This document shows positions 1-64,000 of a stretch of DNA of 64,000 nucleotides, in pieces. Every line of letters starts with the position of its first letter. Positions within the stretch are counted from its first letter, which is position 1. The DNA is taken from assembly GCA_964016885.1 (NCBI GenBank), contig OZ024745.1, positions 80,662,001 to 80,726,000 of the forward strand, written 5' to 3'. The stretch is from Eledone cirrhosa (taxonomy: Eukaryota). A program made the translations under genes and the position numbers. A model generated the notes under the pieces. It was not told the origin of the DNA, searched no databases, and saw only the letters and a program-made list of their open reading frames with translations.

Positions 1-536
1 ACATATTACATTACATAAAAACAAACTTAAACACTAACTAATTCCTCTAAATTCATAATTCATCCACTCTTCTACTTCTTTTCACCTTATATCCTTAATA
101 ACATTAATATTTTTATTTTAATAATACATATTAACAATTTCTTTTCATCGCACATATTATTAAACCCTTCAATATACAAACCTTAATTTAATATTATTCT
201 TAATTTTTTTTTCTCTTCATCAATTTTCAAATTCTTTTAAATTATATATTATCTTCCAATGGCTTTTTAACCTCCCTCTGTGAAACAATATATATATCTT
301 TTTTTTCTCAGTTATAAAGACTATCTCTCTTTTTCTATCACCCATCTCTCCTATCTCATTCTTCCTTATTATACTCCTCCCCCACCATTCTTTACTCTCA
401 TCTCCTCCTCTTTTTCATTCTCCCCCCCCCCTAATTTTTTCCCCAATATTACACATCAATCTTAAATTACTTTTCATATGTTGATTTAAAACTTCACTAT
501 TCACAAGTGTTTTTTAACCTTCATATCATGTATCCT

Positions 537-605
537 ATTTTATCTGACGAAAACGCAAATGTCATCTCATGATGATATTTGTTTTTGAAATGCGCATAAT
601 AAAAT
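537..605 (+). ncRNA. Type I hammerhead ribozyme motif (Penelope-like pLTR type)
   Basis: ttttat-CTGACGA-stem II (gcaaatgtcatc/gatgatatttgt)-GAAA-tgcgca (palindrome)-TA-ataaaa. Confidence 0.75.
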
Positions 606-740
606 ACATGGAACTCTTTTAACCATCTTTTGATCTTATATTATTTATACCCCAGTCCTACAAACTGTAGAGTGCTACTTATCCAATATCTGCCTTGCTT
701 TATTGTACTACAATAAAACTCACCTCCTACATTATAGATG

Positions 741-772
<32 letters not shown>

Positions 773-1123
773 GTGTGTGTTTGTGTATTTGTGTGTATGT
801 GTATGTATGGATATGTTGATATATATATATATATGTATGTGTATTTGTACGTGTATGTATATGTGTATGTATGTATGTATATATATGTGTGTATATGTAT
901 GTGTATATATATATATCATCATCATCATCATCATCATTTTACGTCCGCTTTTCCCTGCTTGCAAGGGTGGGACGTATGGTGTATGTATATATGCGTGTGT
1001 ATGTAATTGTGTGTGTGTGCATGTGTGTTTATTTTTCCTTTCCTTCTTCCTTTTCCAGCCTCACTTTCATATAGATTATATTTTTGTTTTTAAAATCCAA
1101 TGTCAATAAATACACCAGGATTT

Positions 1124-1184
1124 TTTCATTCTGATGATTGAAAGCAAAATTTGTTTGCTTTCAAGAAACCACTGGTAAATGAAA
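1124..1184 (+). ncRNA. Type I hammerhead ribozyme motif
   Basis: tttcatt-CTGATGA-ttgaaagcaaa/tttgctttcaa-GAAA-ccactgg-TA-aatgaaa. Confidence 0.8.
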
Positions 1185-1281
1185 TAATTGCCTTATGTTG
1201 TTTATTACATAACTATTAAGCTCTGTAACCTACATAGAGCACTCTTTGTTCCTGGACCTTTCCGACGGAATTACTTCATTT

Positions 1282-1361
<80 letters not shown>

Positions 1362-1483
1362 TAGTTAGGTGTGTAACAATAGTTACATGCAGTGCACTAT
1401 TTGAAGCACTCAATACTATTACAAGGCCTGTTTCGTTTGGGTTGTATTTCAGAGTTACGGCTGTAGAGTGCTGAGTGTAAATT

Positions 1484-1700
1484 GATTTAAAAGAATCAAA
1501 GTCAGTGTTGCAGTATATGTACAAACTTTATTTGCATATTATAATTGTTTCGATATCAATCAGCTCAAGGTGCAATCAGGGTGACAGGGCCTGACTTTTT
1601 TTCAACATCTTGTCAGATATGCGAGCTTATATGTGCAAAAAAACACATCTAAACTTTAGTTTGTACATATGCTGCAACACTAATTTCAATTCTTTTAAAT
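1484..1700 (-). mobile_element. Fold-back element with a degenerate hammerhead (1534-1622) in its loop
   Basis: About 45-bp imperfect inverted arms (1484-1528 / 1658-1700); minus strand reads gcatat-CTGACAA-...-GAAA-caatta-TA-atatgc; homologous to 2247-2333. Confidence 0.6.
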
Positions 1701-2246
1701 CTCTCTCTGTCTCACTCCCCCCTCTCTCCCTCGCACTATATATATATATATATATATATATAGTAATAATAATAATAAATACAAAGACCAAAATCCAGAG
1801 AGGACTTAATAAGGGCTGTAATTCTCCTTGCATACATTTCGCTCATCTCCCTCACATGCTTCCATTATGTCATTCTATTTTCTAAAACCATCAGAAACAA
1901 TGGTGCCACATGACATTGAATTTCTTATTTTTTACAAATTTTCTATATAATCTTTTAATTATCTCTATTCTCTACTCTTTCTCTTTCTCCTTCCCCCTTT
2001 GGTTCTCTTCTTTTTCTTTTCTTCTGTTTCTCTTTTTCTCCTCTTCTCCTTTTCACTTCTGTTATTTCTTCTTTCTTGCTTCCCTATTGAATAGTTATCT
2101 TTAAATAGAAATTTACAATTCCTCATCTATGTGATCTTTAAATAGACATTTACTGTTCTTCTTGTACTTCCCCTGTTCTCCACCCACCCTACCTAGAACC
2201 CAGGAATACATGTATATAAAAGTAACAAGGGAACCATGTAAACGCA

Positions 2247-2333
2247 CATATCTGAGGAGATGTTGAAGAATATTCAGGCTTCGATCACTTTGATCACACC
2301 TGAGCTGATCGATATTGAAACAATTGTAATATG
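2247..2333 (+). ncRNA. Type I hammerhead ribozyme motif
   Basis: catat-CTGAGGA-gatgttga...tcgatatt-GAAA-caattg (palindrome)-TA-atatg. Confidence 0.75.
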
Positions 2334-2434
2334 CAAATAAAGTTTCTACATAAGCTGTGAATCTGACTTTGACTTCAATTATTTCATTATATATATATAT
2401 CTATATCTATCTATCTATCTAGCTATCTATCTTT

Positions 2435-2541
2435 ATAGTTTATTGTTGTTTATTAATGTTAAAGTTATTTTTATGTAAAACCCCACCGTCACGTCTTGTA
2501 ATGTCCCATTTTTGTACGCCCCTGTGGCAAATAAAGAAAGA
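2435..2541 (+). mobile_element. Short 3' end fragment of a Tx1-like LINE
   Basis: tatgtaaaacccc...gtcttgta..gtcc...gcccctgtggcaaataaagaaa resembles 57027-57097; flanked by (TATC)n. Confidence 0.5.
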
Positions 2542-2753
2542 TATCTATCTGTGTGTTTGAGAGAGAGAGAGAGAGTCCCGGGTTCAATCGGGGGTAACCA
2601 CACATACAAGATTTTGATTTAATATAGAAATGGCTTCTGCAGGACTAGAACTGTTTCAATCGAAGGAAATCATATATAAAGTTTCCAGAGTTGCAGAGAA
2701 AAATTGATGCATTACAGTAAAAAAAAAAAAGATATGACATTGTTATTACTTAC

Positions 2754-2803
2754 AGTATTTCCTTCATTGCAGTTTGTTGCAGAAATGGATGAAAATGCTG
2801 CAT
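2754..2803 (-). CDS. Probable small downstream exon of the delphilin-like gene
   Basis: ttgttgtttattctag|AT GCA ... ACT|gtaagt; open in phase 1 after the 13023 exon, giving (D)AAFSSISATNCNEGNT. Consensus donor, no homology support. Confidence 0.6.
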
Positions 2804-2805
2804 CT

Positions 2806-5800
2806 AGAATAAACAACAACAAATATTACACTTAGAATAAAGAACAACTATGAATGCTGTGTCTAAAATAGACAACAACTATGAATGTTATGTCTAAAAT
2901 AGACAACAACTATGAATGCTGTGTCTAAAATAGACAACAACTATGAATGCTGTGTCTAAAATAGACAACAACTATGAATGCTGTGTCTAAAATAGACAAC
3001 AACTATGAATGATGTGTCTAAAATAGACAACAACTATGAATGTTGTGTCTAGAATAGACAACAACTATGAATGTGTGTCTAAAATAGAGAACAACTATGA
3101 ATGCTGTCTAAAATAGACAACAACTATGAATGCTATGTCTAAAATAGACAACAACTATGAATGCTATGTCTAAAATAGACAACAACTATGAATGCTGTGT
3201 CTAAAATAGAGAACAACTATGAATGATGTGTCTAAAATAGACAACAACTATGAATGTTATGTCTAAAATAGACAACAACTATGAATGCTATGTCTAAAAT
3301 AGACAACAACTATGAATGCTGTGTCTAAAATAGACAACAACTATGAATGCTGTGTCTAAAATAGACAACAACTATGAATGCTGTGTCTAGAATAGAAAAC
3401 AACTATGAATGCTGTGTCTAAAATAGACAACAACTATGAATGCTGTGTCTAAAATAGACAACAACTATGAATGCGGTGTCTAAAATAGACAACAACTATG
3501 AATGCTGTGTCTAAAATAGACAACAACTATGAATGCTGTGTCTAAAATAGACAATAACTATGAATTCTGTGTCTAAAATAGAGAACAACTATGAATGCTG
3601 TGTCTAAAATAGAGAAAACTATGAATGCTGTGTCTAAAATAGAAAACAACTATGAATGCTGTGTCTAAAATAGACAACAACTATGAATGTTATGTCTAAA
3701 ATAGACAACAACTATGAATGCTGTGTCTAAAATAGAGAACAACTATGAATGCTGTGTCTTAAATAGACAACAACTATGAATGCTGTGTCTAAAATAGAGA
3801 ACAACTATGAATGTTGTGTCTCAGAATAGAGAACAACTATGAATTCTGTGTCTAAAATAGAGAACAACTATGAATGCTACGTCTAAAATAGACAACAACT
3901 ATGAATGCTGTGTCTAAAATAGACAACAACTATGAATGCTATGTCTAAAATAGACAACAACTATGAATGCTATGTCTAAAATAGACAATAACTATGAATG
4001 CTGTGTCTAAAATAGACAACAACTATGAATGCTATGTCTAAAATAGACAACAACTATGAATGCTGTGTCTAAAATAGAGAACAACTATGAATGTTGTGTC
4101 TCAGAATAGAGAACAACTATGAATACTGTGTCTAAAATAGACAGCAACTATGAATGCTGTGTCTAAAATAGAGAAAACTATGAATGCTGTGTCTAAAATA
4201 GAGAACAACTATGAATGCTGTGTCTAAAATAGACAACAACTATGAATGTTATGTCTAAAATAGACAACAACTATGAATGCTATGTCTAAAATAGACAACA
4301 ACTATGAATGCTGTGTCTAAAATAGACAACAACTATGAATGCTGTGTCTAAAATAGACAACAACTATGAATGCTGTGTCTAAAATAGACAACAACTATGA
4401 ATGCTGTGTCTAAAATAGACAACAACTATGAATGCTGTGTCTAAAATAGACAACAACTATGAATGATGTGTCTAAAATAGACAACAACTATGAATGCTGT
4501 GTCTAGAATAGACAACAACTATGAATGTTGTGTCTAAAATAGAGAACAACTATGAATGCTGTGTCTAAAATAGACAACAACTATGAATGCGGTGTCTAAA
4601 ATAGACAACAACTATGAATGCTGTGTCTAAAATAGACAACAACTATGAATGCTGTGTCTAAAATAGACAATAACTATGAATTCTGTGTCTAAAATAGAGA
4701 ACAACTATGAATGCTGTGTCTAAAATAGAGAAAACTATGAATGCTGTGTCTAAAATAGAAAACAACTATGAATGCTGTGTCTAAAATAGACAACAACTAT
4801 GAATGTTATGTCTAAAATAGACAACAACTATGAATGCTGTGTCTAAAATAGAGAACAACTATGAATGCTGTGTCTTAAATAGACAACAACTATGAATGCT
4901 GTGTCTAAAATAGAGAACAACTATGAATGTTGTGTCTCAGAATAGAGAACAACTATGAATTCTGTGTCTAAAATAGAGAACAACTATGAATGCTACGTCT
5001 AAAATAGACAACAACTATGAATGCTGTGTCTAAAATAGACAACAACTATGAATGCTATGTCTAAAATAGACAACAACTATGAATGCTATGTCTAAAATAG
5101 ACAATAACTATGAATGCTGTGTCTAAAATAGACAACAACTATGAATGCTATGTCTAAAATAGACAACAACTATGAATGCTGTGTCTAAAATAGAGAACAA
5201 CTATGAATGTTGTGTCTCAGAATAGAGAACAACTATGAATACTGTGTCTAAAATAGACAGCAACTATGAATGCTGTGTCTAAAATAGAGAAAACTATGAA
5301 TGCTGTGTCTAAAATAGAGAACAACTATGAATGCTGTGTCTAAAATAGACAACAACTATGAATGTTATGTCTAAAATAGACAACAACTATGAATGCTATG
5401 TCTAAAATAGACAACAACTATGAATGCTGTGTCTAAAATAGACAACAACTATGAATGCTGTGTCTAAAATAGACAACAACTATGAATGCTGTGTCTAAAA
5501 TAGACAACAACTATGAATGCTGTGTCTAAAATAGACAACAACTATGAATGCTGTGTCTAAAATAGACAACAACTATGAATGATGTGTCTAAAATAGACAA
5601 CAACTATGAATGCTGTGTCTAGAATAGACAACAACTATGAATGTTGTGTCTAAAATAGAGAACAACTATGAATGCTGTGTCTAAAATAGACAACAACTAT
5701 GAATGCTATGTCTAAAATAGACAACAACTATGAATGCTATGTCTAAAATAGACAACAACTATGAATGCTGTGTCTAAAATAGACAACAACTATGAATGCT

Positions 5801-8800
5801 GTGTCTAAAATAGACAACAACTATGAATGCTGTGTCTAGAATAGAAAACAACTATGAATGCTGTGTCTAAAATAGACAACAACTATGAATGCTGTGTCTA
5901 AAATAGACAACAACTATGAATGCGGTGTCTAAAATAGACAACAACTATGAATGCTGTGTCTAAAATAGACAACAACTATGAATGCTGTGTCTAAAATAGA
6001 CAATAACTATGAATTCTGTGTCTAAAATAGAGAACAACTATGAATGCTGTGTCTAAAATAGAGAAAACTATGAATGCTGTGTCTAAAATAGAAAACAACT
6101 ATGAATGCTGTGTCTAAAATAGACAACAACTATGAATGTTATGTCTAAAATAGACAACAACTATGAATGCTGTGTCTAAAATAGAGAACAACTATGAATG
6201 CTGTGTCTTAAATAGACAACAACTATGAATGCTGTGTCTAAAATAGAGAACAACTATGAATGTTGTGTCTCAGAATAGAGAACAACTATGAATTCTGTGT
6301 CTAAAATAGAGAACAACTATGAATGCTACGTCTAAAATAGACAACAACTATGAATGCTGTGTCTAAAATAGACAACAACTATGAATGCTATGTCTAAAAT
6401 AGACAACAACTATGAATGCTATGTCTAAAATAGACAATAACTATGAATGCTGTGTCTAAAATAGACAACAACTATGAATGCTATGTCTAAAATAGACAAC
6501 AACTATGAATGCTGTGTCTAAAATAGAGAACAACTATGAATGTTGTGTCTCAGAATAGAGAACAACTATGAATACTGTGTCTAAAATAGACAGCAACTAT
6601 GAATGCTGTGTCTAAAATAGAGAAAACTATGAATGCTGTGTCTAAAATAGAGAACAACTATGAATGCTGTGTCTAAAATAGACAACAACTATGAATGTTA
6701 TGTCTAAAATAGACAACAACTATGAATGCTATGTCTAAAATAGACAACAACTATGAATGCTGTGTCTAAAATAGACAACAACTATGAATGCTGTGTCTAA
6801 AATAGACAACAACTATGAATGCTGTGTCTAAAATAGACAACAACTATGAATGCTGTGTCTAAAATAGACAACAACTATGAATGCTGTGTCTAAAATAGAC
6901 AACAACTATGAATGATGTGTCTAAAATAGACAACAACTATGAATGCTGTGTCTAGAATAGACAACAACTATGAATGTTGTGTCTAAAATAGAGAACAACT
7001 ATGAATGCTGTGTCTAAAATAGACAACAACTATGAATGCGGTGTCTAAAATAGACAACAACTATGAATGCTGTGTCTAAAATAGACAACAACTATGAATG
7101 CTGTGTCTAAAATAGACAATAACTATGAATTCTGTGTCTAAAATAGAGAACAACTATGAATGCTGTGTCTAAAATAGAGAAAACTATGAATGCTGTGTCT
7201 AAAATAGAAAACAACTATGAATGCTGTGTCTAAAATAGACAACAACTATGAATGTTATGTCTAAAATAGACAACAACTATGAATGCTGTGTCTAAAATAG
7301 AGAACAACTATGAATGCTGTGTCTTAAATAGACAACAACTATGAATGCTGTGTCTAAAATAGAGAACAACTATGAATGTTGTGTCTCAGAATAGAGAACA
7401 ACTATGAATTCTGTGTCTAAAATAGAGAACAACTATGAATGCTACGTCTAAAATAGACAACAACTATGAATGCTGTGTCTAAAATAGACAACAACTATGA
7501 ATGCTATGTCTAAAATAGACAACAACTATGAATGCTATGTCTAAAATAGACAATAACTATGAATGCTGTGTCTAAAATAGACAACAACTATGAATGCTAT
7601 GTCTAAAATAGACAACAACTATGAATGCTGTGTCTAAAATAGAGAACAACTATGAATGTTGTGTCTCAGAATAGAGAACAACTATGAATACTGTGTCTAA
7701 AATAGACAGCAACTATGAATGCTGTGTCTAAAATAGAGAAAACTATGAATGCTGTGTCTAAAATAGAGAACAACTATGAATGCTGTGTCTAAAATAGACA
7801 ACAACTATGAATGTTATGTCTAAAATAGACAACAACTATGAATGCTATGTCTAAAATAGACAACAACTATGAATGCTGTGTCTAAAATAGACAACAACTA
7901 TGAATGCTGTGTCTAAAATAGACAACAACTATGAATGCTGTGTCTAAAATAGACAACAACTATGAATGCTGTGTCTAAAATAGACAACAACTATGAATGC
8001 TGTGTCTAAAATAGACAACAACTATGAATGATGTGTCTAAAATAGACAACAACTATGAATGCTGTGTCTAGAATAGACAACAACTATGAATGTTGTGTCT
8101 AAAATAGAGAACAACTATGAATGCTGTGTCTAAAATAGACAACAACTATGAATGCTATGTCTAAAATAGACAACAACTATGAATGCTATGTCTAAAATAG
8201 ACAACAACTATGAATGCTGTGTCTAAAATAGACAACAACTATGAATGCTGTGTCTAAAATAGACAACAACTATGAATGCTATGTCTAAAATAGACAACAA
8301 CTATGAATGCTGTGTCTAGAATAGACAACAACTATGAATGTTGTGTCTAAAATAGAGAACAACTATGAATGCTGTCTAAAATAGACAACAACTATGAATG
8401 CTATGTCTAAAATAGACAACAACTATGAATGCTATGTCTAAAATAGACAACAACTATGAATGCTGTGTCTAAAATAGACAACAACTATGAATGTTATGTC
8501 TAAAATAGACAACAACTATGAATGCTATGTCTAAAATAGACAACAACTATGAATGCTGTGTCTAAAATAGACAACAACTATGAATGCTGTGTCTAAAATA
8601 GACAACAACTATGAATGCTGTGTCTAAAATAGACAACAACTATGAATGCTGTGTCTAAAATAGACAACAACTATGAATGATGTGTCTAAAATAGACAACA
8701 ACTATGAATGCTGTGTCTAGAATAGACAACAACTATGAATGTTGTGTCTAAAATAGAGAACAACTATGAATGCTGTGTCTAAAATAGACAACAACTATGA

Positions 8801-11112
8801 ATGCTATGTCTAAAATAGACAACAACTATGAATGCTATGTCTAAAATAGACAACAACTATGAATGCTGTGTCTAAAATAGAGAACAACTATGAATGCTGT
8901 GTCTAAAATAGACAACAACTATGAATGTTATGTCTAAAATAGACAACAACTATGAATGCTATGTCTAAAATAGACAACAACTATGAATGCTGTGTCTAAG
9001 ATAGACAACAACTATGAATGCTGTGTCTAAAATAGACAACAACTATGAATGCTATGTCTAAAATAGACAACAACTATGAATGCTGTGTCTAAAATAGACA
9101 ACAACTATGAATGTTGTGTCTAGAATAGACAACAACTATGAATGCTATGTCTAAAATAGACAACAACTATGAATGCTATGTCTAAAATAGACAACAACTA
9201 TGAATACTATGTCTAAAATAGACAACAACTATGAATGCTGTGTCTAAAATAGACAACAACTATGAATGCTATGTCTAAAATAGACAACAACTATGAATAC
9301 TATGTCTAAAATAGACAACAACTATGAATGCTGTGTCTAAAATAGACAACAACTATGAATGCTGTGTCTAAAATAGAGAACAACTATGAATGTTGTGTCT
9401 CAGAATAGAGAACAACTATGAATTCTGTGTCTAAAATAGAGAACAACTATGAATGCTATGTCTAAAATAGACAACAACTATGAATGCTGTGTCTAAAATA
9501 GACAACAACTATGAATGCTATGTCTAAAATAGACAACAACTATGAATGCTATGTCTAAAATAGACAATAACTATGAATGCTGTGTCTAAAATAGACAACA
9601 ACTATGAATGCTATGTCTAAAATAGACAACAACTATGAATGCTGTGTCTAAAATAGAGAACAACTATGAATGTTGTGTCTCAGAATAGAGAACAACTATG
9701 GATACTGTGTCTAAAATAGACAGCAACTATGAATGCTGTGTCTAAAATAGACAACAACTATGAATACTATGTCTAAAATAGACAACAACTATGAATGCTG
9801 TGTCTAAAATAGACAACAACTATGAATGCTATGTCTAAAATAGACAACAACTATGAATACTATGTCTAAAATAGACAACAACTATGAATGCTGTGTCTAG
9901 AATAGAGAACAACTATGAATGCTGTGTCTTAAATAGACAACAACTATGAATGCTGTGTCTAAAATAGACAACAACTATGAATGTTGTGTCTCAGAATAGA
10001 GAACAACTATGAATTCTGTGTCTAAAATAGAGAACAACTATGAATGCTATGTCTAAAATAGACAACAACTATGAATGCTGTGTCTAAAATAGACAACAAC
10101 TATGAATGCTATGTCTAAAATAGACAACAACTATGAATGCTATGTCTAAAATAGACAATAACTATGAATGCTGTGTCTAAAATAGACAACAACTATGAAT
10201 GCTATGTCTAAAATAGACAACAACTATGAATGCTGTGTCTAAAATAGAGAACAACTATGAATGTTGTGTCTCAGAATAGAGAACAACTATGAATACTGTG
10301 TCTAAAATAGACAGCAACTATGAATGCTGTGTCTAAAATAGACAATAACTATGAATGCTGTGTCTAAAATAGACAACAACTATTAATGCTATGTCTAAAA
10401 TAGACAACAACTATGAATGCTATGTCTAAAATAGACAACAACTATGAATGCTGTGTCTAGAATAGAGAACAACTATGAATGCTGTGTCTAAAATAAACAA
10501 CAACTATGAATGCTGTGTCTAAAATAGACAACAACTATGAATGCTGTGTCTAAAATAGACAACAACTATGAATGCTGTGTCTAAAATAGACAACAACTAT
10601 GAATGTTGTGTCTAGAATAGAGAACAACTATGAATGCTGTGTCTAAAATAGACAACAACTATGAATGCTATGTCTAAAATAGACAACAACTATGAATGCT
10701 GTGTCTAAAATAAACAACAACTATGAATGCTGTGTCTAGAATAGAGAACAACTATGAATGCTGTGTCTAGAATAGAAAACAACTATGAATGCTGTGTCTA
10801 AAATAGAGAACAACTATGAATGCTGTGTCTAGAATAGAGAACAACTATGAATGCTGTGTCTAAAATAGACAACAACTATGAATGCTATGTCTAAAATAGA
10901 CAACAACTATGAATGCTGTGTCTAAAATAAACAACAACTATGAATGCTGTGTCTAGAATAGAGAACAACTATGAATGCTGTGTCTAGAATAGAAAACAAC
11001 TATGAATGCTGTGTCTAAAATAGACAACAACTATGAATGCTGTGTCTAAAATAGAGAACAACTATGAATGCTGTGTCTAAAATAGAGAACAACAACAAAT
11101 GTTGCATCTAGC
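2806..11112. repeat. 31-bp minisatellite, about 265 units, with higher-order structure
   Basis: Unit GACAACAACTATGAATGCTGTGTCTAAAATA repeated continuously with few variants; degenerate units at both edges. Confidence 0.98.
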
Positions 11113-11274
11113 GTAAACTACACAATGAGCATTTTAAGGCAATGTCCCCTATTAAAGTATTGCGGATCTCAGAATAGATTTTATACTTAATGTGGGGTCT
11201 TTTTTGAGGCAAAGTTTTATGGCCAGATACTCTGTCTTGTGTCAACTATTTTTAGTTGCCCTCTTACATGTAGG

Positions 11275-11430
11275 GATACAGTGTACCTAGTCACCTCTTA
11301 CAACATGTAGAGATGAGATACAGTGTACCTAGTCCCCTCTTACAACATGTAGAGATACAGTGTACCTAGTCCCCTCTTACAACATGTAGAGATACAGTGT
11401 TCGTATTCTATACCAGATATCTTACAACAT
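11275..11430. repeat. Short tandem repeat, unit about 37 bp
   Basis: gatacagtgtacctagtcccctcttacaacatgtaga, 3-4 copies. Confidence 0.8.
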
Positions 11431-12022
11431 GCATGGATATTGTATACCTATTCTAAACATATACACAGAATGCAGTCAGTTTTACTTAAAAGTACCAGAG
11501 AGAAAATAAGTTTTTGTGGGAGATACCCTACTGATTTTAGCTTGGTTTCTATGGCTGGATGCTTTTTGTTATGACATCTACATGACCACCTTACAGTGTG
11601 GGCTGGGGGATTTGGTGGGAAGGGTGTGTGGCGATTAAGGAGGTGGGTATATGGGCGTGTGTGAGGGGCAGAGTGTTAGGATGCAGATATATGGGTGTGT
11701 GAGAGGGTGGGTGAATACTATATGTATACTTTAGCCTGTGCTTGTGGGAATGTGGGTCTTCTGCATTACGCATAATGCCAGAGATCCCAGTCCTGTGTCA
11801 TTGCCTTTGATATATATATAACCATGATGCATTTCTATAATGTACAATTGTTGCATACGGATCAGCGAAAGTGTACAGTCGGGACTTTGAAGAAAAAATA
11901 GGTATATGTCTGTGCCTATTATTTCCTCTTATTTTATAATTTGATATATAGCTCTGACTATCGAGTCAATTTAATCATTTTGATTATTTTGGCCCTTTCA
12001 ATCATCGAGCGACACTGGTTAA

Positions 12023-12241
12023 CCCTTTAGCATTTAACCCACTGTATCCGGCCAGAATTCTCTTACCTCTTTCTGTTCAAACCGGCCGTAACTGGTCGCT
12101 CATACTCATGTTAAGGTATTTTTCTTAAAATAAATGACATAAAAATCTCGTAGATTCGATATTATGTGAGATAATTATGTTAGGTAAAGCCTTCACCACA
12201 AAATACAATAGTATATATAGAGTAATGTAAATGCTAAAGGG
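12023..12241. mobile_element. piggyBac-type MITE
   Basis: TTAA on both sides; 14-bp TIR CCCTTTAGCATTTA/TAAATGCTAAAGGG; homologous to 17246-17466. Confidence 0.85.
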
Positions 12242-12321
12242 TTAAGGTTGACACCACACACACTCACATACATGTGAAAAAAAAAATGTATATGTGTGTA
12301 TCTCATTATTATATATATATA

Positions 12322-12652
12322 TCATCATTTTCATTTCATTTAACATCCGCTTTTTACCTGCTTGCAAGGGTGGGACGGGAACTGATTCTGGCTTGATTTC
12401 TACAACTGGATGCCCTTCCTAACACCAACCTCATTTACAGTGAGTGCTGGGTGGTTTTTGCCGTGGCACCTACACGACCACTTTGCAGTGGAATGATATG
12501 GACCCCTATCATCTCATTTCTACAGCTGAGTAAACTGAAGCAATGTGAAATAAAGTGTCTTGCTCAAGGAAACAACACATAACCCGATCTGAGAATTGAA
12601 CTCACAACCTTTCGATTGCAAGGCCAATGCTCTAACCACTAAGCCATGTGCC
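12322..12652 (-). mobile_element. tRNA-derived SINE family A (RTE-type tail)
   Basis: Reverse complement of 45414-45767. Confidence 0.85.
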
Positions 12653-13022
12653 TATACATATACATGTGCCTATACATATACATAAAGTTAAGAAAATTAT
12701 CAAAGAGAGGACAAGACAATGAACGGAAACAAGGCAAAACAAAAACATATTTTTTTATTATTTCATATACTATGAAATAATAATTTCATTTGACTGATCT
12801 TAATGTCAACTTTTGTCAGAAAGTATAATTAGCAAATCAACCAGCATATTACTGGTACTTATTTTATCAACTTTGCAATGGTTGTCACATTATATTATAT
12901 GAAAATACAATAAGTTGATGTCAACAGATACAAGTGGAAAATATTGGAAATTTTTAATAGAGACCAATTTGAGAGTTGAAGAAATCCTCGTTATCAAAGA
13001 AAGAACTAACAATTTTACTTAC

Positions 13023-13165
13023 CAAGTTGTTTATTCCTTGATATTATTTTCTGTTTTACCAATGCTTGATGTTTAAGAGTGAGATCTGATAAAAGACTTA
13101 ACCATACTGTTTGTTTTGCAGGGGTATTTAGAATACGTTCTATATTGATAATGTTTCCAAATGTT
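13023..13165 (-). CDS. GRID2IP: Delphilin-like exon: third HN-like repeat, second part
   Basis: ttttcag|A ACA ... G|gtaagt; TFGNIINIERILNTPAKQTVWLSLLSDLTLKHQALVKQKI..., LNTPAKQxxW motif. Confidence 0.75.
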
Positions 13166-14564
13166 CTGAAAAATAAAAATAATTGAATCTAAATGGAAAT
13201 CTAGTTTAAAACATTACTTAACTAAGACCTCAGATCAGATTTATTTCATTAAAATGTTATTCATTTTTATAATCCTACTGAGAGTGATTCATTAAGCACC
13301 ATGAGTTTCTATCAAATAGCAAGCATGTCTATGGCAGATTGTTTGCAAACTTCATATTTGAAATCTTTAAATAAGATTTTAAAGATGTTGAAATTATTCT
13401 TATGAATTTTTTTTTCAGTGAAATCTTTCCAAATATTGTTTAAATATATTCGACACAATGAAACTCCCATGAATATAGTTAGAATGCCCATAAAATGAGA
13501 GTGTTTTTCTTAAACAGAAAATGCTCTTAAATCATAATAAGAATATGATAAAGTGATTAGCTTGTTTACATTGTGTTTGACCCTATGTTAGATGTAAAAA
13601 TACTAAACTATTCTTCACTTTCTCCAATAAAACAATATTTTCTTTTGTTTATCTATGTTGTCATTTAACCCATAATATATCTTTTCTTCTTTAACATCCA
13701 CTTTTATTATTAAGGGGAAGACCAGGGTGATTGACTGGCTGAATCAATAGAGCATTGGACAAAATGCTTTGTAGCATTTGTTTCTCTCTTTACATTCTAA
13801 GTTCAAATCATGTTGAGGTCAACTTTGCCTTTCATCTTTCCAGGTTCAATAAAATAAAGTACCATTCAAGTGCTGGGGATGATATAATCGATATTGCCTC
13901 TCTCCCATCCCTCACCAAATTGATGGCCTTGTGCCTAAATTAGAAATCGTTATTAAGGAGAAAACCCATTACATAAGAAAAATTGTTCACTTAACACTGA
14001 CTGATATACATTTACTATTCATCTCTATCTATTGCAAAGTCAGCAGATTCTCTAAGTCTAACATTGTGGCCAATTGTATATTTGATCTTCTCAAAGCGAG
14101 AGTCATTAGAATGTTGGACAGAATGCTTTGGGGGTATTCATGTCAATTCTCTTCTCTCTGAGAGCAAATCCCGCTGAAGTCAACTTTGACTTTCGTCCTT
14201 TCGAGGTCGATAAAAAAGTACCAGTCCAGTACTGGGTTTGTTTCTTCCTCTATATCTTTTTCTCATTTCTTTTCTATCCCTATCATTCTTTCTTTGGAAG
14301 AAATTGGCAGTGTTCATACAAGGAGAAGAGATGGGCTCCACCAGGTTTTTATGTCACGCCAGTGTCCTTCCAACTCTATCAGAAGTGACAGATTAAAGGA
14401 TAAAGTATGTTTAATAGGAATTGATCTTTTTCAATGAAAAAAACTAATCAGTTAATCATAACTTTCTATTGTTACAGACTTGTTGGATGTGATATGACAG
14501 AAAGTTAAAATGTTTTCTTGTTAATGAAGCCAATTAGCATAAATAACTGTAAAAGTGTAAATAC

Positions 14565-14870
14565 CCACCTCAGTCATGAATGACCACAGGATTGGCACCT
14601 AGAAAGTTCTCCTTCTGATGCACAAGTCCAGGCAAGATTGTTTGTGGAAAACCACCAGTAACCCATAAACACCAGTCACCCTTCTCCACATTAATGTCAT
14701 TGTCTAAGGGAAAAGCAATGGCCGATACAGCTTGGCACCAGTGATGACACAACTCATTTCTACAGCTGAATGAACTGGAGCAATGTGAAATAAAGTGTCT
14801 TGCTCCAGAATGCAACACAGCCTGGTCTGGAAATCGAACTCACAACCTTGTGATTGTAAACCCCAAACTT
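14565..14870 (-). mobile_element. SINE related to family A (same head and core, different tail)
   Basis: Shares ctcatttctacagctg...caatgtgaaataaagtgtcttgctc and the B-box region with family A. Confidence 0.7.
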
Positions 14871-15190
14871 TAATTAACTTGGACTCGTTTAAGCAGTGAT
14901 ATATAAAAATAATACTTTTCAAGGATTATAGTTAAATAGTTCTGTTGCATAGCAGCGATGCTGGGGTCCTAGCATTAATGAAAACATTAGTAATAAAGAC
15001 ATTAACTCTGTTTTAAGATCTACATTGGGATTTTCCAGAAAAAAACAACAATAAAAGCATTAAAAACAGGTCAATCACAAGAGTAGGTCTTTCTCTACTG
15101 ACTCAGTTGAGAGATTCCTTTATCTATAAAATGGATAACTTCTGATAATTGGAATCTTCCTAATTTTAATTAAGAAAATGTTTTGATTAC

Positions 15191-15275
15191 TTATTTGTTG
15201 CATAAATATCTAGATTATTTTTGACTTTATTAGCTTCACATGTGTTCAGGTGATGTTCCATAAGACTTCGGTCAC
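15191..15275 (-). CDS. GRID2IP: Delphilin-like exon: third HN-like repeat, first part
   Basis: ttttag|GT GAC ... AA|gtaatc; DRSLMEHHLNTCEANKVKNNLDIYATN; phases 1/2 fit both neighbours. Confidence 0.7.
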
Positions 15276-15299
15276 CTAAAATAAAATAAATATTAAATG

Positions 15300-15590
15300 A
15301 GATAAAACAAACTAAATTAACTCTAATTAAATTTTAACCCTAAATTAACCAAACAAAAATAACTTAGCCCTAAATTAATCAAACAAAATTAAATTAACTC
15401 TAAATTAATCAAACAAAATTAACCAAACAAAATTAAATTAACTCTAAATTAATCAAACAAAATTAAGCTAACCCTAAATTAATCAAACAAAAATAACTTA
15501 ACCCTAAATCAAACAAACACAATTAAGTTATCCCTAAATTAACCAGACAAAATTAAATTAATCCTAAATTAAATAAACCCAAACCAATTA
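15300..15590. repeat. Degenerate tandem repeat, unit about 30 bp
   Basis: aaccctaaattaatcaaacaaaattaaatt-like units, about 9 copies. Confidence 0.8.
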
Positions 15591-16021
15591 AAAGCACTCA
15601 TAGAGTCATGATATAAAAGACCCAGTCTACACTGTAATATTGTTGGCATTAGGAAGGGTATCTGTCCATAGAAACCAAGCCAAAAAGAAAATCATGACAT
15701 GATCACCTGATCTAATTAGTCTCATAGGAAGGGCATTCAGCTGTAGAAAACCTGCCAAATAAAGGGTTAGGAGGACCTTCAACTGTGTCAAAGACATAAC
15801 AACCTCCCTAGTACTGGTGTCATGATTAAATGCACTCAGTAGACTGTGGGTCTGTATGTCACCTGAGAATACTGACTTGGTCTATCAAGACCCGACCAAA
15901 CCTTGCTAGCAGGGAAAACATATGTTGAATCATGAGGATGATTTCTGCTACTTTTGTAGAGGAAATGAATGAGATTGTTAGAGAAAAAGATGGAAAAGGG
16001 ATATAAAGCTGAAGAACGTAC

Positions 16022-16170
16022 TGCTGTTTAAGTTAACATCAAGATTTTCTTTTATTCGAATGTATTTCCTTTCTTTTGTTGACATTTTCAGCAATAAGAA
16101 CAACCAGAGAGACTTCTTGGATGGTGTGTCCAGAAGTAACCGCAGGTATGTTAATAATTTAAAGATGTTA
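16022..16170 (-). CDS. GRID2IP: Delphilin-like exon: HN domain 2, second part
   Basis: tttag|T AAC ... A|gtacgt; NIFKLLTYLRLLLDTPSKKSLWLFLL..., matching the HN motif LDTPxKxxLW. Confidence 0.8.
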
Positions 16171-17245
16171 CTAAAGAACAAATTAAAAGAAAAAATTAAA
16201 CAAAAAAGAGAATGAAAGAAACAAAAATATCAAAATAAATAAAAGAATTTATTCTTTTGTTGTTCCCCCCATCATTATTTAATGTCTGCTTTCCATGCTG
16301 ACCTGGGTTTGGTCATGGGAGATTGTCACATATATCCCTCCAACTCCTGCTAGCATGTATATAGACTTAAAACGATGATGATAATGATACGGATGATGGT
16401 GATGTCGATGATGATGGTGATGATGACAATGTGAATGATAATGATGATGACAACAACAATGATAATGATGATGACAACGATAATAATTATTTCTACTTTT
16501 GGCACAAGGCCAGCAATACCCAGTGCATTTCTGGTACTTTATTTTATCGACCCCCCCCCCCCCCCCGTAAGGATGAAATCAAAGTTAACCTCGGCGGGAT
16601 TTGAACTCAGATCATAAAGGGCCGTAACTCTATGCTGCAAAGCATGCTGCCCGACCCTCTACTGATACTGCCAATCCACCGTCCAACGATAATAATGACG
16701 ATAATGATGATGATGATGATGACAATGATAATTGTTTCTACTTTTTGGCACAAGGCCAGCAATTACCCAGTGTATTACTGGTACTTTATTTTATCGACCT
16801 CATAAGGATGAAAGGCAAAGCTAACCTCGGCGGGACTTGAACTCAGAATGGCAAGGGCCATAACTCAATGCGCCAAAGCATGGCACCCGACCCTCTACCG
16901 ATACTGCCAATCCACTGCCCTTGATGACAATGATAATGATAATGATAGACAATTAAGTCATATATTGTTTTATTCTTTTACTTGTTTCAGGCATTAGACT
17001 ACAGCCATGCTGGGGTACCGACTTGATTTAATCAAACATATCGACTCCAGTACTTATTTTTTCAAGTTTGGTAATTATTTTATTGATCTCTAAGTTTTTG
17101 ATTCAGTGTATGTTTGATCTGAGATGTTTAGGTTTTATGTTGTTTGTAACTAATGTGGATGACTCATAAGATTATTGTCTTTGATATGTGCAGTGATTGT
17201 ATCAGTGTACTTCTGAAAGAGACTAGATTTTTACGTGTCTATTAA

Positions 17246-17466
17246 CCCTTTAGTATTTAAACTGGCCATATTTGGCCAGAATTCTCTCACCTCTTTCTGT
17301 TCTAACCGGCTGTAACCAACTGCTTTTACTTATTTTAAGGTATTGTTCTTAAAATAAATAATATCAAAAGCTCGTAGATTTGAGATTATGTGAGATAATT
17401 ATGGGAGATCAAATGTTTACAGTGAAAATACAATAGTAAATATGGAGTAATGTAAATACTAAAGGG
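17246..17466. mobile_element. piggyBac-type MITE, second copy
   Basis: TTAA TSD; TIR CCCTTTAGTATTTA/TAAATACTAAAGGG. Confidence 0.85.
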
Positions 17467-17774
17467 TTAAAGAAAATTCTCTGGGTGTTTTTTCTATGTA
17501 TTAAATGTATATCTGATATGAAGGATTTAGGTTGTGTTGTGTGTTGTTTATAAGTAGAAATAGTAAAATGTACAATATAGTGTGTTATTCATTAAAATGT
17601 ATAATTACATTGAAGTGTAAACTGAGAATAAAGAGATGAGGAGAGCAGGAGAGATGGAGGCAGTGATAGTGGGTGTTTGGTTCCTTTGTGTTCGGACCTG
17701 ATGTACATGTATATGTTTTGCCAACACACTCATACTGAGGCATAACTAAACATTATGGAATTAAATTTAGAAAA

Positions 17775-20529
17775 ATACACTAAATCCCTCCCCCATGAAG
17801 AATGCACCTCCCAACATAGCCTCATAGTTAGCGACCTCATAGTCAGGACGAGACGTATTCAACAACAGAGGAGGACTATCCTTAGGAGAAAAATATGGAA
17901 GTTAAAGGACCCCACAGCCAGTAATAAATTTAAAAGCATATTACTTGATGCTTTTAACAGTAAGGAAGAGCAATTAGAGTCGTACAATATAGAGGAACAG
18001 TGGGTATTCCTGAAAGCTAACCTGCTGAAGGCGACAGATGAAATCTGTGGCTGGAGCAGACTTATAGGCAGGAGGAGAGTAACTTGTTGGTGGAACAGTA
18101 AGGTGGAGGAGTCTATCAAGGCCAAAAAGCAGGCTTGGAAAGTATGGTGGGATGGGGAAAGTAGAGAAGACTATCAAGTGGCCAGGAGGGAAGCTAGGAG
18201 ACAAGTGTACTTCGCAAGAAGGGAAGCAGAGGAAAGAAAGTTCAAGCATGTTCTACAACGCGACGACCAAAAACGTGAGGTGTTCAGGAATGCTAGACAA
18301 TGTGTCAAGGAGAACCGTGATATTGTCGGGGAGAAGTGTGTTGTCCGTAATGATGATGGTGTACTTGCCACCACTGACGCTGATAAGAAGGTAGCTTGGA
18401 AATGTCACTACGAAAGGCTACTAAATGAGGAGAATAAATGGGAGAAAGACAGTCTCCCCCACATCGATCCAATAGAGGGATCAGCAGTGCAAGTTGAAGG
18501 TAGTATAATAAGTAAGGCAATCAAAGATATGAAGACGGGCAAGGCGGCTGGGCCTTCGGAAATAGTTGCTGAAATGCTGAAAGCATCTGGAACGGTGGGA
18601 CACACTATGGTCACCCGGATAGTAAACCAAGTTATACAGAATGGGGTCGTACCAAAGGACTGGCGTAGTAGCATCATCATTAACTGCTACAAGGGTAAAG
18701 GAGATGCCATAGATAGGTGAAACTATAGAGGCATTAAATTAATTGACCAGGTCATGAAGGTCACAGAAAAAGTAATAGTGCATCTAATCAGAGAGCGAAT
18801 TGATCTAGATGAAATGCAGTTCGGGTTTGTGTCAGGTAAAAGTACCACAGACGCTCTTTTCATTGTACAACAACTACAGGAGAAGTACCTAGCTAAAAGT
18901 AAACCCCTTTACTTAGCTTTTGTAGACCTGGAGAAAGCCTTTGACAGAGTCCCCTGCTCCATTATCTGGTGGGCTCTTAGAAAACTAGGTGTAGATGAAT
19001 GGCTTGTGAGAGCTATACAAGCCATGTATAAAGAAACAGTCAGCAAGGTTAGAATTAACAACAAATAGAGTGAAGAGTTTAGCATAAAAGTTGGTGTTCA
19101 TCAGGGCTCAGTCCTTAGCCCCCTCCTATTTATTATCACCCTCCAAGCTATAACGGAGGAGTTCAAGACTGGCTGCCCATGGGAACTTCTATACGCAGAT
19201 GATCTAACGCTCATAGCCGAATCAATGGCTGAACTAGAGAAGAAATTCCAAACATGGAAGCATGGCCTAGAATCAAAAGGCCTTAAAGTTAACTTGTCTG
19301 AGACTAAAGTCCTAATATGTAGGAAGGAGAATAGGGCACTGGTCCCATCTGGGAAATGGCCATGTTCAGTGTGTAGGAAAGGAGTAGACAGAAGCTCCAT
19401 TTTATGTCCCAAATGCAAAGTATGGGTTCATAAAAGATGTAGTGGGATCACAGGTAAGGTAACTAAGAATATAGATTTTATATGTGGCCGGTGCTCTGGT
19501 GCAATAAGTAGCAGCATATGCCCACAGAATACTAGCTCATTCCATTGCCCAGATGGTTCTATAGAAATAGTGGACACCTTCCGTTACCTGGGGGACAAAA
19601 TCAGCAGTGGTGGAGGGTGCTCCGAAAGTACTGTAGCTAGAGTCCGAACGGGATGGAAAAAGTTCAGAGAGCTTATACCACTATTGTCCGCTAAAGGTTC
19701 TCTCTAAAAATAAAAGGCAGACTGTATGATGCCTGCATACGAACAGCGATGTTACATGGCAGTGAGACATGGGCCTTGTGTGCAGAGGATCTATGCAGAC
19801 TGGAGAGGAACGAAGCTTGCATGCTCCGTTGGATGTGTAATAGTAATATACGTGAACGGCAAAGCATAGACGAACTAAGTGAGAAATTAGGAATAAGAGG
19901 GATCAGATGCTGTTTACTCGAGAGAAGACTACGTTGGTATGGTCACGTGATGCGCATGAAAGATGACAGCTGTATAAAAAAGTGCAGGGCGATCAAAATA
20001 GACGGTAGCTACAGAGTAGGCAGACCCAGAAAAACCTGGGATGACTTGATAAAATCCGACCTCACACACTTACACCTCTCCAAGACAATGTCACTGGACC
20101 GAGATCTTTGGCGCTACGTAGTAATACAGAAGACCCGCCTTGCCTAAGTACAAAGTGAAACCTACAGTCAGTAGGAACCTCTTAACCAAAATACACCCGC
20201 GCCCCACTACCCCCACCGCCATCTACACCACCCCTTTCGATTGTAAAGCTATGTTGGTACCACAACATCCAGTCCTAAAGAAATGAGATTGTGTAGGTGT
20301 CATGACAAAAAAACACACAGTCCACGCTGTAATGTGGCCATGTAGGTAACACGGTAAAAACCTCCCAGTCCATACTGTAAACATGGTTGGTGTTAGGAAG
20401 GGCATTCAGCCGTAGAAAACCCGCCAGACAGTCCTGAGCAAGACAACCAATCTTGCCTCAAGTGGGACAACTCCCGTCCAGACTCATGCTAGCGTGGAAG
20501 ATGGACGTTAAACGATGATGATGATGATG
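17775..20529 (+). mobile_element. 5'-truncated, disrupted RTE-clade LINE
   Basis: RT motifs (AFVDLEKAFDRVP, GVHQGSVLSPLLF, LLYADDL, FRYLG), RTE-type C-terminus (RRLRWYGHVMR...GRPRKTW), stops and frameshifts, (GAT)n tail. Confidence 0.92.
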
Positions 20530-20844
20530 TGAAATGTATTTCATTCAGTTTTGTAAAGAAACATTTTCCGTCAAATGAAACCTATGGTACCACTCACAGT
20601 GAATTTCTTCTATATTTACCAATTTATTTAACTAAGATGAATGATTCTATAACTCAGACTACTATAGTGAGAGTAACTGCTAGGTAAAAATTCAAAAAAT
20701 TCAATAGTGTTTAACAGAGAAGAATAAAAACAAATATACAAAAAAATCTTAAGTAAATAAATACAGAAGAAAAGAATAACTGAACAAAAAACAAAAAAAA
20801 AACAAAAAAAAAAAAAACAATTTTATATGAGAAATGTGTATTAC

Positions 20845-20915
20845 CTGGAGTTAGTATACTGGAAAAAGTATAACAACAATAATCTTCGTTCAAGTGCTGT
20901 TAATAAATATTCCAT
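20845..20915 (-). CDS. GRID2IP: Delphilin-like exon: HN domain 2, first part
   Basis: ttcag|ATG ... AG|gtaata; MEYLLTALERRLLLLYFFQYTNS, similar to delphilin LEHLLTPPER (recalled from memory). Confidence 0.75.
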
Positions 20916-21078
20916 CTGAAAATGTAGATTGCAGTTTGATAAAAATTAACTATTGTTCACTCTGAACGATCGACAAGATCCCAGACCTCATTAGCTTGCT
21001 TAGAGGGCTGGACCTCGTCAAATCAGACCAAGGAAACAATGTTTCCATTGGTCTTTCCCTTGCTGATACTATCTACCA

Positions 21079-21179
21079 GCTATGGCAGTACATATTCTAA
21101 AATTGGAATGATACAGAGAAGATTAGCATGGCCCATGTGCAAGGATGACACACAAATTCGTGAAGCGTTCCATATTTTT
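21079..21179 (+). pseudogene. RNU6: U6 snRNA retropseudogene
   Basis: Matches U6 (ACAGAGAAGATTAGCATGGCCC...AAATTCGTGAAGCGTTCCATATTTTT) with several CpG-type substitutions and about 6 missing or diverged 5' nt. Confidence 0.92.
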
Positions 21180-21899
21180 CTGTTGTAGTGCACCTGAGCA
21201 CTGTACACAATAATTTCATCATTATTATTACCAGTCACAACTCCTGGCAGAAAGAGCAGCATGAAAATAAAGTGTCTTGTTCAAGGACACAACACATCAT
21301 CTGGGCCAAGAATTGAACTAACGACCTCACGATTGTGAATCCAACTCTCTAACCACTAAACCAACTATTGCTCAGAATCTTAACTATCAATTATTTTGTT
21401 TTTTTGGACTTAAAACATTCTTGTTATTACTTGTTATTACTCATTATTAGGGATTGGCAGTATCGGTAGAGGGTCAGACACCATGCTTTCCAGCATAGTT
21501 ACGTCCCTTTACAATCTGAGTTCAAATCCCGCCGAGGTTGACTTTGCCTTTCATCCTTACGGGGTCGATAAAATAAAGTACCAGTAATGCACTGGGATAA
21601 TTGATGGCCTTGTGCCAAAAGTAGAAACAATTATTACAACAGCCATTACTCCCTAATTACATACATTTATTTGATTTGGTACAGCATCAACACCAACCAG
21701 CTCTGTCCAGTTTACTGTGGCCTAGACTAATCTAGTTCCAGTTCATTTCCAGTTTGGCTCAGTTCCTTCAAAATGATAAAGCTCTTTCTTTCACATACCA
21801 AACCTATTATTACTGTCCACTTAACAAACCAACTGACCAACTGACCAGCTATAGCACTTCCAGGTATGCTTCCAGGTATGCTGATAGGAAGAGCAAGCA

Positions 21900-22145
21900 A
21901 CTGTAGAAACTATGCTCTCAGTACATGCTGTAATGTGGTTGGTGATAGTAAGGGCATCCAGCTGTGGAAGCCATGCTCCTAGTACATGCTGTAATGTGGT
22001 TGGTGATAGTAAGGGCATCCAACCATAGAAACCATGCTCTCAGCACATGCTGTAAAGTGTTTGGCATTAGGAAGGGCATCTAGCCATAGAAACCAAGCTC
22101 CCCGTACATTCTGTGAAGTGGTTGGTGATAGGGAGGGCATCCAGA
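21900..22145 (+). repeat. About 60-bp tandem repeat derived from the SINE-A/RTE tail
   Basis: Four copies of ...ctgtaa(t/a)gtggttgg...aagggcatcca...agaaacca. Confidence 0.75.
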
Positions 22146-22178
22146 ATATAAATAAACAACAAATGTATTCCCAAATAC

Positions 22179-22303
22179 CTTTTGTTTGAATGTGAAGCCT
22201 TCATTGTCTTGATAAGGGTTGAACTCCTCAATGATCCAATCAAAGGATTCTTCATTGGTGTTTGTAATGAAGCTGGTTGTTTCAAATAATGAATTCACCT
22301 GAA
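22179..22303 (-). CDS. GRID2IP: Delphilin-like exon: linker leading into HN domain 2
   Basis: ctccag|TT CAG ... AAG|gtattt; QVNSLFETTS...FDWIIEEFNPYQDNEGFTFKQK; phases 1/0. Confidence 0.7.
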
Positions 22304-22322
22304 CTGGAGAGTTGGATAGCAA

Positions 22323-22373
<51 letters not shown>

Positions 22374-22376
<3 letters not shown>

Positions 22377-22698
22377 AAGTTTAAACATTATATAAAAGAA
22401 GAGTATATATCAATTGAGAAACTACTGGTATTTTGTACATATATACTGATGAATGAAATAATGGTCTTAAGATGCTTATTACCAAAATTGATAATTGGTA
22501 ATTAATACTAATTACTAAAATCAATGATTTGTGTCTTTTCTATGCGTTTCATGAAACAGATCCATATAAGGAATTATAAGCTATGTTACCATTTTGAAGT
22601 AAGTATATTTACTTATAAATTACTCTGTTTATGTGTACAAAATACAAGTAGTATCTCAATTGACATATACCCTTTTTTATATATTGTTTAAACTTGTA
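22374..22698. repeat. Fold-back element with about 70-bp arms and a degenerate hammerhead-like core
   Basis: tacaagtttaaaca.../...tgtttaaacttgta arms; CTGATGA at 22446, atgaaat/gtttcat stem, GAAA at 22553; cleavage triplet not intact. Confidence 0.55.
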
Positions 22699-23053
22699 TA
22701 ATTGAAGCTCTGAACAAATGTTCTGTAAGGTTGGCACTTAGAAGAAAAGATTAGGTATATTTTGTCTATTTGCTCTTAACATTTATTATTATTATATAGC
22801 TCTGAAAGCGGAGTTTTGGCAGTGTTGTTTGGGCATTGGATAACATGCTTTGCTGCACAGTTATGGCCCTTTACGTTCTGAGTTCAAATCCTGCCAAGGT
22901 TAGCTTTATCCTTCATCCTTACGGAGTCGATAAAATAAAGCACCAGTAATGCACTGGGGTCGATTTAATCGACCCCCCCCCCCAAAAAAAAAAATTGCTG
23001 GCCTTGTGCTTATAGTAGAGATCATTATTATATCGATCTGATTCATTGATAAT

Positions 23054-23183
23054 TTAGATAGTAACATGTGCTTATGCTGTACTTGACTAAATAGAAATAG
23101 TCTGTTAGTTGGGATTTAAAAAACCCAACTAACAGACTAATTCTATTTAGTCAAATACAGCATAAGCACATGTTACTACCTAA
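23054..23183. repeat. Near-perfect 130-bp hairpin
   Basis: About 60-bp arms around an atttaaaaaa loop. Confidence 0.85.
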
Positions 23184-23316
23184 TTTTCAAATTACGTAGA
23201 AAGCATCTGTTAGGGATTAACAAAAATGTGCCCGTCGTGGTGCGCCAAAGAACGGATTGTATTTGTTGTCATGTCATGCCTCCACTACCAGGACTCATTG
23301 AACAACAACAACAATA

Positions 23317-23360
<44 letters not shown>

Positions 23361-24276
23361 CTTAAAAAGGCTACAGAAGGAATGCTAATGGCTGTGCAAG
23401 AGCAGGCCCTCAAAATGAAGTGGCTGAAACACCATATTTACAAGGAGGAGGCTAGCCCACTGTGCAGGATCTGTGGAGAGAGAGAGAAGACTGGCTCACA
23501 TTGTATCCGAGTGTAAATACCTAGGAGACCTTAAAAAGGCTACAGAAGGAATGCTAATGTCTGCGCAAGAGCAGGCCCTCAAAACGAAGTGGCTGAAACA
23601 CCATATTTACAAGGAGGAAGCTAGCCCACTCTGCAGGATCTGTGGAGAGAGAGAGGAGACTGTGGCTCACATTGTATCCGAGTGTAAACACCTAGCCCAG
23701 ACTCACTATAAAGGCTGGAGACATGATGTGATGGGCAGGGTGATCCACTGGCGCCTATGCAAAGTAAACAATTTACCACATTCTGAGAAGTGGTATGGGC
23801 ATAAGCCAGAGTCGGTGATAGAAACGATCAGGTGAAGGTGCTGTGGGATTTTAGGATACAGACGGAACACAATAGAAACTGGAACACAATAGACCTGACC
23901 TGGTGGTTTTGGGCAAGGAAAAAAGATCATGACTGATTGTGGATGTGGCCTGCCCATTCGACACGATTAACCGATACTAGGACTTAAAGTGGGAGGTAAA
24001 AAGGATTTGGAACTGCCATGAAGTCAAAGTGGTCCCGATTGTCATAGGCGCACTAGGTACTATCTCAAGGAGTATCCAGGGATGGTTAAAGAAGATTAGT
24101 CCAGCCCTGCTTTTTGGAATACTTCAAAAGGCATGCTTGCTGGGAACAGCAAGAACCCTCCGATACATCCTGAATATCTGAGGCTGCAGGTAGCAGCTTG
24201 ATATTCCTTTCAACAAACTTTCCAGTTAAATAACATCAATGACTGAGACTCAAAGAACAATAATAATAATAATAAT
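23361..24276 (+). mobile_element. 3' fragment of an R4/Dong-type LINE with internal tandem duplication
   Basis: High identity to 32394-33177; the first about 165 bp are duplicated; (AAT)n on both sides. Confidence 0.9.
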
Positions 24277-24462
24277 AATTGTTTCTACTTTAGGCACAAG
24301 GCCAGAAAATACCCAGTGCATTACTGGTACTTTATTTTATCGACCCCGTAAGGATGAAAGGCAAAGTCAACCTCGGCGGGATTTGAACTCAGATCGTAAA
24401 GGGACGTAACTATGCTGGAAAGCATGGCGTCCGACCCTCTACCGATACTGCCAATCCACCGC
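24277..24462 (-). mobile_element. SINE family B
   Basis: Full reverse-complement copy flanked by (AAT)n. Confidence 0.85.
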
Positions 24463-24465
24463 TGT

Positions 24466-24507
<42 letters not shown>

Positions 24508-24749
24508 TTTTCTTTATTAACCACAAGGGTTTACATAAAGTAGACATTAAGGACAGTACAGGACAATACAGGACAGTACAAATGGGCATTTCTGCGTGTA
24601 AAAAAACAGAGGTTGAAATAAAATAACAAAGAAAAATTCCCCAATAGGGGGGAGACTTCCGAGGGACATTTGTGGAGAAAGCCCATTAAAAGACCACAGT
24701 GGCCCTGACCACCAGGGCAAGTGCCCTCTCCCAGTTTTCCACCTTTAAT

Positions 24750-27700
24750 TTACAGACACATACTCAGAGAAGGCCCATTCATTCGGGCCATACTTGCTTC
24801 TCTCACCCATCTTTCAACAAAATGCTGGGAAGAGAGCACTTCCCTCTCTACCCTGATTTTCCTTTTCAAATGAAATTTGAAAAAGTTAATCAGGGCATCA
24901 CCGAAGAGGTAAGTGCTCGTCTTCAGCCCTTTCAAACGTGTCCACCATACTATCTCTTTCGCCATGGCCACCAGACAGATAAAAACTGCCTGCCCTTCCC
25001 GGCTAAAGGAAGGGGGCGGGGCAATCCTCACGATGGACTCAGCTGATAGCTGGATCCGTCCTACACGTGACAGCAGGTGTTCGACATAAACCCACAAGTC
25101 AGCAATGCTCGGACACTGGACGAGTGCGTGCAGGACGGTTTCGTCGCCCTGCGCGCATCTCGGACATGCCCGGCTGACGGCACCTCCATGCCTGTAGAGT
25201 TTATCCCGAACTGGCAAAGCTCCTCGGTAGCACTGCCAGGCCAGGGATTTCTGGAAGTTGTCCATAGGCCCCGGCCCGAAAGTCCTTCCGAAAAGATTGG
25301 CTAGTTGATTTTCGTCGACGCCGAGAGTTTCTCCAAGTACGTCGTCGCTCTTCCCCTCCACTAATCCCCTATAGAACGCCAAGGTGGAGTTTCCACCGAT
25401 CACATTGCCCGATTGGTCGAGGGCTGTGAGCGCCTGAAAACATTCCAGTCTCCAAGCGCTCCCTCTCGGTCTTCGCTTGACCCAGGACTGCAGCTCCGTC
25501 AAGGAGACGAGCTGGGGAAAAACGTGTCTAGCAAACGGCGACCACACCTGATCACCGTCGAGGAAGAGGTGGAGATGTCGTACCCTGAGAGCGTGTCTGC
25601 GCATCATCAGCCACGGCATGCCCAGCCCTCCACGTAGCAGGTGTTGACAGCAGATGGACCGCCTGACCATCGGAGCGCGTCCCTTCCACAAGAAGCGAAA
25701 GAGCAAACGCTCCAGCGCAGTCAGGCGGGGCTTAGGACAAGGTACGACGGTCAGGCGGTAGTAGATGACGGACGCGATGTACGCGTTAGCCACCTCCGCT
25801 CGACCTTTCAGGGATAGCTTCCTCTCGGCCCATTTCTGGGTGAGAGAAGCCACCCTGCTCGTCACCTCGTCCCAGTTTTTGTCCGTCTGGAGGTCTGGAC
25901 CGAACCAGACCGCTAGCAATTTAACCGGTCCGTCCGTCCAGCGCCCGACGACGCTGTTGGACGGCATGGACCTGCCTCTCCAGGTGCCGAGCTGCAGGCC
26001 CACTGACTTTTCCTGGTTGATCATTGCTCCTGTCACCGCTTCGTATTCTCTTAATGTAGTGCCGATCGCCTCGATGTGTTTGGCGTTCGACACCACTACG
26101 GTGACATCGTCGGCATATGCTGACACGGATCTTCCGCATTCTAGTTCGCGCGGGACCCCCCTCAACGTCTCCAGTTTGTGCAGTAATGGCTCGAGAGTCA
26201 ATACGTACAATAGGGACGAGAGGGGACATCCTTGGCGGACCGAGCGCATGATGTTGAACGGTTCCGAAAGGTGACCGTTCACTCTCACTACAGAGCAGAT
26301 GTCGCTGTGCATGGCAGCGATCCAGCCTCTGAAGACGGGCCCAAAGCCAGCCGCCCTCAGGACTGCCGCTAGGTAACGATGGTCGACCCTATCGAAGGCT
26401 TTCGATTGATCTAAATTGATCAAAGACCCACCCTTGCCAGGTTCCCTAGCTACCCTCTCTACGATGTATCGCATGAGGTGGAGGTTGTCGTGGATGGATC
26501 TGTCGGGAATGGCGCATGTCTGTGCCTCTCCCACCAGACCACCAACGACAAGCGCCAACCTCTTTGCTAGCACCTTGGCCAAAATCTTGAACTCTGTGTT
26601 TAGCAGAGTTATGGGCCTAAAATTATCTATGTTATCCCCCTTGTTCGGATCCTTTCTCAGCAGCGCCACCGCTCCTCGGCTCACAGAGCTGGGAATTCTC
26701 CCGTTCTGTTGCCAGTTGCAGTAGACGTCCGCCAAGAGGCCTCCGAACAAGTTTGGCATTTGTACGTAAAGTTCATAGAGCAGACCATCCAAACCAGGCG
26801 ATTTACCCCTTGTGCAACTAGTCATTGCATCCCGTACTTCAGCGGTTGTTATCGGCTTTTCGCAACACTTCGCCTCAGTGGCCGAAAGCCGCGGCAGTCC
26901 GTCGAGGTAGACACTAAAGTCCATCCCCCGATCCGGCTCGCCACTGCCCCCGAACAGTTGAGCGAAGTGTCGCTGAAAAGCTTCACACATTTGCCCGGGA
27001 TCGAGTAGCATGCGCCCGTCGTGGTCCACCAAAGACCGGATCGTGGCTTTGTTGCCACGACGCGCCTCCGCCACTCGGGCCCATTGAACGGCTTTCGTCC
27101 CCTCGTGTCTGAGAGCACGCACCCTAGCTCTGACAACGCAGCCTTCGTGCTTTGCATTGAAGAATTGGTCAAGGGCCAATTTCGCCGCAAGTACGTCGGT
27201 CGCGATGCCTTTGCTAAGCGCCTCATCTAATTTTCTAACTAGTTCTCCCTCTGCTCTATTTTTCTCTATTACTAAAGTCTTACTAAACCTAATGGACTCT
27301 ATTCTAATTGCTCTTTTCAGAGCAAACCACCACTTGTTGTTGACGATGGCCCCCGTCAACGCCCGCTTAACTAGTTCGCTAATCCGGTCTCTGTAGGCCT
27401 TGCGCGCTGGTAAGGATGCGTTTAGCTTCCAGTAGCCGGGTCCTCGTCTATGAAGCCTATCTAAGTCAAGCACAGAGATCACGAATTTGTGGTCCGTGTA
27501 GCTGACTATCTTGAATTGTGGACAGCCTATGCTAGACCTATCTATTTCCCTACAAAATACTCTATCTAGATATGATCTGGATGACCCTATGCGATTTGTC
27601 CAAGTCCACATTGGTACATTCGGGAAATCCATTCGGTACCTGTCAGACAGTTCAAAACGTCTGAGCAGGTTGGTGAGACTCTTGCACCCTCCTTCTCTAT

Positions 27701-28169
27701 CCACTAATCCCACACAATCCCAGCGTGCATCTAAGATCCCGTTCCAGTCGCCCACTAACACTAAAGAGCGGGACGTTCCAAGAAAGGTCTCCAGACGCCG
27801 GAAGAAATCAGGCCGCCCTGCTCCTGTCGGGGCATAGACGGCCACTAACCTGAAAGCTTGCCCGTCTCCGCTGGTCACGTCCAGCACCACCAACTTACCT
27901 TCTGGGTCCAGGAAGATGGCCCGTATGGCAAGATCCAAACCTCTCCGAAAAAGCACAGCAACTCCTCCCCCCGATCCCGGACGGCTGGGAGATGCGTACA
28001 CATCGTAGCCGCCGAAGATCGGTGCGAAAGCCTGTGCTTCGGAGATTCTGGTCTCGCTGATGGCCACTACATCTATGTTTAGTGACCTGAGGTCGTTGAG
28101 CAGGTGGCCCTGCTTCCATGACGACCCCAAGCCACGCGCATTTATGCTGCCTATTCTGAGTGAGGTCAT
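24750..28169 (-). CDS. Tx1-like ORF2: APE endonuclease, reverse transcriptase, CCHC finger (1139 aa, uninterrupted)
   Basis: SINARGL, SETR, VYAP, GDWN, SYLDR, TDHK; RT DQSKAFDRV, RQGCPLS, YADD; CPRC...ETVLHALVQC. Confidence 0.95.
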   Translation of the reverse strand: MTSLRIGSINARGLGSSWKQGHLLNDLRSLNIDVVAISETRISEAQAFAPIFGGYDVYASPSRPGSGGGVAVLFRRGLDLAIRAIFLDPEGKLVVLDVTSGDGQAFRLVAVYAPTGAGRPDFFRRLETFLGTSRSLVLVGDWNGILDARWDCVGLVDREGGCKSLTNLLRRFELSDRYRMDFPNVPMWTWTNRIGSSRSYLDRVFCREIDRSSIGCPQFKIVSYTDHKFVISVLDLDRLHRRGPGYWKLNASLPARKAYRDRISELVKRALTGAIVNNKWWFALKRAIRIESIRFSKTLVIEKNRAEGELVRKLDEALSKGIATDVLAAKLALDQFFNAKHEGCVVRARVRALRHEGTKAVQWARVAEARRGNKATIRSLVDHDGRMLLDPGQMCEAFQRHFAQLFGGSGEPDRGMDFSVYLDGLPRLSATEAKCCEKPITTAEVRDAMTSCTRGKSPGLDGLLYELYVQMPNLFGGLLADVYCNWQQNGRIPSSVSRGAVALLRKDPNKGDNIDNFRPITLLNTEFKILAKVLAKRLALVVGGLVGEAQTCAIPDRSIHDNLHLMRYIVERVAREPGKGGSLINLDQSKAFDRVDHRYLAAVLRAAGFGPVFRGWIAAMHSDICSVVRVNGHLSEPFNIMRSVRQGCPLSSLLYVLTLEPLLHKLETLRGVPRELECGRSVSAYADDVTVVVSNAKHIEAIGTTLREYEAVTGAMINQEKSVGLQLGTWRGRSMPSNSVVGRWTDGPVKLLAVWFGPDLQTDKNWDEVTSRVASLTQKWAERKLSLKGRAEVANAYIASVIYYRLTVVPCPKPRLTALERLLFRFLWKGRAPMVRRSICCQHLLRGGLGMPWLMMRRHALRVRHLHLFLDGDQVWSPFARHVFPQLVSLTELQSWVKRRPRGSAWRLECFQALTALDQSGNVIGGNSTLAFYRGLVEGKSDDVLGETLGVDENQLANLFGRTFGPGPMDNFQKSLAWQCYRGALPVRDKLYRHGGAVSRACPRCAQGDETVLHALVQCPSIADLWVYVEHLLSRVGRIQLSAESIVRIAPPPSFSREGQAVFICLVAMAKEIVWWTRLKGLKTSTYLFGDALINFFKFHLKRKIRVEREVLSSQHFVERWVREASMARMNGPSLSMCL

Positions 28170-28203
28170 GTTGAAAAGGAGTGGAAAAGATGGGAAAGAC
28201 CAC

Positions 28204-30201
28204 TTACCTTACTTCTCGTAGGGGAAGGACGGTTTTTCCATCTTTTTCACTGCTTGTGGCCTCCTCAGGAAGGATGTCCTTATAAATCCTCCTGGAGAGT
28301 GCTTGTCGGAAGTCTCCGATGTCTTTTGGGAATTTTTGTTTTAGTGTCATGTACGTTTTCTGTGTGATGCGAGTGATTTGTATGTGTGGAGGTGGTGTGA
28401 ATTTTGGGGTTGTTGTGTAGTCTTTTTCTGTGATGCTGGTGTTGTGTTGGATGTAGTGTAATAATTGCTTGTTGTTCAAATTTAATGCTGTGTAGTGTGT
28501 ATCGTTTTGGTTGTTTTGTTTTGTTTGCGTTTGTTGTGGGTTTGTTTCTGTTTCGCATTTTGGTGACTTTTGTGGTGTAGGTGATGGTGGTGTTGGAGTT
28601 AATGATGGTGATGGTGTTGGTGTTTGGGTTGATGGGGTTGGTGATGCTGGTGTGGATGGTGGCATATCTGTCCTAACTTTTTTGTTTCTTAGTTTATTTG
28701 TTTCCCTCTGTATTTTGTCTTTGGAGGGAGAAGGAAGAGAATTTTTTCTTTTTTGGTTTCTTTTTTTTTTCCGGATATCGTTTCCCACTCCTCGTCGTCA
28801 CAATCTGTCTCCAGTTGTGATAGGCCGGGGAGTGGAAAATCCTCCACAGCCGTTAGTTTTGGTTGTGGTGTGGTGGATGGTGTAGGCGCTGGTGCTAGTT
28901 CTGAAGCGTTGGGTGGTAGTGGTGTTGGTTTTGCTGGTGGTGGTAGTGGTGTTGGTTTTGCTACTGTTGCTGGGGTTGTTGCTGTTATAGTTGCTTCTGT
29001 TGTTGCTGCTACCGTTGTTGCTGCCATCTCTGCTACTGGTGGTGTTGATGGTTGTGTCACTGGGGTGGGTAGGAGAGGTGGCCTCAACCTTTTAGCCTGA
29101 GGGCAGAAAGCCCTTAGGTGGGTTCCTTCACCACAAACGACACACCTAGGTCTTCTGCCCTCGACAATTACCGTGAGGTGGCTGCCGTCAGTGAGGTCTA
29201 TTACCTCTGGGATCTCCTCAATGCTTTTTTGGTCCGCTTGGATCAGGAGCTCCATCCCAGATCCGGACCAGTTTTCCTGCTTTTCTTTTGCTACTGCTAT
29301 TATTTTCGTGTTGGCTTCGATGCCGGCGAGGACAGCCGCTATTAGCCAGGGAATTTCGATGGCTGGTGGAACGTGGGTCACCCTGATCTTTACGAGTCTC
29401 TGGCCACAATAGCTTGGGACGAGTGTGAGGTCGTCACTTTTTAATGGGGCCATGGAGTGTTCTCTAGCCTCCTCTGGTGTTTCAAAGAACACATCCACGG
29501 TTCCATACTTTTGCCCACGTCTGATGTGGGTTTTTCTTGCCCACACATGTCCCAAAGCTTTTTGGATTTGGGACTCGGATGCCCGTTCCACTCGGCGTGA
29601 TTTTACATTTATTGTTCTATACGACACGGTGCATAGGCGCCGATGCTCCATTTTATTAGGTGGGGGGGGGGGGGGTGAGGCTGACCCTGTACCCATCTTT
29701 CTTTACCATTTGTTTGGCATTTTCTAAATCTTCTTGAGTTACCGTGAACGCTTCGAATTGTTTTGCTACGATGGCGAAACTGACGGTCGGTTTTATAATG
29801 TCATTGTTGTTGTTGTTGCTATCGTTATTTGTGTTAATCTTAATTTTTGTTTCAGTTGTGGTGGTGGTGACGTCATTCGTCTTTGGTGCGGAAGAGTCCA
29901 TTTTGCTTGATTTCATTTCGACGTCACGAGTTAATTTATTTTTTTCTTCTTTTGTTTCTGTTGTCGCGGTGGTGGTGGGGGTGGGGGTTGTCGCGGTGGT
30001 GGTGGTGGAGGCTTTAACACCTGCAGTCATTGGTAATGGCGGGAAATGAATGTCTGCCTGAGACAAATTTAAAATATTGCTACTGCTTATATTTTTTTTT
30101 GTGTTGGCAAACGTAGTAACATTTACAATGGTGGTGTCGGTGTGAGGTGTTATTTTGTGAGGAAGGCTTTCAGCTGCTTCGTGCAGAGGGGAATTAGCCA
30201 T
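28204..30201 (-). CDS. Tx1-like ORF1 (gag-like zinc knuckle), split by two homopolymer frameshifts
   Basis: CVVCGEGTHLRAFC (CX2CX4HX4C) and Pro/Thr-rich linkers; frame changes fall at G14 (29662-29675) and T10 (28761-28770). Confidence 0.8.
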
Positions 30202-30441
30202 TTTTTTTTCAAAGAAATTTTTTGATAATAATAAAAGTTAAAATTTTGGGCACAAGGCCCCAATCTTTTTGGGTGTCCTTTTCGGAAAACAATGTATGTG
30301 TGCTTATAAACAGTTAACAATAAAATTTTCCATAAATGGCAATTTTTAACAAACGGAAATAACAAACGGAAATAACAAACCTTTGCGGAGCTCACGATGA
30401 TACGATTTACTACGTAGGTCGCCAATAATAATAATAATAAT

Positions 30442-33177
30442 TCCGTGGTGGAAGAAGCGACTGAGTGGGCAAATCGGGGAAATGAGAAATGACATAGGAA
30501 AGCTTGAGTCACTACTGAATGGGACACTAAAAAACATAGGCACTAAAAATAGACTGGAAATAAAATACAAAACTAGGAGTAAAAAGCTAAATATTATCAT
30601 AGAGGAATTGAAGCAACGCATTGTAGCAAAGAGTGCAAAAATCAGGCGATACGAGAACAGAGTCAGTCAGTATAAACAGAACCGCATGTTCGACAACAAC
30701 CAGAAGATGCTGTTTGGACAGCTTGAGGGGAAAGAAAGAGGCAACGACTTGATCCCTGGGGCGGAACAAACTAAAACATTCTGGAGAGGAATATGGGAGC
30801 AGGATGTTAGACATAATGCCCAGGCAGGGTGGATTGAGACAGTACAGAGGGAGATCGGTGAGCAGGCACAACAACAAACTGATTTGAGTATCACAGTTGA
30901 AACTCTTAAGGGGCAGGCCAAAAAACTAACCAACTGGAAATCACCAGGCCCAGATGGTGTGCAGGGGTATTGGATTAAACATTTAACATCCCTCCACCCG
31001 AAGCTGACGGCCATGTTCAATGACTGCTTGGTGTCGGGTGAGGTGCCAGAGTGGTTGACAAAAGGTACCACAGTTCTGATAATGAAAGACCGAATCAAGG
31101 GTAATGATGTTACCAACTATAGACCTATCACATGTCTGTCCGTAATGTGGAAACTGTTGACGAGCATTGTGTCTGAGGAAATCTACCATCACCTCCACAC
31201 AAACAACTTGTTACCGGACGAACAGAAAGGATGCCGAAAGAAGTCACGTGGTACAAAGGACCAGTTACTTATTGATAAGATGGTAATGGGGAATTGCAGG
31301 AGGAGACACACTGATCTTGCCATGGGATGGATAGACTACAGAAAGGCATTTGACATGGTGCCTCATTCTTGGATCACCAAAAGCCTGGAGATCTTCAGGG
31401 TGGCAGATAACATCAGACAGTTGCTGGGCAGGAGTATGGGGTCCTGGGAGACAGAGTTGACATCAACTGGAGTATCCTTGGGAAGCGTGAAGATCAAGAG
31501 AGGTATCTTCCAGGGAGATAGCCTGTCCCCTCTGTTGTTTATCCTTGCCCTAATGCCCTTGACCATTATGCTGCGAAAAGTGAGAGCAGGATACAAGTTG
31601 GGAAGGGGAGAGCTTACCATCAATCACCTTCTCTTCATGGACGATCTTAAGCTCTTCGGGAAAAGTGAGAAGGAGTTGGATGTGCTTGTTGACACTGTCC
31701 GTATTTTCAGCAGTGATATATGTATGCAGTTTGGTATTGGTAAATGTGGAGTCATTGTGATGAGGAGGGGTAGGTTGAGCAGAAGTAGCGGGATCCAGAT
31801 ACCAACAGGTGAGATGATAAAGGAAATTGACTCTGAGGAAGGATACAAGTATTTGGGTGTTCTGGAGGCTGATGGCATAAAGAACAAAAAAATGAAGGAA
31901 TTGTTAAGAACTGAATACATTCGGAGAGTAAGGAGCGTATTGAAGTCACATCTGAACAGCAGAAATGCCATAAGCGCAGTAAATTCCCGAGCTGTGTCTA
32001 TTATTAGGTACAGTGCGGGAATTCTGAGATGGAATGTTGCTGAACAAAAAGAAATGGATAGGAAGACTAGGAAGCTATTGACTATCTACAACATGTTCCA
32101 CAAGAGGAGTGATGTCGATAGACTCTACCTAAGGAGATCTGAGGGTGGAAGAGGTCTTATCAGCATAGAGGACTGTGTTCAGATGGAGAAAAACAACCTA
32201 TACAAATACGTGACCTATAGTAAGGAGCCAATGCTCAAAACTGTACTGAAGGAGGGGACAGTAGGCCAGGGGATGTCCAAGGAGGAAATAACATCAAGGA
32301 GGAAGAGCAGCCTTAAGGGAAAATCCCTTCATAGTACCTTCTTTGAGAAAACTGAATTTAGAGATCCACAGACATGGAACTGGTTGAGAAGAGGAGACCT
32401 CAAAAAGGCTACAGAAGGAATGCTAATGGCTGCGCAGGAGCAGGCCCTCAAAACGAAGTGGTTGAAGCACCATATTTACAAGGAGGAGGCTAGCCCACTG
32501 TGCAGGATCTGTGGAGAGAGAGAGGAGACTGTGGCTCACATTGTGTCCGAGTGTAAACACCTAGCCCAGACCCACTATAAGGGCTGGAGACACGATGTGA
32601 TTGGCAGGGTGATCCACTGGCACCTGTGCAAAGTAAACAATTTACCACATTCTGAGAAATGGTATGAGCATAGGCCGGAGGCGGTGATGGAGAACAATCA
32701 GGTGAAGGTGCTGTGGGATTTTAGGATACAGACGGACAAAAAACTGGAACACAATAGACCTGACCTGGTGGTTGTGGACAAAGAAAAAAGATCGTGTCTG
32801 ATTGTGGATGTGGCCTGCCCGTTCGACACGAGAGTGCAAGAGAAGGAGAGGGAGAAAATTAACCGATACCAGGACCTAAAGTGGGAGGTGAAAAGGATTT
32901 GGAACTGCCATGAAGTCAAAGTGATCCCGATTGTCATAGGCGCACTGGGGACTATCTCCAGAAGTTTCCAGGGATGGTTAAAGAAAATCGGCCCCTTCAC
33001 GCTTTTTGGAACGCTTCAAAAGGCATGCTTGCTTGGAACAGCAAGAACCCTCCGATATGTCCTGAATATCTGAGGCTGCAGGTAGTGGCTTGATATTCAT
33101 TCCAACGGACTTTCCAGTTAACCAACATCAATGACTGAGATTCAAGGAATAACAACAATAATAATAATAATAATAAT
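30442..33177 (+). mobile_element. 5'-truncated R4/Dong-clade LINE with an uninterrupted ORF
   Basis: Frame is open from PWWKKRL at the junction; short 3' UTR; (AAT)n on both sides. Confidence 0.9.
30482..33073 (+). CDS. R4/Dong-type RT, CCHC finger and restriction-like endonuclease (863 aa)
   Basis: WKSPGPDG, IDYRKAFD, GIFQGDSLSP, FMDD, YKYLG, CRICGEREETVAHIVSEC, RPDLVVVD...DV, KINRY. Confidence 0.93.
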   Translation: MRNDIGKLESLLNGTLKNIGTKNRLEIKYKTRSKKLNIIIEELKQRIVAKSAKIRRYENRVSQYKQNRMFDNNQKMLFGQLEGKERGNDLIPGAEQTKTFWRGIWEQDVRHNAQAGWIETVQREIGEQAQQQTDLSITVETLKGQAKKLTNWKSPGPDGVQGYWIKHLTSLHPKLTAMFNDCLVSGEVPEWLTKGTTVLIMKDRIKGNDVTNYRPITCLSVMWKLLTSIVSEEIYHHLHTNNLLPDEQKGCRKKSRGTKDQLLIDKMVMGNCRRRHTDLAMGWIDYRKAFDMVPHSWITKSLEIFRVADNIRQLLGRSMGSWETELTSTGVSLGSVKIKRGIFQGDSLSPLLFILALMPLTIMLRKVRAGYKLGRGELTINHLLFMDDLKLFGKSEKELDVLVDTVRIFSSDICMQFGIGKCGVIVMRRGRLSRSSGIQIPTGEMIKEIDSEEGYKYLGVLEADGIKNKKMKELLRTEYIRRVRSVLKSHLNSRNAISAVNSRAVSIIRYSAGILRWNVAEQKEMDRKTRKLLTIYNMFHKRSDVDRLYLRRSEGGRGLISIEDCVQMEKNNLYKYVTYSKEPMLKTVLKEGTVGQGMSKEEITSRRKSSLKGKSLHSTFFEKTEFRDPQTWNWLRRGDLKKATEGMLMAAQEQALKTKWLKHHIYKEEASPLCRICGEREETVAHIVSECKHLAQTHYKGWRHDVIGRVIHWHLCKVNNLPHSEKWYEHRPEAVMENNQVKVLWDFRIQTDKKLEHNRPDLVVVDKEKRSCLIVDVACPFDTRVQEKEREKINRYQDLKWEVKRIWNCHEVKVIPIVIGALGTISRSFQGWLKKIGPFTLFGTLQKACLLGTARTLRYVLNI

Positions 33178-33353
33178 TGTTTCTACTTTAGGCACAATGC
33201 CAGCAACTACCCAGTGCCTCACTGGTACTTTATTTTATCGACCCCGTAAGGATGAAAGGCAAAGTTAACCTCGGCGGGATTTGAACTCAGATCGTAAAGG
33301 GACGTAACTATGCTGGAAAGCATGGCGTCCGACCCTCTACCAATACTACCAAT
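33174..33353 (-). mobile_element. SINE family B
   Basis: Reverse-complement copy abutting the (AAT)n tail of the R4/Dong element. Confidence 0.85.
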
Positions 33354-33364
33354 AATAATAATAA

Positions 33365-33720
33365 CACCTGATTGGAAAGCAAGTGGCATTACCTACCTTC
33401 TACCAAAGAACAACGAAACCAAAGATCAAAAAAACTATCGGCCCATAACCTGCTTGTCCACCACTTATAAACTATTAACCTCTATTCTCATGGAAAAAGC
33501 ATACGTGTTTTTGGAGGAGAACAATCTTTTCCCCATTGAACAAAAAAGGGTGCCGACGAGGTTCATATGGTTGCAAAGATCAACTTTTGATTAATCATAT
33601 GATCCTTGAGAACTGTCATAATAAACACAGAAATCTCAGTTCTGCATGGGTCGATTATAAAAAAGCCTTTGACAGCAAACCACACTCAAGGATTCTGAAA
33701 TCACTGGACATCTTCAATCC
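33365..33720 (+). mobile_element. RT fragment of another R4-type LINE
   Basis: KNYRPITCLSTTYKLLT, GCRRGSYGCKDQLLIN, WVDYKKAFDS; frameshifted. Confidence 0.8.
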
Positions 33721-33982
33721 AATTTAACAATGAAAAATATAAAATAAACTATGTTTGGTGAATGACCCAGGGGCAACTCAGGTACCCCACCAATCCTAAA
33801 CTAGCCGACACATCTATGGCACCTGGGGAGGGCACTCCTCTCCTCCTCAAATTAATCAGCTTAAGAAGAAGAGGGTGGGTGTTGTTAGTGACAGCAGTGG
33901 AGGAAGAGGAATAGGATAAAGATAAAGAGGAGGAGGAGAAATGACAGGAGAGCAGATGGAGTACAGAAGTTATAATAATTAC

Positions 33983-34077
33983 ATTTCTCAGCCATTACTG
34001 GATGTCGTTCAATCTGTAACATTGGTGCTGGCCCACATTTTTTGAGGATCTTCACCACTTGTTCGTGAGTCATTGTT
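33983..34077 (-). CDS. GRID2IP: Delphilin-like exon: PDZ domain 2, C-terminal helix and strand
   Basis: tctag|A ACA ... T|gtaatt; TMTHEQVVKILKKCGPAPMLQIERHPVMAEK with the PDZ alphaB His motif. Confidence 0.85.
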
Positions 34078-34343
34078 CTAGAAAGATACACATTCATTCC
34101 AGGCTATACATTTAGAATTACCATATAATACTTGCTCTATGGCAGTTCTCTTAGTATTTTTGGTGTATGATTATCATTCACATACTCTTTCTCTTTTGCT
34201 TTCATTTTATATATATATATATATGTGTGTGTGTGTGCATAGAACAATAAAAAACAGGCGTAGGTAGATAGTTCATTGCTTTATAATTGTTTTATGATGA
34301 TGATGATGATCATCATCATCATATATATATATATGATGATGAT

Positions 34344-34393
<50 letters not shown>

Positions 34394-34427
34394 GGATTTA
34401 AATGGATACAGTTTAGTTAAAATGAAT

Positions 34428-34548
34428 TTATTGACACGTGTTTCAATAACAGTTACATAACCTGAAAACAGCTGCTATCTACAAAGTATTAGTTATGCAG
34501 ACATTCAATATTTCAATGTTATTATCAACTGTCATTTCATCAGAATAA
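34428..34548 (-). ncRNA. Type I hammerhead motif with a long stem II loop
   Basis: Minus strand: ttatt-CTGATGA-aatgacagtt...aactgttatt-GAAA-cacgtg-TC-aataa (GUC site). Confidence 0.72.
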
Positions 34549-35060
34549 TTTTATTGAGAACCTGTTTGGTTTTTATAGAGAATATTAGGAGGGAGGGGTG
34601 AAGTTGTTAGAAGAATAGTTAAGGGAGTGGTTTTTTGATAGCAGTGAGAATTTTTGGTAGCAGTGAGTAATTAGATTCCCATCTGTTGTTTTGACATTTT
34701 TATAGAATATTTTATTTGGCGTTGGTTATTTTTCTAAATCTATAGAAGGATTAGAGATAGTATAGATATGCATGGTTGGTTTTGTGTTTGCACTTAATTA
34801 ACATTCAGACTTAAATTTTTCTTTCAAGTGTACGTATCCTTTCGCCCACGCATTCACACACAAACATATATGCACACCTCTACAAAATACATATACTCAC
34901 ATACACATACTTACATGCTCATACTTACATACATATATACATGCACATATATATACATATATATATGTACATACATACGCATTCATGTGTATACATTTTC
35001 ATACTCAACTTATCTTTATATACACACGTATAGACACACACATATATACATACTCCTGTC

Positions 35061-35103
<43 letters not shown>

Positions 35104-35187
35104 ACTTTAATACATGAATACACTTACATCTAACTATACACATCAAACATATATATATATTTACTTATTTATATATATATATATATC

Positions 35188-35218
<31 letters not shown>

Positions 35219-35540
35219 TTTACGTCCGCTTTTCCCTGCTTGCAAGGGTGGGACGGGAACTGATTCTGGCTTAATTTCTACAGCTGGATGCCCTTCCTAA
35301 CACCAAACTCATTTACAGTGAGTGGTGGGTGCTTTTTTTCTGTGGCGCCTACACGTCCATTTTACAGTGGAATGATATGGACCCCAGTCCCTATCATCTC
35401 ATTTCTACAGCTGAGGAAACTGGAGCACTGTGAAATAAAGTGTCTTGCTCAAGGAAACAACACATCACCCGGTCTGAGAATTGAACTCACAACCTTTCGA
35501 TTGCAAGGCCAATGCTCTAACCATTAAGCCATGCGCCTTC
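35188..35540 (-). mobile_element. tRNA-derived SINE family A
   Basis: Near-identical reverse-complement copy of 45414-45767 with (CAT)n tail. Confidence 0.85.
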
Positions 35541-35871
35541 ATATATATATACTGTGTGTGTGTATATATATGTGTGTGTGTGTGTGCAAAAATTAAACAG
35601 AATTAACAAACTAAACAGCACAGTACAATGAAGAAATATATTAGTTTAATGCTTGATATAGTAGAGAAAATGTTTTATCAGAATAGAGAATGAGAGATAA
35701 AAGATGAAATAGAAAGTGAGAAGAGGAAGGAATGGAAAAAAAAATTTCTTTCAGAAAAACATGTCTATTCAGTCAGCCATTTTGGAGAAATATATATATA
35801 CATATGAGAAAGTTAAAGCTTAATCAAAGCAGAAAAAATATTACATTACTCTCATAGCTTTCCTTACTAAC

Positions 35872-36027
35872 CTTGTATCAATGTCATTAATTTCCATAAT
35901 GAAGTCTCCAGGTAAAATACCAGCTATTTCAGCAGCTCCTCCTGGTTCTAACCATTCTATGTGAACTGGCTCACTTCCTTTTAGGACAAATCCTAGAGGA
36001 TCATTTGCACATGTTATTCGTATGTTT
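35872..36027 (-). CDS. GRID2IP: Delphilin-like exon: PDZ domain 2, N-terminal part
   Basis: gacag|A AAC ... AG|gttagt; NIRITCANDPLGFVLKGSEPVHIEWLEPGGAAEIAGILPGDFIMEINDIDT(R), a clear PDZ (LGF loop, GILPGDxI). Confidence 0.85.
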
Positions 36028-38212
36028 CTGTCAGGAATAGAAAGATATTATGTAACACACAGAATTACAAATGTTACTTATAATTTGAGATAATATACAA
36101 TGCCTGCAATTTTTTATGAAATATAGTTTTTAAAAATATGAAATTTGAAATGTTGATATCAAAACACAGATTCACTACTTTTGGCACAAGGCCAGCAATT
36201 ACCCAGTGCATTACTGGTACTTTATTTTATCGACCCCGTAAAGATGAAAGGCAAAGTTAACCTCGGCGGGATTTGAACTCAGAATGACAAGGGCCATAAC
36301 TCTTTGCTGCAAAGCATGGCATCCGACCCTCTACTGATACTGCGAATCCACCCATGAAATATAGTTTTTAAAAATATGAAATTTGAAATGTTGATATCAA
36401 AACACAGATTCACTACAATAATAATGGTTTCTGATTTAGGCACAAGCCTAGCAATTTTGGGGGAAGGGAAAATCGATTAAATCGACCCCAGTGCATTACT
36501 GGTGCTTTATTTATCAACCCCATAAGGCAGTATTTGAACCTCGGCAGTATTTGAACTCAGAACATAAAGGATCGTAACTCTATGCTACAAAGCATGGTGT
36601 CTGACACTCTACCAATACTTAGGAAATCAAGTTAAATACCTTAAGGGACAGAAAATAAGTGGCCAGCAGTCACTACAGAGAATTATTGAACTCTGTATCT
36701 CTTGAATTCCAATCAAGTTGTGTTACTTTTACACCAAATGGCAGCTACTACTTATTTTCTGTCTGGAGTATAATTTTAGAGAGATTTGGTTGCTATTTCT
36801 AGCTCGTTGAGCAATCACATAGAGGCTCATAAATTTGCCTGTGTGGTGAACACCCAGTTCATTGATTATCAGTTGATATCTCATTGTTGGAAACCAACTA
36901 AGTAGCCAAAAGATCATCAGTTCATACAACCACAGTCATTGTATGGTTTCTATAGCCAAGATAATTCTTTCTAGCATTGGCGCAAGCTCAGCAATTTGAA
37001 AGAAAAGGAAAGTTGATTATATCGACCCCAGTATTTAACTTGTAATTTATTTAATCGATCCCAGAAGGATGAAAGGCAAAGCTGGCCTTGACAGGATTTG
37101 AACTCAGAACATAGAAAGTCGTTACTAAATACTGCAAAGCAATGTTCTACTGATTCTGTAAATCTATCACCCTTCTATAGTTAAGATAAGATCTCACTTG
37201 ATGAGTTCATCTAGTTTTAAGTACCAGAGGAAGGTTTTAATGTCCTATTGTAAGCAGCTGAAGCACTGTAACACACACATTGACTGATTAATTAATATTG
37301 CAGTGATGAGAACAAGCCCTGAGAAAATTAAAGGAAAATCATTCAAGTGTTTTCTACCTCGAATGGACACAGTTACGGTTGTGTGGTTAATAAGTTCACT
37401 TTGCAACTACATGATTCTATGTTTGATTTCACTGCATAGCACCTTGGCCTATTGTCTTGGACAGTGATGACCTGTCTAATCCGTGTCAGCATAAAAAATG
37501 GATGTAAAATAATGATAATGATGGTGACAATGATAACAACTAACAAGAGCAGATTTCAAATTTAGACAGTTGTGTCAAAGACATGATAACCTCTCTAGTG
37601 CTGGTGCCATAATATAATGCCCTTGGCAGAGCCTGGAACTGTATGTAAGCAAGATACGAACTCCTGACCTGTCTGGAAGGTCAGTAACCACTTGTAACTG
37701 ACCTTATTGATTATGTTAATGTGTTAAGGCTACAAGTGTTTGTGGAATACTCAGCCACTTACACTATATGATGAAACAACTGGAATATTTATGATTAAAA
37801 TTATCACAAGAAACACTCATTCAGCTTAAATTGCCAACCAGTGTGTGTTTATATATGTATGGGTGCCGTATTGATTACTCTAGATTTCTTTCAGAGAAAG
37901 ATAGAAAGTGAGAGAGAGAGGAAATGAGAAAGAGATATAGAGGAAGAATCGACTCCAGTACTAGACTGGTACTTTTTTTTTTGGTCATGAAAGGATGAAA
38001 GGCAAAGTTGACCTCGGTGGGATTTGAACTCAGAGAACAGAGAGCCAGAACAAATACCATAAAGCATTCTATCTGATGTTCCAACTACTCTGCCAATTCG
38101 GTGACTATGTGTGTTTATGTACAGAAAGATAAAGAAATATGATAAGGTGACAGTTGAGAACAGGGAGTTGTGTAAGATAGAGAGATTTACTAAAGGAAAT
38201 AGAAGTACTTAC

Positions 38213-38326
38213 AAAGTGATGTACTTTTTATTGGGGAAGTAAATTTGGTGGGAACAGTTACAATAAAGGTGTTTTTTCTTCATTAATGGTTCAAATATTT
38301 CTTGCTGTTCTGCAGGAATGAAAGGC
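38213..38326 (-). CDS. GRID2IP: Delphilin-like exon: end of HN domain 1
   Basis: tttcag|G CCT ... TT|gtaagt; PFIPAEQQEIFEPLM... resembles the HN motif xFIPxxHxxxF; phases 2/2. Confidence 0.75.
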
Positions 38327-38473
38327 CTGAAAGAGAATTGAAGAATAAATAAGTAAAGTAGTTATTAAAATAAAGTGATATTCAGATTTAAAAAAAATGT
38401 TTAAATAAGTGTAACAATAGTTTTCTTTGAAAGAAGAGGTGCATCTTATACAATGCTGTGATGATATTTTAAA

Positions 38474-38504
<31 letters not shown>

Positions 38505-38929
38505 TGCTCGCTACCTTTTTTTCCCCATCAATAAGGGTCTTTTACTTGATTTTCTAAGTTATCATTTGTAGCAGTCAACTATAATTACAGTTATTTTTTG
38601 TATTTCTAAGAATTTCAAATCTATCCACCCTCTGTTAGTTTCTTTTTGAAATATATACAGGAAAATTCCTATTTTCTGGCATGTTTACATGTCTACATAT
38701 TAAAAAATGTGTATATTTATTTATTCAATTTAAACATCTGTATAGAGCAAGTAAGCCATGACAGACTAGGGGAAGTATCAAGTACTCCTTACAGTTGGTA
38801 ACCAAAATGAGCTAGTGAGACAAGTAATAAAAAAGAAAAGAAAAAAACTAAAAGAAAAATAGGAAAAATAGAGAAAAGGGGAAAAATAAAATAACAAAAA
38901 TAACATTTCAAACATTGAAGGCCCATGGG

Positions 38930-39620
38930 AGGCAGATTATGCCTAAGAAAGCGAAAAGGAAAATAGGAAACAAGGGAAGCTGTAAAACAGCTAGAAGTTT
39001 CTCTTGTTGAATCTTTTCCTAACTTCCATATACTCAAAGATTTTGTTTATATTTGGTAGACATGTAATCATATATTGAACTTCTAATCCTGGTAGTTTTT
39101 TAAAGATTGGTTTCAACATGGCTTCTCTCTCAGACTGATAGTTTCTACATTGGAACAAATAGTGCCAAAGAGTTTTTGGAAAGTCACCACAAAAACAGAG
39201 AGGTGAATCTTTATGACCTGTTCTTAATAGAATATAGTTCAAAGGTATAAGTCCAGTTTGACACCAGCATAATCTTTTTTTATTTGCATTACTCAATGAT
39301 CGATAAGTTTTGAATGTTGTCAAATCTGGTTGAGAATGTGGGGGATTGAAATTTGTGAGCTTATCTCTGGATTCGTCCCAAAATGTTTCCCACCCTTGAC
39401 TAATTATTTGTTTGCTAAATGATTTTACCTGTGAAAAATTTGGGATGTAGTCTATATCTATTATTTTTATTTGTGCTCATTCTTTTGCTAATTCGCCTGC
39501 TTTCCTATTTCCTCTAATATCTGTATAGCCCAGTATCCAAATCACTGTTATTTCTTAATTATTTTTTGAGAGGTAGTTTTCTATTTTTAGCAGAGAGTTC
39601 TTAATATCTCTAACCTGACC
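38930..39620 (-). mobile_element. Degraded 3' fragment of an RNase H-containing LINE (I/Nimb-like)
   Basis: WILGYTDIRGNRKAGELAK (RNase H end), then QTG...SPLCFCGDFPKTLWHYLFQC finger. Confidence 0.7.
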
Positions 39621-39712
39621 CCTTTTATAAACACATTGTTGCAATCTTAGTTACACACTCTGTATTTATACAGATATAACTTTATCATACACTTTGTCTG
39701 CTAGCACACTTC

Positions 39713-39789
<77 letters not shown>

Positions 39790-40343
39790 AAAGGGCAAGT
39801 GAAGTGATAGCTGTGCTGAAGAGGACCCATCTAACCCATGCAAACATACAAAAACAGACATACATAAAAATGCTGGTGATGATATATATGTATATGTGAA
39901 TGTACCAATATTCATGTCTATGTTTATGTTTGCACTCATCTAAAAAAACAAAACAAAGCATGATGGAATCTTTATGATGTGTTTCTTAACCTAGAAATTG
40001 AAAAAATAATTGTTTCTACTTTTGGCACAAGGCCAGCAATTATCCCAGTGTATTACTGGTACTTTATTTTATCGACCCCTTAAGGATGAAAGGCAAAGTT
40101 AACCTCGGCGGGTTTTGAACTCAGTAAAAATAATGATTAAAAAAAATGAAATAGAATAGAAAAAAAAAAAAATAGGAAAATAGAAGAATAAGATAATAGG
40201 AGAATAGGAGAATTGAAGAATATGAGGATAGGACATAGGAGAATAGGAAAATAGGAGAATAAAAAAAAAGGAGAATAGGAAAATAGGAGAATAGTAAAAA
40301 AAGAAAATAGGAGAATAGGAGAATTGAAGAATAGGAGTATCAC

Positions 40344-40498
40344 CAGATGTATTTCAAGAACTTCCTTTCTTGTGGTTTCTTCAATATACTGTCCAATGCA
40401 ATACACATCTTAAATATATCTCCATCTTCAGAGTAATCCTTTAGAATATTAGCTAATGCCAACTCTTTCTTATAGTCATCATCAAAATATTTGCACAA
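40344..40498 (-). CDS. GRID2IP: Delphilin-like exon: harmonin-N-like (HN) domain 1
   Basis: ttcag|TTG ... TG|gtgata; LCKYFDDDYKKELALANILKDYSEDGDIFKMCIALDSILKKPQERKFLKYI(W); phases 0/2 match the neighbouring exons. Confidence 0.75.
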
Positions 40499-40599
40499 CT
40501 GAAATAATATTTGAAAGATAGACAAGAGTGAGAAGAGGAAGAAATGAAAATCATGTTTTTGGATAAAAAAACATGTTATATACACACACACACATATAC

Positions 40600-40633
<34 letters not shown>

Positions 40634-40724
40634 CTACGCTCTACTACCCCAAGTATTGAGTATGCTGGTTAGTAATGGTCTAACTAGTTTCAAACTAGTT
40701 AGAATCCATCCTGAATCCATCCTG

Positions 40725-40760
<36 letters not shown>

Positions 40761-40774
40761 CTATTACACATCTG

Positions 40775-41449
40775 ATGGATGTGTAATAGTAATATACACG
40801 AATGGCAAAGCATAAATGAACTGAGAGAAAAACTGGGTATAAGAGGGATAAGAGGGATAAGAGGGATAAGAGGCAGTATGCTAGAGCGGAGATTGCATTG
40901 GTACGGTCATGTGATGCATATGAAGGATGACAGCTGTATATAAAGGTGCAGGTCGATCAAAATTGATGGAAGCTATGGAGTAGGAAGACCCAGGAAGGCC
41001 CAGGAAGGCCCAGGAAAATCCAGGAAGACCTAGGACGATGTGATAAAAGCTGACTTTGCGCAACTGAACCTCTTAAAGACAATGACACGGGATCGAGATC
41101 TTTGGTGTTACACAGTAATACAGAAGACACACTGTCCCATGCGCACAGGCTCAAACATACATTTAATAGGCACCTCTTAACCACTATACCCAACACCCCC
41201 CTGCCCACACCACCCTAACACTATGAACAAAATATATCCAGCTCACACTGTAAAGTGATTTTGTAGGTGTCATGACAAAAAGCACCCAGCATACACTGTA
41301 AATGTGGTTGGCATTAGGAAGGGCATCCAGCCATAGAAACCTAACAAGAAATAGTTCTATATGAGTAAGACATGGTCACCCAACTTGCCTCTAATGGGAC
41401 AACCCGTCATGGAAAATGGATGTTAAATGATGATGATGATGATGATGAT
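40775..41449 (+). mobile_element. RTE LINE 3' fragment
   Basis: Homologous to 19830-20529; (GAT)n tail. Confidence 0.8.
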
Positions 41450-41466
41450 ATATATATATATACATA

Positions 41467-41527
<61 letters not shown>

Positions 41528-41714
41528 ATATAAATATGTTCCAAAGAGATTGTTTGGTAAAAAACAGGAGTAAGCGGGAGAAAGCACTCAACATTCGTAG
41601 TTTGTAGTTATGATGGAGATTCAGTATAATAATATTAAGAAAGCTGCTGATGTCACATAAATCATTTATCCATGTAACATCAGCATCTTTCTTAATGTTA
41701 TATATATATATAAT

Positions 41715-41850
41715 TATGGCAGGTCTTCCAGATAGCTTGACATCTTCCAGGGATGTTCTTCTGCTTTTGAAGTGTCCATGCCACTCAAAATATTGTGCAT
41801 TGCTTCGTTGCCGTAAGCTTGATGAAGCATGCTCAATATCTCTGTGTGTG
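41715..41850 (-). mobile_element. mariner transposase N-terminal (HTH) fragment
   Basis: EILSMLHQAYGNEAM / FEWHGHFKSRRTSLEDVKLSGRP. Confidence 0.7.
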
Positions 41851-41986
41851 AGATGATAACAAAACAAAGAATAGGCAGGAAAATATATGGGTGTCTTTCA
41901 ACCAATGGAGATAAATACATGAAAAAATTACAACTAGAATCAAATGGCCAACAGACTATTCATGTAAATGTGCAATATATATATAT

Positions 41987-44900
41987 ATCATCATCATCAT
42001 CACCGTTTTACGTCCGTTCTTCCATGCTAGCATGGGTTAGACAGGTTGTCCTGTTGTGGGCAGTGTCTGGTCGGCTGACCGTGCCTTGCTTATACAGGAA
42101 CTGATTTGGCTTGATTTCTACAGTTGGATGCCCTTCCTAACACCAACCTCATTTACAGTGAGTGCTGGATGCTTTTTTGTGGCGCCTACACGTCCACTTT
42201 ACAGTGTGGGCTGGGTGCTTTTTTGCCGTGGCACCTCCACGACCACCTTGCAGTGGGTGGGTGTGGGGGCATATTGTCTATATGCTTCAGCTTGTACCCA
42301 TGGGAGGTCGGGTACTCTGTATTACTGCGTGACGCCAGAGGTCACGGTCATGTGTCATCACCTTTGAGAGGTGTAATTGGGTAAGGTCGGCTTTTATCAC
42401 CTCATCCCAGGTCATCTTGGGTCTCCCCACTCCGCGGTTTCCATCGACTTCTAGTGCTCTGCACCTTTTTATGCAGCTGTCATCCTTCATACGCATCACA
42501 TGTCCATACCAACGCAACTGCCTCTCCTGCACACAGCATTTGATTCCTCTTATGCTCAGTCTCTCTCTCAATTCATTTATGCTTTGTCGTTCGCGTATAT
42601 TACTATTACACATCCATCGGAGCATGCAGGCTTCATTTCTCTCTAATCTACGTAAGTCTTCCACCTTCAGCACCCATGTAACATTGCTGTTCGGATACAC
42701 GCATCATACAGTCTGCCTTTCATTTTGAGGGAGAAGCCTTTTGCAGCTAGCAGTTCCCTAAACTTCTTCCATCCCGTTCTTACCCTAGTTATTGTACTTT
42801 CTGAACACCCACCTCCGCTGCTAATTCGGTCACCTAGGTAGCAGAAGCTGTCTACTGTCTCTACAGAGCCCTCCCAGAGATTGGTGGTACTTGTTTCTTG
42901 TGGCTGCTTGCTGTCCCAGCACAGCTGCTGCATGTGAAGCCTACATTCTTAATTAAGCTTCCTGAAATCCTGCTACATTTCTTGTGTACCCATTGTTTGC
43001 ATTTGGGGCAGAGAATGGAGTTCCTACCTACACCTTTCCTACATACTGAGCAAGGCCATTTCCCTGAGGGGATCTGGGTTCTGTCTTCTCATCTACTTAC
43101 AAGGACCTTAGTCTTTGTCATGTTGACTTTGCGACCCTTTCTTTCTAGTCCCTGCTTCCAAGTTTGGAATTTCTTCTCTAGTTCTACCATAGATTCAGCT
43201 ATAAGTGCGAGGTCATCAGCATACAGGAGTTTCCATGGGCATCCGGTCTTAAACTCCTCCGTTATTGCCTGCAGGACTATGATGAACAGGAGGGGGCTAA
43301 GAACAGAGCTCTGGTGGACCCCAACCTGTACGCTAAATTCCTCGCTATACTCATTGCTAATCCTAACTTTGCTGACTGCTCCCCTATACATGGCTTGTAC
43401 CGCTTTCACAAGCCATTCAACTACTCCTAGTTTTCTAAGAGCCCACCAGATTACAGCACGTGGAACTCTGTCAAAGGCTTTCTCAAGATCGACGAATGCC
43501 AGTAGTAGAGTGGCTTAAGTTTTAGCTAGGTACTTTTCCTGTAACTGCCTCACAAGGAAGAGGGCATCAGTGGTGCCTCTTCCTGGTACAAACCCAAATT
43601 GCATCTCATCTAGTTTCACCCGGTCCCTAATCAACTGTGCTATAACTCTTTCTGTTACTTTCATGACCTGGTCCATCAGCTTTATACCTCTATAGTTTCC
43701 TCTATCGAATGCATCACCTTTACCTTTGTAGCAGTTGACAATGATGCTACTGCACCAATCTTTTGGTATGACACCTTCTAGTATTACCTGGTTAACAATA
43801 CGTGTGGTTATAGTGTGACCTACAGACCAAAGATGCCTTCAGCATCTCGGCAGCTATACCCGATGGACCGGTTGCCTTCCCCATCTTCATATCTTTGATT
43901 GCCTTACTTATTACGCTGCTGCTGACTTGTACTGCTGGCCCCTCTATAGGGTCTACTTGGAGTAGGGTCTCTTCTTCCCATGCATTCTCCTCATTTAGTA
44001 ATCTATCATAATGACTCTTCCATGCATCTTTCTTCTCAGCACTTGTGAGGGCAAGCTCACCTTTATCATTCCGGATACACTTCTCTCCAATGACATCACA
44101 ATTCTCTCTGACACACTGCCTCGCAATCTTGAACACCTCCTGTTTCTGGTCCTCACGTTGCAAAACATACTTGAATTTTCTATCCTCTGCTTCCCTCCTA
44201 GCTAAGTATACTTGTCGCCTAGCTTCCCTCTTGGTCTCTATGTAATGTACCCTGCTCCCCCCGTTCTTCCATTCTTTCTATGCCTGTCTCTTGGCCTTAA
44301 CTGCCTCATCTACCTTATTGTTCCACCACCAAATCACTCTCCTCCTGCTTGTGGTCTTACTCCAGCCACAGACCTCATCTGTCGCCTCTAGTAAGTTATT
44401 TTTTAGGAACTCCCAGTGCTCTTCTACATTGAATGTCTCTATCTGTTCTTCTTTACTGTCGTAGGCGTTGAGTAAAATATCTTTAAATCTGTTACTGGCT
44501 GAGGGGTCTTTCAGCTTCCAGATCTTTCTTCTCCAGGTTGGCCTCTGTTTCCAGGTTCGTCTAGTTCTGACTGTGAGGTCGCTGACAACTAAGCTATGTT
44601 GGGAGGTACATTCCTCACTAGGGAAGGCTTTTGTGTTTATGACCGTCCATCTGTCACGTCTTCTGATGAGGATAAAATCTATCTGACTAGAATGCTCCCC
44701 TGATCTATAGGTGATCAGGTGGTTGTCGGGTTTTTTGAAGTTTGTGTTACACATCGACATGTCATTGGCGTCGCAGAATTCTAGAAGTCTGAATCCTTCT
44801 TCATTTCTTGTGCCAACCCCATGGCCTCCATGGACTCTATTGAAGCCGTCACAGTGTTTACCTACGTGTCCGTTAACATCTCCTGCGATGATTAGGAAGT

Positions 44901-45395
44901 CATTGTCGTTTGTTAGAGCAGTAGTGTGCATTAGGGACTCGTAAAATCTATCCTTAAGTTCGTCTGGCAACCCCGATTGGGGTGCGTAAGCTGATATTAT
45001 TGTGGTAATTGTTTTATTCAGGACTAGTCTGAGTTTATTGATTCTTGCATTTACCCTGTACACTGAGATTACTTTATCTACCCACTTGTCAGCTAGTAGT
45101 ATACCTACACCACCCATCCCATCGTCATTTCCCACCCAGAAAAATTTGTAGCACCGACTTTTTCCTACAAGGACTCTAGCAGACTCTCCTCTCCATCTAG
45201 TCTCTTGCACACAGCATACATCAATTTCCTTTCGCTCTAGCATTTCTACGATTTCTCCTGCTCTTCCTTTCATTGTGCTTACATTGATGGTACCAACTCG
45301 GAGTTTTGGGCATTTGTCAACACTCGTAGAGAAGGGTCGATTTTTGCAGGGGTGTGTGTGTGCTTCCTCTCTCTGGATTGGCGCTTCACATGGGT
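41987..45395 (-). mobile_element. Near full-length, disrupted RTE LINE
   Basis: APE (VGTINV, QETRW, SAYAPQ, GDVNGHVG, SQIDFIL, SQHSLV), RT (YADD), PHD-like finger, RTE C-terminus, (GAT)n tail; several frameshifts. Confidence 0.92.
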
Positions 45396-45413
45396 GCTTA
45401 TATATATATATAT

Positions 45414-45847
<434 letters not shown>

Positions 45848-46030
45848 ATACATATGTTCCAAAGAGATTGTTTGGTAAAAACAGGAGTAAGCGGGAGAAA
45901 GCACTCAACACTCATAGTTTGTAGTTACGATGGAGATTCAGTATAATAATAATGTCCCAATAAATATGTCCCAAGGTTCTGATACCATCAACACTATAAA
46001 CACAGAGCTGGCATATCTAAGAACTGACTA

Positions 46031-46086
46031 ACTGCCTGATGAGGTCATAGCCATTCAATGGCTATCATAGAAATATATATAGCAGT
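46031..46086 (+). ncRNA. Type I hammerhead motif
   Basis: actgc-CTGATGA-(atagccatt/aatggctat)-GAAA-tatata-TA-gcagt. Confidence 0.72.
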
Positions 46087-46185
46087 AAATAAAGGATTAT
46101 GAGTTCATGTAAAATAAATGTGAGTTAATTTGGCCAATAAATATAGAAATATGAATATGAATGATTTTAGATGTAAGAATTTTAC

Positions 46186-46364
46186 CTTAGAAAATAGTTT
46201 TACTGAAGTTTTGATTTCTGGGCTTTGCAATAAATGCTGATCCTCACCTCGTTCACCAGTTGGAATCACTGATAAAGTCACATGATCATTCTCTGTAATC
46301 AACTCCCAATTGTTACCCTTAATTTTTGTCAAAGGTTTATTGTTCACAGCCACAATGATGTCAC
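46186..46364 (-). CDS. GRID2IP: Delphilin-like exon: C-terminal half of PDZ domain plus linker
   Basis: ttctag|GT GAC ... AAG|gtaaaa; (G)DIIVAVNNKPL...VTLSVIP...KLFSK. The GDxIxxVN motif is PDZ-type; phase 1 in, phase 0 out. Confidence 0.75.
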
Positions 46365-46745
46365 CTAGAAATTGAGAAAATATTAGCAATGATTTCCATT
46401 ATATTTCATAAAATCTCAATTAATATTAATTATATATCAATCATTTTATCGGCAACAAACAAAACCAAAAAAAAAGGGCAACTTTATGGCCATCTACCTG
46501 CAATCTCTCATACCATCTGAGAGAGATGGACTAGATTTACAGGACGCTACTGGAGAATAAAGAAAGAAATTGTCAGTAATGTGTTATTATGGACATTCCA
46601 ATGTGGATAAAATGGCTGCCTATATCTGTCATCTAGCTTCTCTCTTAGCTAAAGGGTTTGGTCTCTGCTTCCCCAATTTTCCAGTCTTTCCATACCCAAC
46701 GTGTATATATATATATATATATATATATTTTATATATATCTATAG

Positions 46746-46934
46746 GGCGGTGGATTGGCAGTATCGGTAGAGGGTCAGACACCATGCTTTCCAGCATAGT
46801 TACGTCCCTTTACGATCTGAGTTCAAATCCCGCCGAGGTTGACTTTGCCTTTCATCCTTACGAGGTCGATAAAATAAAGTACCAGTAATGCACTGGAATA
46901 ATTGATGGCCTTGTGCCAAAAGTAGAAACAATTA
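46746..46934 (+). mobile_element. SINE family B, about 190 bp, representative copy
   Basis: GGCGGTGGATTGGCAGTATCGGTAGAG...GAGTTCAAATCCC...GGCCTTGTGCCAAAAGTAGAAACAATT. Other copies near 13735, 14095, 16490, 16733, 21450, 22808, 36172, 36425, 36965, 37945, 40010, 52555 and 59220. Confidence 0.85.
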
Positions 46935-46952
46935 TATATATATATATATATA

Positions 46953-48089
46953 TAATATAGATTTTATATGTGGCCGGTGCTCTGGTGCAATAAGTAGCAG
47001 CAAGTGCCCACAAAATACTAGCTCATTCCATTGCACAGATGGTTCTACAGAAATAGTGGACAGCTTCCGTTACCTGGGTGACAAAATCAGCAGTGGTGGA
47101 GGGTGCTCTGAAAGTACAGTAGCTAGAGTCAGAACGGGATGGAAAAAGTTGGCCGCTAAAGGGTTCTCTCTAAAAATGAAAGGCAGGCTGTATGATGCCT
47201 GCATTCGATCAGCAATGTTACATGGCAGTGAGACCTGGGCATTGTGTGCAGAGGATATACACAGACTGGAGAGGAACGAAGCTTGCATGCTCCACTGGAT
47301 GTGTAATAGTAATATACGTGAACGGCAAAGCATAAACAAACTAAGGGAGAAATTAGGAATAAGAGGGATCAGATGTTGTTTACTCGAGAGAAGACTATGT
47401 TGGTACGGTCACGTGATGCGCATGAAAGACGACAGCTGTATAAAAAAGTGCAGGGCGATAAAAATAGATGGTAGCCACGGAGTAGGCAGACCCAGAAAAA
47501 CCTGGGACGAATTGATAAATTCCGACCTCACACACTTACACCTCTCCAAGACAATGTCATTGGACCGAGATCTTTGGCGCTACACAGTTATACAAAAGAC
47601 CCGCCTTGCCTAAGTACAAAGCGAAACCTACAGTCTGTAGGCACCTCTTAAATGTGAAGTTATGTTGGTACCACAACATCCAGTCTGAAACAAATGAGGT
47701 CGTGTAGGTGTCACGACAAAAAACACAGTGCACGCTGTAATGTGGCCGTGTAGGTAACACGGTAAAAACCTCCCAGTACACACTGTAAACGTGGTTGGTG
47801 TTGGGAAGGGCACCCAGCCATAGAAAACCCGCCAGACGTGTAGGTGTCACGACAAAATCAACACACAGTCCACGTTGTAATGTGGCCGTGTAGGTAACGG
47901 TAGAAACCTCCCAGTACACACTGTAAACGTGGTTGGTGTTAGGAAGGGCATCCAGCCATAGAAAACCCGCCAGACAGTCCTATACGAGCAGGACAACCAC
48001 TCTTGCCTCAAGTGGGAAAACTCCCGTCCAAACCCATGCAAGCGTGGAAGATGGACGTTAAACGATGATGATGATGATGATGATGATGA
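46953..48089 (+). mobile_element. RTE LINE 3' fragment with a roughly 138-bp tandem duplication in the 3' UTR
   Basis: Close match to 19467-20529; the gtgtaggtgtcacgacaaaa block occurs twice. Confidence 0.9.
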
Positions 48090-48171
48090 TATATACACAC
48101 ATACATATATATAAATGTATGTATTTATCCACCAAATTTGGTCCCCATGTGGTGTTATTTGGTCCCCATGC

Positions 48172-48503
48172 TATCCGCCCAAAACAAAAATCAAACTCAT
48201 AGCAATGATACAACACAAGTTCTTCACCTCAAACTGGCCCCTCTTTTTAATATAATACATCAAAACAGAAACTGATCCCACAATAATCAAAAGTCCCCTG
48301 GACAAATTCCTCCAAGAAATCCCAGATAAACTCCCTACACCCGGATATGTCTCTGAAAACAACAACTCTTTACTAGAGTGGGCCACAGTGTCCAAAGCAT
48401 GTCTAGATTGTGAACTTATAACCTGAAAGACTTCGCCAGGTGGTGCTATTAATTAGACATGACCTGGGTCAACATTGGCTGAAACCTATCAAAGTTATTG
48501 AAG
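48172..48503 (+). mobile_element. CR1-like LINE 3' fragment
   Basis: LDKFLQEIPDKLPTPGYVSENNNSLLEW-type C-terminus (recognised from memory) and a short UTR. Confidence 0.6.
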
Positions 48504-48580
<77 letters not shown>

Positions 48581-48583
<3 letters not shown>

Positions 48584-48905
48584 CTTCAAAATATTAATAA
48601 ATATAGACATTCATGTGATCAAATATATTTTATTATACATATTTCAGAGGTACTGAGCTATTTCATCAGTACATCCTCATCAGATAAAATAAATTGATGT
48701 CTGACATACCTCAACTGTGCTGATGGTTCAATTCCAGTCCTGCCACGACTGGAATTGAACCATCAGCACAGTTGAGGTATGTCAGTAATCAATTTATTTT
48801 ATCTGATGAGGACCTACTGAGGGAATAGCACAGTACCTCTGAAATATGTATAATAAAATATATTTGATCACATGAATGTCTATATTTATTAATATTTTTA
48901 AGTAA
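48581..48905. mobile_element. Palindromic element with a hammerhead in each arm (48627-48690 minus; 48796-48859 plus)
   Basis: About 159-bp arms, 7-nt loop; attttat-CTGATGA-...-GAAA-tatgta-TA-ataaaat; starts at (TA)n. Confidence 0.85.
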
Positions 48906-49295
48906 TATTAATAACTCCAGAAAACCTCTTTGTTGAGTGCTTCTAATCTATTGTAAAACTTTATTCATTGATTAATCAATGAACCTTGTTAAACTTTTGG
49001 TTATATATATCTATATATTCTATTTTAAAGTGCCCAGGAAAACTCTTTCCTTTGAGCTCATTTAATTACACGATTATACGCGAGTCCTTTGCTCCGTTAT
49101 TTTACTTGATATTTGTTCCTTGCGCTCTCTCTGCTGTTGAGCACCATAAATTGAATAGTATAGGCTGCCATTTCTAGCAGCTTGTTCTGTTCATGCCACC
49201 GGTTACTGCCTCGCGCACGCATTTCCCTTATATCTACACGTGCGACAGGTAGTTTACTTTAGTTCTCTCTAGTAGTGCGGTCAATATCGGCCTTC

Positions 49296-49378
49296 CACAT
49301 GCTGATGACCCACAGGGCCGAATTAGAACCCACTTAAATGGCGAAACATTCTCTTCTCCTGGTGAGTTTGTACATGTG
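49296..49378 (+). ncRNA. Type I hammerhead motif with extended stem III
   Basis: cacatg-CTGATGA-ccca...tggc-GAAA-cattctc...gagtttg-TA-catgtg. Confidence 0.6.
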
Positions 49379-49534
49379 TGATCTAGGTATGAGGTTGGTT
49401 TCTCATTTTAATTTATACTTTTAATTTTAATGTTTTTCCTATGCCTCTAGTAGCTTATATTCTCTTCACACTGGTGGTTTGAAATTCCTGTAAAGAAAAA
49501 CACACTCTTCTGTGTCTTTCCCCTCTATATATTG

Positions 49535-49599
<65 letters not shown>

Positions 49600-49606
<7 letters not shown>

Positions 49607-49897
49607 AAAAAGAGATGAAATCGAAAATGCAACTGGAGTCTTATTTTTAAAAAAAATATATATATTTATTTGGTTCCTTTACCGGTTTCGCAGTTCTTCT
49701 GCTTTTCAAAAGGTGAGTTGAGATGGAGGGTCTGTGGTTTTTCTCAGATGTGAGAAAAACCACAGACCCTCCATCTCAACTCACCTTTTGAAAAGCAGAA
49801 GAACTGCGAAACCGGTAAAGGAACCAAATAAATATATATATTTTAAAAAAAAATAAGACTCCAGTTGCATTTTCGATTTCATCTCTTTTTCTTTATA
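49600..49897. mobile_element. Palindromic element with variant hammerhead-like cores
   Basis: About 147-bp arms, loop gatg; cctt-TTGAAAA-gcag/ctgc-GAAA-ccgg-TA-aagg at 49784-49821 and its mirror; (TA)n on both sides. Confidence 0.75.
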
Positions 49898-49959
49898 CTT
49901 TCACTCGTGTAGGACACCTCGGTTATTTTTCATTTTGTAAAAAAAAAAAAAAACCTCAC

Positions 49960-49992
<33 letters not shown>

Positions 49993-49994
<2 letters not shown>

Positions 49995-50366
49995 CGATAT
50001 TAAACAAATGGAAACTATATTTATAAAACCATATTTATTTCGTTATATATATTTCAGGGATATCATATTAAAAATATGGTATGCCTTCCTCAGACAAAAT
50101 ACAATACATAAGCTGTTTTATAAATAATTTTTGACATACCTTTTAAATAATGCAACTTCCATTTAAAAAGTTGATTTGGTAGTGTCAACTTTTTAAATGG
50201 AAGTTGCATTATTTAAAAGGTATGTCAAAAATTATTTATAAAACAGCTTATGTATTGTATTTTGTCTGAGGAAGGCATACCATATTTTTAATATGATATC
50301 CCTGAAATATATATAACGAAATAAATATGGTTTTATAAATATAGTTTCCATTTGTTTAATATCGTA
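49993..50366. mobile_element. Palindromic element with a hammerhead in each arm (50037-50100 minus; 50259-50322 plus)
   Basis: 182-bp essentially perfect arms, 10-nt loop; attttgt-CTGAGGA-...-GAAA-tatata-TA-acgaaat; (TA)n flanks. Confidence 0.87.
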
Positions 50367-50510
50367 AACCTACTCCAGAAACTGTTGAGTGCTTTTATAT
50401 CAGTTATATAAAATATTTACTCGTTGTAACCCAACAATCTTAAATAAAACTTTTGCATATATATATATATATATATATATAGTTATGTAATAAACAACAT
50501 AAGATAATTA

Positions 50511-50571
50511 TTTCATTTACCAGTGGTTTCTTGAAAGCAAGCAAAATTTGCTTTCAGTCATCAGAATGAAA
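50511..50571 (-). ncRNA. Type I hammerhead motif, same family as 1124-1184
   Basis: Reverse complement of the 1124-1184 motif with core and stems intact. Confidence 0.8.
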
Positions 50572-51436
50572 AAATCCTGGTGTATTTATTGACAGTGGGT
50601 TTTAACTAATAAGCTCTGTAACCTACATAGAGCACTCTGTAGATGTGTGTGTGTAGTTTTCCTAATCTTTCTCTAAATCTCTCTTTCTCTCTCTATGTGT
50701 ATATATTGAAGGGAGATACGGAAACTAAAACAGCGTTGTCATATAGAGAGTGAAGAGCGACAGAGAGAGTAAAGCAGTTAAATTATAGAGAGGGGGGAAT
50801 GATCTTACATACACACATATACTATGGCGACCGTTGTGGTCAATGTCCGATAATCGGACGTGTGTAATTACGGCTTACATGAAGGCAACATACCATATAT
50901 TGGAAAAAGTTGAGCTACATTCCGCGGTAAGATTACATACAATAATTCTACATAAGTGTTTGAACTGTAAGTGTGTTGTAAAACACCTATTTATATGAAC
51001 GATACATACACTTATGATATATGAACGATACATACACTTATGATATATGAACGATACATACACTTTAACATAAATGCAAAGAAATATGCAAGTAACGTTT
51101 TCGATTCAGAAACAAAAACATAAGTGTTTGAACTGTGAATATGTTGTAGAACACCTATTTATATGAATGATACATAAACTTTAACATATAAATACAGCGT
51201 TGTTATATTATATTACTACATTTATAAAGAAATATACTAAGTAACGGTTTTTTTTTGTTCTCGATTCAAACGATTCAAGAACAACAATTAAAAGACAGTT
51301 GTAGAATTAAAAACTAACTGAAAAGAAATATTACCCAAGCTGTGAAGAACTTTAAATTTGATTCTGACAGAACTTTGTCGAAACTTTTAAAGAAGATCAT
51401 CGACTATTTTGAAAAATTAATACAAAATATTGGTGA

Positions 51437-52420
51437 ACTAGCAGTAAAGCCCGGCGTTGCTCGGGGCTTCTCAGTAGCTGTGTTAAAGTTACAATGTTAA
51501 GTTCCTTTCTTGGCTTAAAAACTGTAGAGTCTACAGTGTAGACTTTCATGTGGTACTTTTGATCCCTCAACCAACAGTATGCCTTATGAAGTTAAGAAAA
51601 CATAACCATAACTCGAATGTTAAAACAAAAGAGGATGCTGGGGATAAAAACTGCACTGGTAATCTATTAACAAAAATCGAAAATGTAAACACTGCAACAC
51701 TTGTCTCAGAGAAAAACATCAGCGTAACCAAAATATCAGTTATTTTGAAACAAAGAAATTAGATGGACATGAAAAAAAAAAAATGCAATTTTATCGCCTA
51801 TCACCTCTCTGCACGACTGTCTGTCTGCACAACTTTATCGCCTATATCACCTGTCTGCACAACTTTATTGCCTATATCACCTGTCTGCACAACTTTATTG
51901 CCTATATCACCTATTTGCACAACTTTATTGCCTATATCACCTCTCTGTACGACTGTCTGTCTGCATGCCTCCATTGTCTGCACGACTGTCTGTCTGCATG
52001 CCTCCATTGTCTATCAGCCCGACTGTCTGTCTGCACAATTTTATCGCCTATATCACCTCTCTGCACGCCTGTCTGTCTGCACAAATTTATCGACTATAGC
52101 AGTAAAGCCCGGCGTTGCTCGGGGCTGCTCAGTAGCTGTGTTAAAGTTACAATGTTAAGTTCCTTTCACATTCATCTGTAGAACAAAGGTAGCCCATGTG
52201 TCAAGTTTTGTGAAAATCGTTTGCGAACTCCAGAAGTTATGACGTTTTGTTGCATTGCACTGCAGTGCTTCAGTCGACTCCAAGGAAGTGGTTGAAGGGG
52301 GTTATCTCCCGGGAGGCCCTATAATCAATATCTGGAAAAATGAAAGTGCCCATGACCATCCGGAGTACATATGTAACCTATGTCTTAAGTTTGGTGAAAA
52401 TACTCTAGAAATGTATAAGG
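51437..52420 (+). mobile_element. Helentron/HINE-like non-autonomous element with an internal 30-bp tandem array
   Basis: TAGCAGTAAAGCCCGGCGTTGCTCGGG at 51439 and 52097 (about 70-bp direct repeat), 30-bp units at 51790-52090, and aagttt(t/g)gtgaaaat motifs; the same terminus recurs at 61655. Confidence 0.55.
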
Positions 52421-52782
52421 TTTACACACACACGCGTGAGTGTGTGTGTATGTATTTGTGTGTGCGTATGTATATGTATGTGTATGTCCGTCGGCGCATA
52501 CGTATGTACTGGCCTAAATCTTCACTATTTACTTTTACTATTTTAAGGCAAAGTTAAAATCCCGTCGAGGTTAACTTTACCTTTCATCCTTACGGGGTTG
52601 ATAAAATAAAGTACCAGTAATGTACTGGGTAATTGCTGGCCTTGTGCCAAAAGTAGAAACAACTATTTTAATAACCTGTGTCATTTTCGTTTACAATTTT
52701 ATTTACATCATTCTTAAACTCCGGGGCTGGAAATCATTCTGTTATTTTAAATAGAATATTAATCTAACGACTCTATTTATAC

Positions 52783-52865
52783 CATAAACTTGGTCTCGAC
52801 TTTGCATGAAATTGTTCTTCACGCTCCACATAACGACGTATTATCCTCGCCTTTTTTCCGTTCAT
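52783..52865 (-). CDS. Possible first coding exon of the delphilin-like gene
   Basis: Locally CpG-richer unique segment ending at TG|GTATAA. ATG at 52807 gives MQSRDQVY+G (phase 1, fits the 46364 exon). ATG at 52865 gives MNGKK...RPSL+TG (phase 2, would need an exon I did not find). No homology support. Confidence 0.35.
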
Positions 52866-53108
52866 TATCAGGGAACGTCTTCACGAACCAAAATATCGTC
52901 TTCCTGTTTTCCTTCGGTTGCAGTGTTTCTCGAAATATTTCATTCTGCGTTCACAGATTGAATTTATTAGTTTCAGAAGATCCCGTTAATGTTGAAAGCA
53001 GCGATTCTTTGCTTAAACTTTCTTTCTTTCTCAAACCTCTCTCCCTTTTTTCTCATACCCTCTCTCTCTCTTCTTCTACAGAATGGAGAACAATAAAGAA
53101 CGCGCATA

Positions 53109-53161
<53 letters not shown>

Positions 53162-53619
53162 AAATATATATGTGTTTATGTGTGTGAACCAGCCTTCGTC
53201 GCCATTCTCTCTCTCTCTGTCTCTATCTGATTATCTTGTACCTCTCTCTGTATAACGACCTATCTCACTCTCTCTCTCTACATCTCCCTTTCTCTCTTTA
53301 GATGTATATGTGTGTGTGTATGTGTGATATATATATAGAGAGAGTTGCAACATGTATGTAGTTTGATAGATTTTTGATGGTAGTAGCGAGAGGAATGAAG
53401 CGTGTAAGAGAGAGGGTTACAGCATATATTTAGATTTATCGATTTTTTTTTCATAGAAGCAGGAAATTTTTGGCAAAAATTATTACGCGTTGACCTGACT
53501 TGGTAAATTTGGAGCATATTGTAAAACAATCATCAACATCGGTAGAGAAATGTGGAAATGCATAAAAATCATACACACACATACACAGTTATATATATAT
53601 ATATAGAGAGAGAGATAGA

Positions 53620-56250
53620 GATAGACGAACTCATCATGGCAAAACGTACAAGTCTCTTTCGACCAAATCGCAACTACAACCGTTGTATACAGTGGAGCTA
53701 CGAGCTTAACAAAGAATTATATGAAGCATACAAACAATCTGAACCCCAAAAGTTCGGTTTTATGCAAAGGCTAAAAACTTTATGGAACTCCAAACACCCA
53801 GAATTAGACTTTTCTCCAAAGCATTTAAATGAACAGGCAAAACGTATCATTAGATGTAAATTGATACATCTAACGGAATTGAGTGATACTACAAATACAG
53901 CCCTTGTAGACAACCAACCCACCTCCACTGACAGACAAAGAGAATGGCCAGCTAAATCTAACAGTGAACAGCTCACCAACAATTTTGCTGAAATCCACCC
54001 ACTTCCACTGAAGAACAGCGAGAATGGTCAGCTAACTCTAGTAGTAATTGTCACCACATCAACAACGAGGTTGAAATTCATGACTCTACTGTACAAACAG
54101 AACATCAAAAACTTGTGGACACCTTACAAGTGATATGGGATGATATGTTTCAAGAGATACACAGCCTTAAAGTGAGTGATAGACCATATAACACCAGAAT
54201 CAGTAAAGAACCCACTAAATTGGAATTGGAAGCGGTGAACGAAATAGCTGACAATTATCTGAAGGCTATACGATCTAAAGGTGTAGAAACGACATTTGAA
54301 ACGCTTAACATTTTGTTATATGTTTCAGCTGTCACATTGCTATCATATAAAAAACATCTAAAACCACGCAATCAAGATACAGACAAAAAGCCTGAACCAG
54401 CGTGGATGCGAAATTTAAAAAGCAAAATTTTGTCCCTGAGACGAAGTATCTCACACATCGCAGTCGTTATGAAATGCAACATAGAGAGCAACTTCACACG
54501 ACACCAGGAAGACCTAAAAAAAAAAAATTAGAGAGACGATTTGGAGATACAAAATTTAAAACTTTGAACTCCAAATTACACCAGTTGAAACAACAACTCA
54601 CAGCTACAACAGAAAGACTAAAATATAAGTCAACAGCACATAAACGACAAGTGCTAAATAGATTGTTTGCCAGAGATTCTAAATCAGTTTATCGCAGCTT
54701 CGGTGGCAAAAGCTCAATCTCTGTAAATGACACCCCTTCAAAAGAACAGGTTGAGAGCTACTGGAGATCTGTATGGGAAACGGATGACGGATTCAACAGA
54801 CAAACTAAATGGCTAAAAGAACTGGAACAGGACTACTGCCAGCATGTCCAGACAAAACAATATGACATAGATGGGTCAATGCTGGAAACAGCTCTACAGA
54901 AAATGTTGAATAGGAAATCACCAGGCCCAGACCTCATTACAGGATACTGATTGAAGAATTTCACTTTCTATCGGCAAGATCTCATACGGCTGTTTACAGA
55001 AACCGTTAAAGGCACACAAGAACTGCCCAGATGGTTATCAACTGCCACTACTCTCCTCATTCCCCAAAATAGCAAAACCACCCTTGCTAAAAATTACCGC
55101 CCTACAGTCTGCCAAAACATCATGTATAAATTATATACTGGGTGCCTTAACCTATTCTTACAGTATCACTGTGCTACCAACAACATCATAACACCTGAGC
55201 AAGCTGGTGGAAAGAGGGAGGTGTGGGGTTGCATAGATCACCTACTAACTAATAAAATGATTCAAGAAAAAACAACAAAGAATCGCAGAAACATGACTGT
55301 GGTGTGGCTGGACTATCAAAAAGCATTTGATAGTGTACCTCATGGGTGGATTGTTAAGGCTTTACAGTTAGCCAAAGTCCCACAACCACTGGTAGCTGCT
55401 GTTGAACTGGTACACCAATTTGATCCTTAGAGGTGAGAAGAAGCAAGTTAAGACTGATAAGATACATTACCAACAGGGCATCTTTCAGGGTGATAGCTTG
55501 TCAGTGCTACTCTTCGTTCTCTCACTAAATCCACTATCTTACCTACTCAGGAAACAAGGTGGACAAAGAAGTGGGTCCAGAAGTATCTCCGATCTTTTCT
55601 TTGTTGATGACCTGAAGTTGTATGGGCCAAATATCAATGACGTCAAGAAACAATTGGACCTCATTACACAATTTTCAACAGACATCAAAATGAAATTTGG
55701 TGAGTCCAAGTGTGCATATTTATCAGTAAAAGGTGGAAGAGCTGTGCCCTCCTCTAGAAATCTAGAGATGAACGGCCTGACGGATGGCACTAAGGAATAC
55801 TGGTGGAACCTGAAAATAAAAACTGCCACCAAATTAAAGCACAACCGGCATGATATTATTGTTTGGGACCACACATTGAGAACGTGTTCTGTTGTGGATA
55901 TCAGCTGCCCACTTGATGTAAACGTTGTCAGAAAAATACAGGAGGAGGACATCTACGGACCATTGATGAGGAGTTTACAAATCCAGTATCCAAGATACAC
56001 CTTTAGCTTCATACCCATCATTATTGGAGCTACGGGTTATATACCAACCCGCTTGGACCAAAGTATGACTGAACTTGGATTTGCGGACAAAGAGCGCAGC
56101 TCCCTAATTCATAGTCTACAAATGGCTGCGATAGCTGGCACCTTCAAAATTTGCAAAACATTCTTGCGATTCAAGGGATGACAATTTCTTTTCTTTTACA
56201 ACCTTGCCACCAGGAAGGTGGCCGGTCAAAAAATAAAAAGAGAATAGAAA
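53620..56250 (+). mobile_element. Degraded R4-clade LINE with a large internal deletion
   Basis: PAWMRNL, KSPGPD, WLDYQKAFDSVPH, GIFQGDSLS and FVDD, joined directly to HNRHDIIVWD...DISCP (RLE); frameshifts. Confidence 0.85.
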
Positions 56251-56539
56251 TAGAAACATACATACATATAAAGTATAGATATATGTATGTGTGTTTGTGT
56301 ATGTGTGTATGTGCATGTGTGTTTTGATGTTATCTGGCAATTGGCGAAATCAGGTGTGAAAGTTTGTGTGTGTGTTACTTATGCGAGCGAGGACAGATGA
56401 AAGATATACTACGGAAATGAACGTTATTTTTCAATCACCGCTACGATTGATCATACACATTGTTTATTTTAAAATTATTTTAATGCCGATACTTGATTTA
56501 ACGTCATTGGAAATCGATCACTTGCTGGTCCCCCTCTGT

Positions 56540-56634
<95 letters not shown>

Positions 56635-56637
<3 letters not shown>

Positions 56638-57097
56638 CGGTGGCTATGGTGAAAGAAGTTATATGGTGGACGAGGTTGAGAGGACTGAGGACAGATGCCT
56701 TTCTCTCCGGACAACAATTGATTCCCTTCTTTAAGTATCACTTTAGAAGGAGAATCAGGGTGGAGAGAGAGGCACTGCACCCCAGTAAATTTACTGAAAG
56801 GTGGGTGAATGAAGCGAAAATGGCCCGAGTGATTGGGCCTTCTCTGTTTATAAGCCTGTAGGTTGAGGAAGAGAGCAAAAGGAAGAAAGGAGCACTTGCA
56901 CAACACGCTCCTGGAGTTGAGGGTTGTTCTATCGACGGGGTATTAAACAACCCATTTGTGGTGCCTCCCCCCTATTGGGGATTTCGATTGTTGAAATTGT
57001 TTGTTTTTATATTTTTTACACGACTGTATGTAAAATCCCCGGCATGTCTTTGTATTGTCCCCTTTTCTTGTTGCGCCCTTATGGCTAATAAAGAAAT
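56635..57097 (+). mobile_element. 3' fragment of a related Tx1-like LINE in (TC)n
   Basis: KEVIWWTRL...RIRVERE...FTERWV..A.MAR..GPSL aligns with the end of ORF2 at 24750; (TC)n on both sides. Confidence 0.85.
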
Positions 57098-57189
57098 CTC
57101 TCTCTCTCTCTCTGAATAACTAACACTTTAATTGTATCCCTCTCTGTCTAACTGCCTATCTCTCTCTTTTCCCCTCCTCTGTTTTTCTG

Positions 57190-57222
57190 TCTCTCTCTGT
57201 AGATGTGTGTGTGTAGTTTTCC

Positions 57223-57280
<58 letters not shown>

Positions 57281-57421
57281 GTGTGTATATATTGAAGGGA
57301 GATACGGAAACTAAAACAGTGTTGTCATATAGAGAATGAAGAGCGACAGAGAGAGTAAAGCAGTTAAATTATAGAGAGGGGGAATGATCTATTGGCGAAA
57401 TCAGGTGTGAAAGTATGTATA

Positions 57422-57456
<35 letters not shown>

Positions 57457-57965
57457 TATGCGAGTGATGACATGATTGAAGGGAGATACTGAAACTAAAA
57501 CAGTGTTGTCATATAGAGAGTGAAGAGCGATAGAGAGTAAAGCAGTTAAATTATAGAGAGGGGGAATGATCTATTATAGAGAGAGGGAAGATCGACGGAG
57601 AGAGTAAAGCTAAGAAACTATAGGGAGGTGTGTAGGATATATGTGTTGACCGAATTTACATACAACGCTCATCTCTACGGAAAGTAAAAGAGTGTTGTCA
57701 TATAGGGATTGAAGAGAGACAGAGAGTAAAACAGTTAAATTATAGAGAGGGTAAAAGAGGGAGAAAGAGAGAGAGAGAGAGACGACGCTCAGCTTTATAA
57801 TATTTGAGAGTGAAGAGCGACAGAGAGAGTAAAGCAGTTAAATTATAGAGAGTGGGAATGATCTATTCTAGAGAGAGGGAAGAGCAACGGAGAGAGTAAA
57901 GCTGAGAAACTATAGGGAGGTGTGTAGAATACATAATACACGACACTCAGCTTTATAATATTATA
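57190..57965 (+). repeat. AG-rich, internally repeated element (Helentron-like end)
   Basis: Repeated gagagtaaagcagttaaattatagagag blocks, also at 50636-50810; ends in acgac(g/a)ctcagctttataatatt twice. Confidence 0.55.
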
Positions 57966-57974
57966 TATATATAT

Positions 57975-58497
57975 ATATTGTTATACTTTGGGAGGATCAT
58001 GTTACCAATAAGAAACACACGCATTAGTTGCTTTCACTTCAATTTATTATAAATTACAAATTAAAAAATTTATAAATTTCCGGTTGGTTGGTTGGTTCCA
58101 CAACCGGACGGATGTTCATATATTGTCAAAGTTCTTTCGTCACACATTCTGTGATTCTTTTCTTTGTTTTGTGCCTCTCCTTTGTTCTGTCCTACGCCAT
58201 CTCGTTTTTCTCATATAGAAAGAGAAGAGAGTGAGAAAAACAAGATGGCGTAGGACGGAACAAAGGAGAGGCACAAAACAAAGAAAAGAATCCCCAGTCA
58301 CTGATGAGGTCACAGATTGTGTGACGAAAGAACTTTGACAATATATGAACAACCGTCCGGTTGTGGAACCAACCAACCAACCAACCAACCGGAAATTTAT
58401 AAATTTTTAAATTTATAATTTATAATAAATTGAAGTTAAAGCAACTGATGCGTGTGTTTCTTATTGGCAACATGACCCTCCCAAAGTAGAACAATAT
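57975..58497. mobile_element. Palindromic element; hammerhead-like core at 58297-58339 in the right arm only
   Basis: About 240-260-bp arms; gtca-CTGATGAG-gtcaca/tgtgac-GAAA-gaac-TT-tgac; (TA)n flanks. Confidence 0.78.
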
Positions 58498-58655
58498 CGG
58501 TTTCAACACACGTTTTCAGATAAAGAATCTTGGTAAAAAATTCAGAAACGAAATATATATATATGTATATATATATATATGTATATATGTATATGTATAT
58601 ATGTATATATATATGTATATATATATGTATATATGTATATATATATGTATATATG

Positions 58656-58690
<35 letters not shown>

Positions 58691-58751
58691 GTATATATAT
58701 ATATGTATATATATATATATGTATATATATATGTATATATATATATATATG

Positions 58752-58951
58752 NNNNNNNNNNNNNNNNNNNNNNNNNNNNNNNNNNNNNNNNNNNNNNNNN
58801 NNNNNNNNNNNNNNNNNNNNNNNNNNNNNNNNNNNNNNNNNNNNNNNNNNNNNNNNNNNNNNNNNNNNNNNNNNNNNNNNNNNNNNNNNNNNNNNNNNNN
58901 NNNNNNNNNNNNNNNNNNNNNNNNNNNNNNNNNNNNNNNNNNNNNNNNNNN
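58752..58951. other. Assembly gap (200 N)
   Basis: Run of N adjacent to (TA/TG)n. Confidence 1.
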
Positions 58952-59970
58952 CACCATTGTAACTGATGAGTTTTGACTGAAAACGTGGGAATTTTAAGTG
59001 CGACACGTATGGAAAACAACATATGTGTATGTCCTTCAACATATAGACAAGGTAACACAGTTTCAAACAAATACTATGACAGTCGCCCTTCACACTTGTA
59101 TGTATATATATAATACATAAAGTTGTTTTTCGGGGATGGGTTTTATCGGCAACGTAGCGACGAGGTTTTACTAGTAGTAATAATAAAGGAACATGAACGA
59201 TGAATCAATATAGTATCATGGTGGATTGGCAGTATCGGTAGAGGGTCGGACGCCATGCTTTGACGCATAGAGTTACGTCCCTTGCCATTCTGAGTTCAAA
59301 TCCCGCCGAGGTTAACTTTGCTTTTCATCCTTACAGGGTCGATAAAATAAAGTACCAGTAATACACTGAGTAATTGCTGGCCTTGTGCCAAAAGTAGAAA
59401 CAATTATATTTACTAGCAGAAGAAATCACTCCTCGGGTGGTTTTTCTGCTAGCATGTGTAGTGTGTATATTGATATTATACGCAATTATATATGCATGTA
59501 GATATGATACATCAAATAAAATCGTAATTGACAATATACACAGAAATTGAAGAGAGACTGTGTTACACTGTCTTATGTAATCAGTAACGTAATCCATGAT
59601 ACATTTTATAAAGACGATATTATATATAAACTGCCTGCATTAGGAAAAAATTAGTGACAGAAATATATGAATATTTATTTAAACGATCGCTAACCGGAAG
59701 TGTTGATATTTGAAAATTTTAAAGAAGTGCATCTTTAAATAAGTAATAAAATATGAACAGCCACGAAATTTAGTAGATAAATTATGCAATATTCATTCAT
59801 TATTTATTCAAAGTAATCCAACTTAGGGGATAAAAAATTATAAACCGTACGCAGTCCCGCGCTTCTTACTTTATTATAGTTTAGATTCACATGTTTCACG
59901 ATAGATCTGCTCAATGTACGATCGGGCCCAACTATGGAATCGATATCTCATCAGATTTGTGGATTCCTTA

Positions 59971-60040
<70 letters not shown>

Positions 60041-60372
60041 CCCTTGGTAGCGCTTTTGTTCCCTGTATGAACATAAATAAATAATATAATATATATATAT
60101 TATTGAATGATTTGCATAATGTCGAGTACTTTAATTTAAGGCATCGTCTTACCGGAATCACCAGTTCTACCCATTGGTAAACAACATAACATAAATGGTA
60201 TGTAGTATATATATAAATGTGTTGGTGTGTACGTTATTCAGTAATTTTGTTGATTACTGGAGATGACACCAATGTGAGCACTCGATGATACAACAGAGCG
60301 TACATGTTAAGTGAGGTACAACGAAGTTTAACTTTAAAATGTTTTACTGTATGTCAACCGTTTCACAGATGA

Positions 60373-60558
60373 TTGGCTCGAGATCTATATCGATGTGATA
60401 GACCTGACTCTAACATCGATCTGCTCCTCAAATGTGTGGACTCAATACTTTTACATTTATATTACAGGGCATCTAAATATTTGGATTGAGTCCACACGCC
60501 AGAGGAGCAGATCGATGCTGGTGCCATGTCTATCGCATCGATATAGATCTCGAGCCAA
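60373..60558. repeat. Imperfect hairpin / MITE-like element
   Basis: ttggctcgagatctatatcgatg...gtggactcaat / attgagtccacac...catcgatatagatctcgagccaa. Confidence 0.75.
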
Positions 60559-60592
60559 ACACATTTAAAAGTGAAACTTCGTTATAATACAC

Positions 60593-60669
<77 letters not shown>

Positions 60670-60715
60670 GTGTGTGTGCGTGTGCGCGTATGTGTGTGTT
60701 ATGTATGTTTGTATA

Positions 60716-61580
60716 CAAAAGTCCAACGTAATTGGGACAACATCAAGTGAAGGTCTTCCTTCAGGTGGATCGAGTCTGGCTTGGATCAACATGCTTCGCC
60801 TGCCTCCACTCCGCTTCACAGCCAAACAGCGGCGCGTGGCTCAATTCGGTGCTCTCTTCATAAACCGGTACCCATCTTGATGACGAGTGAACTCGCACCG
60901 GAGTGGCCCAACGCCTCGGCCTCCGCGTGTGTGAACCACATAAATGCTGTTGCGGGGCGGCCTGCACCCACTCTCTTGTTGCTAGAGCACAGGCCGGTTC
61001 TCCTGACATACCGTTCTCAACGATATATTGAGGAGCCTGGACGTAGCTGGCTTCCCATTACAACTGGAACCAGCATGCCTTGACCGCGGAGACGGCAAGC
61101 GCCCCGATGGAATTACCCTCTTCCCATTCGAAGGAGGTAGTTCCTTCATCTGCGACGTCACATGTTGTGACACGTTCTCCGCCTCCAACCTAGTCGTTTA
61201 GGCCACAATCCCCGGTACTGCGGCCCGAAATGCAGAGGAAAGGAAGATAAACAAATACCGGGGATTGTCCGACCGCTTCCTCTTCGCACTGGCCACCGTC
61301 GAGACCTCAGGCGTACTTGGACCCCGTACTGCTGAGCTCCTCCGCAAGATAGGAACGTCAGCAGCCCATCTGAGGAAGGAGCCCCACTTGGTGGGGTGTC
61401 TGTTGCAGTGGGTGAGGTTGGCCATTGTACACGGAACGCAGTCTTGTCCGCGGGATGCAGCCCCTACAACGCCCCCCCCCCACTCTTCTGTGACCATAGA
61501 GCACTTGCCTTTCCCTTCCTTTTCCGTTTTCATGACTGCAAAAGACACTTGCCTTTTTTTTACAATAAAACCCTTATAAA
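60716..61580 (+). mobile_element. 3' fragment of a CRE-like (RLE) non-LTR retrotransposon
   Basis: LEPACLDRGDGKRPDGITLFPF...CDVTCCDTF...AEERKINKY...VETSGVLG; disrupted; 61136-61294 recurs inverted at 61822-61980. Confidence 0.75.
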
Positions 61581-63780
61581 TGATATAATACAATTAACAA
61601 AAATACCCATTTGACTGTTATTTTCTGTTTTCAAATCTTATCAATTTAGTATATACTAGCAGAATGGCCCGGCGTTGCTCGGGATTTGCTCTAGTGTTCT
61701 TATATATTTGATATATATTTATCCTTATCGAGCCTCGTGAAATAAATACGTTTGTTTATATTTTGTTATTGTGTATGCAAAAATATCTGTACACGAATAT
61801 ATAATTATATATATACATATATTGGCCAGTGCGAAGAGGAAGCGGTCGGACAATCCCCGGTATTTGTTTATCTTCCTTTCCTCGGCATTTCGGGCCGCAG
61901 TACCGGGGATTGTGGCCTAAACGACTAGGTTGGAGGCGGAGAACGTGTCACAACATGTGACGTCGCAGATGAAGGAACGACCAGCATCAAGACGATTCAA
62001 ACAGTTTCGCATCTCGTTGCACACTCATCGTCCTATAGCATAACAATCTCCATCTTGTTACCTTACCCGACTCACTGGGAAAACAATAAATGGAACTAGA
62101 CCTGTCAGCATTTCCAACCATTCGCCAGAATTATGGAATTACCATTTCAACTACTACCCACCTACAGATTCAACTTGCTTTTTTTTCTTTTCAAAGCAAC
62201 CAGCCATTTTTTCCTGGCTGTCTAGCACTTCTGGCAATTCATCTGGAAGGCCGACATTTTCTCGCCTACCCATCATCTTCTTGCCAGCTTTGCTATAACA
62301 TTTGCCATAACAGCCATATAGCTCTGGTAAAGCATGAACAGCACCATCATTGACAACAGCTACTGGTAAACTACCATAACAGCTTCATCCACAGCTCTGG
62401 TACAGCACTTACCATAACAGCTAGCATTTAATGCAAGAACAGCAACTTCGCCCATGTCAGACTTTATCCGTTTTCTGTTAGACTCCTGGTGGTCACGTAT
62501 AAATAGTAAAACAGCTAGTCATTTGACACAGCGGCTCAACACGGCCCTTAGCGCCTCATTTTTCTTCTTGCATGCATTCTTTTGTTCAATTTTTTTTTTC
62601 ATTGATGTGCTCTTTCAGCATTTTTCCCTGCTGATTCAATAATCTGTATCGTCTTGCGACTAGGAAGGGGGTATTGTAGTGACCTACATTCCGCGGGCTC
62701 ATATACATTCTCTGTGCGTTGTTTAGGTAGCCAATCGCCGCCAGCGTAGGAGAGTGTATCTCTACACACGCCCTGAGGGAAAAATTCCCGCGTCAATTCA
62801 GAAATCTCTCTCTTGCAGCTTTGACCGTGGAAAGGTAAACAACTATTTTTCTTTCGCCGTGAAATCATTAGCCAATATGTAACACAACAATTTAACCACG
62901 GGCCTGGCAAACACTTCAGCCAGTAGACCGTGCCTTCTGAAATCTGCTTCTTGCAGCTTGACCATGCTAAGTAAGCACAAACAACATGTAACGGTGAGAT
63001 TTGAACTTTGGCCTGTCGGCCTTCCTTGGGCCTGGCACAATGCCACATTCCTTTTGTAACCCTTTTATGTTTAACTTCAACTATACAACTATACAACTAA
63101 ACAAACATTACTTTGTGCTACAACAAATAAACATACATTTCATCTCTAATTTCTGCTGTTGACATCATTATTATGTTACTCGTGCCCCATTTACATTTAT
63201 ATACTTCGCTGCTAAAAATGTCGAGGCTGCATTATGTGAGATCTGCCTATTGCTCGCCTATGGCAGACAATAGATATACCCAGGACACTATAGTGAAATA
63301 CCAATATATGGAACATTACATTCATGTAACCTTCTTTCTTTACTTTAATTCATATTCATTTTGAAGTTCCAATGAGCTGCTCCAATTTTACCTAAGTTAA
63401 TTATCTTCAACTGAACCAGATCAATAATGATTTATAATCATTTGATCCAGAAACATTATATGGAGTAGCGAAACAATTGTAAACGGACATTATTAGTATT
63501 AGCATTATTATTCTTTACATTCCTTACATTAAACTAAAAATATGTTGACAATCTTTTAATAATGTCTTCCTTGTGAAATTTGTGGTCTTGTTTTGCTTAA
63601 CTAATGAATATCTCCAGCTCTGTGCACCTAACCTCTGCATGAACCCAGCCACCTAGCTGCCTTCCACAGCATATTGCACATTGAGCACATGCCTTTACGC
63701 TTTGGCTTCTAACGAATTCACCAATCTCTCTTCTCCTCTCCTATCTCCATCTCTCTCTTTAAGATTGGTTACTCTTGAAC

Positions 63781-63827
<47 letters not shown>

Positions 63828-63834
63828 TCTTGAA

Positions 63835-63911
<77 letters not shown>

Positions 63912-64000
63912 TAACAGATTAAAGTTTAAGCAAAGAATCGCTGCTTTCACCCTTAACGGGATCTTCTGAAACTAAAAAAATCAATCTGTGAACGCAGAAG

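Follow-up and report, generated by a model that had tools for sequence, protein, structure and literature searches.

An intronic 31-bp minisatellite in a delphilin-like gene of Eledone cirrhosa, made up of tandem copies of a splice acceptor junction

Main finding

The window analyzed here is a stretch of 64,000 nucleotides from the genome of Eledone cirrhosa (contig OZ024745.1, positions 80,662,001 to 80,726,000), and one of the introns that it contains is largely filled by a minisatellite. This array is made up of tandem copies of the acceptor junction of the gene's own 50-nt exon, present at one locus, and is likely a tolerated "mirage" that is removed whole with the intron while the authentic acceptor at 2803 is used.

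The host gene and its 50-nt exon

The setting of the array is given by the following features.

2754..46364, minus strand: part of the host gene lying within the window, with 11 coding exons corresponding to residues 122-564 of P0001
13023..13165, minus strand: upstream coding exon of 143 nt with a 1-nt overhang, its GTAAGT donor at 13022-13017
2754..2803, minus strand: coding exon of 50 nt, phase 1 in and phase 0 out, bounded by AG and GT, in frame and with homology
2748..2753, minus strand: donor (GTAAGT) of the 50-nt exon; no other donor close by is available for an acceptor to pair with

Further exon matches of the gene, at least 12 by tblastn, were found to the left of the window, and the reading frame is unbroken across all matched exons. 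On the basis of homology the gene is delphilin-like, combining FH2 with three PDZ domains; its homologs include P0001 of Octopus bimaculoides, the single homolog recovered with the upstream exon, in which three PDZ domains and the start of FH2 were recognized, and P0002 of O. vulgaris, which is named delphilin-like. The initial annotation depended on 2754-2803 being a genuine exon, and this appears to be the case, as it has AG and GT bounds, is in frame with exon 13165-13023 as well as with the exon that follows, 6.2 kb to the left of the window, and encodes a peptide, (D)AAFSSISATNCNEGNT, which aligns with GAAFSSISAVNYNEENT of P0002 and was found in all four homologous proteins (P0001-P0004, from two Octopus species). 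The residues at the exon start, DAAF, match GAAF of two other species, the split codon at 2803 encoding Asp here and Gly in both of the others.

A second AG lies 6 nt inside the exon (window 2797, minus strand, ATGCAG/CATT), where it scores 7.3 bits and is in frame, giving a product two codons shorter; it is a possible tandem alternative acceptor of the 50-nt exon. Elsewhere in the gene, at the exon at about -15418 to -16010 (L009), about 48 residues of P0001 are duplicated internally, which is the case neither here nor in P0002, and a late FH2 exon match about 37.9 kb left of the window (contig C5) is without AG at its expected start (ttctacg), for which either an acceptor elsewhere or a one-base assembly error would account. 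The host introns also hold two long open frames that look LINE-like by eye (24750-28208, minus strand, 1152 aa; 30401-33073, plus strand, 890 aa), the former preceded by an open frame of 337 aa at 28689-29702.

Structure of the array

2836..11093, minus strand: 31-bp minisatellite, each unit comprising 21 nt of intron end and 10 nt of exon start
11077..11128, minus strand: far-edge copies in which older exon-like sequence is retained, GCTAG/ATGCAACATT and then TGTTGTTGTT
2831..2861, minus strand: last copy before the true site, degenerate, its acceptor AG changed to AA, so that a weak AAG (0.2 bits) is left at the next base

The figure of about 265 tandem 31-nt units given in the initial annotation agrees with the TRF result, which places 266.4 copies with a period of 31 bp and 94% matches at 2836-11093, so that the array occupies 81% of the intron (13022-2804; 10,219 nt). 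Spacing of the core motif (n = 266) is 31 nt in 242 cases, 32 nt in 12, 30 nt in nine and 29 nt in two, with a single spacing of 87 nt at the flank. That the array is the intron/exon junction repeated, as had been proposed, was borne out by comparison with the junction at 2803 (-21 to +10, minus strand), to which the bulk unit is identical in 24 of 31 bases, a match equalled at 0 of 510,940 other positions (best 23) when 264 kb were searched on both strands with the array excluded; for the gene's 21 remaining acceptors the agreement with the unit is only 10-17 bases. Eight of the first 10 coding bases of the 50-nt exon are contained in the unit, and TTTTAG or TTCTAG is found at 248 of the 267 acceptor-equivalent positions upstream of 2803.

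The far edge had been described as exon-like, and it is: the copy there (GCTAG/ATGCAACATT, the next base being 11107) matches the junction in 22 of 31 bases and the bulk unit in 17 of 31, and its exon part, ATGCAACATT, is like the exon start in 9 of 10 bases, whereas 148 interior copies have ACACAGCATT. Both edges are nearer to the junction sequence than is the interior, which is 94% alike and contains exact blocks of kb size, namely a 2,574-bp repeat (offset 2,449) and a 1,162-bp block present four times. The degenerate copy at 2831 starts with G, possibly the ancestral base of the exon's split first codon. Two TG to CA dinucleotide changes separate the interior unit from the junction, in which CpG intermediates could be involved, and in four array units CG is found a single base beyond that point (ACGTAG).

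Minisatellites in the genome and reality of the array

Long minisatellites were found in 11 of 40 sampled 10-kb stretches, which were evenly spaced on six contigs and not random, and cover 51,885 of 400,000 bases (13%), with arrays longer than 3.7 kb in six of the stretches; several of the 14 background arrays are AT-like low complexity. Closer to the locus and downstream of the array, about 69-100 kb left of the window (L018-L015), a minisatellite with a 34-bp unit extends over at least 30.8 kb and comprises at least 905 copies, with higher-order periods of 68 and 102 bp. Another intron of the same gene holds 12.4 copies of a 101-bp unit (99% alike), 18.0-19.2 kb left of the window (L010), which span no junction. 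At L046:3850-9333 there are two adjoining 310-bp arrays, each 100% alike internally and apparently in opposite orientation.

The abundance of large minisatellites in this genome, together with the 15.5 acceptor-like sites per kb of one of the 14 sampled arrays, would be in keeping with a dispersed satellite or transposon fragment having landed beside the exon, its likeness to an acceptor being due to chance. The initial annotation had itself named a dispersed 31-mer as a concern, and this was checked across the 3.0-Gb assembly: an exact 28-mer of the unit gave 148 matches and a degenerate 27-mer (up to two mismatches) gave 242, both counts being lower bounds, and all of the 148 and all of the 242 lie in the window. 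The 31-bp unit is confined to one locus in the assembly and does not have the distribution of a dispersed satellite family. With every match inside the window, eight of the first 10 exon bases in the unit and a 24/31 match that is found nowhere else in the sequence searched, a chance resemblance is extremely unlikely.

The exact 2,574-bp repeat and the four exact 1,162-bp blocks resemble a mis-resolved repeat, and the array, or much of its length, could on that account be taken for an assembly artefact. We consider this very unlikely. The far edge is crossed with 0 differences by a 281-nt contig (three runs, one sample); relative to this contig a variant-unit contig has a depth of 11.0x (8.8-16.1), compared with 12 copies in the assembly, and what is probably a consensus-unit contig has 89.8x (73-134), compared with 83-88 occurrences of the commonest 31-mers, values that fit, although contig depth is no copy number and the unit variants in these contigs are inferred. 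A run search with 11100-15400, which is mostly intron and therefore less apt to bring up RNA, listed three runs of one sample and no RNA run, a result that is neutral as to splicing. The sample behind the read contigs may be the assembly's own source, and the comparison therefore argues against a gross artefact only; it covers the far edge, the near edge (2440-2880) being swamped by dispersed repeats, with the exon and its acceptor uncovered.

Origin of the array

Conservation of the exon's first codons in other species makes it most likely that the repeat was derived from the junction and not the junction from the repeat; for the same reason, namely that DAAF matches GAAF of two other species, the unit contains old coding sequence. 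We infer a single-copy ancestor of the array, which would have been seeded when about 28-31 bp across the junction were duplicated locally in tandem. An interior variant, with an extra AG at -16 and the TG to CA changes, would then have spread by unequal exchange and through the duplication of blocks 1.1 and 2.4 kb in size, while both edges of the array kept older sequence. The exact internal block duplications, seen in one sample and one assembly, suggest that the array has changed recently.

Strength of the copies relative to the authentic acceptor

2804..2830, minus strand: authentic acceptor region, with AG at 2805-2804, a 25-nt AG-free zone, TAAT with A at -23 and a score of 10.4 bits
2862..2893, minus strand: nearest intact copy, which would give a 109-nt exon whose stop follows 19 codons; the unit ahead of it is a variant that has TAAC at -26

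Acceptors were scored with a matrix built from 21 other sites of this one gene, the exon starts having been called by eye from tblastn, and with the tblastn match near -37876, which has no clear AG, excluded the acceptor set comprises 22 sites. Leave-one-out scores of the other acceptors range from 1.3 to 18.0 bits (median 10.1), those of the 230 TTTTAG copies from 4.7 to 8.9 bits and those of the 18 TTCTAG copies from 5.0 to 7.6 bits; with this matrix of 21 acceptors none of the array copies attains the 10.4 bits of the true site, a score that 16 unused sites attain in 71.7 kb of ordinary gene-body sequence. The AG-free zone is 14 nt in the copies vs 25 nt at the true site, and at least 17 nt in 20 of the 21 other acceptors. 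The amplified unit variant carries an extra AG at -16, and depletion of intervening AGs upstream of authentic 3' sites is described in an earlier study (PMC1636351).

Counting against a silent array, the copies are acceptor-grade by the matrix. The array copies average 6.7 bits, more than four of the gene's 21 other real acceptors achieve; 12 array sites come up to 8.3 bits, the cut for the lowest quartile, and sites of at least 4.7 bits have a density of 29.9 per kb in the array vs 2.9 per kb in the background. As for branch points, the motif T[AG]A[CT] is absent from the consensus unit, and 14 TAAY motifs lie inside and beside the array; the branch-point-like TAAT at the true site is a motif match only and weak evidence, and a branch-type motif occurs within 45 nt in 14 of the 21 other acceptors in this AT-rich DNA.

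Donor-type motifs were looked for on the gene strand of the array, with 0 occurrences of GTRAG, GTAAG and AGGT. Hundreds of AGs at even spacing on the gene strand might bring to mind a ladder of recursive, stepwise splicing, with the copies as intermediate acceptors and the intron removed piecemeal. A recursive splice site needs an AG directly followed by a donor GT, and with 0 AGGT and 0 GTRAG in the array such a ladder fails on sequence, so that we give it next to no credence.

Under exon definition the acceptor of a long intron is recognized together with a donor shortly downstream, with a limit of about 300 nt. Only seven copies, scoring 5.0-6.3 bits, are able to form an exon of at most 300 nt with the donor at 2753. 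In an array without a donor, all but these approximately seven copies would be orphans, and the proximal ones would lose to the true site, which exceeds them in strength and in the length of its AG-free zone and possesses a branch-point-like motif. The proposal that the spliceosome must bypass hundreds of decoys was thus overstated, given the scores of the copies, their 14-nt AG-free zones, the lack of donors in the array and the small number of copies near the exon's own donor. Truncation, which had also been suggested, gains no support in the form of intronic polyadenylation, with 0 AATAAA and 0 ATTAAA on the gene strand of the array.

Consequences of mis-splicing

The AGs upstream of 2803 (to 11130) would all, if used, give a stop within 30 codons (756/756), in agreement with the earlier statement that they shift the frame or hit stops, and skipping of the 50-nt exon would give a stop after 14 codons; the frame stays open only with the acceptor at 2803 or 2797. 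NMD is predicted for products that are spliced into the array or skip the exon, because many junctions lie downstream. The shortness of the 50-nt exon may ease its skipping, and leakage into the array, or an effect of copy number on splicing, is possible. The copy at 2862-2893 is the predicted most likely leak site, and in any array-joined transcript the copy start expected after the donor would be ACACAGCATT or ACATAACATT.

A different reading, in which the array has the same origin, is that it constitutes a leaky, length-dependent poison element, the nearest copies (2862, 2893, 2924) being used measurably or the array promoting skipping of the 50-nt exon, with the consequence that the delphilin dose would be tuned through NMD by how long the array is or by the composition of its proximal units. 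This would be in line with the stops that follow all 756 upstream AGs and exon skipping, and with the presence of seven copies of 5.0-6.3 bits at most 300 nt from the donor. There are also precedents: in ABCA7, a frameshift results when one 25-bp unit is retained, and skipping of exon 19 is affected by the length of the VNTR (PMC5954066), and in CBS and 6-16 two proximal pseudo-sites are used (PMC1557585); this use of the nearest pseudo-sites, and the effect of repeat length on ABCA7 splicing, count against a silent array. On the other side, the true site outscores these copies by about 4 bits and has the longer AG-free zone, units added far from the donor would under exon definition bring no further competitors with length, and acceptor-side mirages of amphioxus are described as splicing normally (PMC3087553). 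On balance, a leaky element appears doubtful.

It is quite improbable that the array acts as a polymorphic splicing rheostat on the delphilin-like gene, in which the proximal copies would divert part of the transcript to NMD, selection would have allowed only a "defused" unit, one with the extra AG at -16 and lacking a branch motif, to multiply into hundreds of copies, and the AG of the copy closest to the exon would have been destroyed. If true, the locus would amount to a naturally occurring series of about 250 members in 3' splice-site competition.

Comparison with known systems

By its sequence features, the array is an acceptor-side mirage minisatellite, a repeat class that has already been described, though the initial annotation did not identify it as such, at an unusually large size. 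It is a tandem array in a gene, spans the gene's own boundary and keeps the AG in many copies (248 of 267 finish with TTTTAG or TTCTAG; in the final copy the AG is lost), and its boundaries lie outside concerted evolution. Mirages have been described in amphioxus in the globins BflGb6 and BflGb9, Adh3, troponin C and PGBD5, on both acceptor and donor sides (PMC3087553, PMC3902484); they too are tandem copies of the host gene's exon-intron boundary, with the AG kept in many copies and with concerted evolution from which the cluster boundaries are left out. BflGb6 is likewise acceptor-side, combining an intron's 3' end with an exon's 5' portion (PMC3087553), but has 3-6 units there compared with 266 copies over 8.3 kb in a mollusc here, and the Adh3 units of 10-72 bp bracket the 31 bp of the present array. 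Normal splicing and length instability are reported as shown for the amphioxus mirages.

In a further difference from the amphioxus mirages, only one of 27 junctions tested in the delphilin-like gene (22 acceptors, 5 donors) is echoed. A gene-wide tendency to echo junctions was rejected, with no echo of at least 22/30 at the other junctions (21 acceptors, 5 donors; 2 kb either side).

In humans, the VNTR of ABCA7 intron 18 has a 25-bp unit that includes the splice site of the flanking exon, and use of a copy leads to a frameshift; its longest alleles, 10,678 bp with about 427 units, provide a size precedent for the present array, from which it differs in lying on the donor and not the acceptor side and in that its length effect on splicing and disease has been measured (PMC5954066). 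In the 37-bp VNTR of F7 IVS7 and in CBS intron 13, 6-16, LMNB2 and PDGF, a boundary-spanning minisatellite reiterates the splice site into the intron; in these cases the authentic site or the one or two nearest sites alone are used (PMC1557585). They differ from the present array in being all on the donor side, with 5-25 copies, and in F7 the pseudo-sites do not differ from the authentic site, while the copies here have diverged from theirs (24/31) (PMC1557585). Internal tandem repeats at exon-intron boundaries in human duplicated genes can also alter splicing, but there they give rise to new introns or alternative coding forms, while here no copy gives an open frame (PMC2812944).

Implications

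The array adds a cephalopod example on the acceptor side, at the large end of the described repeat class, and a new mechanism would be at hand only if leakage or a length effect were shown. It also offers a test object, in which about 250 near-identical acceptors are placed in 31-nt steps from one donor and each use would produce a distinct junction, and a single RNA-seq data set could consequently show up to what distance exon definition operates and how much an intervening AG weighs.
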